A DNA stretch of 49,505 bases, from NCBI GenBank assembly GCA_030592635.1, contig JAUVIS010000002.1, positions 1 through 49,505 on the forward strand. The letters are read 5' to 3'. The notes below the pieces were generated by a model, which saw only the letters and a list, made by a program, of their open reading frames with translations, had not been told where the DNA came from and searched no databases. This DNA comes from Candidatus Fermentibacteraceae bacterium (GTDB lineage: Bacteria > Fermentibacterota > Fermentibacteria > Fermentibacterales > JCC-6). Positions 1 to 49,505 of the stretch are shown one piece after another. The number at the start of each line of letters is the position of its first letter. The first letter of the stretch is position 1. A program made the position numbers and the translations under genes.

Positions 1-110
1 AAATGCTAATACGAGCCAGGTTGATTCGATTTATTCCGAACACCTGAGGCTGGCACTAATAAATGTAAGATGGTTCATACGCTGCCGATAAGTTCAAACA
101 GTTCAATTTT

Positions 111-401
111 TTAGTACCTGTGTTTCCAGTAATCAGGTTTTCTGTTGAGGTGCATAACTGCAAGTATGAAGATTTCGTTTTTCTCGATGCTGTAGAGAAT
201 CCCATAAGGAAACCTGTTTGTTTGACATCGCCGTATCTCATCATCAAGAATGGGCCATGCTTCAGGATACTCCAGAATATTCTGTATAGCCGAGTAGACT
301 TCTATAGAAAAGTCATAACCGAGTCCACCTTCACACTCTTCGTAGTGATTAATGGCCTTGAAGAATTCAGCATCCGCTTCCGGGTGAAAAGAAAAGGTCA
401 T
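111..401 (-). CDS. Type II toxin-antitoxin system toxin, RelE/ParE family
   Basis: 96-aa ORF. The C-terminal segment EIFILAVMHLNRKPDYW is typical of ParE/RelE toxins. Its ATG overlaps the stop of the upstream antitoxin ORF by 4 nt (ATGA). Confidence 0.8.
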   Translation of the reverse strand: MTFSFHPEADAEFFKAINHYEECEGGLGYDFSIEVYSAIQNILEYPEAWPILDDEIRRCQTNRFPYGILYSIEKNEIFILAVMHLNRKPDYWKHRY

Positions 402-625
402 ACCCCGAAGTATTCCTTGACCTTGGCGAATACCTCATCGCCTGGAATTGATCTCACTTTGCCTGATCGCAATTCAGAAAGACGATGCTTTGCAGTATCA
501 ATCCAAATCTTGTCAATCTCTGGGGAGGGGGTATTGAGAGAACGAAGAAGACGATCTATTATTATGGCTCTTTCTTCGACCGGTAGAGATTCTGCTTCTT
601 TTAGTATTTCCTTAGTGCCAAACAT
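398..625 (-). CDS. Addiction-module antitoxin (short helical antitoxin family partnered with ParE/RelE)
   Basis: 75-aa ORF. The N-terminus (KEILKEAESLPVEERAIIIDRLLRSL) resembles the 'putative addiction module component' antitoxins. A strong RBS, AAAGGAGG, lies 7 nt upstream of the ATG. The ORF is coupled to the toxin. Confidence 0.75.
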   Translation of the reverse strand: MFGTKEILKEAESLPVEERAIIIDRLLRSLNTPSPEIDKIWIDTAKHRLSELRSGKVRSIPGDEVFAKVKEYFGV

Positions 626-651
626 AATTGCCTCCTTTAAAACTCTGATAC

Positions 652-680
652 ACTATACCAGTAGATTGATATTATGGCAA
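652..680 (-). promoter_or_regulatory. Candidate sigma70-type promoter of the toxin-antitoxin operon
   Basis: On the minus strand: -35 TTGCCA (680-675), a 17-nt spacer, then -10 TATAGT (657-652). This places it about 25 nt upstream of the antitoxin RBS. Confidence 0.35.
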
Positions 681-1150
681 TGGCTTTGACTGTTTGGGGG
701 GATCTCAACTGGTATTTTTTCCGAGTAAAAACAGGGATTTCCGAATTCCAGTGCTCCCTCTGGCTGACTCATCCAGATAAAGAAACAAGAAATTCTAATT
801 GTCGGTACTTGCAGCAACCGCTCAATCTTTCGAAACACAGCAAAGAGTGGAGATAAAAGTCTATTACGACTATACCGGACAAATGATATTGAACTCCGAC
901 CTTGTGATACCATTCAATAAAGTGTATTGTAATTCTCAGATGCAGCAAAGAAAGAGGAAGAAAACAATAATTTCTAGAACCACTGAATGAACCTGTCACA
1001 AACGCTTCTCAACGGGCTTAACTGATACTTGTGCAGGTTATTCAGGATGTTGTGCAACAAAAGTCAGAAACATACAAATGATGAAAAATACAAACCGGAT
1101 AAAGGATTTCTTTGATTACTTCAGGAAATTTATCAAATGCAAAGAACAGT

Positions 1151-1690
1151 TTAAAAATCCAGCTCGCATACAATCATCTTGGAGTTCAGGTTAAATCCAC
1201 TATTTCTATAAAACTCCAGTGCAGCAAGGTTTCTTTTACCTACTAGTAGCTTCACAGTATTGATATTCATTTTACGAAGTTCACTTTTACAGAAATCGAT
1301 CAATCCTTTTCCAGTAGCCATGTTTCTGTATGGTTTTAACACATATATCCAGTTTATAAAGCCAATACTGCTTTCCTTATCAACATCATGCATCCATGTC
1401 AGATCAATTCTTCCCACAATCATATCCCTGTATTCGGCAACCAGCAATTTGTAGTCCTTAATATCCTCTATTCTTTTCCTAAAGAAATGTACTCTGAACT
1501 TTTCCTCGTCAAAATTATCAGGAAAGATGTGTCCCTCTGTCTGATAAGAACGTTTTTCAAACTGGACTATTTTATCATAATGGGTGCTATTGGCTGTATA
1601 GTACAATACATTTTGAATCTTTGCTTCTTCTGGTTTTTTCGCTTCAATAAAAGATTCATGCTTTTGAGACCATTCATAATACTTGTTCAT
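1151..1690 (-). CDS. GNAT family N-acetyltransferase
   Basis: The C-terminal half has GNAT motif A/B character (WIYVLKPYRNMATGKGLIDF...LLVGKRNLAALEFYRNSGF). I chose the ATG at 1690 (MNKYYEW) because GGAGGAAGT lies immediately upstream. The track ORF extends to 1819 with no RBS. Confidence 0.75.
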   Translation of the reverse strand: MNKYYEWSQKHESFIEAKKPEEAKIQNVLYYTANSTHYDKIVQFEKRSYQTEGHIFPDNFDEEKFRVHFFRKRIEDIKDYKLLVAEYRDMIVGRIDLTWMHDVDKESSIGFINWIYVLKPYRNMATGKGLIDFCKSELRKMNINTVKLLVGKRNLAALEFYRNSGFNLNSKMIVCELDF

Positions 1691-1811
1691 ACTTCCTCCA
1701 TGCCTATCCCTACCTAATCTGAGCGATTTATGGTGGAGTGCGCCATTCGTAAGGCTTTGTATATAATAGATGTATTTGAATAAAAATAAAACTGAACGGA
1801 AGAGGAAGTCA

Positions 1812-2006
1812 ATGCTCAAAAGCGAAAAGGTTATTCTTCGTGCGTTGAAAAGAGAAGATATCGAAAGAATGCACGAGTTAAATCAGGATAAAGAGATGCA
1901 TATTCTGAATGGCACATTGCAAATCAGTGACTTCTTAGGAGTTCTAAGTGAAATATATGTCACCAGTCAATGTGATTCTTTGAGAAAGAATCCTGAACAC
2001 AAATAA
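1812..2006 (+). pseudogene. Probable truncated GNAT (RimJ/RimL-like) N-terminal fragment
   Basis: MLKSEKVILRALKREDIERMHELNQD matches the usual N-terminus of RimJ/L-type acetyltransferases. The ORF stops after 64 aa, before any acetyl-CoA binding motif. It is divergent from the intact GNAT gene. Confidence 0.3.
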
Positions 2007-2030
2007 TATACGACCCGCTCCACGGGCTCA

Positions 2031-2603
2031 ATGTTACGGGGAAAAATGAAAAGCATAGACATAAATGATATTGAGTGGTTCGATATGTGGAGTGAGGACC
2101 GCGCGCAACTCATGGATGATGAAGACTACCCTCGTCTCGTGCAGTGCTGCCTGCAAAGATATGATCGCTGTCCCGATGACCCCTATGCTCTGGAATCTCT
2201 GGCGGATGCTTATGTTCTGAATGGTCAGCAGCAGAAAGCCATAGACCTTGTTGCACCTTACTACCATCGTGAGCCCGGGCACCCTCTCTATGAACACTTG
2301 ATTCTTGAGGCCCTTTTCGGAATGGGGAAGGGGATAGATGATTTCTCATGGCGGCGTCCTCCCAAAGTACTGAGAATGGGCGATGGTGTTCTTGACGAGT
2401 GCTACAGCTACCTGAAGTTGAAGCGGAAACCGAGAACAGTTTCAAATCTGTACATTATGTTCATCGGGAGGGCATATCTGCTTTTTAACGAGTTTGACCT
2501 TTTTCAGGGCCTTGTGTCAGACAGGCGGTTCCGCGTTGAGAATCAGGATCTTTGTGTGTTCGCCGAAGTATCGGTGGTGAGAGCCGCAGATCGAACCGGC
2601 TGA
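2031..2603 (+). CDS. Hypothetical protein (helical, TPR-like N-terminal half)
   Basis: 190-aa ORF whose composition resembles the bulk of the window. I recognised no family. An alternative start is the ATG at 2046 (MKSIDIND). Confidence 0.5.
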   Translation: MLRGKMKSIDINDIEWFDMWSEDRAQLMDDEDYPRLVQCCLQRYDRCPDDPYALESLADAYVLNGQQQKAIDLVAPYYHREPGHPLYEHLILEALFGMGKGIDDFSWRRPPKVLRMGDGVLDECYSYLKLKRKPRTVSNLYIMFIGRAYLLFNEFDLFQGLVSDRRFRVENQDLCVFAEVSVVRAADRTG

Positions 2604-2606
2604 GGT

Positions 2607-3005
2607 TTATTCTTTTCTGTATTCCGCGTCAACAGTGATGGCGATTCCGCCTCTTACTCCGAAATCAGCCTGTACACGGCACCATCTGGGCTGAATGGCT
2701 TCCCGAAGATCATCAAGAATTATGTTTGCCGCGTGCTCGTGGAAAACACCTCTGTTCCTGAATGACTGGAAGTAAAGCTTGAGGGATTTTGATTCGACAA
2801 TCTTCAAATCCGGAACATAGCTGATGGTAATACTCGCGAAATCCGGCTGTCCTGTTTTTGGGCATACACAGGTGAATTCATCCGTGGTAAGGGTTACAGT
2901 GTAGTCTCTCTCCGGATTGTGATTGGGGAATGCCTCAAGTCCTTTGAAATCGCTGTTTGAGCTTCCCAGGAGAGAGAGATCATTCAAATCCTTTTCGTGT
3001 GTCAT
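2607..3005 (-). CDS. queF: NADPH-dependent 7-cyano-7-deazaguanine (preQ0) reductase, unimodular type
   Basis: Catalytic Cys context FTCVCPKTGQPDFA and the QueF motif ESKSLKLYFQSFRN are present. The 132-aa length fits type I QueF. The start overlaps the kinase stop by 1 nt. Confidence 0.9.
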   Translation of the reverse strand: MTHEKDLNDLSLLGSSNSDFKGLEAFPNHNPERDYTVTLTTDEFTCVCPKTGQPDFASITISYVPDLKIVESKSLKLYFQSFRNRGVFHEHAANIILDDLREAIQPRWCRVQADFGVRGGIAITVDAEYRKE

Positions 3006-5542
3006 TATTCTCCAGTTACTGGTTTTGTCAGTTTTCGGATTACGGCGACCAGATCACGCATAGCATAGGGTTTGTTGATTACTTCGTGTGTACCTTCCAC
3101 ACCTGTCAGCCGGTCTCCCGCGTAACCTGTTGTGAAGATCGCGGGAATACTGCCTCCAATGGAAAGAATTTCTTTGTGAGCGTCCGGTCCGTTCATTTCA
3201 GGCATCATAACATCAAAGACAAGCATTTCAATTTCATCCCTGTTCTTTTTGAATACCTCAATGGCTTCCCTGCCGTTGGTTGCCTGCAGAACTCTTATCC
3301 CCGCAGCGCCGAGCCCCTCGACTGCAAGGTTCATTACCTGTGGATCATCTTCAGCGAGAAGAATACATATCGAGCGGGCATACTGATGGTCTTCAAGGGC
3401 GGGCAGTGCGCCGAGTTCTGCTGGTGGCGGGTGAGGTTGAGATTCACCTTTCAGTTTCGGGAGGTACACTTTTATCTCAAGACCTTTTTCAGTTCTGTTT
3501 TTTACATCAATATTTCCCGAGTGTTCCCGTACTATTCCCAGAACCGTGGCAAGCCCCAGACCTGTGCCTTCATCAACCCGTTTGGTGGTGAAAAACGGTT
3601 CAAAAATGCTTTTGTGTTTTGATTCAGGAACACCGGAACCGGTATCTTTAACTGACAGGGTTAAGTAACTGCCCGAATTCAGATTGCCCGTTGTTACCTT
3701 AAGAGGCTCAATCAGGTGAATCTCGTCGAGACCGATTACTATATTTCCACCGTTCTTCATCGCATCACGGGCGTTGACGCACAAATTCATTAAAAGCTGA
3801 TCAATCTGACCGATATCGCCGTAAATCAGAGCGTTCTCCACATGCACTTCAGTGGAGATGATAATGTTCTCTTCCATGATTCTGGAGAGCAATTTGCTGA
3901 AATTTACCGCGATTTTACTTAGATTGACACTTTTGAGTTCAGGTTTCTTTTCTCTGCTGAACAGCAGGAGCTGACTCACAAGCTCTTTGCCTCTTTCAGC
4001 GGCCTTAAGGATGGGCTCGGAAATATCCGTTATCACAGGATCATTGTTTGATACCCTGCTCAGTATGTCGGTGTACCCGATTATCACATGCAGCAGATTG
4101 TTGAAATCATGGGCGACTCCTCCGGCAAGACGACCGATGGCTTCCATTTTCTGAGACTGAATATCGTCAATCTCCCTCTGCATTGTGGTAATTTCCTTTT
4201 CCTTTATGTAAGTAGTATCAAAAAGAATTCCGGTTATCTGCTCAGGTTTGCCGTGGAGTCCGGCTCCTGTTGCTCTGGCGCCAATGTTGAACCATCTGAC
4301 AGCAAGATCATCTCCTTTAAAACTCATTTCTCCGAAAATGCTGTCGGTTCCGCCCCGGCAGAGCGCGTCTATACCATTTCGCATTTCATCCTCCAGCGAT
4401 GCCTCAAGAAGGAAGTGCGAAAAAAGCGGCTTATCTTTCGGAGGCGTATAAGCAAGGAGGTTGAAAAAATCCTTATCCGCAATGAGTCGATCTTCAGACA
4501 GTTCGGCTTTCCAGAGAACAGCTCCGGAAGTGTCAAGAGCCAGTTGAAGCTGATCAAATCTGTTTTGAAGTTCCTTTTCAGCCTCTACAAGCCTTGAAAC
4601 ATCAACTGAAACAACGAGAATGGATTCTTTTCCCCTGTAGAGAAGCCTTCTCGCGTGTACCAGAAGGTTGAGAGAATGCCCGTTTTTCAGGCCGATCTCA
4701 ATAGGCAGGGCTTCTCGTGCGGGTTCTGAAAATGTCTGGTTCAGGAACACTTTAACCCGAAGACGGGTTTTTTCATCGATGATGTTCAGCAAATCGGCAT
4801 TTTCACTGTTGAATTTAGAGAGTCCATATCTGCTGAGAAGTGACTGGTTGATATAGACGATCTTACTTCCCTGCAGGACAATGATTCCGATGTTGTCATC
4901 AAGAGAAATCTCTTCAAAAAGGTTATTTATTTCCGTAAGATTGTTTAGAAGAGCCTGGTGAGCGAGTTCTCTGCTTCTGATGAAAAAGATAGCCAGTATC
5001 GTAATCACTGAAACTGCAGTAAGGGGAATGAGTGTTTCTCTCAGAACAACCATTGAATAGGCTTCGGGAAGAATGAGTATCCAGGCAAAGTATATAAAAG
5101 CCGATCCGACACCGGGTATCAGCTGAAAAAGAATCCCCGATGTGCGGAATCTGGATTTTTCAGCGCTTCGGAGAACAAGTCCGAAAACCAGGGCGGAGAG
5201 AATGATGCCCAATCCGGGAAGCATACCCGTTCCTCCGACGAGAAGCCTGTAAACGAGAATGGGAATTACAGTAATGACTCCAACAGCGGGGCCACCGGTA
5301 AGAGCGGCCACAACGATAACAGGCGTGCGCATATCAATCAGAATCCCTGGAAAGACTTCCACGCTGAATATTATGGCGAGTATTCCGCAGAAGGCGTAAA
5401 CTATTCCCTGAGTCAGGTTTCTGAGCACAGGTCTGTTAAGAAATTCCCACCTCGGAAACCTGGAAAGAAATAGAAACGCGACAACCAGCAGGGTTGAGTT
5501 CTCAATCAGCGGTTGAAGGACATCAATTCTCAAAAGACTCAC
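3005..5542 (-). CDS. Hybrid sensor histidine kinase (5TMR-LytS-like membrane domain, PAS region, HisKA, HATPase_c, C-terminal receiver)
   Basis: The N-terminal ~190 aa are polytopic. The H-box is AGGVAHDFNNLL. The ATPase N/G boxes are NLCVNARDAM and DTGSGV...GTGLGLA. The receiver segment is ILLAEDDPQV...VFDVMMPEMNG. Confidence 0.9.
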   Translation of the reverse strand: MSLLRIDVLQPLIENSTLLVVAFLFLSRFPRWEFLNRPVLRNLTQGIVYAFCGILAIIFSVEVFPGILIDMRTPVIVVAALTGGPAVGVITVIPILVYRLLVGGTGMLPGLGIILSALVFGLVLRSAEKSRFRTSGILFQLIPGVGSAFIYFAWILILPEAYSMVVLRETLIPLTAVSVITILAIFFIRSRELAHQALLNNLTEINNLFEEISLDDNIGIIVLQGSKIVYINQSLLSRYGLSKFNSENADLLNIIDEKTRLRVKVFLNQTFSEPAREALPIEIGLKNGHSLNLLVHARRLLYRGKESILVVSVDVSRLVEAEKELQNRFDQLQLALDTSGAVLWKAELSEDRLIADKDFFNLLAYTPPKDKPLFSHFLLEASLEDEMRNGIDALCRGGTDSIFGEMSFKGDDLAVRWFNIGARATGAGLHGKPEQITGILFDTTYIKEKEITTMQREIDDIQSQKMEAIGRLAGGVAHDFNNLLHVIIGYTDILSRVSNNDPVITDISEPILKAAERGKELVSQLLLFSREKKPELKSVNLSKIAVNFSKLLSRIMEENIIISTEVHVENALIYGDIGQIDQLLMNLCVNARDAMKNGGNIVIGLDEIHLIEPLKVTTGNLNSGSYLTLSVKDTGSGVPESKHKSIFEPFFTTKRVDEGTGLGLATVLGIVREHSGNIDVKNRTEKGLEIKVYLPKLKGESQPHPPPAELGALPALEDHQYARSICILLAEDDPQVMNLAVEGLGAAGIRVLQATNGREAIEVFKKNRDEIEMLVFDVMMPEMNGPDAHKEILSIGGSIPAIFTTGYAGDRLTGVEGTHEVINKPYAMRDLVAVIRKLTKPVTGE

Positions 5543-5547
5543 CTCTG

Positions 5548-7239
5548 TCAGGCAGGTTTTACCGCCTTGAATGCTTTTTCCGGTGCGCAGCCGGGATTCT
5601 CAGACAACCAGTCGAGAATATATCGCGAACCTTTTGCTGTAATACCGTTGTTTGAACACCATACTACAGCATCTCGTATTCCATCCTCATTCAGTGTTTT
5701 TATCCAGTCTATGCCGGCTCTTCTGGAACCCCTCATGCGATCTGCAAGCAGGCTCGCCAGAGGTTTGGGTTTCATCTCGGTGATGTTGAGAAGATCATCG
5801 AAAAGGTCGCAGAGTTCAAGGTTGAGAAGACGGTCCATGAGATGATCGCTCAGTCCGAGCTTCCTGTAAATCTCACGCCTCTCCCATGGCTTTTTCGGCA
5901 GAAGTTTCTGAAGTTTATGGAATGTGTCTGTCGAAATCGGTTGCGGGGGAAGATCTGTATCAGGATACATTCTGTCAGCTCCCGGAAGAATTCTCTCAAA
6001 ATCGGTGTTTCCACCTGAAACAGCTTGTCTTGTCTCCGGGGGTATGCCCTGGAATGCCTCTTCAATTCTGATACAGATTTCTTTAGCGGCGGTTTCCAGG
6101 TCTTCTTCAGGCCCTGCAAAGACAAGTGCCGCGTCTTCAGGAGTCAGGTTCATTTTTACTTTCAGAGCTTCCGTCGCGTAATTGAGTACAGGATTGTGTT
6201 CAATACAGGCGATAACACGAACTCTTCCGCGGAGTTCATCCAGAAAAGAAAGGTCGGGCTGGGTTGGCCAGTCTGTGAACCTTTTAAATCCCGGAAGAAC
6301 CATTACAGCGGCTCTGTGATTTCCGGATTCCAGTTCATGGGGGTTGAAACCTTCACCTGCAGTACTGATTTTGTCAAGTAAAGTATACTCCGGTCTGAAA
6401 CTGTCAGGAGTGAACTCAGATGCTTTGAGCTGATGGCGAAGGTCAAGAAGAGCCTTCTGCCTGTAACCTTCAATTCTTGAGAGGGCCTCAATGTAACCGA
6501 TTTTCGCCACGCCCTTGATCTCAATTCTGGTTCCGCCTCTTATGGATACATTCACATCCTGCCGGACCGAACCTATTCCTCTTCTTACAAGGTGAGTTGA
6601 GCGCATTGTCTCGCCGATGAGTTTTGCGGCAATCGCCATTTCCGCGGGGGTGTAGAGTTCAGGGGCGGTTACAGGTTCCACCAGCGGAATTGACAGACGA
6701 TCTGTACGGTAGAAAACATGATGGCCGATATCGGATACTTCCCGGCAGGCATCCTCCTCCATGGTCATCTGCAAGAAATGAAGTTCTCTTCCAAGAAATG
6801 GTATTACCCCGTTTACGCCAACAATTGCCGTTCTCTGGAAGCCGGTGGGAATAGAGCCGTCCAGGTACTGCTTTCTTGTTATGTGCAGCTCATCAACCAG
6901 AGACATGTTGAACATCATTGCCAGTTGAAGAGCTGATTTGATTGCTTCCGGATTTGCCTGAAACGGTGGTGTATCATCCATTTCATAAGTGCAGACAGAG
7001 TCATTATAAAGAAGATAGTGTACCTGTTTTTTCGTTTTGAATTCCATCAGAGCTGTCCCGTCGTACTCTCCGAATTCGCTCAGAGTAGGGCGCATGTGAC
7101 GAAGAATCTCCTGGTCATGTTCATCATTCCGGATTTTAGCCGGGCAGCGGCAGAACAACTTTCCCGAAGTGGCAAGCTGCTGGTGTGTTTCCAGCCCTCC
7201 TCTGAAGCCGAGTTCACGCAGCTCAGTGTAATCCTGCAA
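5548..7239 (-). CDS. gatE: GatE-like protein (archaeal-type Glu-tRNA(Gln) amidotransferase subunit E homolog)
   Basis: GatE hallmark blocks are present: GLETHQQL...KLFCRC, MRPTLSEFG, YEMDDTPPF, TRKQYLDGSIPTGFQRT, MEEDACR, YRTDRLSIPLVE, RRGIGSVRQDVNVSIRGGTRIEIKGV, GIPPETRQAVSGGNTDFERILPGADRMYPDTD. The maximal ORF reaches 7446. I prefer the TTG at 7239, which is preceded by AAGGA at 6 nt and gives an archaeal-like short N-terminus. Confidence 0.8.
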   Translation of the reverse strand: MQDYTELRELGFRGGLETHQQLATSGKLFCRCPAKIRNDEHDQEILRHMRPTLSEFGEYDGTALMEFKTKKQVHYLLYNDSVCTYEMDDTPPFQANPEAIKSALQLAMMFNMSLVDELHITRKQYLDGSIPTGFQRTAIVGVNGVIPFLGRELHFLQMTMEEDACREVSDIGHHVFYRTDRLSIPLVEPVTAPELYTPAEMAIAAKLIGETMRSTHLVRRGIGSVRQDVNVSIRGGTRIEIKGVAKIGYIEALSRIEGYRQKALLDLRHQLKASEFTPDSFRPEYTLLDKISTAGEGFNPHELESGNHRAAVMVLPGFKRFTDWPTQPDLSFLDELRGRVRVIACIEHNPVLNYATEALKVKMNLTPEDAALVFAGPEEDLETAAKEICIRIEEAFQGIPPETRQAVSGGNTDFERILPGADRMYPDTDLPPQPISTDTFHKLQKLLPKKPWERREIYRKLGLSDHLMDRLLNLELCDLFDDLLNITEMKPKPLASLLADRMRGSRRAGIDWIKTLNEDGIRDAVVWCSNNGITAKGSRYILDWLSENPGCAPEKAFKAVKPA

Positions 7240-7466
7240 AGTAGATCCTTTCGGTAAAGAGGCCAGAGTTGTCAAGTATTGAATAGTCGCCCGAAAATAA
7301 CGATTGGGACAGTCGGGGTAAACCGGGAGCAGGTATTGACTGGCTGAGAGAGGGGGGCTATTATCGTATTGTGAGACTGGAAGCAATACCTTATGTAGCC
7401 GCTTTTCCCGTTGGGTCGGGAGGGCGGTATTTAATTTAGCTTCCATTTAACATGAAAGGAGCTACA

Positions 7467-8015
7467 GTGAACATCGAGATCAGTGCGAGGCATTTTGAGC
7501 TTACAGATTCCCTGAAGGAACATGTGGATGAGAAACTTTCCGTCCTGGACAAATTCTACGACGGAATAGATGATGTGCATGTCATTCTTGAGCTTTCGTC
7601 AGGAATGAGCAGGTCACATGTTCAGTTAAGGGGAGACAGACTGAGACTCGACTCCAGATCCAAGGGACATGACATGTACTTCTCTTTTGACGATTGTGTT
7701 TCTTCACTGGAGCGGCAACTGAAAAAATTCAAGGAAACTCATCACAACCATCCCCGAAGAGAAATAAACGGTAAGAAACTTGTTTCCGGCGCATGGTATA
7801 TTGCAGCGGAGCCTTCAGAACTGGCTCATCCGGTTCTTCTGGAGGACGCTGCCGAACTTAAAAAGCTTTCCACAAATGACGCGATGACGGAATTCGAGGT
7901 CAGCGGTGCTGATGACAACATGATCTTCTTCAACACGGAGACTGACAGCTTCAGCGCAGCTTACAGAACATCCAGCGGAGCTACACAGGTGGTTGAACTT
8001 ACCCGTAAGGAATAG
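7467..8015 (+). CDS. hpf: Ribosome hibernation-promoting factor, long form
   Basis: NIEISARHFELTDSLKEHVDEKL is the typical HPF/RaiA N-terminus, and a C-terminal dimerisation-type extension is present. I chose the GTG at 7467 because AAAGGAG lies 5 nt upstream. The track start at 7452 sits inside that RBS. Confidence 0.85.
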   Translation: MNIEISARHFELTDSLKEHVDEKLSVLDKFYDGIDDVHVILELSSGMSRSHVQLRGDRLRLDSRSKGHDMYFSFDDCVSSLERQLKKFKETHHNHPRREINGKKLVSGAWYIAAEPSELAHPVLLEDAAELKKLSTNDAMTEFEVSGADDNMIFFNTETDSFSAAYRTSSGATQVVELTRKE

Positions 8016-8018
8016 ACA

Positions 8019-8984
8019 TTGCAGGATCGCTACCCGGATCCGGAGACATTTTCCGCAGGTGTTCTTTACGAGAGCCTGGGAAAGAAACTTGCACTTGATT
8101 CCATGACTGGGACCAGGGGATACAACAGAATGATTGTGTCCCCTGATATCAGCCGTCCTGGTCTCTGTTTTTCCGGATACACACACAAATTCATGCACAG
8201 CAGGATACAGATAATCGGAGAAACGGAGATTACTCTTCTGAATCAGTTGTCTCAAAAGGACAGAACTGCTGCCGTCGCCAATGTGTATAATTTCCCTGTT
8301 GTGTGCTGCATTGTTACAAAGGGGCTTTCTCCCCCGGAAGAACTGGTTTCGGCGGCACAGGAATCCGATACGGCTCTGTTTGTTTCACCGCAGGATACCA
8401 CACCTCTGATACACGATCTGACAGATTTTCTCGGTGAGGTCTTTGCTCCGCATGTTTCGCTTCATGGAACACTTGTTGATATCTACGGCGAGGGGCTTCT
8501 TGTGATGGGAAGAAGCGCTATCGGGAAAAGCGAAGCAGTTCTCGGGCTGGTGGAAAGAGGACACAGACTGGTCGCTGACGATCTTGTGAGAGTGAGAAAA
8601 GCGGGTAATCGTCTTATCGGTACAGGTGATGCTCTGATAGGATTTCATATGGAGATACGCGGAATCGGATTTGTGAGTATTCCCGAGCTCTATGGTGTTG
8701 GCGCAATAAAGGAGATGCAGTCAGTCGATCTGGCTGTGAGGCTTCTTGATGCTGATCTGGTGGATGAAACGGACAGATCAGGACTTGCTGAAAAGCATAT
8801 GAACATACTGGGAGTTGATGTTCCAATGGTGGAGATACCGGTTCTTCCCGGAAGAAACATCACGCTTCTTCTTGAAGTTGCCGCCATGATGAACATTCAG
8901 GCAAAAGATACAGGATGTACATCCGCGGAACGACTGAACAGGAAGCTGATAGCTCGCATGGGCAGGAACAGACTGAGGGAATAA
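8019..8984 (+). CDS. hprK: HPr kinase/phosphorylase
   Basis: Walker A segment GRSAIGKSEAVLGLVERGHRLVADDLV and the HprK signature IRGIGFV are present. The start is TTG, 3 nt after the hpf stop. Confidence 0.9.
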   Translation: MQDRYPDPETFSAGVLYESLGKKLALDSMTGTRGYNRMIVSPDISRPGLCFSGYTHKFMHSRIQIIGETEITLLNQLSQKDRTAAVANVYNFPVVCCIVTKGLSPPEELVSAAQESDTALFVSPQDTTPLIHDLTDFLGEVFAPHVSLHGTLVDIYGEGLLVMGRSAIGKSEAVLGLVERGHRLVADDLVRVRKAGNRLIGTGDALIGFHMEIRGIGFVSIPELYGVGAIKEMQSVDLAVRLLDADLVDETDRSGLAEKHMNILGVDVPMVEIPVLPGRNITLLLEVAAMMNIQAKDTGCTSAERLNRKLIARMGRNRLRE

Positions 8985-8985
8985 C

Positions 8986-9258
8986 ATGACGGAAAAAGTA
9001 ATAACAGTTCCGAATAAACTGGGTATTCACGCTCGTCCTGCAGCTATGATAGTAAGAGTTGCTGTTGAATTCGACTGTGAAATATGGGTGGAAAGTCCAG
9101 CTGACAGGGTTAACGCGAAAAGCATTATGGGGGTTATGACACTCGCTGCCTCCGGTGGAACCTCAATCACTGTTTCGGCAGAGGGCAGAGAAGAAACGGA
9201 AGCTGTGGAAGCAATCGCGGATGTTATCAGAAGCGGCTTCGGGGAAGAGATGATCTGA
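8986..9258 (+). CDS. ptsH: Phosphocarrier protein HPr
   Basis: His-15 context LGIHARPAA and Ser-46 context NAKSIMGVMTL are present. The ORF is 90 aa. Confidence 0.9.
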   Translation: MTEKVITVPNKLGIHARPAAMIVRVAVEFDCEIWVESPADRVNAKSIMGVMTLAASGGTSITVSAEGREETEAVEAIADVIRSGFGEEMI

Positions 9259-11021
9259 TGCTGTTCAAAGGTATTCCAGCTTCCCACGGTATAGCAATCG
9301 GCCCCGCATTTCTATTGAAAGTCGAGCAGCTCAGGCATGCCAGAATTTCTCTGGAATCTTCTGCTGAAACTGAACAGGAGATCGTCAGATACAGGAACGC
9401 GATTTCCGGAGTCCGCCATGACCTGGAGAATATTGCGGATTCAATGGGGGATGTTGTTGAGGGCAGGCAGATTCTTGAGTTTCTTCTGCTCCTGCTTCAG
9501 GACCCGACTATAAAAAAAGAGGTGGAGAGCAGGATACTCTCCGAAATGGTTAATGCGGAATATGCGGTCAGCGCGACCCTGCGCGGGGTTATGGAGAAGT
9601 TCAATGTGATGGCTGATCCCTATATTCGCGAAAGAGTCGCGGATGTCAGAGATGTTGGCCGGAGGGTAATTGAGAAGCTCACAGGCACCGAGAAAGAGGC
9701 ACTGAAAAATCTTGATCAGCCGGTGATTCTGGTGGCGAAAGATCTTGATCCCTCGGAAACCGCAGGGCTGAAGCCGGGTCAGGTTCTCGCTATTGTTACC
9801 GACATGGGAGGCAGAACTTCTCACACTACTATTCTCGCCCGAGGTCTTGGCATTCCCGCTGTCGTAGGGCTTCAAAGGATCGCCCCGGAAATAAATCCCC
9901 GCGATATACTTATAGTCGACGGCATACACGGTCATGTGATAGTAAACCCCACAAGCGAAGAACTTCGATATTACCGCGATATCAGGGAAAAATTCCAGGA
10001 AGCGGAGAACCTTCTTCAGCAGATGAATCCGGGACCTGCTCTTACTGAAGACGGTGTCAGGTTCGAACTTGCCGCAAATATTGAACTTCCTCACGAGGTG
10101 GAGCTTGTCAGAAAACTGGGAGCTGATGGAGTAGGTCTTTTCAGAACTGAATTTTTGCGATTGATTCAGGAAAACGGCGAGAACGAGGAAGACCACTTTC
10201 AGATATACAACAGGGTCGCCTCTGAGATGATGCCGAAGCCGGTGATAATAAGAACCTACGATATGGGCGGAGACAAGTTCAGAACGGGGCTGGACTCTGT
10301 CAGAGAAGCGAATCCATTTCTGGGATACAGAGCAATAAGGATTGGCCTGGACAGGCCGGTTGAGTTTTCAATTCAGCTTCGTGCCATTCTCCGGGCTTCA
10401 GTACACGGTAACATCCGGCTGATGTTCCCCATGGTGACTCATGTTGAACAACTCCGCAGGCTGAGAGATCTTCTCGGGATGGTCAGGAACGATCTTACAG
10501 CAGGAGGAATACAATTTGATGATAAAATGCAGGTGGGTATCATGGTTGAGACTCCGGCTGCCGTTATTGCTCTCGACTTGATGCTTCCCTATGTGGATTT
10601 TGTTTCCATTGGTACAAATGATCTTACGCAATACACTCTGGCAGTGGATCGGGGAAATCCCCAGGTCGCTGATCTTTATGATCCCTTCCATCCCGCCGTG
10701 TTAAGACAGATTGACACTGTGGTAAGGCTCTGCCATTCTCAGAGGAAATGGGTTGGAATATGCGGATCAATGGCCGGTGACCCGCTGGCTGTTCCGCTGC
10801 TGATCGGATTCGGGGTTGACGAATTCAGCGTAGCTCCGTCATTAATCCCTGATGTTAAAAAAATGATCGCGGTGGTTACCACCCACGCAGCCCGCGAAAT
10901 GGCGGAGAAATCACTTTCTATTGAGACCGGTCTCAGGGTCAGAGCCCTTGTACACTCCTATGTAGTTGGAAAATATCCTGAAATCCTTCTTGACGAAAAC
11001 GACTGGAAAACTGGAGGCTGA
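9258..11021 (+). CDS. ptsI: Phosphoenolpyruvate-protein phosphotransferase (PTS Enzyme I)
   Basis: Active-site His segment GGRTSHTTILARGLGIPAVVG and PEP-utilising C-terminal blocks (FRTEFL, IGTNDLTQY) are present. The start overlaps the ptsH stop by 1 nt. Confidence 0.92.
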   Translation: MLFKGIPASHGIAIGPAFLLKVEQLRHARISLESSAETEQEIVRYRNAISGVRHDLENIADSMGDVVEGRQILEFLLLLLQDPTIKKEVESRILSEMVNAEYAVSATLRGVMEKFNVMADPYIRERVADVRDVGRRVIEKLTGTEKEALKNLDQPVILVAKDLDPSETAGLKPGQVLAIVTDMGGRTSHTTILARGLGIPAVVGLQRIAPEINPRDILIVDGIHGHVIVNPTSEELRYYRDIREKFQEAENLLQQMNPGPALTEDGVRFELAANIELPHEVELVRKLGADGVGLFRTEFLRLIQENGENEEDHFQIYNRVASEMMPKPVIIRTYDMGGDKFRTGLDSVREANPFLGYRAIRIGLDRPVEFSIQLRAILRASVHGNIRLMFPMVTHVEQLRRLRDLLGMVRNDLTAGGIQFDDKMQVGIMVETPAAVIALDLMLPYVDFVSIGTNDLTQYTLAVDRGNPQVADLYDPFHPAVLRQIDTVVRLCHSQRKWVGICGSMAGDPLAVPLLIGFGVDEFSVAPSLIPDVKKMIAVVTTHAAREMAEKSLSIETGLRVRALVHSYVVGKYPEILLDENDWKTGG

Positions 11022-11026
11022 CATAC

Positions 11027-12007
11027 ATGCATTGCATCATTCCCGCCGCCGGCAGAGGAACAAGAATGCGACCGCTTACATGGTCAATCCCGAAACCCCT
11101 CATTCCTGTTGCCGGACGACCTGTACTGGCCCATGTAATAGATTCGCTGCTGGAAGCGGATGTGGATCATATAACGCTTATTGTGGGCTATCTCGGGGAT
11201 TCTATTGTCTCATGGGCCAGGACTGCTTATCCGGATATCAAAGTTGATTTCGCCATACAGGAGAAGCCTGACGGTCTCGCGTCAGCGGTTCTTCTGGCAG
11301 AACAGTATGTGAACGATGGCTCGCTGATGATTGTTCTCGGAGACACGCTTTTCTCAGCGGATTTGTCAGTTCTTAAAGGCGAAACCAGAAATATGATTGT
11401 AACCTCTCCGGTGGAAGATCCTTCAAGATTCGGTGTGGTTGTTATGGAGGGCAGCGGAGTAGTGGAACTCGTGGAAAAGCCATCTGAATTCATAAGCAAT
11501 CTCGCTATTGTGGGCGTTTACTATTTTGCAAGTGGCAGAAAGCTCATGGAGTACTGTAAGGAACTGAAGAAAAAGGACATAAAAACCAGAGGAGAGTATC
11601 AGCTTACAGACGCCATGCAACTCATGCTCAAGAACGGAGAGCCCTTCGGAATTCTGGATATTGACGGGTGGTACGACTGCGGGAAACCGGAAACCCTTCT
11701 TGAGACCAACAGAGAGCTTCTGGACAGAAACGGTAGCTCCGGTTCTCCCGTACTCGAGAACTCGGTAGTTATTGATCCGTGTTTTTTCAGCGAAGGAACA
11801 GTTATCAGGAATTCTGTTGTTGGCCCCTGGTTTTCCGGCGGAACCGGCGTTCTTATTGAGAATTCCAGAATAAGCAACACCATCGCGGGGGCAGATTCCG
11901 AGTTTAAGCATGTGATGTTGACAGAGACGGTTACAGGGGAGAGGTCAATTGTGCACGGGTCTTTTTCGAAAATGTACACAGGTGACGATTCAGTTGCGGA
12001 GATATAA
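11027..12007 (+). CDS. Sugar-1-phosphate nucleotidyltransferase with C-terminal left-handed beta-helix
   Basis: The N-terminal motif is IIPAAGRGTRMRPLTWSIPKPLIPV. The C-terminal region has repetitive hexapeptide-like character. Confidence 0.8.
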   Translation: MHCIIPAAGRGTRMRPLTWSIPKPLIPVAGRPVLAHVIDSLLEADVDHITLIVGYLGDSIVSWARTAYPDIKVDFAIQEKPDGLASAVLLAEQYVNDGSLMIVLGDTLFSADLSVLKGETRNMIVTSPVEDPSRFGVVVMEGSGVVELVEKPSEFISNLAIVGVYYFASGRKLMEYCKELKKKDIKTRGEYQLTDAMQLMLKNGEPFGILDIDGWYDCGKPETLLETNRELLDRNGSSGSPVLENSVVIDPCFFSEGTVIRNSVVGPWFSGGTGVLIENSRISNTIAGADSEFKHVMLTETVTGERSIVHGSFSKMYTGDDSVAEI

Positions 12008-13016
12008 CAAACGAATAGCGCTGTACGCGTCTTCCTCTGCCAACCGCGGAGGAACCGGCGTTTACACCAGGAGATTAATCAACGGCTTCAAAGAAGCTGG
12101 AATCACTGAAGTTGTTCCTCTTTGCCCGGGGAGTTCAGGATTTGCGGGAAAGCTTGTTTCAGAGCATTTTTCCATTCCCCGGATTGTCAGAAGAGAAGGA
12201 TTTGACCTCCTTCATCTTCCAGCCTTTGGCGGAAGAGCAGCGGGGGGTGTGCCGTACGCGGTAACAGTGCATGACATGGCATTCATGGCCCGACCTGACT
12301 GGTTTCCCCCGCTCAGATCTCTGTACTACAGACTTCATTTTCCCGGAGTGGCTCAGGGAGCGTCTGTAATTATAGCGGACAGCGATTTTACAGTTTCCGA
12401 GATTAAAAAATATCTGGGACTTGATGCCTGTCGGGTTTATCTGTCAGCTCCGGAAAACAACGCTGATGAAATTCTTTTTCGAAGAACTTTTGGTATAGAA
12501 GGTGAGTACATTCTTTCAACCGGCACAATTGAACCAAGAAAAAATATTGCTGCTCTCCTCGCGGCATGGCCCTCCATTAAGCTGGTTCATCCAGAGTTGA
12601 CCCTTGTGGTGACCGGCAGATGGGGATGGGGAAGAAAAGAAACAAAACTTGCTCTGCTGAATACACCCGGGGTCAAATGGGTTGGTTCCATCGCGGGTAA
12701 TCAGCTTATGAGTGCCTTTGCCGGTGCCAGACTGCTGGTTTATCCTTCTCTCTACGAAGGGTTTGGTCTCCCACCTCTGGAATCTGCCGCTTCCGGCGTT
12801 CCCTTTGTAATCGGACCTGCTGAAACACTGCGGGAAATTTTCGGAAACTGTGCAGCGGCAATATCCGGAGAGACTGCTCCCTCAATTGCCCGGGCGGTTC
12901 TTGAAGCCCTTGACAAGCGATTCTGCTCCGTGGAACTCCGGGAATTCGCAGACCGGTTCAAGGATACAACAATGGCACAGAATACATACATTGCCTACGG
13001 AAAAGCCTTCTCATGA
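11994..13016 (+). CDS. Glycosyltransferase family 4 (GT-B fold)
   Basis: The C-terminal E-x7-E-type block is YPSLYEGFGLPPLESAASGVPFV. The track ORF starts at a TTG at 11949. The real start is more likely the GTG at 11982 or the TTG at 11994, near the stop of the preceding gene. The start is uncertain. Confidence 0.8.
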   Translation: MRRYNKRIALYASSSANRGGTGVYTRRLINGFKEAGITEVVPLCPGSSGFAGKLVSEHFSIPRIVRREGFDLLHLPAFGGRAAGGVPYAVTVHDMAFMARPDWFPPLRSLYYRLHFPGVAQGASVIIADSDFTVSEIKKYLGLDACRVYLSAPENNADEILFRRTFGIEGEYILSTGTIEPRKNIAALLAAWPSIKLVHPELTLVVTGRWGWGRKETKLALLNTPGVKWVGSIAGNQLMSAFAGARLLVYPSLYEGFGLPPLESAASGVPFVIGPAETLREIFGNCAAAISGETAPSIARAVLEALDKRFCSVELREFADRFKDTTMAQNTYIAYGKAFS

Positions 13017-14086
13017 AAGTCCTTCAGGTTTATAAGGATGTTTTTCCTGAAGTCCATGGCGGAATAGAAAGGTATATACACGATTTTTCACTGTTTCTGA
13101 GAAGCCGAGGGCATTCTGTGCAGATCATTGTTGCAGGAGGTGGCGACAGAGTGGTTGGAGGTGTGGAAGTTACCGGCGTTCCTTCGCCGGTGAGAATAAT
13201 GTCCAACCCCATTGCACCCGGCTACACCAGAGTTCTCGCAGAAACTGACGCGGATGTTATCCATTTTCATCTGCCGCTGCCCGCGGCTGTTCTTGGATGG
13301 GAGTTTATAAAGAGAAGCGGAAGAAAGCCATATATAGTTACCTACCACAGCGATATTGTCCGCCAGGCTTTCATGATGCCGATTTACGGACCCGTTCTGC
13401 GCAGATTCCTTCGCGGCGCGTCTAAAGTCATTGCCACATCGGAGAACTACATCCGCACTTCAACTTATCTCAGCGGATTGCAGAACTCGGAGGCAATTCC
13501 CATTGGAGTGGATCTTAAACGATTCAGACCTGACAGCGACGCGAAGAAAAGTTACTATCTTTTTGTTGGAAGGTTCAGGAAATACAAAGGCATATTTGTT
13601 CTTCTCGAAGCATGGAGAAAAATGTCTGATCCCCCGGATCTGATACTTGCCGGCGGCGGCGGGCTTGTTCGCAGGGTCAGAAAATTTGTGGAAACGCATA
13701 AGCTTCCGGTAACTGTTCTGACCGATGTTACCGATGATGAACTGATTAAGTTGTATCAGGGTGCCAGAGCTCTTATTCTTCCTTCGATACAGCGCAGTGA
13801 GGCTTTCGGTATGGTACAGGTTGAAGCAATGGCCTGCGGAACTGCTGTGATAAGCAGCGATCTGCCCACCGGCGTGTCGTGGGTGAACCGGCACAATGAA
13901 ACAGGTCTTCTATTTTCAACAGGAGACCCGTCAGCGCTCTGTAAAGCAGTGATTCAGCTTGAAGAATCAATTGAAACCGGAACAGAAATGTACTTGAAAG
14001 CAAGAAAGAGGGCAGAGGATTTTTTTGACAGCGCAACAGTATTCGCAAGAGTTGAAGAATGTCTGATACAGGCAACAGAGATCTGA
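13013..14086 (+). CDS. Glycosyltransferase family 4 (GT-B fold)
   Basis: The motif SEAFGMVQVEAMACGTAVISSDLPTGVSWVNRHNETGLLF is present. There is a 4-nt ATGA overlap with the preceding GT4 gene. Confidence 0.85.
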   Translation: MKVLQVYKDVFPEVHGGIERYIHDFSLFLRSRGHSVQIIVAGGGDRVVGGVEVTGVPSPVRIMSNPIAPGYTRVLAETDADVIHFHLPLPAAVLGWEFIKRSGRKPYIVTYHSDIVRQAFMMPIYGPVLRRFLRGASKVIATSENYIRTSTYLSGLQNSEAIPIGVDLKRFRPDSDAKKSYYLFVGRFRKYKGIFVLLEAWRKMSDPPDLILAGGGGLVRRVRKFVETHKLPVTVLTDVTDDELIKLYQGARALILPSIQRSEAFGMVQVEAMACGTAVISSDLPTGVSWVNRHNETGLLFSTGDPSALCKAVIQLEESIETGTEMYLKARKRAEDFFDSATVFARVEECLIQATEI

Positions 14087-14577
14087 CAATTCTGATCCTT
14101 ACCGCAACTGCTCTGGGGGTTGTGGACAGCCTTATTCCGAGGCCTGTACCATTCATGAAGCTTGGACTTGCCAATGTGGCGGCGGTAATTGCTGTTGTCA
14201 GATACGGTTTTCTGAAAACACTGGAGCTGAACCTTTTCAGGGCCTTCGCAGTAGCTCTGATTACGGGTCTGCTGGCCACGCCTTCTTTTCTTCTTTCCAT
14301 TTCCGGAGCGGCGGCAAGCGCGACAGCTATGGGCCTGCTCAGAAAATTGCAGCCGGACAGATTCTCCATGGCTGGACTTTCTGCGGCGGGAGCGGTAGCA
14401 TCACTGTGGGCGCAGCTTCTGGTGGCCAGTCTGATTCTTCCGGGACTTCCGCTGCAGAATATTGTATTGTTGCTAACTCTGTGGGGGGTAATTTCCGGCG
14501 TAGCGATTGGCCTGCTGGCGCAGAAAGCTATGGGAAGGAACCCCGATATTGAAGTATTGCGCAAAGCCGGGGGTTAA
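14059..14577 (+). CDS. Gx transporter family membrane protein (heptaprenyl diphosphate synthase component I-like family)
   Basis: The protein is polytopic. IPRPVPFMKLGLANVAAVIAV resembles the conserved first loop and helix of this family. The start is uncertain because it overlaps the GT4 gene by 28 nt. Confidence 0.6.
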   Translation: MSDTGNRDLTILILTATALGVVDSLIPRPVPFMKLGLANVAAVIAVVRYGFLKTLELNLFRAFAVALITGLLATPSFLLSISGAAASATAMGLLRKLQPDRFSMAGLSAAGAVASLWAQLLVASLILPGLPLQNIVLLLTLWGVISGVAIGLLAQKAMGRNPDIEVLRKAGG

Positions 14578-14607
14578 ATTAAGTTACAGAGGTGGAAAGG
14601 AAAACTA

Positions 14608-14880
14608 TTGTTACACGGCAGATCCACAGGTTTCTGGATTTTCATAGCCCTGGCGGGTATGATGACGGGTACTGTTTTCGGCGAGGCGGTTGGTGCAGTG
14701 CTGCCGGACAGTTCAGTGGCTCTCAGGCGGTTTTTCAGCGGAGGTGCCGAGTTTTCGGTTGGGCCAATAGGGTTTGATCTTTACATACTCAGGTTTCATC
14801 TGACTGAGATTGCTGTGAAGCTGAACATCATGACATTTGCCGGTCTTCTCGCAGTGGGTGTGCTTTACAAATGGTTCTGA
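14608..14880 (+). CDS. Small membrane protein, DUF4321-like
   Basis: The 90-aa ORF has two hydrophobic helices flanking a beta-rich core (FSVGPIGFDLYILRFHLTEIAVKLNI), like DUF4321 proteins. The start is TTG, preceded by GGAAAGGAAAA. Confidence 0.5.
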   Translation: MLHGRSTGFWIFIALAGMMTGTVFGEAVGAVLPDSSVALRRFFSGGAEFSVGPIGFDLYILRFHLTEIAVKLNIMTFAGLLAVGVLYKWF

Positions 14881-14893
14881 CCAAACGGGGGGT

Positions 14894-15097
14894 TTGATTT
14901 TGGGTCGAATTGGAACCACGGAACTTATTCTTATTCTCGTTGTGCTTCTTCTTCTTTTTGGAGCGAAAAGGATTCCTGATATCGCCAGATCCGTAGGGAA
15001 GTCCTTGAACCAGTTCAAGAGGGGTATGCGGGAGATTGATATCGATCCGGACGAAAATAAAACAGATGACGATAAAAAAGAGCAGAGCGAGGGGTGA
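14894..15097 (+). CDS. tatA: Twin-arginine translocase subunit TatA/E
   Basis: GRIGTTELILILVVLLLLFGAKRIPDIARSVGKSLNQFKRG is the canonical TatA TM-hinge-amphipathic helix. The start is probably the TTG at 14894 or 14900, after a G-rich RBS. The track ORF (14837) is over-extended. Confidence 0.8.
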   Translation: MILGRIGTTELILILVVLLLLFGAKRIPDIARSVGKSLNQFKRGMREIDIDPDENKTDDDKKEQSEG

Positions 15098-15103
15098 TTC
15101 TGT

Positions 15104-15706
15104 ATGGCAACTGTTAGCTACAGCGCAAAAGAGATTGACTGCAAGATTGTTTATGCAGGCCCCGGATTGTCCGGAAAAACCACGAATGTCAAGTACATTC
15201 ACGGCCAGGTAGCAACGGGTTCAAGGGGGAAACTGATTTCTCTGGCTGCCGGCAATGACAGAACTTTGTTTTTTGATTTTCTCCCTCTTGATTCGGGAGA
15301 GATTAACGGTTTCAAGATCCGCCTTCATCTTTACAGCGTACCGGGGCAGGCAATGTATTCCGACAGTCGCAGACTCATACTTCAGGGTGTTGATGGCATC
15401 GTATTCGTCGCTGACTCACAGGAATCAAGGATGGATGCCAACATCGCCAGTCTCAGAGACTTGAAGGAAAACCTCCGCGGCCAGAGAAGAAAAGGTGTCA
15501 GTCTGGTTTTGCAGTGTAACAAACGGGATCTTCATGACGCAATTCCTGTTCCGGAAATCGTTAGTCAACTTGGTTTGTCCCGTGTTGCGTGCCTGGAGGC
15601 CGTCGCGTCCGAAGGCAAGGGAGTATTTGAGACCTTGCGAAGGGTAAGTCGAATGGTAATCGGCAGGCTTCACAGACAATTCGAAATACTGGAAGGTAGA
15701 GCCTGA
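15104..15706 (+). CDS. mglA: MglA-type Ras-superfamily small GTPase (paralog 1)
   Basis: P-loop KIVYAGPGLSGKTTN, intrinsic Arg-finger context DRTLFFDFLP, switch II YSVPGQAMY, the block VDGIVFVADSQ and G4 NKRD are all present. The layout is near-identical to Myxococcus MglA. Confidence 0.85.
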   Translation: MATVSYSAKEIDCKIVYAGPGLSGKTTNVKYIHGQVATGSRGKLISLAAGNDRTLFFDFLPLDSGEINGFKIRLHLYSVPGQAMYSDSRRLILQGVDGIVFVADSQESRMDANIASLRDLKENLRGQRRKGVSLVLQCNKRDLHDAIPVPEIVSQLGLSRVACLEAVASEGKGVFETLRRVSRMVIGRLHRQFEILEGRA

Positions 15707-17100
15707 TGTCAGATTCTCTCGTTGATCTGCTGCTTGTAAGACTTGGAAGGGAAGAAGAAAAAAAGAAAGTTCTGAAGCTTCTGATAACCAGCCTTGACCT
15801 GTCAGTTACAGAGGCGGAGAATGCTGTCAGCAATTCCCCCTCGGTGATCAAAGAAGCTGTACCAATGAACGAAGCCAGAATTATTCAAAAGGATCTTTAC
15901 CCGTATATCGACCTGCTGCCAAGGCTTGAAGATGAAGCTGATATGATAGACGAGGAAGAAATAGAAGAAATTGAGGAGTTGTCCGAAGAGGAATTGTCCG
16001 AGGAGGAACTTCCCGAGGCAGACATAGAAGCTCAAACGGTTGTTGAGGAAGAGGATATTTCACAAACAGACAACGATGATGAATCGATTCTGATTACCTC
16101 AGCCAGTGAAGAGATTATTTCCACCTCAAGATGCCATATCTGCGGAAGAACCCCGACCGACGGCGAAAGACTCGCGCCATGCCGAACATGCAGCGAGCTT
16201 ACATGCAGGAACTGTTTTGACAGAGTTGCTCATGTATGCAGCCACTGCGCAAAAAGTGGGAAAACAGTTGAACGGGTGAACGAGGGAATGGGTACGGAAG
16301 CTGAGGAAGGTATTGAATTTGACACTGAAGATACAGGCAAAGACAACAAAGGGGGTGGATCATATCCTCTGAGGATCGCTGTCGCCCTTATTTTTGTCCT
16401 GATTCTGGCTGCTGTTTTCTACTTCACGGATCCCATGGATATTTTTTCCAGTAGTGAGTCTTCTGCTGTAGCAACTGATACCAGTACGCCCGACACAGTC
16501 GCCACAGACTCAATCGGAATTCCCGACACGACAGTGGTCGCGGAGATTGCGGTGGATACAACAGAAACCCCGCCGGATACCTTAAGTGTGGATGACGATC
16601 CTTTTGGCCTGCAGTTTATCGCTTTGCCGGAGAACTGCACTCCAGGTGAAAATCCTCAGCCCGTGAACTTTCACTTGACATCACCGCGAGGAGTTCATGC
16701 TGCTATTCCAGCGGAAGAGAGCGAAATTCTTTTCGGTCAACTGGAGGTAATCGCTTCTTCCATTCCTGTTACAGTGGATGATGGAGCTTTTCTGGTCTAC
16801 CACGATACCACGAGCGTACTGGTTCTGGTTCTTCTTCACCCCGAGGAAACAGAAGTCCGAATACGGCTTATGCGGGAAGTTGCCGCCTGGCTCATACCGA
16901 CTGAGATTGACCAGCTGATACTTATCTACAGAGAGAATCGCTATCAGGATGCTATTGTTTTCAGTCTCGTACAGGAGGCATTTCCGGATGTTGAGGGTGT
17001 TCTCAGTCCAAGGCAGTTCCAGAGTATTTTAAGTTACAGAGAGGATTGCTGGGAATCAATCAGCGGCCCGGTAACTCAGTGGCTTTCCTCTATGGAATAA
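15706..17100 (+). CDS. Single-pass membrane protein: L7/L12-CTD-like N-domain, acidic linker, 4xCxxC zinc module, TM helix, D/T-rich linker, C-terminal alpha/beta domain
   Basis: The ATG overlaps the mglA stop by 1 nt (TGATG). Residues ~5-70 fit the L7/L12 C-terminal-domain pattern. The four CxxC pairs are CHIC...CRTC...CRNC...CSHC at residues 143-181. The TM helix is at residues 220-240. Confidence 0.7.
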   Translation: MSDSLVDLLLVRLGREEEKKKVLKLLITSLDLSVTEAENAVSNSPSVIKEAVPMNEARIIQKDLYPYIDLLPRLEDEADMIDEEEIEEIEELSEEELSEEELPEADIEAQTVVEEEDISQTDNDDESILITSASEEIISTSRCHICGRTPTDGERLAPCRTCSELTCRNCFDRVAHVCSHCAKSGKTVERVNEGMGTEAEEGIEFDTEDTGKDNKGGGSYPLRIAVALIFVLILAAVFYFTDPMDIFSSSESSAVATDTSTPDTVATDSIGIPDTTVVAEIAVDTTETPPDTLSVDDDPFGLQFIALPENCTPGENPQPVNFHLTSPRGVHAAIPAEESEILFGQLEVIASSIPVTVDDGAFLVYHDTTSVLVLVLLHPEETEVRIRLMREVAAWLIPTEIDQLILIYRENRYQDAIVFSLVQEAFPDVEGVLSPRQFQSILSYREDCWESISGPVTQWLSSME

Positions 17101-17138
17101 TCACTTTTCAAATTCAGAAAAACGGGAGTTCTTTATCC

Positions 17139-19331
17139 ATGCCAGTAGATACGAAGAAAAAGCTTGTTGTTATAGAGTCTCCCGCGAAGGCCAGGAGTCT
17201 GAAAAACTATCTTGGAAAAGGCTGGGATGTTGTTGCCTCCTACGGCCATGTAAGAGATCTGCCTCTTAATCGTATCGGGGTTAACAGCGAAACACTTGAG
17301 CCGGCGTATACCGTGCTTCCCCAGAAAAGAGCTGCTGTAGCCAAACTCAGAAAAGTCGCCTCCGCCTACAAAGAGATTTACCTGGCGGCAGATCCTGATC
17401 GCGAAGGTGAGGCCATTTGCTGGCATATCTACAAACTGTTACAGGGCAAAGGTATAACCTTTAAACGAATCAGGTTCAACTCTATTACCAGGGACGCTGT
17501 CAGAGCTGCGTCCGCTGCTGCCGCGGAAATAGACATGGATCTTGTGGATGCCCAGCAGGCACGGCGGGTAATGGATCGTCTGGTTGGATACAAGATAAGC
17601 CCTTACCTGTGGCGAACTGTGGGCAAGGGGCTCAGCGCGGGAAGAGTGCAGACCGTCGCACTGAGACTTATTGTTGAGCGGGAACAGGCTATTGGAAGCT
17701 TTGTTCCGAAGGAATTCTGGCCGGTTACCGCTGATTTTGACCAGAACGGGTCTCTGTTTCAGGCGAAACTGTTCAGATATGAGGGAAAAAGAGCCGACGG
17801 AGACAGGCATTCTCCCGGTGACAAGGAAAAAGCAGACAACATCCTGGACAGGGTCAGAGAAGCTCAGTGGAATATCACTTCAGTGGATAAAAAAGAAAAA
17901 TCCAGGAAGCCTGTTCCCCCGTTTATTACCAGCTCTCTTCAAGTTGCCGCGTCCGCCAGGTTATCCATGCCGCCATCAGTTACCATGAGAATCGCGCAGG
18001 ATCTTTATGAAGGATTTGAGATTGACGGAGAAACCACCGGTCTTATTACCTATATGCGTACTGACTCGGTTCGCATTGAACCTCCGGCTATAGAAGAATG
18101 CCGTGCTTTCATTACAAAAAAATGGGGAACGGAAAAATTGTCTCCAAAGCCCAGAAGATACAGGGCGAGCGGTGGTGCCCAGGACGCTCATGAAGCTATC
18201 AGACCAACTGATGTCGAGCGTACACCGGAGCTTATGGCTCGAATTCTTGACCCCAGACACCTTAAACTGTATTCTATGATCTGGGAACGATTTGTGGCTA
18301 CTCAGATGGCTGACGCGGTTATTGCGGAAACTGTTGTACTTGTTTCGGGAGGGGACGCTGTATTTAAAGCTGCCGGGCAGAAGATAGTGAACCCCGGATT
18401 TTCCATAGTTGAACCGGCGCAGTTGAAGGTTACCGGTGAAATTCCTTCACTGTCTGAAGGCGATGTTGACCTGAAAAAAGTATCTGCGGAACAGAAATTC
18501 ACAAAACCGCTGCCAAGATACTCAGAAGCAGCTCTTGTCTCTGAAATGAAGAAGAAGGCAATCGGCAGACCCTCTACCTATGTGTCAATAATTGCCACTC
18601 TGAAAAAGCGCAGCTATGTAGAGCTCAAGGAGAAGAAACTGATTCCCACAGAAGTGGGAACGGTGACAACAGATCTTCTGATCCGTCTGTTTCCACATCT
18701 GTTTGATGTTGGATTTACAGCAGAAATGGAAGAACTGCTTGATCTTGTCGCATCGGGTAAAAAAACCTACAGGGAAGCGGTGACCCAGCTCTACACACCA
18801 CTCGCGGCATCTCTTGAGGAAGCCATGAGGCGTCTCCCGGAAATAAAAGCTTCAATGATTAAAGAAACCTCTGAGAAGTGCCCGGTGTGCGGGAAACCTC
18901 TTCTGGAAAAAATGAGCAAGTTCGGAAAGTTTCTTGCCTGCAGCGGCTTTCCCGGCTGCAGATATACCCGTCCCCTTGGAGAAGACACAGAGGCCGCCAG
19001 TTCCGATGTAAAATGTTCGGAGTGCGGTAAAAGTATGCTGCTCAAAAAGGGCAGGTACGGCAGGTATCTCAGCTGCTCTGACAGCGTCTGTTCCAATACA
19101 CAGCCGGTACCTGTTGGAGTGAAATGCCCTGTGGAAAAGTGTACAGGCGACCTGGTTGAAAGAAAGTCCAGGAAAAACAAGCTGTTCTATTCGTGCAGCA
19201 GGTATCCGGATTGCGATTTTGCCATGTGGAACAAACCGGTGGACAGAGAGTGCCCCCGGTGCGGTTTTCCCCTCCTTGAAGAGAGAAAGAAAGGGGTGTT
19301 CTGTCCCAGTTGCAGGAAGAAGATAGACTGA
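17139..19331 (+). CDS. topA: DNA topoisomerase I
   Basis: The Toprim N-terminus is KKLVVIESPAKARSL, with DPDREGEAI. The catalytic Tyr context is GLITYMRTDS. Four C-terminal C4 zinc ribbons are present. I chose the ATG at 17139, whereas the track ORF starts at 17046 inside the upstream gene. Confidence 0.92.
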   Translation: MPVDTKKKLVVIESPAKARSLKNYLGKGWDVVASYGHVRDLPLNRIGVNSETLEPAYTVLPQKRAAVAKLRKVASAYKEIYLAADPDREGEAICWHIYKLLQGKGITFKRIRFNSITRDAVRAASAAAAEIDMDLVDAQQARRVMDRLVGYKISPYLWRTVGKGLSAGRVQTVALRLIVEREQAIGSFVPKEFWPVTADFDQNGSLFQAKLFRYEGKRADGDRHSPGDKEKADNILDRVREAQWNITSVDKKEKSRKPVPPFITSSLQVAASARLSMPPSVTMRIAQDLYEGFEIDGETTGLITYMRTDSVRIEPPAIEECRAFITKKWGTEKLSPKPRRYRASGGAQDAHEAIRPTDVERTPELMARILDPRHLKLYSMIWERFVATQMADAVIAETVVLVSGGDAVFKAAGQKIVNPGFSIVEPAQLKVTGEIPSLSEGDVDLKKVSAEQKFTKPLPRYSEAALVSEMKKKAIGRPSTYVSIIATLKKRSYVELKEKKLIPTEVGTVTTDLLIRLFPHLFDVGFTAEMEELLDLVASGKKTYREAVTQLYTPLAASLEEAMRRLPEIKASMIKETSEKCPVCGKPLLEKMSKFGKFLACSGFPGCRYTRPLGEDTEAASSDVKCSECGKSMLLKKGRYGRYLSCSDSVCSNTQPVPVGVKCPVEKCTGDLVERKSRKNKLFYSCSRYPDCDFAMWNKPVDRECPRCGFPLLEERKKGVFCPSCRKKID

Positions 19332-20200
19332 TTCTGGAATCTTTCAGAGATGAGCTTCAATACGGCAGAGGTCTCTCTCCACTTACAGTAAAGGCGTACA
19401 TCGCCCAGATGGCTGATTTTATTCAGGAGGGGGGATCACTCGCTGAAGGGTTTGATGCCTCATCCATGCGTGAATACCTGATGGTACGGGCTTCCAGAAA
19501 TCTGTCACCGCGGACAATTGCCAGAATGGTCAGCTGCTTTCATACCTTTTCCAGCTGGCTTAAGGAAACAGGTCGTACTGATGTTGATCGCTCTCAGTTA
19601 CTTCAACCGCCGCGAATACCCCGCAGTCTTCCGGGCTTCCTTGGTGTCAGTGAAGTAAAGAGTGTTATGAATGTCTATGATATTTCCAGACCGAAAGGCA
19701 TCAGAGACCGCGCGGTTGTTGAACTTCTCTATGGTGCCGGGCTCAGAGCAGCGGAAGCGGCATCTCTTCTTCTGAAGAACACAAACATCGCCGCTGGAAC
19801 AGTCAAAGTTATGGGTAAAGGCAAGAGAGAGAGAATTGTTCCCCTTCCAGCAGGAACTACAGAATATTTAGATAAGTGGACGCATAGCCGTTTTCTTTTT
19901 GCAGCAGATGAGGATCCGGGTACTTTGTTCATCAGTGTCCGAGGGCGAAAGCTTGACCCGAGAGATATACGGCGTATTGTTTCCGCAGGCGTAGCGAGGG
20001 CAGCAAGGGCGGCAGGAGCCACACCCCACACCTTCAGGCACAGTTTTGCCACCCACCTTCTGAACGCGGGAGCTGACATAAGAACCGTTCAGGAACTGCT
20101 TGGCCATGCCGGGATTGGGACAACACAGATATACACACACCTGACAACGGAAAAATTGAAAGGTATTTACATGAAGTCACACCCCAGGGGGAAAAAGTGA
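19310..20200 (+). CDS. xerC: Site-specific tyrosine recombinase XerC/XerD family
   Basis: The N-terminal SAM-like domain contains GLSPLTVKAYI. Catalytic blocks are GLRAAEAASL, HTFRHSFATHLL and LGHAGIGTTQIYTH. Confidence 0.88.
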   Translation: MQEEDRLILESFRDELQYGRGLSPLTVKAYIAQMADFIQEGGSLAEGFDASSMREYLMVRASRNLSPRTIARMVSCFHTFSSWLKETGRTDVDRSQLLQPPRIPRSLPGFLGVSEVKSVMNVYDISRPKGIRDRAVVELLYGAGLRAAEAASLLLKNTNIAAGTVKVMGKGKRERIVPLPAGTTEYLDKWTHSRFLFAADEDPGTLFISVRGRKLDPRDIRRIVSAGVARAARAAGATPHTFRHSFATHLLNAGADIRTVQELLGHAGIGTTQIYTHLTTEKLKGIYMKSHPRGKK

Positions 20201-23139
20201 AGATTAAAGGTGCATTCACCACTGACAGGATTGTCGCAACAGCCGCAGCTCTGGCTGCCTTTATAGTTTATGTCATTACTCTCGCACCTTCTGTCAGCTT
20301 CTGGGACAGCGGTGAATACATTACATGCTCGTGGGTCGCCGGTGTTCCGCATCCGCCGGGTGTTCCGTTTTTTGTGCTCCTTGGAAGGGTCAGCACCATC
20401 ATATTCGGCTTTATCCCTTCCATAGCCGCAAGGGTAAATCTGATGTGCGCCATTGCGGGAACTGTTACAATCGGTCTTGTCGCGAGACTGATACAGAGGT
20501 GGAGTATCAGGCTCAAGTATGAACCCTGGCTCTACAGGCCAGTCTCTGCCGCGGGAGCACTCATGGCAGCCTTCAGCTACACGGTCTGGCGGAACAACAA
20601 CGCCACCGAGACCTATGCCATGGCTGGTCTTCTTTCCCTTCTTATTCTCTGGGTTTTTGATCTGTGGCTTGAGAGAAGATTGCACGGGAAGCCTGCAGGC
20701 AGACAATTGCTTCTTACCGGGTATCTTATGACCCTTGCTGTCGGCAATCATCTCAGTGCTCTTATTGTCACCTTTCCCATTATTGCGATGTATGTTCTTT
20801 ACGCATTCAGGAAAAAAGCATTTGAATGGAAATCTCCCGGTTTTATCGTGATGTTTGCGGGGCTGATGGTTCTGGCTTTCAGCATTCACCTTTACATGCC
20901 TCTCAGGGCCATACAGAACCCTGAGATCAACGAAACCAATCCATCGGTGTGGACTGAGTTCAAAGAGGCCATTGAAAGAAAGCAGTACGGTCAGGTATCC
21001 ATATTCAACAGAAAGGGACCATTTCAGGATCAGCTGGGACTGTACGCGGAATATCTCTCCTGGCAGGTGGGAAGACCTGAGGCATGGACTGGGGCCATGG
21101 GTACACCCGGCGGAGTTATCTGGGCTTTTCTCTGGATGGGTACTGCTGTTCTTGCCGCTACCGGTTTTGCGGTTATCGGCAAAAGACGACCGGATCTGCT
21201 CCTTCTGGTTGGGCTGTCATTTATCATGGCCAGTCTGGCCTTTGTGGTCTATCTGAATTTCAAGACCGGCCCGGAGGGCACGACACTGGGGGAGGTCAGG
21301 GAAAGAGATTATTTTTTCGGTGCCTCGTTCATCTTTTTCGCAGTGCTTTCCATGACAGGGCTGGGTTCTCTGTTTGCTTCGGCAAAAAGCAGACTTCTTA
21401 AAAACGCGGCCTGGTCCATGCTGCTCTTCCCGATGATTTCACTCGGTATGAACTGGCATCATTGCGACAGGTCGGGTGACTATGTCGCGAGAGACTATGG
21501 CATCAATCTGCTGGAATCATGTCCGGAAAACGCTGTGCTGATAACAAACGGCGACAATGATACTTTCCCCCTGTGGTTTGCGCAGGGAGTTCTAGGTGTA
21601 AGAAGGGATGTTATCATCTCCAACCTCAGTCTTATGAACACAAGATGGTATGTGAAGCAGCTTATGCTTAAAGACCCTGATCTGCTGAGTTATCCGGATT
21701 ATGTTGTGGAAAACATGCAGCCTGTCTTTATCTGGGGACCCAACTTTTTTCATGTATCTTCCGACGGATTACCCGAAACTTCACAGACAGACAGGCAGGC
21801 ACTTGATGCCACTTTCAACAGACAGTGGCCCTGGGCGCTTACCGAAGGATCAATCAGCATTCCTGTACCCGCCATGGGAAAAGGCAGCCAGGGATCTGTT
21901 CCAATGCAGGATCTTCTCCTGATAAACATGATTCGGAATAAACCTGTTCACGGAAGAGATATAATGATAGCCGGGACCGTTTCCGGAGAGAACAGAAGAT
22001 ATGTGGAGGACTATCTTCAAATGCAAGGCATCGCCTTTCGGGTAATGGACAGTCCTGTTCGCCAGCTCGTAAACACTGAGCTTGGATGGGTTATCGCGGA
22101 GCAGTTCCTTACAACAGGTCTCAACGACCCCGGTGTTTACAAAGATGACCAGGCTATACAGATTGCAAGAAATTATGTCAGTTCATATAACAGACTGGCC
22201 TACCAGTATATGGCGGAGGGAAACGCTGAAATGGTACAGATCTGCCTTGATCGGGCGGAAGCGGTGTTTTCAGCCATGCCTGAAGAATGGCTGTCAATAA
22301 TGCCGAACTTTATCCTTCTGGAGGCCAGATTCATCCACGGATATCAGGGTGCTGACGCTGCCATTTACTACATGGCTGAAGCAAGCTCCCGCATGAACAG
22401 TATGGCGGTTCTCTACGGAGATCAGAATGCTGTTGTTGCGGCATCACGGCTTGGTACCATTGCCCGCGAATTTGAGCAGGAAGCGGCTTTTAACGCGGTG
22501 ATCGATTTCATAAGTGATGGTACCCCGGCTCAGGAATGGATCCGTATTGAGAAAGATTTATCCTTCGGGAATTTCATTGTCGCAAGAAGAAATATTGTTG
22601 AACTCCGGGCTGAGTGGGGAGCGGAGTATCAGCCGGTTCTGGATCTTATGGAAGAAACTGTTGACAGGTTCACCATTTACAGTTCCGTAAACAGCGGGTT
22701 GAGCATGACTGACACTGCTCTTGCTTCTGTTTTTTCACACACCGACCAGACAAGCGCTTCTCTGGAATGGACCGATGATATTTCAACAGCATCCATTGTT
22801 GTTGAGATGGTGGGTCTTGCCTCCAGAGGAGGCATTATGTCTGCTGTTTCCCTGGGTACCGTAATGGCGTCAGTTATTGATTCCGAACTTGAAGCACAAG
22901 TACTGACAAACCTGTGTGCCGCTTTTGTCGCGGATCCTCAGGGAGCAGAGGAGCTTTCCCTCTGGTTCATCCTTTCCACGGGAACATTTTCACCGGAGGC
23001 CAGAGCAGTTAATCTAGCGGACGGTGGATTCGCGGAACTCAGCTACGCCATTCTGGTTAACGATCTTGGGATTGCCCCGGAGAACGCGATGACACTCAGT
23101 CTTTCAGGGCAGCGCCTGGCTGCACTGCTGGAGGAGTAA
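20197..23139 (+). CDS. DUF2723-family (glycosyltransferase family 117-like, GT-C type) polytopic membrane protein with large C-terminal helical domain
   Basis: The N-terminal signature is SVSFWDSGEYITCSWVAGVPHPPGVPFF. There are more than 10 predicted TM helices followed by a ~500-aa soluble region. The GTG start overlaps the xerC stop (GTGA), and the stop overlaps the hslV ATG (TAATG). Confidence 0.8.
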   Translation: MKIKGAFTTDRIVATAAALAAFIVYVITLAPSVSFWDSGEYITCSWVAGVPHPPGVPFFVLLGRVSTIIFGFIPSIAARVNLMCAIAGTVTIGLVARLIQRWSIRLKYEPWLYRPVSAAGALMAAFSYTVWRNNNATETYAMAGLLSLLILWVFDLWLERRLHGKPAGRQLLLTGYLMTLAVGNHLSALIVTFPIIAMYVLYAFRKKAFEWKSPGFIVMFAGLMVLAFSIHLYMPLRAIQNPEINETNPSVWTEFKEAIERKQYGQVSIFNRKGPFQDQLGLYAEYLSWQVGRPEAWTGAMGTPGGVIWAFLWMGTAVLAATGFAVIGKRRPDLLLLVGLSFIMASLAFVVYLNFKTGPEGTTLGEVRERDYFFGASFIFFAVLSMTGLGSLFASAKSRLLKNAAWSMLLFPMISLGMNWHHCDRSGDYVARDYGINLLESCPENAVLITNGDNDTFPLWFAQGVLGVRRDVIISNLSLMNTRWYVKQLMLKDPDLLSYPDYVVENMQPVFIWGPNFFHVSSDGLPETSQTDRQALDATFNRQWPWALTEGSISIPVPAMGKGSQGSVPMQDLLLINMIRNKPVHGRDIMIAGTVSGENRRYVEDYLQMQGIAFRVMDSPVRQLVNTELGWVIAEQFLTTGLNDPGVYKDDQAIQIARNYVSSYNRLAYQYMAEGNAEMVQICLDRAEAVFSAMPEEWLSIMPNFILLEARFIHGYQGADAAIYYMAEASSRMNSMAVLYGDQNAVVAASRLGTIAREFEQEAAFNAVIDFISDGTPAQEWIRIEKDLSFGNFIVARRNIVELRAEWGAEYQPVLDLMEETVDRFTIYSSVNSGLSMTDTALASVFSHTDQTSASLEWTDDISTASIVVEMVGLASRGGIMSAVSLGTVMASVIDSELEAQVLTNLCAAFVADPQGAEELSLWFILSTGTFSPEARAVNLADGGFAELSYAILVNDLGIAPENAMTLSLSGQRLAALLEE

Positions 23140-23687
23140 TGGATTTCAGATCAACAACAGTTATAGGAATAGTAAAGAACGGCAAAGCCGCAATGGCTGC
23201 CGACGGTCAGGTTACCATTGGCGATACTATTATGAAGATGAGTGCCAAGAAGCTGAGGAAACTCTGCGGTGGAACAGTGCTTGTCGGTTTCTCCGGTGCC
23301 GGTGCCGACGCTTTCGCGCTGGTGGAAAGACTGGAGGAAAAGCTGGAGACTTTTCGGGGAAATCTTCCAAGGGCTTCCATTGAACTTGCCCGTGAATGGA
23401 GAACGGACAAGTATCTCCGTGAACTGAATGCCATGCTTGCCGCTGTGGACAGTCACCACGCGCTTGTAATCGGAGGATCCGGCGAGGTCGTTGAATCTCC
23501 CGACGGCATTGTTTCAGTAGGCTCGGGTTCACCATTCGCCATAGCGGCAGCCAGAGCTTTAACAAAGCATACAAGAATGGGGCCGCTCAGGGTTGCCCGG
23601 GAGTCAATCGCCATTGCAAGCGATATATGCATTTATACAGGGGGAGAGCTTCAGTCGGAGGAGATATGCGAACAACAAAAACGATGA
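23139..23687 (+). CDS. hslV: ATP-dependent protease subunit HslV
   Basis: TTVIGIVKNGKAAMAADGQVT, the GFSGAGADAF block and GSGSPFAIAAARAL are present. A 5-residue extension (MDFRS) precedes the conserved Thr-Thr. Confidence 0.9.
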   Translation: MDFRSTTVIGIVKNGKAAMAADGQVTIGDTIMKMSAKKLRKLCGGTVLVGFSGAGADAFALVERLEEKLETFRGNLPRASIELAREWRTDKYLRELNAMLAAVDSHHALVIGGSGEVVESPDGIVSVGSGSPFAIAAARALTKHTRMGPLRVARESIAIASDICIYTGGELQSEEICEQQKR

Positions 23688-24985
23688 CACCGGCTGAAAC
23701 AGTAACATGGCTGAACAGACATGTTATAGGGCAGGATCAGGCAAAAAGAACAGTTGCTATTGCGCTCAGGAACAGACACAGAAGAAGACTGGTTGAAGAG
23801 CCGATGCAGTCGGAAATATATCCCAGCAATCTGATCATGATGGGTCCCACAGGAGTGGGAAAGACAGAGATTGCCCGTCGAATGGCCAGCCTGGTTGAAG
23901 CTCCTTTCATAAAGGTTGAGGCCACCAAGTACACGGAGACCGGCTATGTGGGCAGAGATGTGGAAGGAATCATAAGAGATCTTGTCCGCTCCGCGGTAAA
24001 TCTTGCCACAGGTAAGGCCCGGGAGGAGAGAAGAGGAGAAGCCGAAACAAGAGTTTCCAGAAGACTTCTCGATGCCGTCTCTAAAAATGGTGTTAACTAC
24101 GGTTCTCCGGAAGAACTGGTGGAATTGTTGAGCGCGGGGCGACTGGACGATCTGGAGATTGAGCTCTCCGTGACCGAAAAAGCCATGGGAGTAGAAATAT
24201 TTCCCATGATCCCGGGGCAGGGATTTGACAATCAGATGAATGATCAGATGAAGAAAATGCTTGAAAAGGTTATCGGGAAGCGAAGGAAGAAGATTTGTCT
24301 TACTGTTTCAGACGCGAGAAAAAAGCTTTTCGATGATGAAATGAGCAGAATCCTTGAGGGTGGAGACCACATTCAGGAGGGACTGAAACTGGCTCAGGAG
24401 GAAGGCATTGTTTTTATCGACGAAATAGACAAGATCATCGGTTCAGAGGGCGGCAGCGGCCCTGATGTTTCCAGAATGGGAGTCCAGAGAGATATTCTTC
24501 CGCTGGTCGAGGGCAGCACGGTGGCCACAAGATACGGTCCGGTAAAGACCGATCACATTCTCTTTATTGCCGCTGGAGCTTTTCACGGAAGCAGTCCGGC
24601 TGACCTGATTCCTGAACTTCAGGGAAGATTTCCACTGAGGGTATCTCTTGATCCGCTTTCCGAGGAAGATCTTCTGCGAATTCTTACAGAACCGGAAAAC
24701 TGTATCCTTGATCAGTATGTACAACTCCTTGCGGCAGACGGTCTGGAACTTATTGTTGACGGGCAGGCGAAAAGAAAAATAGCCGCCACCGCCAGACACC
24801 TGAATGAGGAAAAGGAGGACATAGGCGCCAGACGACTCCGGTCGGTTCTTTCGTTCCTTCTGGACGAATATCTCTTTGGTGCTCCTGATATTATTCAGGG
24901 AAAAGTCAGACTTACCGGGAAGAAGGCACAGGAGAGACTCGCTGTGCTGGTTGAAAGAAAGGATGAAGATGGTTATATTCTCTAG
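23666..24985 (+). CDS. hslU: ATP-dependent protease ATPase subunit HslU
   Basis: TPAETVTWLNRHVIGQDQAKRTVAIALRNRHRR, Walker A GPTGVGKTEIARR, Walker B VFIDEIDKI and the sensor region are present. I chose the ATG at 23666 because GGAGGAG lies upstream. The ATG at 23684 (ATGA overlap with hslV) is an alternative. Confidence 0.92.
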   Translation: MRTTKTMTPAETVTWLNRHVIGQDQAKRTVAIALRNRHRRRLVEEPMQSEIYPSNLIMMGPTGVGKTEIARRMASLVEAPFIKVEATKYTETGYVGRDVEGIIRDLVRSAVNLATGKAREERRGEAETRVSRRLLDAVSKNGVNYGSPEELVELLSAGRLDDLEIELSVTEKAMGVEIFPMIPGQGFDNQMNDQMKKMLEKVIGKRRKKICLTVSDARKKLFDDEMSRILEGGDHIQEGLKLAQEEGIVFIDEIDKIIGSEGGSGPDVSRMGVQRDILPLVEGSTVATRYGPVKTDHILFIAAGAFHGSSPADLIPELQGRFPLRVSLDPLSEEDLLRILTEPENCILDQYVQLLAADGLELIVDGQAKRKIAATARHLNEEKEDIGARRLRSVLSFLLDEYLFGAPDIIQGKVRLTGKKAQERLAVLVERKDEDGYIL

Positions 24986-25020
24986 CGAATTGTATATGGC
25001 CATATTGAATAGGGGGAGGG

Positions 25021-25599
25021 ATGCACAGATCGGGTAACGAGGTTGCTTACAAGATAGTTTACTACGGTCCTGGTCTTTCGGGGAAAACAACCAACCTGAG
25101 GGGCATCCGGGACATTATCGCACCGGAAAACAGGGGCAGGCTTGTAACCCTCTGCACAAGATGCGAGAGAACTGTATTCTTTGATTTTCTCCCGGTAAAT
25201 TTTGCCAGAATCGGAGATATGCGGGTTAAGCTTCATCTCTATTCTGTTCCGGGACAAGCGTATTACGCTCTGAGCCGAAGGGTGATACTTGACGGCATTG
25301 ACGGAGTGGTTTTCGTTGCCGACAGCCAGAAGGAAAGGTCTGAAGCAAACCTCAGTACCATTGATGACCTTGAACACAATTTGAAGAGTTACGGTCTTGA
25401 CATGTCAATGATTCCCATGGTTCTCCAGTTCAACAAGAGGGATCTTCCCGGAATAATGTCAACCGGTAAAATGAATACCGATCTGAACAAATTCGGCTGG
25501 CCTACTGTGGAATCAGTAGCCATTGGCGGAAGTGGTCCCGCCGAGACGCTCAAGATCATTGCCACGCAGATCGCCAAGCGCCATGCGCGCACAGGCTGA
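25021..25599 (+). CDS. mglA: MglA-type Ras-superfamily small GTPase (paralog 2)
   Basis: KIVYYGPGLSGKTTN, ERTVFFDFLP, YSVPGQAYY, IDGVVFVADSQ and NKRD are present. An RBS, GGGGGAGGG, lies directly upstream. Confidence 0.85.
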   Translation: MHRSGNEVAYKIVYYGPGLSGKTTNLRGIRDIIAPENRGRLVTLCTRCERTVFFDFLPVNFARIGDMRVKLHLYSVPGQAYYALSRRVILDGIDGVVFVADSQKERSEANLSTIDDLEHNLKSYGLDMSMIPMVLQFNKRDLPGIMSTGKMNTDLNKFGWPTVESVAIGGSGPAETLKIIATQIAKRHARTG

Positions 25600-27724
25600 T
25601 TCTAAAAATCAATTTAATATTATTGTCCTTCTGCTGCTTCTTGTAGCAGGAGGCTTTGCTTTCCGTACAGTTTTCGCCCGGTCAGTAATGCGACCTCCTT
25701 CCAGAATGCAGGGGGAAACCACTCAGGCATACCGGTATGCCCGGATGGTTTCAGACGGGGAGGGAATACCCGAGGTTGACACTCTGGTTATGCGTCCGAA
25801 CGGTATGATCACGGCAGAGAACTCTGTTTTTGAAGAGTACATTGCCGGGGGGATACACAGAGTGGTCGGCGGAGATTTTAACAGGTTTCTGTTGCTGTTC
25901 TGCCGTATATTTCCTCTGCTCGTACTGCCGGTAATTTTCTTCTGGATGCGCAATTCGGGTTTTTCAATGCCGGAGTCTTCCGCCGGCGCCGGATTGTATG
26001 CTGTCTTCCTTCCTGCTCTGCTGCGAACCAGAGGGGAGAGCCTGTATCGCGAAACTGTAGCGCTGCCTCTTATTACACTGACTCTTGCGCTTGCGGATAT
26101 GGGAATTCGAAGCGAGAGAAAAAACACTCTCAAATTCTCAATCGCAGCAGCCGTAACCTTTTTTATGGCTCTCGCGTCCTGGAAGGTTACAGGCTTTATC
26201 TCTTTCTTCATATTCACATGGCTGGCTTTCCGGAAGCCGGGCCTTCGCACAGTCCTTCCTCTGGCTGTGAGTCAACTGGCTGCCGCAACCCTTCTTACTC
26301 ACATGCGTCACGATATGGCTCTGCTTTCTCCCGGTACTATTATGGCAGTCGCGGCAGTTGCTTCCTCATTCTTTAACCACAAAGTTTTCCCATGGGCAGG
26401 GCTTATGGTTTCTCTTGCCTCAGGCGTATTTTTCAGCTCCTCCTCCAGTGGCCATGTAGCTTCCGTAATTGCGGCGAAGCTTAAATTTTTCTTCAGCCAT
26501 CCCGAGGATCCCGCGCTGCTGTCCGGCGATGCCCGTCTTTTCTGGGTAAGCGGATACACCAGTCCGTCCGTCGGGCAGATTATTCTGCTTTTCGGTGCAG
26601 CCGCTGTTATTGCCGTATGGGGATGGAAACCATTAAGAGAAAAGACTCGCGGATCAGCCATGCTTTTTCTTGCACCTCTTTCCGCCGCCGGATACCTTTT
26701 CTTTGACAGACTTCATGTGCTTCTGGCCATCGGTATTATTCCAGCGGTTATAGCTGCCCTGCGAGGCCGCAGGTGGATGCTTCCGGTTCTGCTGACGGTC
26801 TTTGGTCTTCAGTCAATGTTTGCGCCTCAACTTGCGACCCTGCTTTCATCCACGGGTCTTTCATTTGGTGATTCTTCCTCACTTCTCAAAGATTCCGAGC
26901 TTGACGATTTTGTTGACTGGGCAGAGGAAAATCCGGGAACTATGCTTTCCTTCTGGCACATTTCAGGATTGCTCTCCGCTTACGCTGAAATGCCGGTTGT
27001 CACTCACACCTTCTTTGAAAATACAGAAAACCGTGAAACCATTATTGAGTTCGCCGAAAGAATCTACGGCACAGAAGATGAAATGGTTGATTTCATGGAA
27101 GAGAAGAGAGCCATATATCTGGCTTACCAGGCTGATTTCACCTTCGACAGAACACCTCAGGGACTTCTTTACCTTGCGGCGCTCACAGAGATTCCCGACG
27201 GTTGTCTCGCGATAAGGCTTCACTACTATCCCCATTCTCTTGAAAGGCTGAAACTGATATGGCAGGGGCCATCCATCAGAGTATTCCAGCTTGATGGAGA
27301 CACAGCTGATACGCGAAGACAACTACTCTGGGAAACCCGGTACGGCTCTTTCCTGCACAACAGGGAGATGGCGGGTGCCGTGATTAACTCTCCTGTTGAA
27401 ACCGGTATTTATCTTGCCGATCAGGGAATCAGCAACAGTGATCCGCAAAAAATATCCGCTGCTCTGCTGATCTTTTCGCTGTCCCGGAACGATGTGCCGG
27501 CAGACGCCGCCGTCACTCTTCTTCAGGAGCTTCTTATGGCTCATCTTGCGGGAGAGTATTCAATTGAGTATCTGGAAGAAGACTTTGTCGCTTATCTTGA
27601 CGGCTGGGGACCGGATCCTCAGCTCCGCTTCGATCTTGTCAGACTGTTGAGAAACAATGACCTTGATCAAAGGGCGGATTTCCACATGGAGATAATTGAA
27701 AGGATGGGAAGAAACGGTTTATGA
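25583..27724 (+). CDS. Large polytopic membrane protein with C-terminal soluble domain (GT-C / STT3-like architecture, family not recognised)
   Basis: There are about 11-13 hydrophobic helices followed by a ~300-aa soluble part. The first loop, YRYARMVSDGEGIPEVD...RPNG, and the post-TM segment SFWHISG loosely recall STT3 EL1 and WWDYG, but the WWDYG Asp is not conserved. The ATG at 25583 overlaps mglA-2 by 17 nt. Confidence 0.65.
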   Translation: MRAQADSKNQFNIIVLLLLLVAGGFAFRTVFARSVMRPPSRMQGETTQAYRYARMVSDGEGIPEVDTLVMRPNGMITAENSVFEEYIAGGIHRVVGGDFNRFLLLFCRIFPLLVLPVIFFWMRNSGFSMPESSAGAGLYAVFLPALLRTRGESLYRETVALPLITLTLALADMGIRSERKNTLKFSIAAAVTFFMALASWKVTGFISFFIFTWLAFRKPGLRTVLPLAVSQLAAATLLTHMRHDMALLSPGTIMAVAAVASSFFNHKVFPWAGLMVSLASGVFFSSSSSGHVASVIAAKLKFFFSHPEDPALLSGDARLFWVSGYTSPSVGQIILLFGAAAVIAVWGWKPLREKTRGSAMLFLAPLSAAGYLFFDRLHVLLAIGIIPAVIAALRGRRWMLPVLLTVFGLQSMFAPQLATLLSSTGLSFGDSSSLLKDSELDDFVDWAEENPGTMLSFWHISGLLSAYAEMPVVTHTFFENTENRETIIEFAERIYGTEDEMVDFMEEKRAIYLAYQADFTFDRTPQGLLYLAALTEIPDGCLAIRLHYYPHSLERLKLIWQGPSIRVFQLDGDTADTRRQLLWETRYGSFLHNREMAGAVINSPVETGIYLADQGISNSDPQKISAALLIFSLSRNDVPADAAVTLLQELLMAHLAGEYSIEYLEEDFVAYLDGWGPDPQLRFDLVRLLRNNDLDQRADFHMEIIERMGRNGL

Positions 27725-28524
27725 GCCTCAAATTCCTTAAGATGAGCGGCGCGGGGAATGATTTTATCATGGTGGACAACAGAGACGGTGCCTGTTCGAA
27801 CCATCTGCATACAGAGGAAATTGCCAGTCTTTGCCGGAGAGGTCTTTCTGCCGGCGCGGACGGGCTGATTGAGATAAGACTGGATCCCAGGCACGCCTTT
27901 GCCATGAAGTACTACAACTCCGACGGCAGTCCGGCAGAAATGTGCGGCAACGGTGCCCGGTGTATATGTCGTTTTGCTGTCGAACTGGGAATTGTGAAAC
28001 CGGGAGTTGAGTTTTTCTTTTCAAGTGACGCGGGCAGCCACCGAGGAATTGTGACTGGAAACAGTGAAGCAAAAATATGGGTAACCGAGCCTGTTCTTCA
28101 CTTTCTTAAAAAGAATATCAGAATTGAGAACGAAATTCAAGTGGGATTTGCTGATACAGGAGTTCCTCATGCGGTTGTATTCACAGACGATCTTGAAGAC
28201 GGCTCTTTTGAGAAATATGCTTCCATACTCAGATCACACAGAGAGTTCGGACTTGCCGGAGCAAATGTTAACTGGGTAAAGGTTCAGGAAGACGGATCCC
28301 TGATAATGAGAACCTATGAGAGGGGAGTGGAGGGCGAGACTCTCGCATGTGGCACAGGGGCAGTCGCTTCAGCCCTGATTGCCGCTGAAAGGTTTGATTC
28401 CGTCACTTTACCTGTTAGAATAACCGTACGCAGCGGGCTGGATATTACCGCAGGCAGAGACTCCACGGGCTGGTGGCTCCGGGGAGAAGCACGGATAGTC
28501 TACAGAGCGGAGACAGTTTCTTGA
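27721..28524 (+). CDS. dapF: Diaminopimelate epimerase
   Basis: FLKMSGAGNDFIMVDNRD is present. The two catalytic Cys contexts are EMCGNGARC and ACGTGAVA. Confidence 0.9.
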   Translation: MSLKFLKMSGAGNDFIMVDNRDGACSNHLHTEEIASLCRRGLSAGADGLIEIRLDPRHAFAMKYYNSDGSPAEMCGNGARCICRFAVELGIVKPGVEFFFSSDAGSHRGIVTGNSEAKIWVTEPVLHFLKKNIRIENEIQVGFADTGVPHAVVFTDDLEDGSFEKYASILRSHREFGLAGANVNWVKVQEDGSLIMRTYERGVEGETLACGTGAVASALIAAERFDSVTLPVRITVRSGLDITAGRDSTGWWLRGEARIVYRAETVS

Positions 28525-28529
28525 ACAGA

Positions 28530-28605
28530 GCGGGCATAACTCAGTTGGCAGAGTGTCAGCTTCCCATGCTGAATGTCGCGGGTTCGACCCCCGTTGCCCG
28601 CTCCA
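28530..28605 (+). tRNA. tRNA-Gly (anticodon CCC), CCA encoded
   Basis: Hand-folded cloverleaf: acceptor GCGGGCA/TGCCCGC, D stem ACTC/GAGT, anticodon stem TCAGC/GCTGA, loop TTCCCAT, T arm GCGGG-TTCGACC-CCCGT, then discriminator T plus CCA. Confidence 0.9.
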
Positions 28606-28621
28606 TAACTTCTGGAACGGT

Positions 28622-29221
28622 ATGATATTTCTGATTCTTTTGTTATCAGCTGACGCACCGACAAACATTCAATGTATGTGGATGTTACGGGCGGGAAGTC
28701 AAACAGCAACTATCCAGGCAGTGATGGGTTCGTCTCTGTATTCCAGAGCCTGTACGGCTTCCGCGAACGAGTTCTCCCGTGATAATCTTCTCGACGGAAT
28801 TAAAGGTGGCGACATATCCATGATCGTTCCCCTTGCGGCTCTTCTTGTCTCAGAGGGCAGGGCTGATCTGGCGGAAGTCTACTGGGAGATGGAAGGACGG
28901 GATCTGCCTGTCACCCGGAATGATCTTCTTGACGTGCTTTCGTGGTTCGGGCGATACGAACTTTATCCGATAATGGCACTCAATCCCACAGTCCCTTCTG
29001 ACATGGAAGGAACAATGCACTCAGATCAATGCGGCGCTGTTTGTGCTCTCGGATGGATGACCGTAAGGGAAGACGGTCTGTTTCACTGTGAGGAACTTGT
29101 TTCACCGGCGGATATTCAGATACTCTCAGGATTCTTCCCCGGTGTTAATTCTGAAATGAAATATATTCCATCCGGATTTCTTGACAGTATGCTCAAGACG
29201 ACAACTCGAGTTACACGATGA
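28622..29221 (+). CDS. Hypothetical protein (hydrophobic N-terminus)
   Basis: The track ORF (28553) overlaps the tRNA. The first ATG after the tRNA is at 28622 (MIFLILLLSA). There is an ATGA overlap with the downstream gene. I recognised no family. Confidence 0.45.
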   Translation: MIFLILLLSADAPTNIQCMWMLRAGSQTATIQAVMGSSLYSRACTASANEFSRDNLLDGIKGGDISMIVPLAALLVSEGRADLAEVYWEMEGRDLPVTRNDLLDVLSWFGRYELYPIMALNPTVPSDMEGTMHSDQCGAVCALGWMTVREDGLFHCEELVSPADIQILSGFFPGVNSEMKYIPSGFLDSMLKTTTRVTR

Positions 29222-29847
29222 ACCTCAACGAACCTCAGCAGAAACATCTGGAACAGTTGTCCCGTGGCATCGCAATGATTAAACGGTCTCAGGAGCAGCT
29301 CCCGATAGTGCCGGCCCTTGTATCCTGGGTTCGTATCATTCTCCTTCCCTTCTGCCTCTGGACCGGCTGGAACTCCGATTACACCGCTATGTTCTGGCTG
29401 TGCATTGTCGCCGCCTCAAGTGACTATTTCGATGGATTGATTGCCAGAAAAATGAAGAAGTCCAGTACTCCGGGGAAAACGCTGGATATTCTGGCGGACA
29501 AACTCTTCCTTTCTGTCATGCTGATATTTCTTGCAAGACTGGGGGCTGTTACCGGGCTGCTCGCCATGATTCCCGCATGGTATCACATCACTGTTGTTCT
29601 GGGGCTGCTTGTGGTGTCATGGAGTATCAAAATTCCTGTGGTTGCCATAACCACAAGCGAAAGGCTTACAATTATTCTCAGTTATGTTCTGGTGCTTACC
29701 GCCGCCGGTACTCTGGCATATCCGGACAAAAGTATTTTCTTCAAACTTACATGGGTTGCTCAAATACTCACACCGATAGCTGCCGTCTTCGGTGTAATCA
29801 GCTACTTCAGATTCTCCAGAAGACTGATACAGAAGTATATGCAATGA
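29218..29847 (+). CDS. CDP-alcohol phosphatidyltransferase family protein
   Basis: The signature D-x2-D-G-x2-A-R...G-x3-D-x3-D is present as SDYFDGLIARKMKKSSTPGKTLDILADKL. The protein is polytopic. Confidence 0.8.
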   Translation: MNLNEPQQKHLEQLSRGIAMIKRSQEQLPIVPALVSWVRIILLPFCLWTGWNSDYTAMFWLCIVAASSDYFDGLIARKMKKSSTPGKTLDILADKLFLSVMLIFLARLGAVTGLLAMIPAWYHITVVLGLLVVSWSIKIPVVAITTSERLTIILSYVLVLTAAGTLAYPDKSIFFKLTWVAQILTPIAAVFGVISYFRFSRRLIQKYMQ

Positions 29848-30515
29848 TATTAATATTTCTGATAATCCTCACTGGAATTTCTCCCGTAGAACTGGAACAG
29901 GCAGGACGGCTTGCGGAGGCCGGAGCCGCGTGGGAAGCTGAGGATGATCCGGCCGGACAGGCACGAATTATGGGCAGGCTGATTGAAGAAGCAATTTACG
30001 CAGGCGACGGCAGAAGAGCAGTTCTTCTTTCAATTGAGCTGCAAAGTCTCTGCGGAGACGGTGATCTCTATGACTTCTGGATGGCCAGAATTGCCTGGAT
30101 TTCGGGTCTCTCGGAACTCGCAATCACAAAGCTTATGCTTCTGGCTCCGGATGATCCATGGCTTTATCACCGGGCCAGGGGGCTGTCCGCTCTTTTCAGG
30201 GAAGATGGTAAAACGGCCGTTGAAGAATTGATGCTTTCCATTGCCTCTGCCTCAACAGCCAGAAAAGCTTTCTGGAGCGCAATTGATCTGTGCTCCGCAT
30301 ATTTGAATCTTGGAATGTATGAAGAAGCCCTTTATCTTTCCCGGTTGATTCGCGTTCATTATCCCGGTGATGTCCTTGGAGATGTTATGTACGGTTTGTG
30401 CCTCCAGACATCGGGGCAGTTCGGCGAATCCTCAAGAGTTCTTAACACAGTTGATTCATCCAACCCGGCTGCGGAACACATAGCCAGAAGAATAATGGAA
30501 GGATTTGAGCAGTGA
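29844..30515 (+). CDS. Hypothetical TPR-like helical protein with N-terminal hydrophobic segment
   Basis: The ATG at 29844 forms an ATGA overlap with the preceding stop. The track ORF (29577) is an out-of-frame extension through the upstream gene. Confidence 0.55.
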   Translation: MILIFLIILTGISPVELEQAGRLAEAGAAWEAEDDPAGQARIMGRLIEEAIYAGDGRRAVLLSIELQSLCGDGDLYDFWMARIAWISGLSELAITKLMLLAPDDPWLYHRARGLSALFREDGKTAVEELMLSIASASTARKAFWSAIDLCSAYLNLGMYEEALYLSRLIRVHYPGDVLGDVMYGLCLQTSGQFGESSRVLNTVDSSNPAAEHIARRIMEGFEQ

Positions 30516-31402
30516 AGTTTCTCAGGAAAATGTTTGGTAGTCGAAGAGAGGCAAAAGTGTCTTCAAACTGGAGTGATTTCAGATTTCCATCAGATATACT
30601 GAGACCTGAATCCGCCGGTGTTTTTACTTCTTCGGATATCTCGGATGCCTGGTCATCTGTTTATATGGCAAAAGCTCTTCAGGATGCCTATCCGGGTACT
30701 CCAATTCACTTTGTGGCACATCAGGATGTGTTTGAACTGGCAGGATTCCTTCCCTGGACACCGGAGATGCACATCTACTCCGGTGATCCCGGATCTCCGG
30801 ATCCCTTTCCACCGAAAGGTGTGCTCCTCTTCAGCACCTGTCCAGGCGATGATCTTCTCAGGTTTGTTGAAAAAACATCTCCGCTGGCCTGCGTCTCTTC
30901 AGTGAAACACCCGGCCGTGAATATCAGAATAAAAACAGTTTCAGATGTATTCCCCGATAACACCCATGGAATCATGAGTGTTCTCCAGTTGAAGACCGAT
31001 ATGAACTGGAAGCCAGTTGTGCCCCGTGTTCTTGCCGATAAGGCCTCGACTATCCTTTCGCCTGTTTCTCATCGAACACTGCCATACATTCTGGCCACTG
31101 AGGACGCCTCTGATATTTTTAAAAGGAAGAGAGCGGAAGTTCCTCTGAAGATTGTCCTTGTGGACGGCAACAGCACCAATATTCCCCCGGAGACCAGCGA
31201 AGGAATCAAAGCTGCACTGGTAGCAGGAGCATCAGCTGTTGCCACCACCGACAGAGATTTCTGGATTCATGCCCGGGCACTTGGAACCCCCGTGATCGGA
31301 CTTGACAGAAAGGGAGCATTCAACGGATGGGGTTCCGAACCGGCAACTGGAGATACGCAATTCCTGGAACAATGGGCATCACTTATCAGACGCGGATGGT
31401 AA
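30512..31402 (+). CDS. Divergent glycosyltransferase family 9-like (heptosyltransferase-fold) protein
   Basis: The N-terminal pattern ...AKALQDAYPGTPIHFVAHQDVFELAGFLPW... and the C-terminal LVAGASAVATTDRDFWIHARALGTPVIGL resemble GT9 proteins. The assignment is weak. Confidence 0.45.
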   Translation: MKFLRKMFGSRREAKVSSNWSDFRFPSDILRPESAGVFTSSDISDAWSSVYMAKALQDAYPGTPIHFVAHQDVFELAGFLPWTPEMHIYSGDPGSPDPFPPKGVLLFSTCPGDDLLRFVEKTSPLACVSSVKHPAVNIRIKTVSDVFPDNTHGIMSVLQLKTDMNWKPVVPRVLADKASTILSPVSHRTLPYILATEDASDIFKRKRAEVPLKIVLVDGNSTNIPPETSEGIKAALVAGASAVATTDRDFWIHARALGTPVIGLDRKGAFNGWGSEPATGDTQFLEQWASLIRRGW

Positions 31403-31408
31403 CAGATA

Positions 31409-31813
31409 ATGAAGAGAGTAATTACATACGGAACATTTGATCTCTTCCATATTGGTCATTTGAATATCCTGAAACGAGCCAGAGCTCTTGGAGACTATCT
31501 TGTAGTTGCCGTTTCAACAGATGAGTTCAACACCGGAAAACACAAACAGTGTGTTTATCCCTATGCACACCGGGCGCAGATTGTTGAATCAATACGATTT
31601 GTTGACAAGGTTATTCCGGAAACAAGCTGGAATCAGAAATTAGAAGATATTAAGAATAATTCCATTGATGTATTCGTTATCGGAGATGACTGGAAAGGCA
31701 AGTTTGACTTTTTGAAGGAATACTGTGAAGTGGTCTATCTTCCAAGAACAGAAAGTATTTCAACAACCGCGATTAAAAATACAGTGCAGAACGGCAGATC
31801 CATCTCCACATGA
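31409..31813 (+). CDS. tagD: Glycerol-3-phosphate cytidylyltransferase
   Basis: The match to Bacillus TagD is near full-length: KRVITYGTFDLFHIGHLNILKRA, VAVSTDEFN, VFVIGDDWKGKFDFLKEYCEVVYLPRTESISTT. Confidence 0.9.
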   Translation: MKRVITYGTFDLFHIGHLNILKRARALGDYLVVAVSTDEFNTGKHKQCVYPYAHRAQIVESIRFVDKVIPETSWNQKLEDIKNNSIDVFVIGDDWKGKFDFLKEYCEVVYLPRTESISTTAIKNTVQNGRSIST

Positions 31814-32847
31814 AATTACTCTTTTATGTTTCAAAACTCTATTCTATTCCCGTGATTCAACCTCTCGTGAAAGAGGCAGCGGAACAAAAAGTTGAAATCG
31901 CTCTTTTTGTCAGCTCTAAAGTAAGCAGAAAGCTTCCGGAAACCCTTTCAACAGTTGAAGCGTTTACAGAACTGAAAGACGCAATTGCCTTCAATCCGGA
32001 TTTCGTTCTGTGTCCGGGCAACTTTGTGGATTTCCGTCTGCCGGGAATAAAAGTGGAGCTTTTTCACGGAATCGGAATTGAAAAACCGTCGCACTACAAA
32101 ATCAGGCACTTCTTCGATCTCTATCTCAGTTCCGGACCGGTTGTAACCGCCCGTTTTAAGGAAATGGAAAGAAAGCGCGGATACTTCAGAACCGTTGAAA
32201 CAGGCTGGCCGAAGATTGATCACATTTTGAATTATGATATCACTGATATCAGAAAACGATTCAATCTGCCGCAGGATAAAAAGATTATCCTGTACGCTCC
32301 GACACACAGCAGCAGCATGGAATCCGCAAAGGATATTCTTCCTGCTATTGAAAAAATAATGAAATCCGATGAGATATGGTTCTGCAAGCCCCATGAGTTT
32401 ATGGACAAAGAACTTCTTCAGGAATTGCGCGGAAAACAAGTCAAACTGATAGACGACTGTGACATTACACCTTACCTTCACCTGGCTGATGTGCTGATTT
32501 CTGATACCTCTTCTGTAATCTACGAATTCATGGTTCTCGAAAAACCGGTAATCACATATCGGACGCTCAGCAGGAAAGACAAGGGAATAGACATACAATC
32601 AGCAGCAGAGTTAAGAAATGCCCTGGACAGGTCTCTAAGCTCGCCGGGAGAATTTGCGGGGCAGAGGCAGAGACACCTGCGGGAAGTAAACCCACGACTT
32701 GATGGTTCCATTTCCAGGGGGATTATTGACCTGCTCTCGTCTATAGACTCAACTCAACCGATGAGTAAGGGCAGGAAACCCTTAAACCTCTTTCGCAAGA
32801 TGCAGATTCTCTATCACAGCCGTTTCCGCAAAGGTTATCTCCGATAA
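31810..32847 (+). CDS. CDP-glycerol glycerophosphotransferase family protein (TagB/TagF-like) 1
   Basis: The motifs ILYAPTHSS, CKPHEF and VLISDTSSVIYEFMVLEKPVITY are present. There is a 4-nt overlap with tagD. Confidence 0.85.
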   Translation: MKLLFYVSKLYSIPVIQPLVKEAAEQKVEIALFVSSKVSRKLPETLSTVEAFTELKDAIAFNPDFVLCPGNFVDFRLPGIKVELFHGIGIEKPSHYKIRHFFDLYLSSGPVVTARFKEMERKRGYFRTVETGWPKIDHILNYDITDIRKRFNLPQDKKIILYAPTHSSSMESAKDILPAIEKIMKSDEIWFCKPHEFMDKELLQELRGKQVKLIDDCDITPYLHLADVLISDTSSVIYEFMVLEKPVITYRTLSRKDKGIDIQSAAELRNALDRSLSSPGEFAGQRQRHLREVNPRLDGSISRGIIDLLSSIDSTQPMSKGRKPLNLFRKMQILYHSRFRKGYLR

Positions 32848-32951
32848 TGATTTCTTGCGGAATCTGATGCAAATGATTATAGTTTTCCCGGCAATTCAGT
32901 TTCAAATATTTACAACATACATGGTCTCATTAAGTTACGCGGAGCAGTGAA

Positions 32952-33698
32952 ATGAAAGCAGTAATAATCGCGGCGGGTTGCGGCTCGCGTCTTGAGTCCC
33001 GGCACGGGGGAATGCCCAAGACTCTTCTGGAGGTCGGGAACCGGAGGGTCATTGATATTATCCTCGACGGAGTGGTAAAGTCCGGTATAAAAGATGTTGT
33101 TGTTGTTACCGGATACAAAGCAGCTCTTCTTGAGGACTACCTGAGAAACAACGCGCCCGACCCCCTCAGCATTGAGCTCTCCGATAATCCCCTCTGGAAG
33201 CTTTCCAATGGTGTTTCTGTACTCAGCGCGAAAAAAATGATCAGACCCGATGAAGAATTTGTTCTCTTAATGAGTGATCACATCTTTGAACCGGAAATGC
33301 TCAAACTTACTGTTGAAACCGCGATTGAACCTGATCAGGCGTTGCTTGCTCTGGATTTCAAGCTTGACCGCATTCCTGATCTTGATGACGGAATGAAGAT
33401 CAAATGCGCCAGAATTGAGAACAGCAGGTTTGAGATTACCGGACTTGATAAAAAGTATGAAGATTATCAGGCAATAGACTGTGGTATGTTCAAATTGAAT
33501 TACAGCTTCTTCGACATTCTGCGAAGCTCTATAGAACAGGGTAAAGATTCTCTCTCGGATGCCTGCAATTCTCTTGCGCGGAACGGGAAGATGATTGGTG
33601 TTGATATCGGTGACAGAAGATGGATTGATCTGGACACCCCTGAGATGTTTTTATGGAATGAACTGATCGGCACAATCACCGGCGAGAGCAAACAGTGA
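32952..33698 (+). CDS. NTP-transferase domain protein (LicC / IPCT-like cytidylyltransferase class, substrate unknown)
   Basis: The N-terminus is MKAVIIAAGCGSRLESRHGGMPKTLLEV. The 248-aa length and overall layout match the phospho-alcohol cytidylyltransferase class. Confidence 0.75.
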   Translation: MKAVIIAAGCGSRLESRHGGMPKTLLEVGNRRVIDIILDGVVKSGIKDVVVVTGYKAALLEDYLRNNAPDPLSIELSDNPLWKLSNGVSVLSAKKMIRPDEEFVLLMSDHIFEPEMLKLTVETAIEPDQALLALDFKLDRIPDLDDGMKIKCARIENSRFEITGLDKKYEDYQAIDCGMFKLNYSFFDILRSSIEQGKDSLSDACNSLARNGKMIGVDIGDRRWIDLDTPEMFLWNELIGTITGESKQ

Positions 33699-34759
33699 AT
33701 ATCTACTACTTCGCGAATCAGATTTATCAGTTGTCATATGCATGGCCGCTTTACAATGAGATCGGCGGTTCTTTCCTTGTAAGGAAATACAAGACTCTTC
33801 TGAAGTTCAAGAGATACCTCAGGGGAAGTGTAAAGTCCGGGAATGCCGCATCTCTTGGAACTCCGGCTGTGGAAAGAAGGAAACTCAGACATGTTTCCGA
33901 TTTGAGCGGAATCATTTTATCACAGTCCAATTCCAGAATACACAATGATCCAGCAAGACTGAAAACTGTTTTCATTGGACACGGTACCGGCGACAAGAAA
34001 TACGGGGGGAAAGCCAATACTCTCGAGAGCTATCAGTATCTTTTCATCTCCGGACCCAAACACATGGAAAAGCTCAAAGACGCCAGGCTTGATATTCCTG
34101 AAAAAAGGCTTGTGAATATTGGTAATCTCAGATTTGATGAATACTTGAACAACAAAAATGACCGTGATGCTCTGATGGACAAAATGAGAATTCCCATGAA
34201 GAACCGAACAAGAAAAACGGTTCTGTACGCCCCGACATGGAAATGGGGAAACGGGACAATAAAGAAGTATGCAAAACTTTTCATCAAAGAGATTACCAGA
34301 GAACACAATCTCATAATCAGACCTCATCATTTCGACGCTCATCGTCTTCCCGGGCTGAAGCTCTGGGCCGCCGCGAACGGAATTAAGAATGTGTATTTCT
34401 CCAATCCCAACAGGATCAAGACCAACGACACTATGCAGGACTTCCTTGTTTCGGATGTTCTTATCAGTGATACATCTTCCATACTTTATGAGTACCTTGT
34501 AACAGGGAAACCCATAGTAGTCGCCAGCACGGATTTCAGTGATCTGCACAACATGCCCGATAAAATGAATATAATGACAATCGCGGATTTCTTTGATGGT
34601 TCAAAAAGCATTCTGGATGTAGTGAACCGGAGCCTCTCTGGTGCGGAAAACAACTCACGCTACACCGAAATGCTGCACAACTGCTTCTACTTCAATGACG
34701 GAAAATCTGTAAAACGCGCAACAGAATTCGTAAAAGGAATCTCCCGGGAGCTTCAGTGA
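33695..34759 (+). CDS. CDP-glycerol glycerophosphotransferase family protein (TagB/TagF-like) 2
   Basis: The motifs VLYAPTWKWGNG, IIRPHHF and VLISDTSSILYEYLVTGKPIVV are present. Confidence 0.85.
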   Translation: MNIYYFANQIYQLSYAWPLYNEIGGSFLVRKYKTLLKFKRYLRGSVKSGNAASLGTPAVERRKLRHVSDLSGIILSQSNSRIHNDPARLKTVFIGHGTGDKKYGGKANTLESYQYLFISGPKHMEKLKDARLDIPEKRLVNIGNLRFDEYLNNKNDRDALMDKMRIPMKNRTRKTVLYAPTWKWGNGTIKKYAKLFIKEITREHNLIIRPHHFDAHRLPGLKLWAAANGIKNVYFSNPNRIKTNDTMQDFLVSDVLISDTSSILYEYLVTGKPIVVASTDFSDLHNMPDKMNIMTIADFFDGSKSILDVVNRSLSGAENNSRYTEMLHNCFYFNDGKSVKRATEFVKGISRELQ

Positions 34760-35847
34760 AGAAAATACTGTTCGATCTGAAAAAAGAGTACTATTTCAAC
34801 TCCCTGCATCCTCTTTACGCCGCCATGTCTCAAGACCCCGAGTACGACCTGTGGATAAGGGCGGGCAAGGATCAGCACCGCTTCCTCGGGCTGTTTCTAA
34901 TTTCAAACAAGTCCAGGATCGAAGATGATCTCAGAGGAAAAGGCTTCCAGGTAACAGATAGAACCAGAGGATTCGATGCTGTGATCTGCGGAGATGCTTT
35001 AAAGAATCCGGAAAAATACGATGATGTTCCCAGGTTTCATCTGGATCACGGAGTGGGAATAAAGACTTTAAGAATAAGAAACATAGTCAGGCAGAAGAAT
35101 ATCCGGTATCATGTTTTCCTTGAAGGTCAGTACTGGTACGACTATATAAAAAGCATTGGTTGCGGGGACAGCGCGGATTTTCATGTTACCGGATTGCCCA
35201 AGCTTGATCCATTCTTCCGGCCCGGGCATTACAACAACACTCTGCTTAAAGAGAAACTCGGACTGGACCCCTCAAAGAAAACTGTTCTGTTTGCTCCTTC
35301 ATATAAACCAAGCTGTATTGAATACATCGGCGACAGGGTCGTGGAACTTCTCCCCGACTGCAACCTGATAATAAAACTTCATCCGTATTCCTGGGGAGGC
35401 AAGTATGCCCCGCATTCTCAGCACAGGCTGTATCAGGAACTCGCGGAAAAACACAGAGAATTATACCTTGTGCCCCGTGAAGAATACGATGTTTATCCTT
35501 ATCTCAGCCTTGCGGATACCATGATAAGCGATACATCAAGTGTTCTGAATGAATTTCTTGCTCTGGGCAGACACGGAATTATCTACGAGCTGCCCTGTTC
35601 ATCTCTGAAACACTCCGATGGAATGCCTGTACTCTCCATCGACCCGGCTGAATGGCTGGCAGGGGCATTCCCCCATATATCCAGCCCGGATCAGCTTAAA
35701 AACGCCGTTAACCGGGCTCTTTCTCCCACAGACGCAATGAAAAACAAGTTGTCTGAATACAGAGAATACTTTTTTACGGGACTTGACGGCAGGGCTTCAT
35801 CCAGAGTCAAAGAAGTCATCGACTCTGTTCTGAAAACAAAGGGGTAA
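34756..35847 (+). CDS. CDP-glycerol glycerophosphotransferase family protein (TagB/TagF-like) 3
   Basis: The motifs VLFAPSYKPS, IIKLHPY and TMISDTSSVLNEFLALGRHGIIYE are present. Confidence 0.85.
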   Translation: MKKILFDLKKEYYFNSLHPLYAAMSQDPEYDLWIRAGKDQHRFLGLFLISNKSRIEDDLRGKGFQVTDRTRGFDAVICGDALKNPEKYDDVPRFHLDHGVGIKTLRIRNIVRQKNIRYHVFLEGQYWYDYIKSIGCGDSADFHVTGLPKLDPFFRPGHYNNTLLKEKLGLDPSKKTVLFAPSYKPSCIEYIGDRVVELLPDCNLIIKLHPYSWGGKYAPHSQHRLYQELAEKHRELYLVPREEYDVYPYLSLADTMISDTSSVLNEFLALGRHGIIYELPCSSLKHSDGMPVLSIDPAEWLAGAFPHISSPDQLKNAVNRALSPTDAMKNKLSEYREYFFTGLDGRASSRVKEVIDSVLKTKG

Positions 35848-35855
35848 ATTTCTAT

Positions 35856-36995
35856 ATGTCAGGTAATTACAAGATAGCATACTGGATTAGAACTGACATA
35901 CAGCATTTCGCCCATATCCGCCCCGTCTACGATAATCTCGGAGGTGTAATACTCACAAAAAATCCGGTGATTTACAACTATTTGAATGAAAATTATCCAT
36001 ATTTGCGCGAGGATCTCCTTCTGGTTAAGAATTCCACTGAAGCAAAGAAAGTACTGAACAGGATGGACATCAAACTTGTTGTGTATACCGGTTTTCAGAT
36101 GATTTTCTGGGGATATTCGGTACAGGTGTTCCACGGGGCATCCGACAAGAGCTATCTTCTTCACAACAGACGGATTCTCCTGTATGATCTGCTTCTTCTG
36201 CCCGGGAAGAAGCACATGGAGAAGATCGAAAGCACATACAAGCTTAAGCACCCTGAGCGTTTCAGGATGGTGGGTTACCCCAAGTTTGACAGGCTTGTTT
36301 CAAACACTCTTGCCCGCAGCCCACTTTTCAGCAACGGGAAGTCCACAATTCTCTATGCTCCCACATGGATATCTGAGGATTCGGGAACGAGGTTAAAGTT
36401 TACCAGCCACGGTGAAAGTTCGTTACCTCTGTGGGGAAAGAAGCTCATACGCGCAATCTCTCCTGAATGGAATCTGATTATCAAATACCACTCCAGAATA
36501 AACAAAAACCGTACAGAGATTTACAACGATATTGATCAACTCATAAGTGAACTTGGCGCTGAAGACAGTGTAAAAGTGGTCTGGGATTCAGATATTACAC
36601 AGTACATGAATCAGGCGGATCTGATGATATCTGATATTTCAGCAGTCTGTTATGAATGGTTCCATACCGGAAGGCCAATCGTTTTCGCCAATCCAGCCCC
36701 CCTGCATTACAAGCCGTCTTCAGATAAGCTGTCCAATACTTACGCTTGGCAGGCAGGCGATGTAATCAACAGGGAAGAAGATATTGTACCGATCATTCAG
36801 AAAAATCTGACCTGCGATAATTACAGGGACATCAGGAACAAACTTTTGAACCACTCATTCTACAAACCTGACGGTCACGCGACTGAAAGGCAGAGTGCCG
36901 AGATAGTGAAGTTCTACGATAAAGTAAAAAACAGAAGCAGGTTCAGGATGATCTGTCACAACATTTCAGTGTTTGTCAGAGATGCTCTTTCCTGA
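35856..36995 (+). CDS. CDP-glycerol glycerophosphotransferase family protein (TagB/TagF-like) 4
   Basis: The motifs ILYAPTWISEDSG, IIKYHSR and LMISDISAVCYEWFHTGRPIVFA are present. Confidence 0.85.
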   Translation: MSGNYKIAYWIRTDIQHFAHIRPVYDNLGGVILTKNPVIYNYLNENYPYLREDLLLVKNSTEAKKVLNRMDIKLVVYTGFQMIFWGYSVQVFHGASDKSYLLHNRRILLYDLLLLPGKKHMEKIESTYKLKHPERFRMVGYPKFDRLVSNTLARSPLFSNGKSTILYAPTWISEDSGTRLKFTSHGESSLPLWGKKLIRAISPEWNLIIKYHSRINKNRTEIYNDIDQLISELGAEDSVKVVWDSDITQYMNQADLMISDISAVCYEWFHTGRPIVFANPAPLHYKPSSDKLSNTYAWQAGDVINREEDIVPIIQKNLTCDNYRDIRNKLLNHSFYKPDGHATERQSAEIVKFYDKVKNRSRFRMICHNISVFVRDALS

Positions 36996-37909
36996 GGTTT
37001 CCTGCGCCAGCGGTTGTGGAACCATACCCACTGCTCGGGAGCATTCAGTATCCACCTGCTGATTCTTCCGTTGAGAAGTGTCAGGATTTCAGGTATTGAA
37101 TCCTCTTCTGTGAAAAAGACAGGCTCGTCAATTTCAAGGAGATAAGTTGAATCCTTCTGCCGGGTAATGTGAACAGTGACTATCGGCGCATCAAGTTTCG
37201 TTGAAAGCACCGCAGGAGCAACCGGTGTTCGTGCGAGGTGACCCAGAAAGTTTGCGAATTCACTCTGAACACCCTTTGTATCCTGATCTATCAGCATTCC
37301 CAGTGTGTTGTTTTTACGGAGCAGACGAAGTATCGGAGCAACTCCCGCATCTCTGTCGATGGTTTGTATGCCGGGTTTCCGTCTCAGTTTATCAAGAACA
37401 TCGGATGCTCCCTGCTGTGACAGAGTTCTTCCAATAACGCCGATGTCAAAACCCAGCAGTTTTACGGCCCTTGGAAGAAGTTCCCATGGTCCATAGTGAG
37501 CAGTAACAGCGATTACACCCTTTCCGTAAGAAAGGGCCTTTTTCATATTGTCTGATCCATCTACCTTCACTATTTTATTGAATGTGTTATCACTGCGGTA
37601 TGACAGGTAGAAAAAATCAAAGAATCCGGCAAGAATACCGGTGTATATTTCCGCAACTGTCACATGAATATTGTTGTCTGCCATTATGCCCTGCTGATGT
37701 TTTCTGATAATCCTGTTTGACGGCAGCGGAAGAATCGAAAGAAGCCATCCCAGTATTTCCGCATAAAATCGGGAAACCGGTCTGGGTGTGACGGCTGCCG
37801 AGAATATCACAAGTTTCACTGCCGGTGCAGTGAGGGCGTGACGGAAAGTCTTGAATGGTATTTTCTTCATATTGGCAGGAGAATACACAGTTTGCAGGCG
37901 ATCTGTCAA
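36956..37909 (-). CDS. Lysophospholipid / lipid A late acyltransferase family protein (LpxL/HtrB-like)
   Basis: The family block is GKGVIAVTAHYGPWELL...LGMLIDQD...FLGHLARTPVAPAVLS. An alternative start is the ATG at 37870 (MKKIPF). The 3' end overlaps the convergent tagF-like 4 gene by 40 nt. Confidence 0.8.
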   Translation of the reverse strand: MTDRLQTVYSPANMKKIPFKTFRHALTAPAVKLVIFSAAVTPRPVSRFYAEILGWLLSILPLPSNRIIRKHQQGIMADNNIHVTVAEIYTGILAGFFDFFYLSYRSDNTFNKIVKVDGSDNMKKALSYGKGVIAVTAHYGPWELLPRAVKLLGFDIGVIGRTLSQQGASDVLDKLRRKPGIQTIDRDAGVAPILRLLRKNNTLGMLIDQDTKGVQSEFANFLGHLARTPVAPAVLSTKLDAPIVTVHITRQKDSTYLLEIDEPVFFTEEDSIPEILTLLNGRISRWILNAPEQWVWFHNRWRRKPQERASLTNTEML

Positions 37910-37980
37910 GAAAGACCATACGGAGGTATCTGATTATATTTCCGGGACACGGCAGAGTAAAACCCCGGAAGGAATGGCAA

Positions 37981-40635
37981 GTGGCGGAAAAACTGATCCT
38001 CATTGATACACTGAGCGTTCTTTACAGAGGTCACTACGCCATGATGAAGGGGCACCTCAAAGGAACTGACGGTACTGTTACCAGCGGTTTGAGTTTTTTG
38101 CTGAGAGAGCTGTTTTCAATTATTGACGCAAATCCCGACTGCGATGTGGCGGCAATCAGTGATGCTCCGGGACCGACATTCCGCAGGGATATGTTTCCTG
38201 AATACAAAGCCAACAGACCTCCCACTCCCGAGGATCTCAGAATACAGACTCAACTTGCCCGCGAACTCATACCCGCGCTGGGTATCCCGTTTATTGAAAA
38301 GCAGGGGCTGGAAGCCGATGACATTATTGCCGGATTTGCTCTGGAATCCTCCATTCCAGTTTTAATACTCTCGCCCGACAAAGATCTTCTGCAGCTTGTC
38401 AGTGACAATGTATCTGTTCTTCGCCCGGGAAGATACGGCAAATCATCAACACTGATTGCCAGGGGCGATGTCGCTGGAATTATGGGTGTGCCCGCAGAGT
38501 ATATAGCCGATCTTCTGGCCATCATGGGGGATTCATCTGACAACATTCCAGGTGCCCGCGGAATCGGGGCAAAGGGCGCTGTTAAACTGATACAGCAGTT
38601 CGGAAGCATCAGTGACATATACAGACATCTTTCCGAAGTTAAGCCGGATTCAATAAAGAAAAAACTCATTGATTCCCGTGAAATGGTTGAATTGAGTCTA
38701 AAGCTCACAAAGCTGGATCTGCCGCTGGCGCATGATCTCAGGGAAACAGATCTGACACAGAGAGATCCTGATCCGGAAGTGGCACTGCCAATGCTGAACA
38801 GACTCGCTCTTTCAAAAATTGCGGACAGACTGGGGCTTGAACTGTCCGCCGCCGGTAATCAATCTGATTTTACCGAAATGTTTTCATGCAGAGTGAACAT
38901 TGTAAAAGATATCGAGTGTATCAATTTCCCGGGAAACGGACCGATCTGCGTTGACACGGAGACAACTTCTGTTGACCCGTTGAAAGCTGAGCTTATCGGT
39001 TTCTCCGTTACTTCCGTTCAGGATGAAAGCTGGTATGTGCCGTTCGCCGATTCGGGCAATGAAGAGCGGATACTCAGTTCTCTTGAAGAACTTCTTAACA
39101 GCAGAGGATATATCGCTCAGAACTCGAAGTATGACAGTCGCGTTCTTTACCGCTACGGAATTCGACTCCCGGTACCATCCGATGATCCGTATCTTGCCGA
39201 CTACATCCTGAGACCCGATGCTCGAAGTCATTCACTGAAAAAGATCGTTCCAGTATGGCTTGGGAAAAGCATGAGAACTTTTGATGAGGTTTCCGGCGGC
39301 ACTGGATCGCTGCTTGGAGTTCCTGTGGAAACCGTTGCTCAATACTGCTGCTCTGATTCTGCATCAACTCTTGCTCTGGCAAACAGAATGTCACTTGAAT
39401 TTGCCGATGATGCGGCTCTTGAAAAGGTTTACAGGGAAGTTGAACTTCCACTTTCCTCCGTGCTGGCCGGCATGGAAATCCGCGGAGTAGGACTTGACCG
39501 GGAGGCCCTCCGCCGCGAGGGGGATCTTATCAGCCAGAGGGTATTCAGCCTGATGGAACAGGCATCCGAGCAGACCGGAAGGTCTATAAACCTGGCCAGT
39601 CCGGCACAGGCGGCCTCCATGCTTTTTGATACTCTTGGCCTGAAGCCGGTGCGAAAGACCTCAAAAGGCGCCAGATCCACTGATATGACCGTTCTGACCA
39701 GACTCAGAAATGAGCATCCTTTCGTCGAAACACTTATTGAATTCAGAGAGCTTTCAAAACTTCTGAATACCTATGTGGAGAAGCTGCCGGGATATGTAAA
39801 CCCTGCAACAGGGTTGATACACACAAATTACAATCAGGCTGTAACTGCAACAGGCAGACTCAGTTCCAGCAATCCCAACTTGCAGAATATTCCCATCAGA
39901 ACCAGCAGAGGAAGAGAGATCAGAAAATGCTTTGTTCCGCCCGTGAAGGGGCATGTATTTGTTACCGCTGATTACTCCCAGATTGAATTGAGACTGCTGG
40001 CGCATCTGGCGGGGGAGGGTGTTCTCAGAAGAGCATACAGAGAGAACGCTGATATCCATTCACGCACGGCGGAAGCTGTTTTTGGAGATGCATCCCCGGA
40101 TCACAGACGGAAGGCCAAGGAAGTTAATTTTTCCATCATATACGGTATCAGCGCCTTTGGTCTTGCCCGAAGGCTTGCAATTTCCCGTGGAGAGGCTGCC
40201 GGTATAATTTCCCGCTACTACGAAACATATCCTGAAGTAAAGCGCTTTTATGAAGAAATGGTAAACATCGCTGTTGAAAACAGCGAGATCAGAACGATTC
40301 TTGGCAGAAGACGGTTGTTCACGGGGATGAAAGAGGCCGGGGGAAACAGCAGAAAACAGATGGAGAGAGCGGCAGTTAACTCGGCTGTACAGGGATCCGC
40401 CGCAGACATAATCAAACTCGCGATGATAAAAGTTGAGAAAAGGCTGGCAGGGGAACTTCCCGGCGCCGGGCTGGTATTGCAGGTACATGATGAACTTGTT
40501 CTGACATGCCCGGAAGAACATAAAATTGTCGCGGAGACAATACTTGAAGAAGAAATGCAGGGAGCCTTTCAACTGGAGGTTCCTCTTACCGTGGAAACCG
40601 GCTCAGGCTCCAACTGGCTTGATGCCGGCCACTGA
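37981..40635 (+). CDS. polA: DNA polymerase I (5'-3' exonuclease, 3'-5' exonuclease and polymerase domains)
   Basis: The 5' nuclease segment is LILIDTLSVLYRGHYA...GDSSDNIPG. The Exo I/II/III motifs are CVDTETTS, NSKYD and YCCSD. The polymerase motifs are DYSQIELR, RRKAKEVNFSIIYG and QVHDEL. I chose the GTG at 37981, after GGAAGGAA. The track ORF is over-extended to 37855. Confidence 0.92.
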   Translation: MAEKLILIDTLSVLYRGHYAMMKGHLKGTDGTVTSGLSFLLRELFSIIDANPDCDVAAISDAPGPTFRRDMFPEYKANRPPTPEDLRIQTQLARELIPALGIPFIEKQGLEADDIIAGFALESSIPVLILSPDKDLLQLVSDNVSVLRPGRYGKSSTLIARGDVAGIMGVPAEYIADLLAIMGDSSDNIPGARGIGAKGAVKLIQQFGSISDIYRHLSEVKPDSIKKKLIDSREMVELSLKLTKLDLPLAHDLRETDLTQRDPDPEVALPMLNRLALSKIADRLGLELSAAGNQSDFTEMFSCRVNIVKDIECINFPGNGPICVDTETTSVDPLKAELIGFSVTSVQDESWYVPFADSGNEERILSSLEELLNSRGYIAQNSKYDSRVLYRYGIRLPVPSDDPYLADYILRPDARSHSLKKIVPVWLGKSMRTFDEVSGGTGSLLGVPVETVAQYCCSDSASTLALANRMSLEFADDAALEKVYREVELPLSSVLAGMEIRGVGLDREALRREGDLISQRVFSLMEQASEQTGRSINLASPAQAASMLFDTLGLKPVRKTSKGARSTDMTVLTRLRNEHPFVETLIEFRELSKLLNTYVEKLPGYVNPATGLIHTNYNQAVTATGRLSSSNPNLQNIPIRTSRGREIRKCFVPPVKGHVFVTADYSQIELRLLAHLAGEGVLRRAYRENADIHSRTAEAVFGDASPDHRRKAKEVNFSIIYGISAFGLARRLAISRGEAAGIISRYYETYPEVKRFYEEMVNIAVENSEIRTILGRRRLFTGMKEAGGNSRKQMERAAVNSAVQGSAADIIKLAMIKVEKRLAGELPGAGLVLQVHDELVLTCPEEHKIVAETILEEEMQGAFQLEVPLTVETGSGSNWLDAGH

Positions 40636-40647
40636 AGAGAGTTTATA

Positions 40648-41973
40648 ATGAAAAGAATTATTTTACTGCTGACAGTTCTGATTGTCCTGACCGCTTCCTG
40701 CGGAACAGAACAGCGAATGAATGTTCTGCTCATTCTTGTTGATACAGTAAGGGCGGATCACTTCAGCTGCTACGGGTATCACAGGAATACAACGCCTCAT
40801 ATTGACAGTCTCGCGGCGGCGGGAACTATTGCTGAATTGTGCCAGGGACAGGCTTCATGGACTCTTCCTGCGATGACTACTATCATGTCAGGTGTACCCA
40901 CCGTTGTTCACGGCGCGGGAAGAAGCAGCACCGGCTTTCACGGCATATCTCCTGATGTTCCATGGCTTCCACTTGCTTTTAACAGGGAAGGCTACAGAAC
41001 GGCAGCTTTCTTCAATGTCATGTTCATGAATGCTGATTTCGGTTTTCACAGGGGCTTCCAGCATTTTGACTGCCAGGGAGTTGCCAGCGGCAACAGTCTC
41101 AGGAAGGCCGGACCGACTGTGGACGATTTCCTCACATGGCTGGACTCCGGCGATGAGAGCAAACCCTTCTTCGCGGCTGTGCACTTTTATGACCCCCACA
41201 TTCCCTACCGGGCTCCGGAACCGTTCAGGAGCATGTATACTGATCCGAACTACAACGGAGAGTACGGGGATTCCTGGGGCGAGGGAATTACCGAGATGAT
41301 GGATGTCAATTCAGGTGAAGTAATCCCGACACAGTCTGATATGGAAAATCTTGTCGCCCTCTATGATGGAGAACTGACATACACGGATTCTGAAATCGGC
41401 AGAATGCTCGCCGATCTCAGATCAAGAGGACTTGCGGATAACACACTGATTATCCTTGTTGGCGATCACGGAGAGGAATTCCTTGACCACGGGGGAATTG
41501 AACACGGACGCACCCTCTATCAGGAAACCACTCATGTCCCTCTGATAATTGCCGGCCCGGGCTTCGGGGGAGGAAGAGTTATCTCCCGTTCTGTGGCTCA
41601 GCTGGATATAGCTGGAACCATCGCCTCTGTTACCGGAATTGAATTCACAACCCTGGAACCCGCATTGAACCTGACGGGCTCAATTGATCCGGCCAGGTTA
41701 ATTCCGGCAAGCGGTGTACTCTGGAGAGCAGAGGGTGATCTGGTTTCAATCGTATCGAACAACAGCAAACTTATCTGGTCAGTTGAAGATGATTCCCTTG
41801 AAGCCTTTAATCTGGCAGCTGATCCACTGGAACAGGAGCCTGTAACACCCGAAAACACGATGATTGAAGCAGCGGAATTCTACTGGGTAACGCCCCCCAT
41901 GGGGGAGGCGCCTCTAGTGAACTACAGTGAGACAGCAAGCAGGGAACTCAGAAATCTGGGTTATATCAGATAA
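40648..41973 (+). CDS. Alkaline-phosphatase-superfamily (sulfatase-like) lipoprotein with Thr at the nucleophile position
   Basis: The lipoprotein-type signal is MKRIILLLTVLIVLTASC. The sulfatase-family N-terminus is NVLLILVDTVRADHFSCYGYHRNTTPHIDSLAAAG. The nucleophile region reads TLPAMTTIMSG in place of C/S-x-P-x-R. The metal site is GDHGEEF. Confidence 0.8.
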   Translation: MKRIILLLTVLIVLTASCGTEQRMNVLLILVDTVRADHFSCYGYHRNTTPHIDSLAAAGTIAELCQGQASWTLPAMTTIMSGVPTVVHGAGRSSTGFHGISPDVPWLPLAFNREGYRTAAFFNVMFMNADFGFHRGFQHFDCQGVASGNSLRKAGPTVDDFLTWLDSGDESKPFFAAVHFYDPHIPYRAPEPFRSMYTDPNYNGEYGDSWGEGITEMMDVNSGEVIPTQSDMENLVALYDGELTYTDSEIGRMLADLRSRGLADNTLIILVGDHGEEFLDHGGIEHGRTLYQETTHVPLIIAGPGFGGGRVISRSVAQLDIAGTIASVTGIEFTTLEPALNLTGSIDPARLIPASGVLWRAEGDLVSIVSNNSKLIWSVEDDSLEAFNLAADPLEQEPVTPENTMIEAAEFYWVTPPMGEAPLVNYSETASRELRNLGYIR

Positions 41974-42448
41974 CGGTAAGCACTGAAACCTCTTCATCCG
42001 AGAAGACCAGATATGAACCTTCAGGCACATCGGAGATGTTCAGAGGAAGAAAACCCTGTTCATCAGCGTTTCCCAGGAAAATCACCCTGCCGGCCCGATC
42101 TATAACCCTTACCTCGGAGTATGAAGAAACACCTCCGACAGTAACACTGCCGCCGGCAGCGGGATTCCGGGAGAAGGAAAGGCCGCGGGTACAGGCAGGG
42201 GTTTCCTCTTCCTCAATGCCCGTGTACCAGTCTTTGTAGATAGCGCCCTGCGGGCAGTAATACACGCAGTTTCCGCATCCGTTGCAGATTTCGGGATCTA
42301 TCCAGGCATTTCCGCCTGCCATGCTGATGGCACCCCGGGGGCAGTGGGAAAGACAGTTTCCACAGCCGTTGCAGAGTTCCGGGTCAACCACATACACCCA
42401 TTTCAGGGGTGCAAGTATAAGAAACAGAATTGTGAGAATTTTAAACAT
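41966..42448 (-). CDS. 2x[4Fe-4S] ferredoxin-domain protein with N-terminal hydrophobic signal/anchor and T9SS-type C-terminal domain
   Basis: The two cluster motifs are CNGCGNCLSHCP and CNGCGNCVYYCP. The N-terminus is MFKILTILFLILAPL. The C-terminal ~70 aa (RNPAAGGSVTV...EVRVIDRAGRVIF...PEGSYLVF...VLTVI) fit the Por-secretion-tail pattern. Confidence 0.7.
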   Translation of the reverse strand: MFKILTILFLILAPLKWVYVVDPELCNGCGNCLSHCPRGAISMAGGNAWIDPEICNGCGNCVYYCPQGAIYKDWYTGIEEEETPACTRGLSFSRNPAAGGSVTVGGVSSYSEVRVIDRAGRVIFLGNADEQGFLPLNISDVPEGSYLVFSDEEVSVLTVI

Positions 42449-42923
42449 GATTTCCTCCCGTCAGTCTTCTTCTCTGTATTTCCCATGCGATCATTGCGGC
42501 AGTGCTTGATACATTGATACAACCGCGCCGGCCTGACTGGGGAATAATTATCTTTAATTGACACATTTCAAGTACTTCATCAGAAATTCCATCCGCTTCA
42601 TTTCCCAGAACAAACGCGGCGTCAAGCGGAAAGTCAGCCAGATGCAGGGGCACAGCATCGAGAGTGTTCTCCACTGCGATGATCATCCTGCCGCACTGAG
42701 CGTGTTGAACAGCCTCAGTGGCTGAGGGAAACCACCTCCAGGGTACAAGTCCGTGAGTACCTCTTGAAGTTCTGCCCACCTTCCTGCCGCCGGGGCGTGC
42801 GGAAATTCCTGTAAGAATTACACCTGACGGGGCAATGGATTCCGCAGTGCGAAAAACAGAGCCCACATTAAAGGCACTTCTCAGGGAATCAAGAACAAAC
42901 AGAGGGAACCTCTCAGTGAACAT
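42441..42923 (-). CDS. SpoU/TrmH family RNA 2'-O-methyltransferase
   Basis: NVGSVFRTAESI, FVLGNEADGISDEVL and IIIPQSGRRGCINVSSTAAMIAWEI are the SPOUT motifs 1-3. I prefer the ATG at 42923 (MFTERF). The maximal ORF reaches 42986. Confidence 0.8.
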   Translation of the reverse strand: MFTERFPLFVLDSLRSAFNVGSVFRTAESIAPSGVILTGISARPGGRKVGRTSRGTHGLVPWRWFPSATEAVQHAQCGRMIIAVENTLDAVPLHLADFPLDAAFVLGNEADGISDEVLEMCQLKIIIPQSGRRGCINVSSTAAMIAWEIQRRRLTGGNHV

Positions 42924-42979
42924 GGTTCCAATTCTATTCACATCAGCATACCCGGTCAATAAGCACAGGGAACACAGTA

Positions 42980-43008
42980 TTGACAAATGAAACGACTGTG
43001 CTTAGATA
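42980..43008 (+). promoter_or_regulatory. Candidate sigma70-type promoter for the 43029 gene pair
   Basis: TTGACA (42980-42985), a 17-nt spacer, then TAGATA (43003-43008). It is followed by RBS AAGGAG (43015-43020) and the ATG at 43029. Confidence 0.3.
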
Positions 43009-43028
43009 AAACACAAGGAGACTGGAAA

Positions 43029-43487
43029 ATGACATTACTGCTGATGATCATTGCGCTGTACGGCCCTTCTCTGGAACTTCCCGGGGAAGAGGTCGGGTAT
43101 TCCTTTCAACTTGAGGACAGCTCTGCGGTATCCTTTCTTACCGGCCCGCACAACGAATACATCATCTTTCGTTTCGGTTTCCCTGACAGTATCTACCTCG
43201 AATTTCCGGAAGAAGCCTCATCTGACTCCTGGGGTTGTTTCCTGATCGACAGCTACAGCAGACACGGGGGAGAACAGAACGACGGGATGTCTGTCAATAC
43301 AATATCATTCGCTGTAAATGATTCTCATATTGAAGTCTACGATGACTACTACTCTGTTGGGCCGGAGTACACTACGGGAATTAGAATAACAGAGGAAAAC
43401 AGTGTAATCTTTCAGAAACAGGGTGTATTCGCTTCAAGAACCGGAAGTCTTGTTCTGTTCCTGAACATCTTTCAAAGTCTGGAGTAA
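43029..43487 (+). CDS. Hypothetical exported protein
   Basis: The ATG at 43029 lies 8 nt after AAGGAG. The N-terminus is hydrophobic (MTLLLMIIALYGPS). I recognised no family. Confidence 0.5.
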   Translation: MTLLLMIIALYGPSLELPGEEVGYSFQLEDSSAVSFLTGPHNEYIIFRFGFPDSIYLEFPEEASSDSWGCFLIDSYSRHGGEQNDGMSVNTISFAVNDSHIEVYDDYYSVGPEYTTGIRITEENSVIFQKQGVFASRTGSLVLFLNIFQSLE

Positions 43488-43492
43488 CCGGC

Positions 43493-43924
43493 ATGAATAA
43501 AGTTGTTGTCCATACTGTCCGGGGTGAGGTTCTCAAGGGATACACAGCAGATTTTTCGCGAAAAAAACCTTCCTTTCTGCTTTCCAGTGAAGACGGAGCC
43601 ATCAGAACTAATCAGAACATCGAGATAAAGAATCTGAAAGCCATTTTCTTTGTAAAAACATTTGAAGGAGATTTCCTGCACAAGACCATGCATTACTTCA
43701 AGGGCGATACTTCCTACGGGAAAAAAGTACTCGTGACCTTCAAGGATGGAGAAAAGTTCTACGGCAGGGTAGAGGCAATGCATTCAGACCCGGAGCACAC
43801 CGGTTTCTTTATCTTTCCTCTTGATCCGAGTTCGAATACGATAAGGGCGTTTGTGGTCAACAGTTATGTAGACACTATTCAGACTATGGATTTAGAAGCG
43901 GATTCAACACTTTCGGATGATTAA
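43493..43924 (+). CDS. Hypothetical small beta-rich protein with apparent internal duplication
   Basis: 143-aa ORF, 5 nt after the preceding gene. The two halves share a V-x-V...GE...G...F-hydrophobic pattern. Confidence 0.55.
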   Translation: MNKVVVHTVRGEVLKGYTADFSRKKPSFLLSSEDGAIRTNQNIEIKNLKAIFFVKTFEGDFLHKTMHYFKGDTSYGKKVLVTFKDGEKFYGRVEAMHSDPEHTGFFIFPLDPSSNTIRAFVVNSYVDTIQTMDLEADSTLSDD

Positions 43925-43981
43925 CCGGCTCACCGTTCAACCCGGCTGCGCCGGAAGTGTAACTTAGCTATCCTTAACCAC

Positions 43982-44009
43982 TTGACCTTACGCAAATGTA
44001 TCGTATAAT
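43982..44009 (+). promoter_or_regulatory. Near-consensus sigma70-type promoter
   Basis: TTGACC (43982-43987), a 16-nt spacer, then TATAAT (44004-44009), in the 355-bp gap upstream of the small ORF at 44061 and comEC. Confidence 0.5.
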
Positions 44010-44060
44010 GAAATACAGACAGTATGTGAGCGGATGCGTGTTTGACACATCTTCAGGTTT

Positions 44061-44225
44061 ATGGAAAGAGCTATGCTCTGGCTCTGCACGGACACCCGAG
44101 GTAGACTGCAGGAAGATATTGACGGCATAAAGATTGATTTCATTGATATGGAAAATCTTGTTAAGAATAAATTAGCTACAGGCCGATTGCAGGATTTAGC
44201 TGATGTCGAGAAGCTCAGGCAGTAA
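44061..44225 (+). pseudogene. 54-aa ORF resembling only the C-terminal tail of a nucleotidyltransferase-fold (MNT/DUF6036-like) protein; probable remnant
   Basis: I translated this by hand; it is below the track cutoff. The sequence is MERAMLWLCTDTRGRLQEDIDGIKIDFIDMENLVKNKLATGRLQDLADVEKLRQ. The tail pattern (hydrophobic-x-K-x-x-x-GR-x-x-D-L-x-D) is typical of the C-terminus of such proteins. Confidence 0.25.
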
Positions 44226-44279
44226 GCCGGCTTTTACAATCCACTTGGGAAACTGTCTGTTTCAGCGGTTACTCCCTGT

Positions 44280-45428
44280 ATGGAACTTTCAAACCGGATT
44301 ATCGCGGTTCTCTTTCTTGCGCTGTCTGCTCTTCTGGTTGCAGGGGGAGACAGTGAGAGCCCTGAGGGGGCATCCCACAGAGTCTGGCGGGGTGAGCTTA
44401 CTACGGTTACCGCAAAGGGGGGGATGCTGTCGACTGAAGACGGTAATTTCTGGATTTCAGACAAATCCCTTGCGGAGTTATCCCTGAAAGGTGACTCTGT
44501 CATGGTAATCGGTCACAGAAGAGGAATGTTTATTTCTCCTTTCAGCATAAGACTGAAGCTTTCAAAATCAGTTTTTTCATCTCTGCGAAGACAATACCGG
44601 AACAGACTTGTTGAAACAATTCCTGATCCTGTATCCAGAGGGCTTACCGGAGGGCTTCTTATGGGTCTCCGGGGGCTTATTCCACCAAGCACGGCACAGG
44701 CCTTCAAGCAGTCCGGCACATCACATCTGCTGGCTCTCTCCGGGCTTCACACCGGGATTGTCGCGTTAGTACTTCTTTTCCTCTCAAGGCTGATTATGGG
44801 CAGGGGAATACTCTCCGGCTGGCTGGCGGTTATCGGAATAATTCTCTTTGTTGCCCTCTCCGGCGGCAGGGCATCAACTGTGAGGGCGGGGATTATGGCA
44901 TCTTTCGCAGTCCTCTGGATGAGCCACAGAGGGGGGAAGCTGCATCTGCTCACGGTGTGGTGGGCTGCTCTGCTGCTGTCCCTGATCTTTCTCCCCGGAA
45001 CCCTTGAAGACAGAGGGGCTCAGATGTCGTATGGCGCGGTTCTTTCGCTTATCATCTTTGGTCGAAATGTGAGGAGCAGACACTCCGCGATTCTTTCTCC
45101 ACTGTACGCGGGAGTTGTGGTAACAATCTCCCTCGCGCCGCTGATGGTTTCTGTTTACGGCGGATTTTCATGGCTGGGTCCCACGGCAACTGTTGTTTCT
45201 CTGCCCTTTATGCTGGCAGTGATGGCACTTGGGCTGCTCTCGTCTCTGGGAATTAATCTGACTTTTCTGCTTGAAATTATCTCAAGTATATGGGTGAATA
45301 TTCTGGAAGCACTCGGTCATTCTCCCGTTTGTTTCACGGGGTTTATTCTGTATCCTTTGTGGGGTATTCTTCTGCTGGGATTAAGGGTGTTTTCCGGATG
45401 GAACGGGTTTAATCGAAGATTCAGATAG
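44280..45428 (+). CDS. comEC: ComEC/Rec2 family protein, short form (N-terminal OB-like region plus Competence channel domain, no metallo-beta-lactamase domain)
   Basis: The conserved block is FKQSGTSHLLALSGLHTGIV, followed by multiple TM helices. The protein ends at 382 aa. Confidence 0.8.
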   Translation: MELSNRIIAVLFLALSALLVAGGDSESPEGASHRVWRGELTTVTAKGGMLSTEDGNFWISDKSLAELSLKGDSVMVIGHRRGMFISPFSIRLKLSKSVFSSLRRQYRNRLVETIPDPVSRGLTGGLLMGLRGLIPPSTAQAFKQSGTSHLLALSGLHTGIVALVLLFLSRLIMGRGILSGWLAVIGIILFVALSGGRASTVRAGIMASFAVLWMSHRGGKLHLLTVWWAALLLSLIFLPGTLEDRGAQMSYGAVLSLIIFGRNVRSRHSAILSPLYAGVVVTISLAPLMVSVYGGFSWLGPTATVVSLPFMLAVMALGLLSSLGINLTFLLEIISSIWVNILEALGHSPVCFTGFILYPLWGILLLGLRVFSGWNGFNRRFR

Positions 45429-46293
45429 TTGTGGTGTCAGCAGGAATGCTGTCAATTTCCAGCGCAAGTGAATCATCTGCCATTTCTACCGGGGGTTCAA
45501 CTGTCAGCACAGAGTCAACTGCCAGTGTATCCGGGGTTATAATGACTTCCAGTGAATCTTCTTCCGGCTCTTCCTCAATTTCCGCGATTTCTTCGATTGC
45601 CGGTTCCGGGATAGAAGCGGCCTCATCGCTGAGGAACCTGATGAAGATAGATCCGGTGTTATCCAGGGCTCCTTCAAGGTTATCCAGACCCACTGCCTCG
45701 AATTCCGCGCCAAGTGGGAGATCAATACTCATTGTGTCGCCGGGGAAGAGAGGCCATGCGTCCCTGACATTGCCGGGGAAATGCCCGATAAGAATTGTAA
45801 GACCATCATAGTTTGTCAAATTGTCGTCTTCAACGATAATGGTGTAACTGCCCGCTGGAAGAGAGAGAGACCGTGACCGCTCAAGAATAGCAAGGTGATA
45901 GGCGCTGGAGACTGTTATGGTAGGTGTTACTTCAAGAATTACAGGAAGAAATCTTACGCTGTCAGTTCCCGATGGAGTGACCACCACCACTGTGACACTG
46001 TCCAGGTATCCCGGAGAAGCCTGCCATGTAACACTTCTGCCATAACCTTCAGAGGAGTTGGTACCTGTAAACCGTCCTGAACTGCATGTCCACACAGCCT
46101 GAGCACCGTCGGGCAGAATTGTGGAAAGATAAGCCGTTCCATCGCCGGAAGGATCAATAGACGCGAGAATCTGCACAGGATCGTTCAACTGCCCGAGGCT
46201 TTCCCTGACCAGATAGGTCAGAAGAAGAGCTACGGGAAGCAGCATCGGCAGTACCACCGGGAGCAGCTGTTTGATTTTTCCTTTTCTTGCCAT
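45421..46293 (-). CDS. Hypothetical signal-anchored protein with beta-rich ectodomain and acidic D/S/T-rich C-terminal tail
   Basis: I chose the ATG at 46293 (MARKGKIKQLLPVVLPMLLPVALLL), which is divergent from the M42 gene. The track ORF extends to 46527, across that gene's start. Confidence 0.55.
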   Translation of the reverse strand: MARKGKIKQLLPVVLPMLLPVALLLTYLVRESLGQLNDPVQILASIDPSGDGTAYLSTILPDGAQAVWTCSSGRFTGTNSSEGYGRSVTWQASPGYLDSVTVVVVTPSGTDSVRFLPVILEVTPTITVSSAYHLAILERSRSLSLPAGSYTIIVEDDNLTNYDGLTILIGHFPGNVRDAWPLFPGDTMSIDLPLGAEFEAVGLDNLEGALDNTGSIFIRFLSDEAASIPEPAIEEIAEIEEEPEEDSLEVIITPDTLAVDSVLTVEPPVEMADDSLALEIDSIPADTTTI

Positions 46294-46335
46294 AGTATCG
46301 ATGAATATAATTGGTGAAACGGTAGAAGGGAAAAT

Positions 46336-47358
46336 ATGCAGAATACAATGGAATTTCTTATGCAGCTTCTCCGGACAAGAAGTGTCACAGGAAACACGGA
46401 GCTTGCTGCTGAAATTGTCAGAACAAAACTGGATTCTCTCGGTCTTGATGTCAGAGTGACCAACAAAGGCTCTGTGATCGCGACAATGGAGGGAACCACA
46501 GATGATTCCGCGGTAATCAGTGCTCATATTGACACGCTGGGAGCTGTTGTGTCCCGGATCAAATCAGATGGCACCCTGACATATCAGTGCGTGGGCGGCT
46601 TTACCGCAAACAGTATTGAAGGCGAGTACTGCCAGGTGGAAACATTCGCCGGCAGACTGATTCCGGGAACAATTCTTTTTTCTAAAACCTCGGTACATGC
46701 CCACGGCAGAGAAAAATGCAGCGTAAAAAGAACCCATGCTGAAATGTACATCAGGCTTGATGATGCGGCAGACTCTTCTGACGCTGTGAAAGAGCTGGGC
46801 ATCAGCGTGGGAAACTACATACACTTTGACCCCCGGATCCGGCACTTAGGCAGCGGGTATATCAAAAGCAGGCACATCGATGACAAGGCCGGAGTGGCTG
46901 TTCTGGTTGCCATAGCCGAAGGCCTTGTGAAACAGAAGGTAAAACCACAGAGGAATATCCACTTTCTTTTTACAGTTCACGAAGAGGTTGGTCATGGTGC
47001 CGCCGGATGGCTCCCCGAGAATGTTTCAGACTTTCTAGCTGTGGATATGGGGGTTTGCGGAGAGGATCAGTCTTCAGATGAGAAAAAGGTAACTGTATGC
47101 GCTGCAGACAGCTCTGGGCCATACAACTATGAACTGACGAAGCACCTTATCAATCTTGCTGAGATGAACAACATTCCTTACGCAGTGGATACATTTCCGT
47201 TTTATGGCTCTGATGCAGGAGCAGCTATGAGGATGGGGCTCGATGCAAGACATGCGCTGGTGGGCCCGGGAGTAGACTCCTCACACGCCATTGAGAGAAC
47301 GCACGAGGAAGGAATAAAGGCCACAATTGATCTTGTGACAATTTTCGCTATGGAGTAA
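46336..47358 (+). CDS. M42 family metallopeptidase (glutamyl aminopeptidase / FrvX-CelM-like)
   Basis: ISAHIDTLGAVV, SRHIDDKAGVAVL, FTVHEEVGHGAA and the C-terminal SSHAIERTH match the M42 metal-ligand blocks. Confidence 0.85.
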   Translation: MQNTMEFLMQLLRTRSVTGNTELAAEIVRTKLDSLGLDVRVTNKGSVIATMEGTTDDSAVISAHIDTLGAVVSRIKSDGTLTYQCVGGFTANSIEGEYCQVETFAGRLIPGTILFSKTSVHAHGREKCSVKRTHAEMYIRLDDAADSSDAVKELGISVGNYIHFDPRIRHLGSGYIKSRHIDDKAGVAVLVAIAEGLVKQKVKPQRNIHFLFTVHEEVGHGAAGWLPENVSDFLAVDMGVCGEDQSSDEKKVTVCAADSSGPYNYELTKHLINLAEMNNIPYAVDTFPFYGSDAGAAMRMGLDARHALVGPGVDSSHAIERTHEEGIKATIDLVTIFAME

Positions 47359-47893
47359 GAATGATGTCAAGGGCGGAGACCAGCGAACCGGTAACATGAT
47401 CCGGCATAACCAGGTTCTCCGCCTTTATGATTTCCAGTTGATCTCTTCCTCTGCCGGACAGAACAAGAATGGTTGTGAGTCCGGATCTTCTGCCGAGTTC
47501 CATATCGCTGTCAGCGTCTCCAACCATCCAGCCACCGGCGGGAAGCCCCAGGTCAGAAACAGCTTGTTTTACCATGCCGGTTTCAGGCTTCCTGCAGGTG
47601 CATCCGTCCTGTGGATGGTGAGGGCAGAAGAGAACATGAACCGAATCAACTCCAGCGGCTTTCAAGGCGCTGCGCATCACGCGGTGAATCTGCTCGACTG
47701 CTTCTGCCGTGTAGTAACCTCTTGCGATTCCTGACTGGTTGGTTACCACAACAAGGGGATGTCCTGCTCTGTGAAGTTCAGCCATTGCTGAAATGGCTCC
47801 GGGAATCGGCATCCATTCGGCGGGGGTTTTCACATAGTCCGCTCTGTTGGTGTTGATTACTCCATCCCGGTCGAGAAAGACAGGCAGCTTCAT
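47348..47893 (-). CDS. gmhB: D-glycero-D-manno-heptose 1,7-bisphosphate phosphatase (HAD-IIIA)
   Basis: FLDRDGVIN, VVTNQSGIARGYY, the zinc-loop CPHHPQDGCTCRKP and MVGDADSDMELG are present. Confidence 0.85.
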   Translation of the reverse strand: MKLPVFLDRDGVINTNRADYVKTPAEWMPIPGAISAMAELHRAGHPLVVVTNQSGIARGYYTAEAVEQIHRVMRSALKAAGVDSVHVLFCPHHPQDGCTCRKPETGMVKQAVSDLGLPAGGWMVGDADSDMELGRRSGLTTILVLSGRGRDQLEIIKAENLVMPDHVTGSLVSALDIILTP

Positions 47894-48828
47894 TTTTGGA
47901 TTTTGTTTCTGTGGTATTCCACCAGATCTTCAAGCCCGTCCTCGAAGGGTATCTCAGCCTTCCAGTTGAGGATTGAATTCGCTTTGGCGGGATCCAGGGC
48001 TACCTTCAGAATTTCCTCGGCAAGGGCCGGGCCGTAAGATGGTTCAAGAGCGGTTCCAACATATCCCCGTATGATTCTGTCCAGATCTTCCACAGAGCTT
48101 CCAATGCCCCAGCCTATGTTGAATATTTCTCCTTCAATATCTGACCTGCTCAGATCCATGGCCGCCATATTGGCTCTGGCGATGTCTCTGACATGGACAT
48201 AATCACGGAGCTGCTGGCCGTCACCGTTGATGACTGGAGCGTCTCCATTCAGGTATTTCACCGTAAATATGGCGGTAACCCCGGCTTCTCCAAACGGATT
48301 CTGCCGCGGGCCGTAAACATTGGGGTACCGCAGAACCACATAGCCAAGATTGTAAAGGTATCTGTAGAGGTAAAGGTAGTGCTCTACCGTATGCTTGCTG
48401 ATACCATAGTGGCAGATAGGGTTGATCGGGTGATCTTCTCTTACGGGAATGTACTGAGGTTCGCCGTAGACGGCTCCGCCGGTTGAGGCGTAAATAACCC
48501 TCTTCACACCGCCTCTTACGGCGGCCTCAAGAATATTGAGAGTACCCTTTATGTTCACATCAGCATCAAACTGAGGCTCCCGGACGGATCTGCGGACATC
48601 CATCTGAGCGGCATGGTGACAGAGAATATCAAAGCCTCCACTCTCAATCAGTTCCGCCGCTTCCGGTGTTCTGATATCAAGTTCGTGCAAAGTGATGCCC
48701 GTGCTGACATTCTCTTTGAACCCCGTGGAAAGGTCATCCAGCACATGCACAGAGTGCCCGGCTTCATTAAGAGCATCTGCTATGTTGGATCCAATAAAAC
48801 CTGCTCCGCCCGTGATCAGGATCTTCAA
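47890..48828 (-). CDS. NAD-dependent epimerase/dehydratase (GalE-like extended SDR)
   Basis: The Rossmann motif is MKILITGGAGFIGSN. DDLSTG and the catalytic Y-x3-K (YGISKHT) are present. There is a 4-nt overlap with gmhB. Confidence 0.88.
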   Translation of the reverse strand: MKILITGGAGFIGSNIADALNEAGHSVHVLDDLSTGFKENVSTGITLHELDIRTPEAAELIESGGFDILCHHAAQMDVRRSVREPQFDADVNIKGTLNILEAAVRGGVKRVIYASTGGAVYGEPQYIPVREDHPINPICHYGISKHTVEHYLYLYRYLYNLGYVVLRYPNVYGPRQNPFGEAGVTAIFTVKYLNGDAPVINGDGQQLRDYVHVRDIARANMAAMDLSRSDIEGEIFNIGWGIGSSVEDLDRIIRGYVGTALEPSYGPALAEEILKVALDPAKANSILNWKAEIPFEDGLEDLVEYHRNKIQK

Positions 48829-48887
48829 TTATCAACCTCCGTGATTGGTTCTTACAAACAGGACAGTGTTCAGCAATATACCAAAGA

Positions 48888-48917
48888 TAGACCTTTCATG
48901 TTCCACTCTTTTATAAT
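48888..48917 (+). promoter_or_regulatory. Candidate sigma70-type promoter for ddl
   Basis: TAGACC (48888-48893), an 18-nt spacer, then TATAAT (48912-48917). It is followed by RBS GAAGGAGG and the ATG at 48947. Confidence 0.3.
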
Positions 48918-48946
48918 CACTGCTACCGGTAAAGAAGGAGGTTCCC

Positions 48947-49505
48947 ATGAGAGTTCTGGTTCTGTCGGGTGGAAGGTCCGCCGAGAGGGAGATAAGTCTT
49001 CTGTCGGCGAAGTGGGTATCCTGCGAGCTTGAAGCCGCTGGTCATGAGGTTGCGGAAGTAATAATAGAGCAGGATGGATGCTGGACGCTCAAGGATTCAC
49101 TTGAAAGACTGTCTCTGGAAACCGGGCCTGTACCATGGAAACTGTACTCGGGGAAAAAGACAATCCTCTTTGATGTGATTTTTCCCGTGCTTCACGGTTC
49201 TTACGGAGAAGATGGTACTGTTCAGGGGCTCTGTGCCACCGCGGGGTGGCCATGCGCGGGAGCGCCTGTGATGGGATCAGCCGCAGCTATGGAAAAGCAT
49301 ACCCTGAAAAAGCTTGCTTCCCATGCTTCTATTCCTGTGGTACCCTGGGTGTTTCTGGACGAAAGCCGGAGTGCTTCTGCTGATTCTCTGAAAGAAGAAA
49401 TCGCCTCCCTGGGATTTCCACTGTTCGTGAAACCTTCAAGGCTGGGCTCAAGTGTGGGTATCTCAAAAGCGAATAACGCGGAAGAACTTATGCAAGCCAT
49501 TAGAA
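48947..49505 (+). CDS. ddl: D-alanine--D-alanine ligase (5' partial, runs off the window)
   Basis: I translated this by hand; it is open-ended and so absent from the track. The blocks are MRVLVLSGGRSAEREISL, FPVLHGSYGEDGTVQGL, MEKHTLKKL and GFPLFVKPSRLGSSVGISKA. RBS GAAGGAGG lies 6 nt upstream. Confidence 0.9.
   Translation, partial: MRVLVLSGGRSAEREISLLSAKWVSCELEAAGHEVAEVIIEQDGCWTLKDSLERLSLETGPVPWKLYSGKKTILFDVIFPVLHGSYGEDGTVQGLCATAGWPCAGAPVMGSAAAMEKHTLKKLASHASIPVVPWVFLDESRSASADSLKEEIASLGFPLFVKPSRLGSSVGISKANNAEELMQAIR

Follow-up and report, generated by a model that had tools for sequence, protein, structure and literature searches.

An MglA-family small GTPase of Candidatus Fermentibacteraceae, here called MglA-1, is encoded directly in front of a membrane protein whose N-terminal domain, judging from profile searches and a predicted structure, is a homologue of the C-terminal domain (CTD) found in ribosomal protein bL12 (L7/L12). 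This membrane protein, referred to below as the partner, represents an undescribed, phylum-specific architecture. It is a candidate regulator and a plausible partner of MglA; that it acts as a dedicated receptor or effector of MglA-1, or as a substitute for MglB, at the inner membrane in the context of type IV pili or cell polarity is a tentative reading, to which we assign a probability of about 40%. Among bacterial Ras-like switches MglA has been studied best, and Roadblock-type GAPs, together with RomR/RomX as exchange factor, are considered necessary for its regulation. An MglA clade with no MglB next to it and with a fixed membrane neighbour that carries a bL12-type CTD is a candidate in which a new type of regulator or membrane receptor of small GTPases can be tested for and, if the reading is true, would be a rare instance of a ribosomal GTPase-recruiting domain being reused elsewhere. 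Since the soluble parts of both proteins are small, heterologous expression as well as binding and GTPase assays are feasible despite the phylum being uncultured. Should the two proteins be functionally unrelated, the finding would be a more ordinary one, albeit still that of an undescribed phylum-specific membrane family with an unusual combination of domains.

The MglA-1 GTPase

The gene mglA-1 occupies positions 15104–15706 on the forward strand of the window, i.e. the whole 49.5-kb stretch of DNA that was analysed, and encodes a product of 200 aa. In phmmer searches against the sequences of the PDB this product matched the MglA proteins of T. thermophilus (3t12_A; E=2.8e-64) and M. xanthus (E=8e-61), with residues 1–190 covered. 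The motifs GPGLSGKTT, DRTLFFDFLP (with R53/T54), VPGQ (with Q82) and NKRD are invariant in a five-sequence alignment that includes M. xanthus MglA, in agreement with the sequence-only reading, according to which all MglA motifs were present, the intrinsic Arg and PGQ among them. By these similarities the ORF is a genuine MglA-family Ras-like GTPase which, carrying the full set of catalytic motifs, is predicted to be hydrolysis-competent. Orthologues from Fermentibacteria are 72–96% identical to MglA-1 and every other MglA at most 60%; on this measure MglA-1 is a separate Fermentibacteria clade, which is marked out by the sequence VYAGPGL, by RGQRRKG as a short basic loop and by an extension at the C-terminus.

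A coupled mglB within four genes is taken as typical of the MglA family, albeit not obligatory, and 390 of the 449 MglAs surveyed by Wuichet and Søgaard-Andersen (2014) are coupled to MglB (PMC4316618). The genes around mglA-1 encode TatA, DUF4321, HepPP_synt_I, the partner, TopA and XerC, with mglB absent at the locus. Immediately upstream of mglA-1 lies the gene for TatA, and downstream follow those for the partner and TopA; the original observation that no MglB/Roadblock gene is adjacent was thus correct. No MglB-like ORF was found in the window either, when ORFs of at least 70 aa were compared with the verified M. xanthus MglB sequence. For all three of the nearest MglAs outside the clade, a Roadblock (mglB) gene is situated immediately upstream, in the position that is taken by TatA in Fermentibacteria.

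Genomic context and distribution of the partner

The partner gene (15706–17100, forward strand) encodes a 464-aa protein that is annotated as 'hypothetical' and predicted to be a bitopic inner-membrane protein. Its ORF and that of mglA-1 overlap by one base, within GCCTGATG. At the stop/start junction TGATG (15703–15708, forward strand) the TGA of mglA-1 (15704–15706) and the ATG of the partner (15706–15708) have the A at 15706 in common, i.e. the partner ORF starts inside the mglA-1 stop codon, just as had been described from the letters.

A total of 133 homologues of the partner were collected, and every named one is from Fermentibacteria; similarly, none of the 61 partner loci in GTDB species genomes is named as belonging to another phylum, and no full-length relatives outside the family came up when 1.84 billion representatives were searched with a profile. 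The partner family occurs only where the MglA-1 clade occurs. In about 60 species the partner gene directly follows an MglA-1-type mglA, and a like arrangement was seen at two MglA-1 orthologues that had been picked independently of the partner. The junction was inspected in 62 cases, comprising the 61 fetched loci and the window itself: the genes overlap by 1 nt in 33 of them and by 4 nt in two, and are separated by a gap of 1–2 nt in a further 24, which gives an overlap or such a gap in 59/62 junctions. Two loci have an 85-nt spacer between mglA-1 and the partner. In one genome, designated L052, the partner is kept with a conserved N-domain and mglA is cleanly absent in front of it. A literature search yielded no paper on both MglA and Fermentibacteria, and queries for PF00542 or L12-like proteins gave unrelated papers; together with the name 'hypothetical' used in the sources, this bears out the claim that the arrangement is undescribed.

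The conservation extends well beyond the two genes. The block GT4-HepPP_synt-DUF4321-TatA-MglA-partner-TopA-XerC is collinear in all of the 60+ loci (in L052 minus mglA), and about ten other same-strand ORF pairs of the window, including XerC/TMEM260-like and TMEM260-like/HslV, have start/stop overlaps of 1–4 nt. Because the block as a whole is collinear and short overlaps are common in the window, synteny and coupling fail to single out mglA-1 and the partner; the six flanking genes keep their places at least as well. The earlier proposal of translational coupling and synteny therefore stands as regards the overlap and the adjacency in relatives, but not as regards specificity for this pair.

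It is conceivable, in our view somewhat unlikely, that the two genes are neighbours by inheritance only. The partner would then be an envelope scaffold or transducer, the N-terminal head and zinc finger of which bind another cytoplasmic ligand, and MglA-1 would operate independently, with regulators encoded elsewhere. Such a scenario is consistent with the collinearity of the entire eight-gene block, TatA, TopA and XerC included, with the frequency of overlapping or abutting starts between unrelated genes of the window, and with L052, in which the partner remains intact and retains its motifs without mglA-1; the lack of conservation at the GTPase-contact positions of the bL12-like head (see below) points in the same direction. 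However, the partner family is confined to a phylum with a distinct MglB-less MglA clade, and the tight junction (0–2 nt) is kept while the partner falls to ∼30% identity. Furthermore, we know of no biochemical role of the bL12 CTD besides the binding of G domains.

Relationship of the N-terminal domain to ribosomal protein bL12

Residues 5–73 of the partner (15718–15924, forward strand) correspond to a cytoplasmic domain with the order beta-alpha-alpha-beta-alpha-beta, in which a likeness to the L7/L12 CTD had been recognised by eye. When PF00542 was searched against the whole partner, it matched residues 16–64 with E=6.3e-5 and 23.6 bits, below the gathering cut-off of 25.9; with residues 1–76 or 1–80 alone the match rose above this cut-off (E=3.3–3.8e-6; 27.6–27.7 bits). 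The same Pfam family matches 11 of 17 N-domains of the partner family (E≤0.01), and comparison of the family profile with E. coli bL12 using hhalign gave E=7e-5. The AF2 model of the head has pLDDT values of 89–95, and its top Foldseek matches are bL12 CTDs, with TM-scores of 0.70/0.77–0.80 to 1ctf, an rmsd of 1.7–1.9 Å and 25% identity over 68 columns. The visual alignment is thereby upheld by a significant profile match as well as by a predicted bL12 fold, and we consider the domain to be a real homologue of the bL12 CTD. The homology is restricted to this part: NCBIfam TIGR00855 aligns to the partner over profile positions 65–115 only (19 bits; cut-off 84), and the N-terminal dimerisation/L10-binding domain of bL12 is absent, the head starting at residue 5 of a 464-aa protein (bL12 has ∼120 aa).

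In bL12 itself, residues V66, I69, K70 and R73 of helix 4 are said to make the contacts to translation factors. The equivalents of V66, I69 and K70 in the partner family (family positions 20, 23 and 24) have entropies of 2.3–2.5 bits, the highest in helix 1, and the equivalent of R73 (family position 27) is I/V/M. These values bear on the idea that the head imitates the ribosomal stalk by binding EF-Tu, EF-G, IF2 or parts of the stalk base, and that the partner is a membrane tether for translation factors or ribosomes, MglA being unrelated to its function. The homology of the head to the bL12 CTD in both sequence and fold would suit such a role, as would the conservation of the equivalents of K65, E82, A83, V87 and P91, and the zinc module described below has a ribosomal protein, bL28 (PDB 2jz6, E=0.003), as its top, albeit weak, PDB match. 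Yet it is precisely the V66, I69 and K70 equivalents that are most variable, R73 is replaced, and the N-terminal domain of bL12 is missing. The match to bL28 comes down to a short CxxCG knuckle, and kinship with that protein was dropped because Pfam Ribosomal_L28 is matched by no member of the family. We therefore regard the stalk-like role as improbable. In addition to the positions shared with bL12, the head displays new invariant motifs in beta1, beta3 and alpha3, which are absent from bL12.

The label 'GTPase-docking domain', which the sequence-only reading had attached to the head, would be carried over from bL12 by homology. The bL12 homology and the membrane anchor on which that proposal relied are both present, but the positions for contacts with translational GTPases are variable. 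A passage of PMC5770553 cites Kothe 2004 and Diaconu 2005 for the binding of the bL12 CTD to G domains.

Tether, zinc module and membrane topology

The head is followed by an acidic tether (residues 74–129; 15925–16092, forward strand) that is predicted to be disordered, with pLDDT <50 at residues 77–127, a pairwise identity of 17% and a length that varies widely among homologues. It corresponds to the E-rich linker noted earlier, and the SEEEL-SEEEL repeat lies within it at residues 91–102 (15976–16011, forward strand). Next come a conserved ITSASEE helix and the zinc module (residues 130–186; 16093–16263, forward strand), in which the Cys residues are arranged in four CxxC pairs (143/146, 159/162, 167/170 and 178/181). 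All eight Cys residues as well as H144 and H176 are invariant in 113 sequences. Among 18 members, sub-threshold Pfam matches were obtained to FYVE (17/18), the ANCHR B-box (15/18) and Prok-RING_2 (13/18), at E-values of 6e-4 or weaker; in its sequence the module thus resembles RING, FYVE and B-box fingers. A like zinc module is also present in unrelated DZR-containing proteins.

Such fingers raise the question of whether the partner might contain a ClpS-like or other peptide-binding adaptor head, combined with a RING/B-box-like treble-clef finger, and take part in membrane-associated protein processing or degradation, a role that has been suggested for prokaryotic B-box, AN1 and LIM fingers. 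ClpS structures do form the second group of Foldseek matches to the head (TM-scores of 0.6–0.7), and the weak B-box, FYVE and Prok-RING matches recur in most members. However, identity to ClpS is 9–14%, as opposed to 20–28% for bL12, the Pfam ClpS family does not match the head, the zinc-finger matches all fall under the Pfam cut-offs, and peptidase or Clp genes are absent beside the pair, making this explanation quite improbable.

The single transmembrane helix was placed at residues 220–241 (16363–16428, forward strand), where a hydrophobic stretch (residues 222–240) coincides with a helix in the AF2 model (220–241). Across the family, K+R averages 2.6 over the 15 residues that precede the helix and 0.3 on its other side. 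With one helix, this charge distribution and the Cys-rich module on its N-terminal side, the topology is predicted to be N-in/C-out. The four CxxC pairs, the single helix and an outer part of about 220 aa had all been read off the sequence beforehand, and the last of these measures ∼223 aa. Directly after the helix lies a predicted periplasmic linker (residues 242–294; 16429–16587, forward strand), which is rich in S, T, D and P, variable in the alignment and disordered, with pLDDT <50 at residues 251–284.

The periplasmic domain

The remainder of the protein (residues 295–464; 16588–17097, forward strand) is predicted to be a periplasmic globular domain, to which no function was assigned. It is confidently folded in the AF2 model (pLDDT 93–98) and contains the invariant residues H378, R385 and E410, but has no sequence matches in Pfam or PDB. 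Foldseek searches of PDB and BFVD resulted, with both libraries, in weak, high-rmsd matches to PD-(D/E)xK nucleases (Rai1/DXO, MGME1, lambda exonuclease and Cas4-like proteins), which are too poor to be used for an assignment. Mean pairwise identity is 66% for the N-domain, 70% for the zinc module and 35% for the periplasmic domain, and by this comparison the latter is faster-evolving than the cytoplasmic modules.

It had been suggested, as a weaker observation, that the C-terminal segment recalls the MglB/Roadblock core. That this domain is a divergent MglB/Roadblock GAP is very improbable, since the similarity is limited to the order of secondary structure elements (alpha-beta-beta-alpha-beta-beta), whereas Robl_LC7 (PF03259) gave no match in 20 members at E-values up to 10, MglB/Roadblock proteins appeared neither in the PDB profile search nor among the Foldseek matches listed (best 50 per library), M. 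xanthus MglB showed no similarity to the window ORFs, the partner included, in phmmer, and the predicted periplasmic location puts the domain away from MglA.

Proposed partnership of MglA-1 and the membrane protein

According to the reading that we favour, the membrane protein would capture or regulate MglA-1 at the inner membrane, be it as a receptor, as an effector or as a stand-in for the missing MglB-type regulator. Its layout may copy the logic of the ribosomal stalk, in which a mobile bL12 CTD is connected through a flexible hinge to a large platform: the head would be carried on a tether of ∼55 acidic residues, followed by the eight-Cys zinc finger near the membrane. The docking surface would have to be new. 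The invariant motifs of beta1 (VD.LLVR) and beta3 (YP.xDLLPR), together with R58 and Q61 of helix 3, are candidates for it, and the helix-4 face, which is the translation-factor side of bL12, would be ruled out for docking of MglA-1. Constraint on the protein is strongest in the cytoplasmic modules, which fits the binding of a very conserved cytoplasmic ligand, for example MglA-1. The periplasmic domain might connect the capture or regulation of MglA-1 with a structure or signal of the envelope. A role in the control of type IV pili or cell polarity is plausible, because Fermentibacteria (Hyd24-12) are rods that possess type IV pilus genes and lack flagellar genes (PMC5030696). The most far-reaching version of this partnership, namely that a bL12-derived domain has been co-opted to receive or regulate MglA at the membrane, be it as GAP, GEF or anchor, replacing the near-universal MglB and linking MglA cycling to the periplasmic domain, strikes us as unlikely.

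Comparison with known systems

The MglA/MglB module is represented by the proteins of M. xanthus and T. thermophilus (MglA group 1; PMC4316618), and MglA-1 is 53–58% identical to canonical MglAs and shares their intrinsic Arg, catalytic Gln and NKRD. Unlike in that module, a coupled gene for a Roadblock GAP is missing, and what is conserved next to MglA-1 is a membrane protein whose domains are unrelated. In being devoid of an adjacent MglB, MglA-1 is comparable to the orphan MglA of Bdellovibrio, the known partners of which are a TPR protein and RomR, and to M. xanthus SofG. Neither of these is known to have a conserved membrane partner that abuts it translationally and carries a bL12-like domain. 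Both orphans are reported to be functionally important (PMC4316618).

A small Ras-like GTPase encoded beside a membrane protein with a periplasmic C-terminal domain is also found in Group 1 Rup, where the gene next to that of the GTPase encodes a conserved N-terminal domain, one inner-membrane helix and a periplasmic C-domain (PMC4316618). Rup differs from the MglA-1/partner pair in that the GTPase belongs to another family, the N-domain is uncharacterised and not reported to be bL12-like, and the periplasmic domain binds peptidoglycan.

In the ribosomal stalk, the bL12 CTD is the module responsible for recruiting EF-Tu, EF-G, IF2 and RF3. Like bL12, the partner combines a small mobile domain, a long flexible linker and a large platform; however, the order is reversed, the CTD-like domain being N-terminal, the platform is the membrane instead of the ribosome, the factor-binding residues of helix 4 lack conservation, and there are the new motifs of beta1, beta3 and alpha3. 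Profile and Foldseek searches also revealed bL12 CTDs outside the ribosomal protein, in phage RplL, crAss-like phage proteins and proteins with tandem bL12-CTD repeats. We are aware of no link between these non-ribosomal or viral proteins and small GTPases; they retain the canonical motif and, unlike the partner, are not membrane proteins. Phage RplL is the best viral match of the partner's head in Foldseek.

MglA-1 and the absence of an adjacent mglB

The 200-aa ORF at 15104..15706 (forward strand) encodes a protein, MglA-1, which by its sequence is a genuine MglA. In phmmer searches against the PDB its residues 1–190 matched the MglA proteins of Thermus thermophilus (E=2.8e-64) and Myxococcus xanthus (8e-61), and alignment with the latter confirmed what the sequence-only reading had stated, that all MglA motifs are present: the P-loop (GPGLSGKTT), switch-I (DRTLFFDF, with the intrinsic Arg53 and Thr54), VPGQ, which holds Gln82, and NKRD. 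Named homologues place the source organism in Candidatus Fermentibacteria (Hyd24-12), near Ca. Sabulitectum. In a database of 5.8 billion proteins, the orthologues from Fermentibacteria shared 72% identity or more, and no other MglA exceeded 60%. Judged from sequence, MglA-1 is a clade of its own, the members of which, from Sabulitectum to Aegiribacteria, have three features in common: an alanine at residue 18, beside the P-loop (Y18A; VYAGPGL versus VYYGPGL in canonical MglAs), a basic loop (residues 125–133, RGQRRKG) two residues shorter than in canonical MglAs, and a C-terminal extension of roughly 10 residues (189–200, RLHRQF...), absent from the latter.

A canonical mglB-mglA operon was reported for 390 of 449 MglAs in a 2014 survey (PMC4316618), and a Roadblock gene lies 12–20 nt upstream of mglA in all three of the nearest outside MglAs that were looked up. 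In Fermentibacteria, by contrast, this place is occupied by TatA; no MglB/Roadblock gene adjoins mglA-1, as had been noticed initially. The nearest non-Fermentibacteria relatives (L067 and L069 2678..4741) have the order recR, a small unknown ORF, mglB, mglA and CDP-alcohol phosphatidyltransferase. The window, too, encodes a CDP-alcohol phosphatidyltransferase, at 29218..29847, about 3.6 kb downstream of a second MglA paralogue (25021..25599, 192 aa). This paralogue is 45% identical to MglA-1, directly follows hslV-hslU and has no MglB beside it; its 3' end is overlapped by 25583..27724, encoding a polytopic membrane protein of roughly 710 aa without a Pfam match. Neither MglA gene in the window thus adjoins an mglB, and downstream of each comes a gene for a membrane protein.

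Domain organization of the partner protein

The ORF directly downstream of mglA-1 (15706..17100, forward strand; 464 aa; hereafter partner) has an anatomy that is established with high confidence from a 113-sequence family alignment and AlphaFold2 models and is, as far as we could find, undescribed. A beta-alpha-alpha-beta-alpha-beta head, or N-domain (residues 5–73, pLDDT about 90–97), is followed by an acidic, disordered linker of variable length with a SEEEL-SEEEL repeat (74–129, pLDDT <50), a conserved ITSASEE helix and the zinc module (together 130–186), a single transmembrane helix (220–241) and, after a disordered S/T/D/P-rich linker, a confidently folded C-domain (295–464, pLDDT 93–98). 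Cysteines 143/146, 159/162, 167/170 and 178/181, as well as H144 and H176, are invariant in the 113 sequences. On family average, 2.6 K+R residues precede the transmembrane helix and 0.3 follow it, which gives a predicted N-in/C-out topology; the head and zinc finger would therefore be cytoplasmic and the C-domain periplasmic. The linker repeat, four CxxC pairs, single helix and extracytoplasmic C-terminal part read from the sequence were thus all recovered. Mean pairwise identity is 66–70% in the head and zinc finger versus 35% in the periplasmic domain; such strong constraint would be expected if both cytoplasmic modules bind a very conserved cytoplasmic protein.

Profile and structure comparisons upheld the suggestion that residues ~5–70 resemble the C-terminal domain (CTD) found in ribosomal protein L7/L12 (bL12). 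PF00542 matched residues 16–64 of the full protein with E=6.3e-5 (23.6 bits, below the cut-off of 25.9) and the isolated domain (residues 1–76 or 1–80) with E=3.3–3.8e-6 (27.6–27.7 bits, above it); 11 of 17 family members matched it, the best with 5.4e-7. The family profile aligned to E. coli bL12 with E=7e-5 and a probability of 63% (hhalign), and seven of its eight PDB matches were bL12 chains, albeit weak (best E=0.1). The top Foldseek matches of the N-domain model were bL12 CTDs (probability 1.0; for 1ctf, TM 0.70/0.77, rmsd 1.9 Å, 25% identity); the full-length model matched 1ctf with TMt 0.80 and rmsd 1.7 Å, and its best match in the viral library was phage RplL. Sequence and models agree in indicating that the N-domain is bL12-like. 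A ribosomal protein is ruled out, as the bL12 N-terminal domain is absent and NCBIfam TIGR00855 scores far under its cut-off.

The C-domain has no sequence relatives in Pfam or the PDB, and its Foldseek matches were poor ones only, to PD-(D/E)xK nucleases. A Roadblock/MglB core, which the C-terminal segment had been thought loosely to recall, is rejected: Pfam, PDB profile searches, the Foldseek matches listed and comparison with M. xanthus MglB gave no link. The accompanying caveat, that this segment lies outside the cytoplasm, agrees with the predicted topology, and a periplasmic location would exclude contact with MglA.

Gene order and a possible link to MglA-1

A protein search retrieved 133 partner homologues, all named ones from Fermentibacteria. 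Nearly all carry the annotation hypothetical, the exceptions being a FYVE zinc-finger protein and a YlaI. Among one genome per GTDB species, 61 partner loci were found, none named as another phylum, and 1.84 billion representatives searched with a profile yielded no full-length relative outside the family. In the window the mglA-1 stop and partner start overlap by one base (GCCTGATG), as first read. The same TGATG/TAATG overlap is present at 33 of 62 junctions (the 61 fetched loci and the window), an ATGA overlap at 2, a gap of 1–2 nt at 24 and one of 85 nt at 2. The remaining locus (L035 3400..3998, Ca. Sabulitectum silens MJAN01000006.1) has mglA-1 apparently frameshifted near its 3' end; either misassembly or a pseudogene could account for this. 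Two MglA-1 orthologues picked independently of the partner were both followed by it.

A separate MglA clade, whose gene is the most conserved of its block, the lack of an adjacent mglB, the constrained cytoplasmic modules and a stalk-like geometry point to a link between the two proteins. The bL12 CTD recruits G domains from the tip of a flexible tether; the partner likewise has a CTD-like head on a flexible tether, its platform being the membrane. The most likely mechanism, to which we give a tentative probability of about 0.4, is that the partner is a membrane-tethered receptor or regulator which would bind MglA-1 in place of the missing MglB. It may serve to control type IV pili or polarity, as these rods lack flagella but carry pilus genes (PMC5030696).

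The main alternative, which we consider somewhat less likely, is that the two genes are neighbours through inheritance alone. The whole block GT4-HepPP_synt_I-DUF4321-TatA-MglA-partner-TopA-XerC is collinear at all loci, and short start/stop overlaps occur in about ten other same-strand ORF pairs of the window (e.g. XerC/TMEM260-like and TMEM260-like/HslV). Adjacency of the pair is conserved in relatives (overlap or 1–2-nt gap at 59 of 62 junctions), but neither synteny nor the proposed translational coupling therefore singles it out. Inheritance is also favoured by a Fermentibacteria MAG (L052 3607..5581, CAYRQP010000008.1), where the partner directly follows TatA: the block is complete except that mglA-1 is cleanly absent, and most invariant residues of the N-domain and zinc module persist in the partner, its N-domain motifs being largely intact. 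A longer block, NTP-transferase-GT4-GT4-HepPP_synt_I-DUF4321-TatA-MglA-partner-TopA-XerC-TMEM260-like (window 11027..23139), is collinear phylum-wide in loci L001–L071 at 30–96% protein identity, an unusually stable order for functionally mixed genes.

If the head binds MglA-1, it would do so differently from bL12. HMMER and hhalign pair partner residue n with E. coli bL12 residue n+46 without gaps. Helix-4 residues V66, I69, K70 and R73 of bL12 reportedly contact EF-Tu and EF-G (Kothe, 2004, and Diaconu, 2005, both cited in PMC5770553); they correspond to partner positions 20, 23, 24 and 27. The first three vary more than any other position in the helix (entropy 2.3–2.5 bits) and position 27 is I/V/M, so that by these positions the GTPase-binding surface is not kept in the family, and any protein docking by the N-domain would use a new surface. 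The retained bL12 residues are mostly core (V68, V72, A83, V87, P91, V98, L110; also K65 and E82), and invariant residues peculiar to the family are VD.LLVR (beta1), R58 and Q61 (alpha3) and YP.xDLLPR (beta3). Two minor alternatives for the head are that it mimics the stalk towards translation factors or that it is an adaptor resembling ClpS, which came next after bL12 CTDs in Foldseek.

Related modules in other proteins

The matches of the zinc module were all sub-threshold, yet they agreed in pointing to binuclear treble-clef fingers: FYVE (17 of 18 members), ANCHR B-box (15 of 18) and Prok-RING_2 (13 of 18). The same 8-Cys pattern (KxxRCHxCG...CPxC...TCxxCFD...CxxC) is also found after double zinc ribbons at the N terminus of unrelated proteins (P0140–P0160; e.g. 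L066 4001..5278) that have beta-helix, FGE-sulfatase, Sel1 or TPR regions; it seems to be a mobile zinc-finger domain that has no name.

In three metagenomic proteins (P0155, P0156 and P0161; 268–1066 aa) a canonical bL12 CTD is repeated in tandem, with three to five copies or more; these arrays are non-ribosomal, and the one context seen, a 2.3-kb contig, is uninformative. Another protein (P0136, 121 aa), in which a eukaryote-like EGF/Cys-rich segment is joined to a near-identical copy of partner-family residues 29–69, is almost certainly an assembly chimera and no real relative. Among PDB sequences, the zinc-module profile (window 16129..16263, residues 142–186) matched Thermotoga maritima bL28 best (2jz6, E=0.003), RCEVCGKAPRSGN pairing with RCHICGRTPTDGE and another, weak stretch of similarity falling at the last CxxC. 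This match, curious beside a bL12-like domain in the same protein, probably reflects resemblance of the zinc-knuckle (CxxCG) motif.

Follow-up and report, generated by a model that had tools for sequence, protein, structure and literature searches.

Within the window, the 49,505-nucleotide stretch of a Candidatus Fermentibacteraceae contig (JAUVIS010000002.1) analysed here, positions 28.5-37.0 kb are occupied by one tightly packed operon. Besides TagD and four PF04464 paralogs (P1-P4), it encodes a second nucleotidyltransferase (NTP; PF00483), a GT9-fold protein and a CDP-alcohol phosphotransferase matching PF01066 (Table 1), all of them at the places given in the first-pass annotation.

Table 1. 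Features of the operon and of the LPS-related genes elsewhere in the window.
Feature	Position	Strand	Remarks
222-aa ORF, Fermentibacterota-specific, no function assigned	28553..29221	+	opens packed operon; 4-bp overlap with next gene
CDP-alcohol phosphotransferase, 209-aa membrane protein	29218..29847	+	PF01066, E = 1.7e-17
223-aa protein, hydrophobic N-terminus, C-terminal third weakly TPR-like	29844..30515	+	start set from orthologs
Divergent GT9-fold (heptosyltransferase-like) glycosyltransferase	30512..31402	+	AF2 model and Foldseek; gene-caller start 30530 (290 aa)
TagD, glycerol-3-phosphate cytidylyltransferase (product CDP-glycerol)	31409..31813	+	TIGR01518
P1, TagF-fold phosphotransferase, 345 aa	31810..32847	+	PF04464
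Intergenic gap between P1 and NTP	32848..32951	.	variable insertion point in other Fermentibacterota
NTP, probable CTP:inositol-1-phosphate cytidylyltransferase	32952..33698	+	PF00483; PDB matches
P2, TagF-family phosphotransferase, 354 aa	33695..34759	+	PF04464; 4-bp overlap with NTP gene
P3, TagF-family phosphotransferase, 363 aa	34756..35847	+	PF04464, E = 1.2e-12
P4, TagF-family phosphotransferase, 379 aa	35856..36995	+	PF04464, E = 4e-21, profile positions 82-361
LpxL-like late lipid A acyltransferase	36956..37909	-	PF03279, E = 3.5e-38; convergent with P4, 40-bp overlap
GmhB, heptose-1,7-bisphosphate phosphatase	47348..47893	-	NF006506 at 179.3 bits, cut-off 178

The 222-aa protein has no Pfam or NCBIfam match. 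Its orthologs, found only in syntenic Fermentibacterota loci, are about 199 aa long, so the true start probably lies later. In the CDP-alcohol phosphotransferase the catalytic motif DxxDGxxAR...G...D...D is intact. Its best PDB match is S. aureus PgsA (7DRJ) and its best NCBIfam match is pgsA (48.9 bits, under the cut-off of 109); it may thus be a PgsA that has diverged, or else a transferase whose donor is CDP-inositol or CDP-glycerol. The gene proposed to encode a TPR-like protein is present, but its TPR signals are sub-threshold only (E = 0.004 against Pfam, about 0.14 against the PDB). The GT9-like protein has no Pfam or profile match, and its 40 homologs are all from Fermentibacterota, yet its AF2 model (pLDDT 80.8, pTM 0.82) best fits WaaF (1PSW), the Veillonella GT9 protein 3TOV and WaaC in Foldseek (E = 4e-7 to 2e-4), in agreement with the initial call.

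An outer membrane had been proposed from the window, and Hyd24-12 genomes do encode a diderm envelope with LPS (PMC5030696). The LpxL-like gene, whose NCBIfam matches are lauroyl acyltransferase models, and gmhB are both present as reported; the latter serves as context, indicating that the organism makes heptose for its LPS core. The T9SS C-terminal-domain genes also reported were not recovered among the subset of window ORFs scanned. No MsbA, canonical GT9 or inositol-phosphate synthase (MIPS) gene is found in the window, so that these functions would have to be encoded in another part of the genome, nor does the locus contain a HAD gene. A syntenic 980-aa TMEM260-like GT-C protein is encoded 6 kb upstream of the locus, with HslVU and DapF in between, and the 11-14 kb region of the window carries a sugar nucleotidyltransferase gene along with two GT4 genes.

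The impression that the locus is more A+T-rich than its flanks from tagD onward proved correct, with a G+C content of 0.39-0.47 for the genes from TagD to P4 versus 0.48-0.52 (about 0.50) for flanking genes. This dip lies in the first two codon positions rather than the third: GC3 of P1-P4 and NTP is 0.48-0.52, level with the flanks, and is low (0.378) in TagD only. The A+T-richness is an effect of amino-acid composition. A foreign origin of the stretch was discarded on the grounds of the flank-like GC3 and of the same dip in each of the ten syntenic loci from Fermentibacterota for which it was determined.

The four TagF-family paralogs and the CDP-alcohol-making enzymes

The near-match of TagD to its Bacillus counterpart is borne out by a score of 184.8 bits against TIGR01518 (cut-off 165.4) and a gapless alignment to B. 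subtilis TagD (1COZ) with 83 of 126 residues (66%) identical. P1-P4, announced as TagB/TagF-like proteins of 345-379 aa, all exceed the Pfam gathering score for PF04464, and their translations carry the reported motifs: ILYAPT, VLYAPT, VLFAPS and ILYAPT in P1 to P4 respectively, followed by LISDTSS, LISDTSS, MISDTSS and MISDISA. Both catalytic-His positions of TagF are kept, the HG motif and second His being invariant in all four ortholog families (H86-G87 and H195 in P1, H96-G97 and H211 in P2, H98-G99 and H209 in P3, H93-G94 and H212 in P4). P1 H195 aligns to TagF H584, and the HG motif is probably equivalent to TagF H444, judging by the motif itself and its position in the Pfam profile.

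The best PDB match by sequence is Cps3D, and the AF2 model of P1 (pLDDT 86.7) best matches TagF (Foldseek E = 8e-15), Cps3D and TarL. The N-terminal (acceptor) halves of P1-P4 do not align to the solved TagF, TarL or Cps3D sequences. All four are single-domain proteins of TagB/TarF size that lack the extra domains of known polymerases, and P1 carries a conserved cationic C-terminal tail. With pairwise identities of 25-30%, P1-P4 are ancient paralogs; a lineage-specific tandem expansion was rejected given this divergence and the presence of orthologs of each in Cloacimonadota, Calditrichota and other phyla.

NTP probably makes CDP-inositol from inositol-1-phosphate. Its best PDB matches, over the full length, are the A. 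fulgidus IPCT structures 2XME and 4MND, and its best NCBIfam match is the N-terminal half of IPCT/DIPPS. Among 17 informative metagenome loci, MIPS lies immediately upstream of the NTP ortholog in 16 and a P2-type gene immediately downstream in 14, as it also does in locus L090; these P2-type orthologs are 45-51% identical. The order MIPS-NTP and then a TagF-like gene recurs in all four contigs looked up, three of which lack TagD within 7 kb. The TagF-like partner of MIPS-NTP varies: L089 and L091 have a P3-like gene and L088 a P1-like one, and in L088 MIPS, NTP and the PF04464 gene are set between GmhA-HldE and WaaY/GT9 genes. Some P2-type genes adjoin LicD without MIPS.

Conservation and LPS-core gene context

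Some 190 related loci served for comparison. The order TMEM260-like, HslVU, DapF, locus, LpxL, PolA is common to about 15 Fermentibacterota MAGs, which, together with the shared G+C dip outside GC3, indicates that the operon is inherited vertically and is not a foreign island. The P1-NTP gap accommodates insertions of up to 6.6 kb in other Fermentibacterota, often GT9 and DUF6165 genes on the opposite strand. P1, with orthologs in 80 species (47-82% identity), anchors the module throughout the FCB-group phyla. P3 is the best-conserved paralog across phyla (63-67% identity), its orthologs usually lying directly after P1, and both occupy core-genome positions, with 47-67% identity across phyla. 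P4 is patchy outside Fermentibacterota (44-54% identity).

In 59 loci outside Fermentibacterota, P1 is immediately preceded by TagD (18), an MsbA-like ABC gene (17) or GT9 (16), and upstream of TagD we found GT9 (8) or LpxL (5), the LpxL-like gene of other phyla lying immediately before TagD-P1. At least one MsbA-like, GT9, LpxL or EptA-like gene is present in 51 of the 59. The ABC protein beside P1 is a fused MsbA-type half-transporter whose best model is MsbA_lipidA (441 bits), although the MsbA-like, GT9 and LpxL-like matches all fall under NCBIfam equivalog cut-offs. Neighbouring GT9 genes resemble heptosyltransferase III/RfaQ, and the EptA-like genes resemble phosphoethanolamine (PEtN)-lipid A transferases. 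None of TagO/WecA, TagGH, KpsMT, Wzx or Wzy is among the annotated recurrent or Pfam-annotated neighbour families. The locus itself had seemed puzzling for want of an exporter or primer; none was identified there, but the puzzle disappears now that an MsbA-like flippase and GT9 are seen to precede the same genes in related phyla.

A model of polyol-phosphate transfer and its alternatives

On genomic evidence, namely gene identities and folds, the conservation of catalytic positions, synteny and gene linkage, we lean towards a stepwise addition of glycerol-phosphate and inositol-phosphate to a lipid A-core that MsbA exports. With similarly guarded confidence, we regard the locus as the form taken in Fermentibacterota by an operon for LPS inner-core assembly that is widespread in FCB-group phyla. 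Lipid A-core is the likely acceptor because the same genes stand behind an MsbA-like flippase and GT9 heptosyltransferases in related phyla, with LpxL/EptA-like genes nearby. TagD would supply CDP-glycerol, and NTP another CDP-alcohol, in all likelihood CDP-myo-inositol. Working on the cytoplasmic side of the inner membrane, each TagF-fold enzyme would then attach one polyol-phosphate through a phosphodiester to lipid A-core or to the preceding unit. P1, coupled to TagD, would place the first glycerol-phosphate on a sugar of the inner core, for instance Kdo or heptose; P2, coupled to the cytidylyltransferase, would add inositol-phosphate; and P3 and P4 would extend or branch the product. The GT9-fold enzyme may provide the core sugar acceptor. 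The finished molecule would be flipped by MsbA and exported by the Lpt pathway, a route that needs neither a polyprenol primer nor a TagGH/KpsMT exporter. We infer which acceptor is used, which donor serves each paralog and whether units are added once or repeatedly, as well as what the CDP-alcohol phosphotransferase, the TPR-like protein and the 222-aa protein contribute. The open literature searched yielded no report of inositol-phosphate in LPS core, and a 2026 study (PMC13086638) did not reproduce the glycerol reported earlier for the core of P. gingivalis.

The first-pass annotation had favoured a poly(polyol-phosphate) heteropolymer. Its ingredients are confirmed (CDP-glycerol synthesis, a second CDP-alcohol donor and four TagF-fold enzymes), but nothing shows a long polymer, and a defined, stepwise-built oligo-phosphodiester decoration would fit the data at least as well. 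A teichoic-acid- or capsule-like product, primed by one paralog, polymerised by others on a Kdo-glycolipid or LPS anchor and exported by a transporter encoded elsewhere, is in our view unlikely. PF04464 does include the polymerases TagF and TarL, and the catalytic core alone is enough for the fold. In A. pleuropneumoniae, moreover, poly(glycerol-3-phosphate) is made by a PF04464 primer acting on Kdo and a LicD-family polymerase, elongation requiring a TPR domain (PMC11666461); P1 is paired with LicD in 44 loci outside Fermentibacterota, and the window encodes a stand-alone, weakly TPR-like protein. Against this, KpsMT, KpsE/D, KpsS/C, TagGH and TagO/TagA are all missing from the annotated neighbours in the roughly 190 loci, where the recurrent transporter is MsbA-type. 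The cross-phylum conservation of P1 and P3 is unlike that of serotype-variable capsule genes, and the single-domain architecture of all four paralogs is not that of the polymerases. Overall, the comparison points to LPS-core decoration rather than a separate teichoic-acid polymer.

Less probable still is a membrane lipid or free glycolipid: NTP and the CDP-alcohol phosphotransferase would make an inositol or glycerol phospholipid by a Kennedy-type route, and the head group of a glycerophospho-glycolipid would be lengthened by the TagF-like enzymes. A CDP-alcohol phosphotransferase gene is present in 11 loci from Fermentibacterota and in 10 others, NTP adjoins one in metagenome loci L098 and L111 without a TagF-like gene, and a putative pathway of MIPS, NTP transferase and CDP-alcohol phosphatidyltransferase has been proposed for Bacteroidota inositol lipids (PMC9246714). 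In the window, however, NTP and the CDP-alcohol phosphotransferase are five genes apart while NTP overlaps P2; a PF04464 gene comes after MIPS-NTP in 14 loci, against two with a CDP-alcohol phosphotransferase there; and the GT9, LpxL, EptA-like, HldE and GmhA neighbours are LPS-specific. Glycerol-phosphate is present in some O-antigens and S-layer glycans, and the TMEM260-like protein, the GT4 genes and the sugar nucleotidyltransferase would suit decoration of O-glycans on proteins, of an S-layer glycan or of an undecaprenol-linked O-antigen synthesised elsewhere. We nevertheless consider this highly improbable, as Wzx, Wzy, WecA and oligosaccharyltransferase are not among the recurrent neighbour families annotated, and the housekeeping genes HslVU and DapF part the TMEM260-like gene from the locus.

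Comparison with known systems

The enzymes resemble those of wall teichoic acid synthesis in Bacillus and Staphylococcus (TagD, TagB, TarF, TagF, TarL) in family, in the TagF GT-B fold of P1 and in the proposed succession of paralogs, which recalls TagB, then TarF, then TarL. They differ in their diderm host and LPS-gene neighbours, in the absence of TagO, TagA and TagGH from the locus and the annotated neighbours of related loci, in their unalignable N-terminal halves and in a second donor, probably CDP-inositol, not known for the PF04464 family. Cps7A, with Cps3D/Cps7D and Bcs3, offers a Gram-negative precedent: it transfers glycerol-3-phosphate to Kdo, an acceptor of the type envisaged for the present locus, has a LicD-family partner, as P1 does outside Fermentibacterota, and has a predicted cationic C-terminal helix similar to the P1 tail (PMC11666461). 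The locus nonetheless does not match a characterised group-2 capsule cluster, and it contains neither kps export genes nor genes for a poly-Kdo linker. TagF-like capsule polymerases are multi-enzyme proteins with a fused TPR domain, and capsule genes are serotype-specific, whereas P1-P4 are conserved core-genome genes across phyla.

Closest to the A. fulgidus enzyme, NTP differs from the IPCT/DIPPS of hyperthermophiles in lacking a fused DIPPS domain and in its coupling to a PF04464 gene. The placing of NTP orthologs after inositol-phosphate synthase and the CDP-alcohol phosphotransferase in the operon recall the putative Bacteroidota route (PMC9246714), although the window locus, in contrast to both systems, has neither MIPS nor HAD. 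The neighbourhood of MsbA-like, GT9, LpxL-like, EptA-like, LicD and GmhB genes is that of LPS core operons such as those for LicD phosphocholine in H. influenzae LOS and EptA/EptB phosphoethanolamine, where small alcohols are phosphodiester-linked to lipid A-core in the cytoplasm or periplasm by the same logic as that proposed here. We know of no assignment of the TagF-fold, CDP-polyol enzyme class to LPS core assembly; in this the transferases of the present locus, TagF-fold and CDP-polyol-using, stand apart from those of the LPS core operons.

Organisation and inheritance of the operon

The ten genes at 28553-36995 all lie on the + strand and either overlap by 4 bp or are separated by at most 9 bp, a single 104-bp gap excepted. 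They include TagD, a second nucleotidyltransferase (NTP) and four PF04464 (TagB/TagF-family) paralogs, P1-P4.

Positions of the operon genes, of other features in the window, and of ATP-grasp genes in related loci
Feature	Position	Strand	Remarks
222-aa ORF		+	first of ten; function unassigned
CDP-alcohol phosphotransferase	29218-29847	+	second of ten; PF01066
223-aa protein		+	third of ten; hydrophobic N-terminus
296-aa protein	30512-31402	+	fourth of ten; no family match
TagD	31409-31813	+	fifth of ten
P1	31810-32847	+	sixth of ten; 345 aa
P1-NTP gap	32848-32951
NTP	32952-33698	+	seventh of ten; 248 aa
P2	33695-34759	+	eighth of ten; 354 aa
P3	34756-35847	+	ninth of ten; 363 aa
P4	35856-36995	+	tenth of ten; 379 aa
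LpxL-like gene		-	converges on P4; 3' ends overlap by 40 bp (36956-36995)
Low-G+C stretch	1001-2000		G+C 0.354
GNAT acetyltransferase gene	1151-1819	-	within the stretch 1001-2000
RmlA-long-like and two GT4 genes	11027-14086	+	15 kb upstream of the operon
Second small-GTPase-like ORF	15104-15706
TMEM260-like gene	20197-23139	+	980 aa; upstream of the operon
192-aa small-GTPase-like protein	25021-25599	+
713-733-aa protein	25523-27724	+	no family match
Low-G+C stretch	43001-44000		G+C 0.451
ATP-grasp gene, locus L016	12425-13444
ATP-grasp gene, locus L021	6689-7687
ATP-grasp gene, locus L077	7997-8998
ATP-grasp gene, locus L081	4241-5290

The best relatives of every gene come from MAGs named Candidatus Sabulitectum or Fermentibacteraceae, within Fermentibacterota (= Hyd24-12). 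Searched as an exact sequence, P1 matched no contig and TagD only a 2.3-kb Logan contig. Around 15 MAGs of this phylum have the same gene order (TMEM260-like, HslV, HslU, small-GTPase-like, 733-aa protein, DapF, the operon, LpxL on the - strand, PolA, sulfatase), and the P1-NTP gap is the sole point at which syntenic loci vary. This shared order with a single variable point argues that the locus is ancestral in Fermentibacterota and not an island. The interval from P1 to NTP or P3 reaches 1.6-6.6 kb in L015, L018, L020-L022 and L029, and such enlarged intervals often hold GT9 heptosyltransferase-like and DUF6165 genes on the opposite strand. In L016 and L020-L021 the stretch after P1 also contains an ATP-grasp gene and one more, distant TagF-like gene, and NTP-P2 are absent.

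The A+T-richness from tagD onward that the first-pass annotation had judged by eye is borne out, with G+C falling from approximately 0.49-0.51 outside to 0.39-0.47 across TagD to P4. GC3 in P1-P4 and NTP (0.48-0.52) matches the flanks and is low in TagD only; the drop thus sits in codon positions 1 and 2 and reflects proteins rich in Lys, Asn, Ile, Tyr and Phe. Each of the ten syntenic Fermentibacterota loci measured shows this dip, by 3-8 points, irrespective of genomic G+C (0.40-0.53). Recent horizontal transfer as the source of the A+T-rich stretch is ruled out by the flank-like GC3, the dip in all syntenic MAGs and the housekeeping flanks. Two more low-G+C stretches occur in the window (see table). 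A scan for promoters and terminators did not exceed the number of sites obtained with shuffled sequence.

TagF-family paralogs and their nucleotidyltransferases

All four paralogs are single-domain proteins of 345-379 aa and exceed the PF04464 gathering cut-off of 22.1 bits (P1 79.5, P2 71.9, P3 47.9, P4 75.8), which, with the sequence motifs first noted in them, upholds their initial reading as TagB/TagF-like. P1 was the paralog chosen for structure modelling, and the TagF-type GT-B fold is a result for P1: its AF2 model (pLDDT 86.7) has as best Foldseek matches TagF 3L7J/K/M (E = 8e-15, TM 0.65-0.68), followed by Cps3D and TarL. TagF H584 aligns with P1 H195, and the second His of the other paralogs (P2 H211, P3 H209, P4 H212) is invariant within the respective ortholog families. 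Also invariant in each family is an HG motif (P1 H86, P2 H96, P3 H98, P4 H93), found at about the Pfam profile position of TagF H444 in N-terminal halves that do not align to PDB sequences; the family profiles of P1 and P3, searched against the PDB with this His in view, aligned in the C-terminal Rossmann half only, and the acceptor-side halves have no solved relative that can be aligned. Residues ~318-345 of P1 form a cationic tail (KGRKPLNLFRKMQILYHSRFRKGYLR) that is kept across phyla and probably serves as a membrane-association helix; for Cps7A, too, an electropositive helix of this kind has been predicted at the C-terminus (PMC11666461).

Pairwise identity among P1-P4 is 25-30%, and each has cross-phylum orthologs (P1 47-59%, P2 40-53%, P3 63-67%, P4 44-54%), in phyla that include Cloacimonadota, Delongbacteria, Calditrichota, Neomarinimicrobiota and Krumholzibacteriia. 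Some genomes outside Fermentibacterota contain all four types (L019, L026, L031, L060). The low mutual identity, together with the orthologs in other phyla, rules out a recent tandem duplication.

TagD was expected to be almost superimposable on its Bacillus counterpart, and this is the case: it aligns to B. subtilis TagD (1COZ) without gaps at 83/126 identical residues (66%) and passes the TIGR01518 equivalog cut-off (184.8 bits against 165.4). The PDB matches of NTP are headed by 2XME and 4MND, with the A. fulgidus CTP:inositol-1-phosphate cytidylyltransferase (IPCT) closest over the full length. Its best NCBIfam model is the IPCT half of IPCT/DIPPS (NF041135, 88.7 bits, below a cut-off of 580 that belongs to a bifunctional-enzyme model). 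The NTP family is small, with 299 matches at E <= 1e-10.

Gene linkage points in the same direction as the IPCT similarity. Four diverse NTP orthologs (L088-L091, 46-54% identity) all have an inositol-phosphate synthase (MIPS) gene directly 5' and a single adjoining PF04464 gene, and TagD is absent within 7 kb in the three contigs checked for it (L088-L090). All four lie in LPS-type contexts: L088 reads GmhA, HldE, PMT_2, GT4, MIPS, NTP, PF04464, WaaY/GT9, GT4, GT4, GT9, GT9, and the complete Fidelibacterota genome L090 reads LpxL, Sua5, MsbA-like, MIPS, NTP and a P2-type gene (49.6% identity). A metagenome scan added 21 loci with NTP orthologs of at least 38% identity. Where sufficient sequence was available, the gene directly upstream is MIPS in 16 of 17 and the one directly downstream is P2-type (45-51% identity) in 14 of 17; five loci have an MsbA-like gene nearby. 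P2-type genes are genetically locked to MIPS and an IPCT-like cytidylyltransferase. In some loci the TagF-like partner of MIPS-NTP is P3-like or P1-like, and some P2-type genes adjoin LicD without MIPS. No MIPS occurs in the window or in the available sequence of its syntenic relatives.

Because of the MIPS-NTP-P2 linkage, the IPCT similarity and the 4-bp overlap of NTP with P2 in the window, we give NTP the probable function of CDP-inositol synthesis and propose P2 as the inositol-phosphate transferase; gene linkage likewise suggests CDP-glycerol as the donor of P1 and CDP-inositol as that of P2. Relatives of NTP split sharply. Those of at least 38% identity (L092-L112), from marine and aquatic samples, nearly all sit between MIPS and a TagF-like gene. 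Those of 34-40% identity (L113-L171), mostly from soil, have neither neighbour, and in a few a CDP-alcohol phosphotransferase lies ~2 kb off; these more distant relatives are a different subfamily and did not enter the analysis.

Neighbourhoods in other phyla and the host envelope

ORFs around P1 were clustered in 80 species representatives and the recurrent families annotated. The most frequent were TagD and LicD (44 loci each), nucleotidyltransferases (42), an ABC half-transporter best matched by the MsbA_lipidA model (35) and GT9 enzymes that most resemble heptosyltransferase III/RfaQ (32), followed by DUF6165 (26), CDP-alcohol phosphotransferases (21) and LpxL-like acyltransferases (17); rarer were GT4 (10), sulfotransferases (9), EptA-like phosphoethanolamine transferases (7) and MIPS (4). 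A typical order is MsbA-like, [GT4, u290, DUF6165, GT9], TagD, P1, P3, LicD, NTP, then genes for P2, P4, an EptA-like enzyme or a sulfotransferase. Outside Fermentibacterota, P1 is immediately preceded by TagD in 18 loci, by an MsbA-like gene in 17 and by GT9 in 16, and TagD by GT9 in 8 and LpxL in 5. At least one LPS marker (MsbA-like, GT9, LpxL, EptA-like) is present in 51 of 59 such loci, usually beside P1 or TagD.

The 'GT9-like' label originally given to the 296-aa protein holds for its fold and not for its sequence. The model (pLDDT 80.8, pTM 0.82, with lower confidence in the C-terminal domain) has WaaF, a Veillonella GT9 and WaaC as its top nine Foldseek matches (E = 4e-7 to 2e-4, TM 0.5-0.6). 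There is no Pfam or NCBIfam match, PF01075 included; hhalign gave no profile link to a GT9 alignment (E = 0.17) or to 'u290', a weakly GT9-like family in other phyla (E = 0.56), and the family profile found nothing among PDB sequences. All 40 homologs are from Fermentibacterota. Given the fold match, the order GT9-fold, TagD, P1 in the window mirrors the GT9, TagD, P1 order of other phyla.

That the host is a diderm with LPS, as first proposed, agrees with the published judgement that the diderm envelope of Fermentibacterota, as read from genomes, is archetypical and includes LPS (PMC5030696) and with the window itself, in which an LpxL-like gene adjoins the operon, the GT9-fold gene lies inside it and GmhB, above its cut-off, is 10 kb away. 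The T9SS-CTD genes claimed alongside were not recovered, with no C-terminal-domain match among the ORFs scanned.

Predicted decoration of the LPS core, alternatives and neighbouring genes

We propose that TagD would supply CDP-glycerol and NTP, probably, CDP-inositol, from which the four TagF-fold enzymes would add polyol-phosphates successively to lipid A-core on the cytoplasmic side of the inner membrane. P1 would probably act first, on an inner-core sugar, and MsbA would flip the finished product. We infer lipid A-core as the acceptor, how many units are added and which donors P3 and P4 use, and our interpretation as a whole is one of comparative genomics. A tentative proposal, somewhat less likely than not, is that P2-type enzymes modify lipid A-core as inositol-phosphotransferases that depend on CDP-inositol. 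The CDP-alcohol phosphotransferase may be a divergent PgsA or a CDP-polyol-using transferase, and roles for the 222-aa protein and the 223-aa protein are putative; the earlier 'TPR-like' label of the latter reflects a weak signal that stands, with the TPR assignment itself sub-threshold. Precedents exist for such chemistry. The PF04464 enzyme Cps7A places glycerol-3-phosphate on Kdo, and the product is elongated by an enzyme of the LicD family (PMC11666461); the Kdo of B. fragilis, an FCB-group organism, bears two phosphodiester-linked substituents (bioRxiv 10.1101/2024.04.13.589361). A 2026 study did not reproduce the glycerol reported earlier for the core of P. gingivalis (PMC13086638).

A true poly(polyol phosphate), close to the teichoic-acid-like polymer of the first-pass annotation, is possible, and the pairing of P1 with LicD and the stand-alone TPR-like protein do recall a capsule system. 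However, a dedicated exporter is absent from the loci examined, and a polymer accords poorly with how deeply P1 and P3 are conserved. Unlike the wall teichoic acid pathway (TagO-TagA-TagB-TagF-TagGH), the locus in the window has neither the TagO/TagA primer enzymes nor the TagGH ABC-2 exporter, and TagO/WecA, TagA, TagGH, KpsMT, Wzx and Wzy were not identified among the recurrent annotated or Pfam-annotated neighbours of related loci. In group-2 capsule loci the polymerase comprises several domains, among them a fused TPR or glycosyltransferase domain, whereas P1-P4 are single-domain, and no kps-type family (kpsMT, kpsED, kpsSC) was identified among annotated neighbours in any locus examined. 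NTP and the CDP-alcohol phosphotransferase may instead serve membrane lipids (PMC9246714), although NTP is tied far more closely to PF04464 genes; we find little support for decoration of other glycoconjugates. Decoration of the LPS core is thus the reading that we prefer.

TagF-type enzymes are textbook enzymes for making wall teichoic acid in Gram-positive bacteria, and their role in Gram-negative capsules has been recognised recently. The family assignment is not new, since the proteins already carry the NCBI name 'CDP-glycerol glycerophosphotransferase family protein'. Judged by the literature that could be searched, what appears new is the place of PF04464 genes in a conserved, putative LPS-core operon across FCB-group phyla and the candidate module of MIPS, IPCT-like and PF04464 genes, which together lead to the equally new prediction that LPS cores bear glycerol-phosphate and inositol-phosphate. 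If the proposal on P2-type enzymes is correct, myo-inositol and glycerol in phosphodiester linkage would be part of the LPS core in several uncultured phyla, among them Fermentibacterota, Cloacimonadota and Fidelibacterota/Marinimicrobia; this would be a new class of core constituent, and the TagF family would gain CDP-inositol as a new donor. Abundant anaerobic-digester and marine bacteria would then have unusually anionic, polyol-phosphate-rich LPS cores. Should these be standard LPS-core enzymes in many uncultured FCB-group phyla, the Gram-positive and Gram-negative envelope worlds would overlap beyond expectation. This reading would also account for the recurring 'teichoic acid' genes in annotations of diderm MAGs, and would offer a compact enzyme set for producing defined phosphodiester-linked glycoconjugates.

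ATP-grasp (RimK-like) genes, of which the table lists four that have further relatives, recur inside TagF-like clusters of several phyla; by loose analogy with teichoic acid D-alanylation, their products might extend the polyol-phosphate decoration by an amino acid. A 5.3-kb contig binned as CPR (L046, LBWG01000046.1, 'Candidatus Uhrbacteria') carries GT9, TagD, P1, LicD, NTP and EptA-like genes; L079 and L085, listed with it, are labelled 'uncultured Bacteroidia'. To our knowledge LPS synthesis is not expected in CPR bacteria, and L046 is therefore probably mis-binned.

Upstream of the operon, the 192-aa protein has a weak Arf/small-GTPase match and is 90-97% identical across Fermentibacterota MAGs, against 60-85% for adjoining genes; the 713-733-aa protein always follows it. 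The TMEM260-like gene (GT-C, protein O-mannosyltransferase-like) is syntenic in Fermentibacterota and hints at protein or glycan mannosylation there. The RmlA-long-like sugar-1-phosphate nucleotidyltransferase and GT4 genes adjoin those for HPr kinase and PTS enzyme I, and may belong to another glycan pathway.
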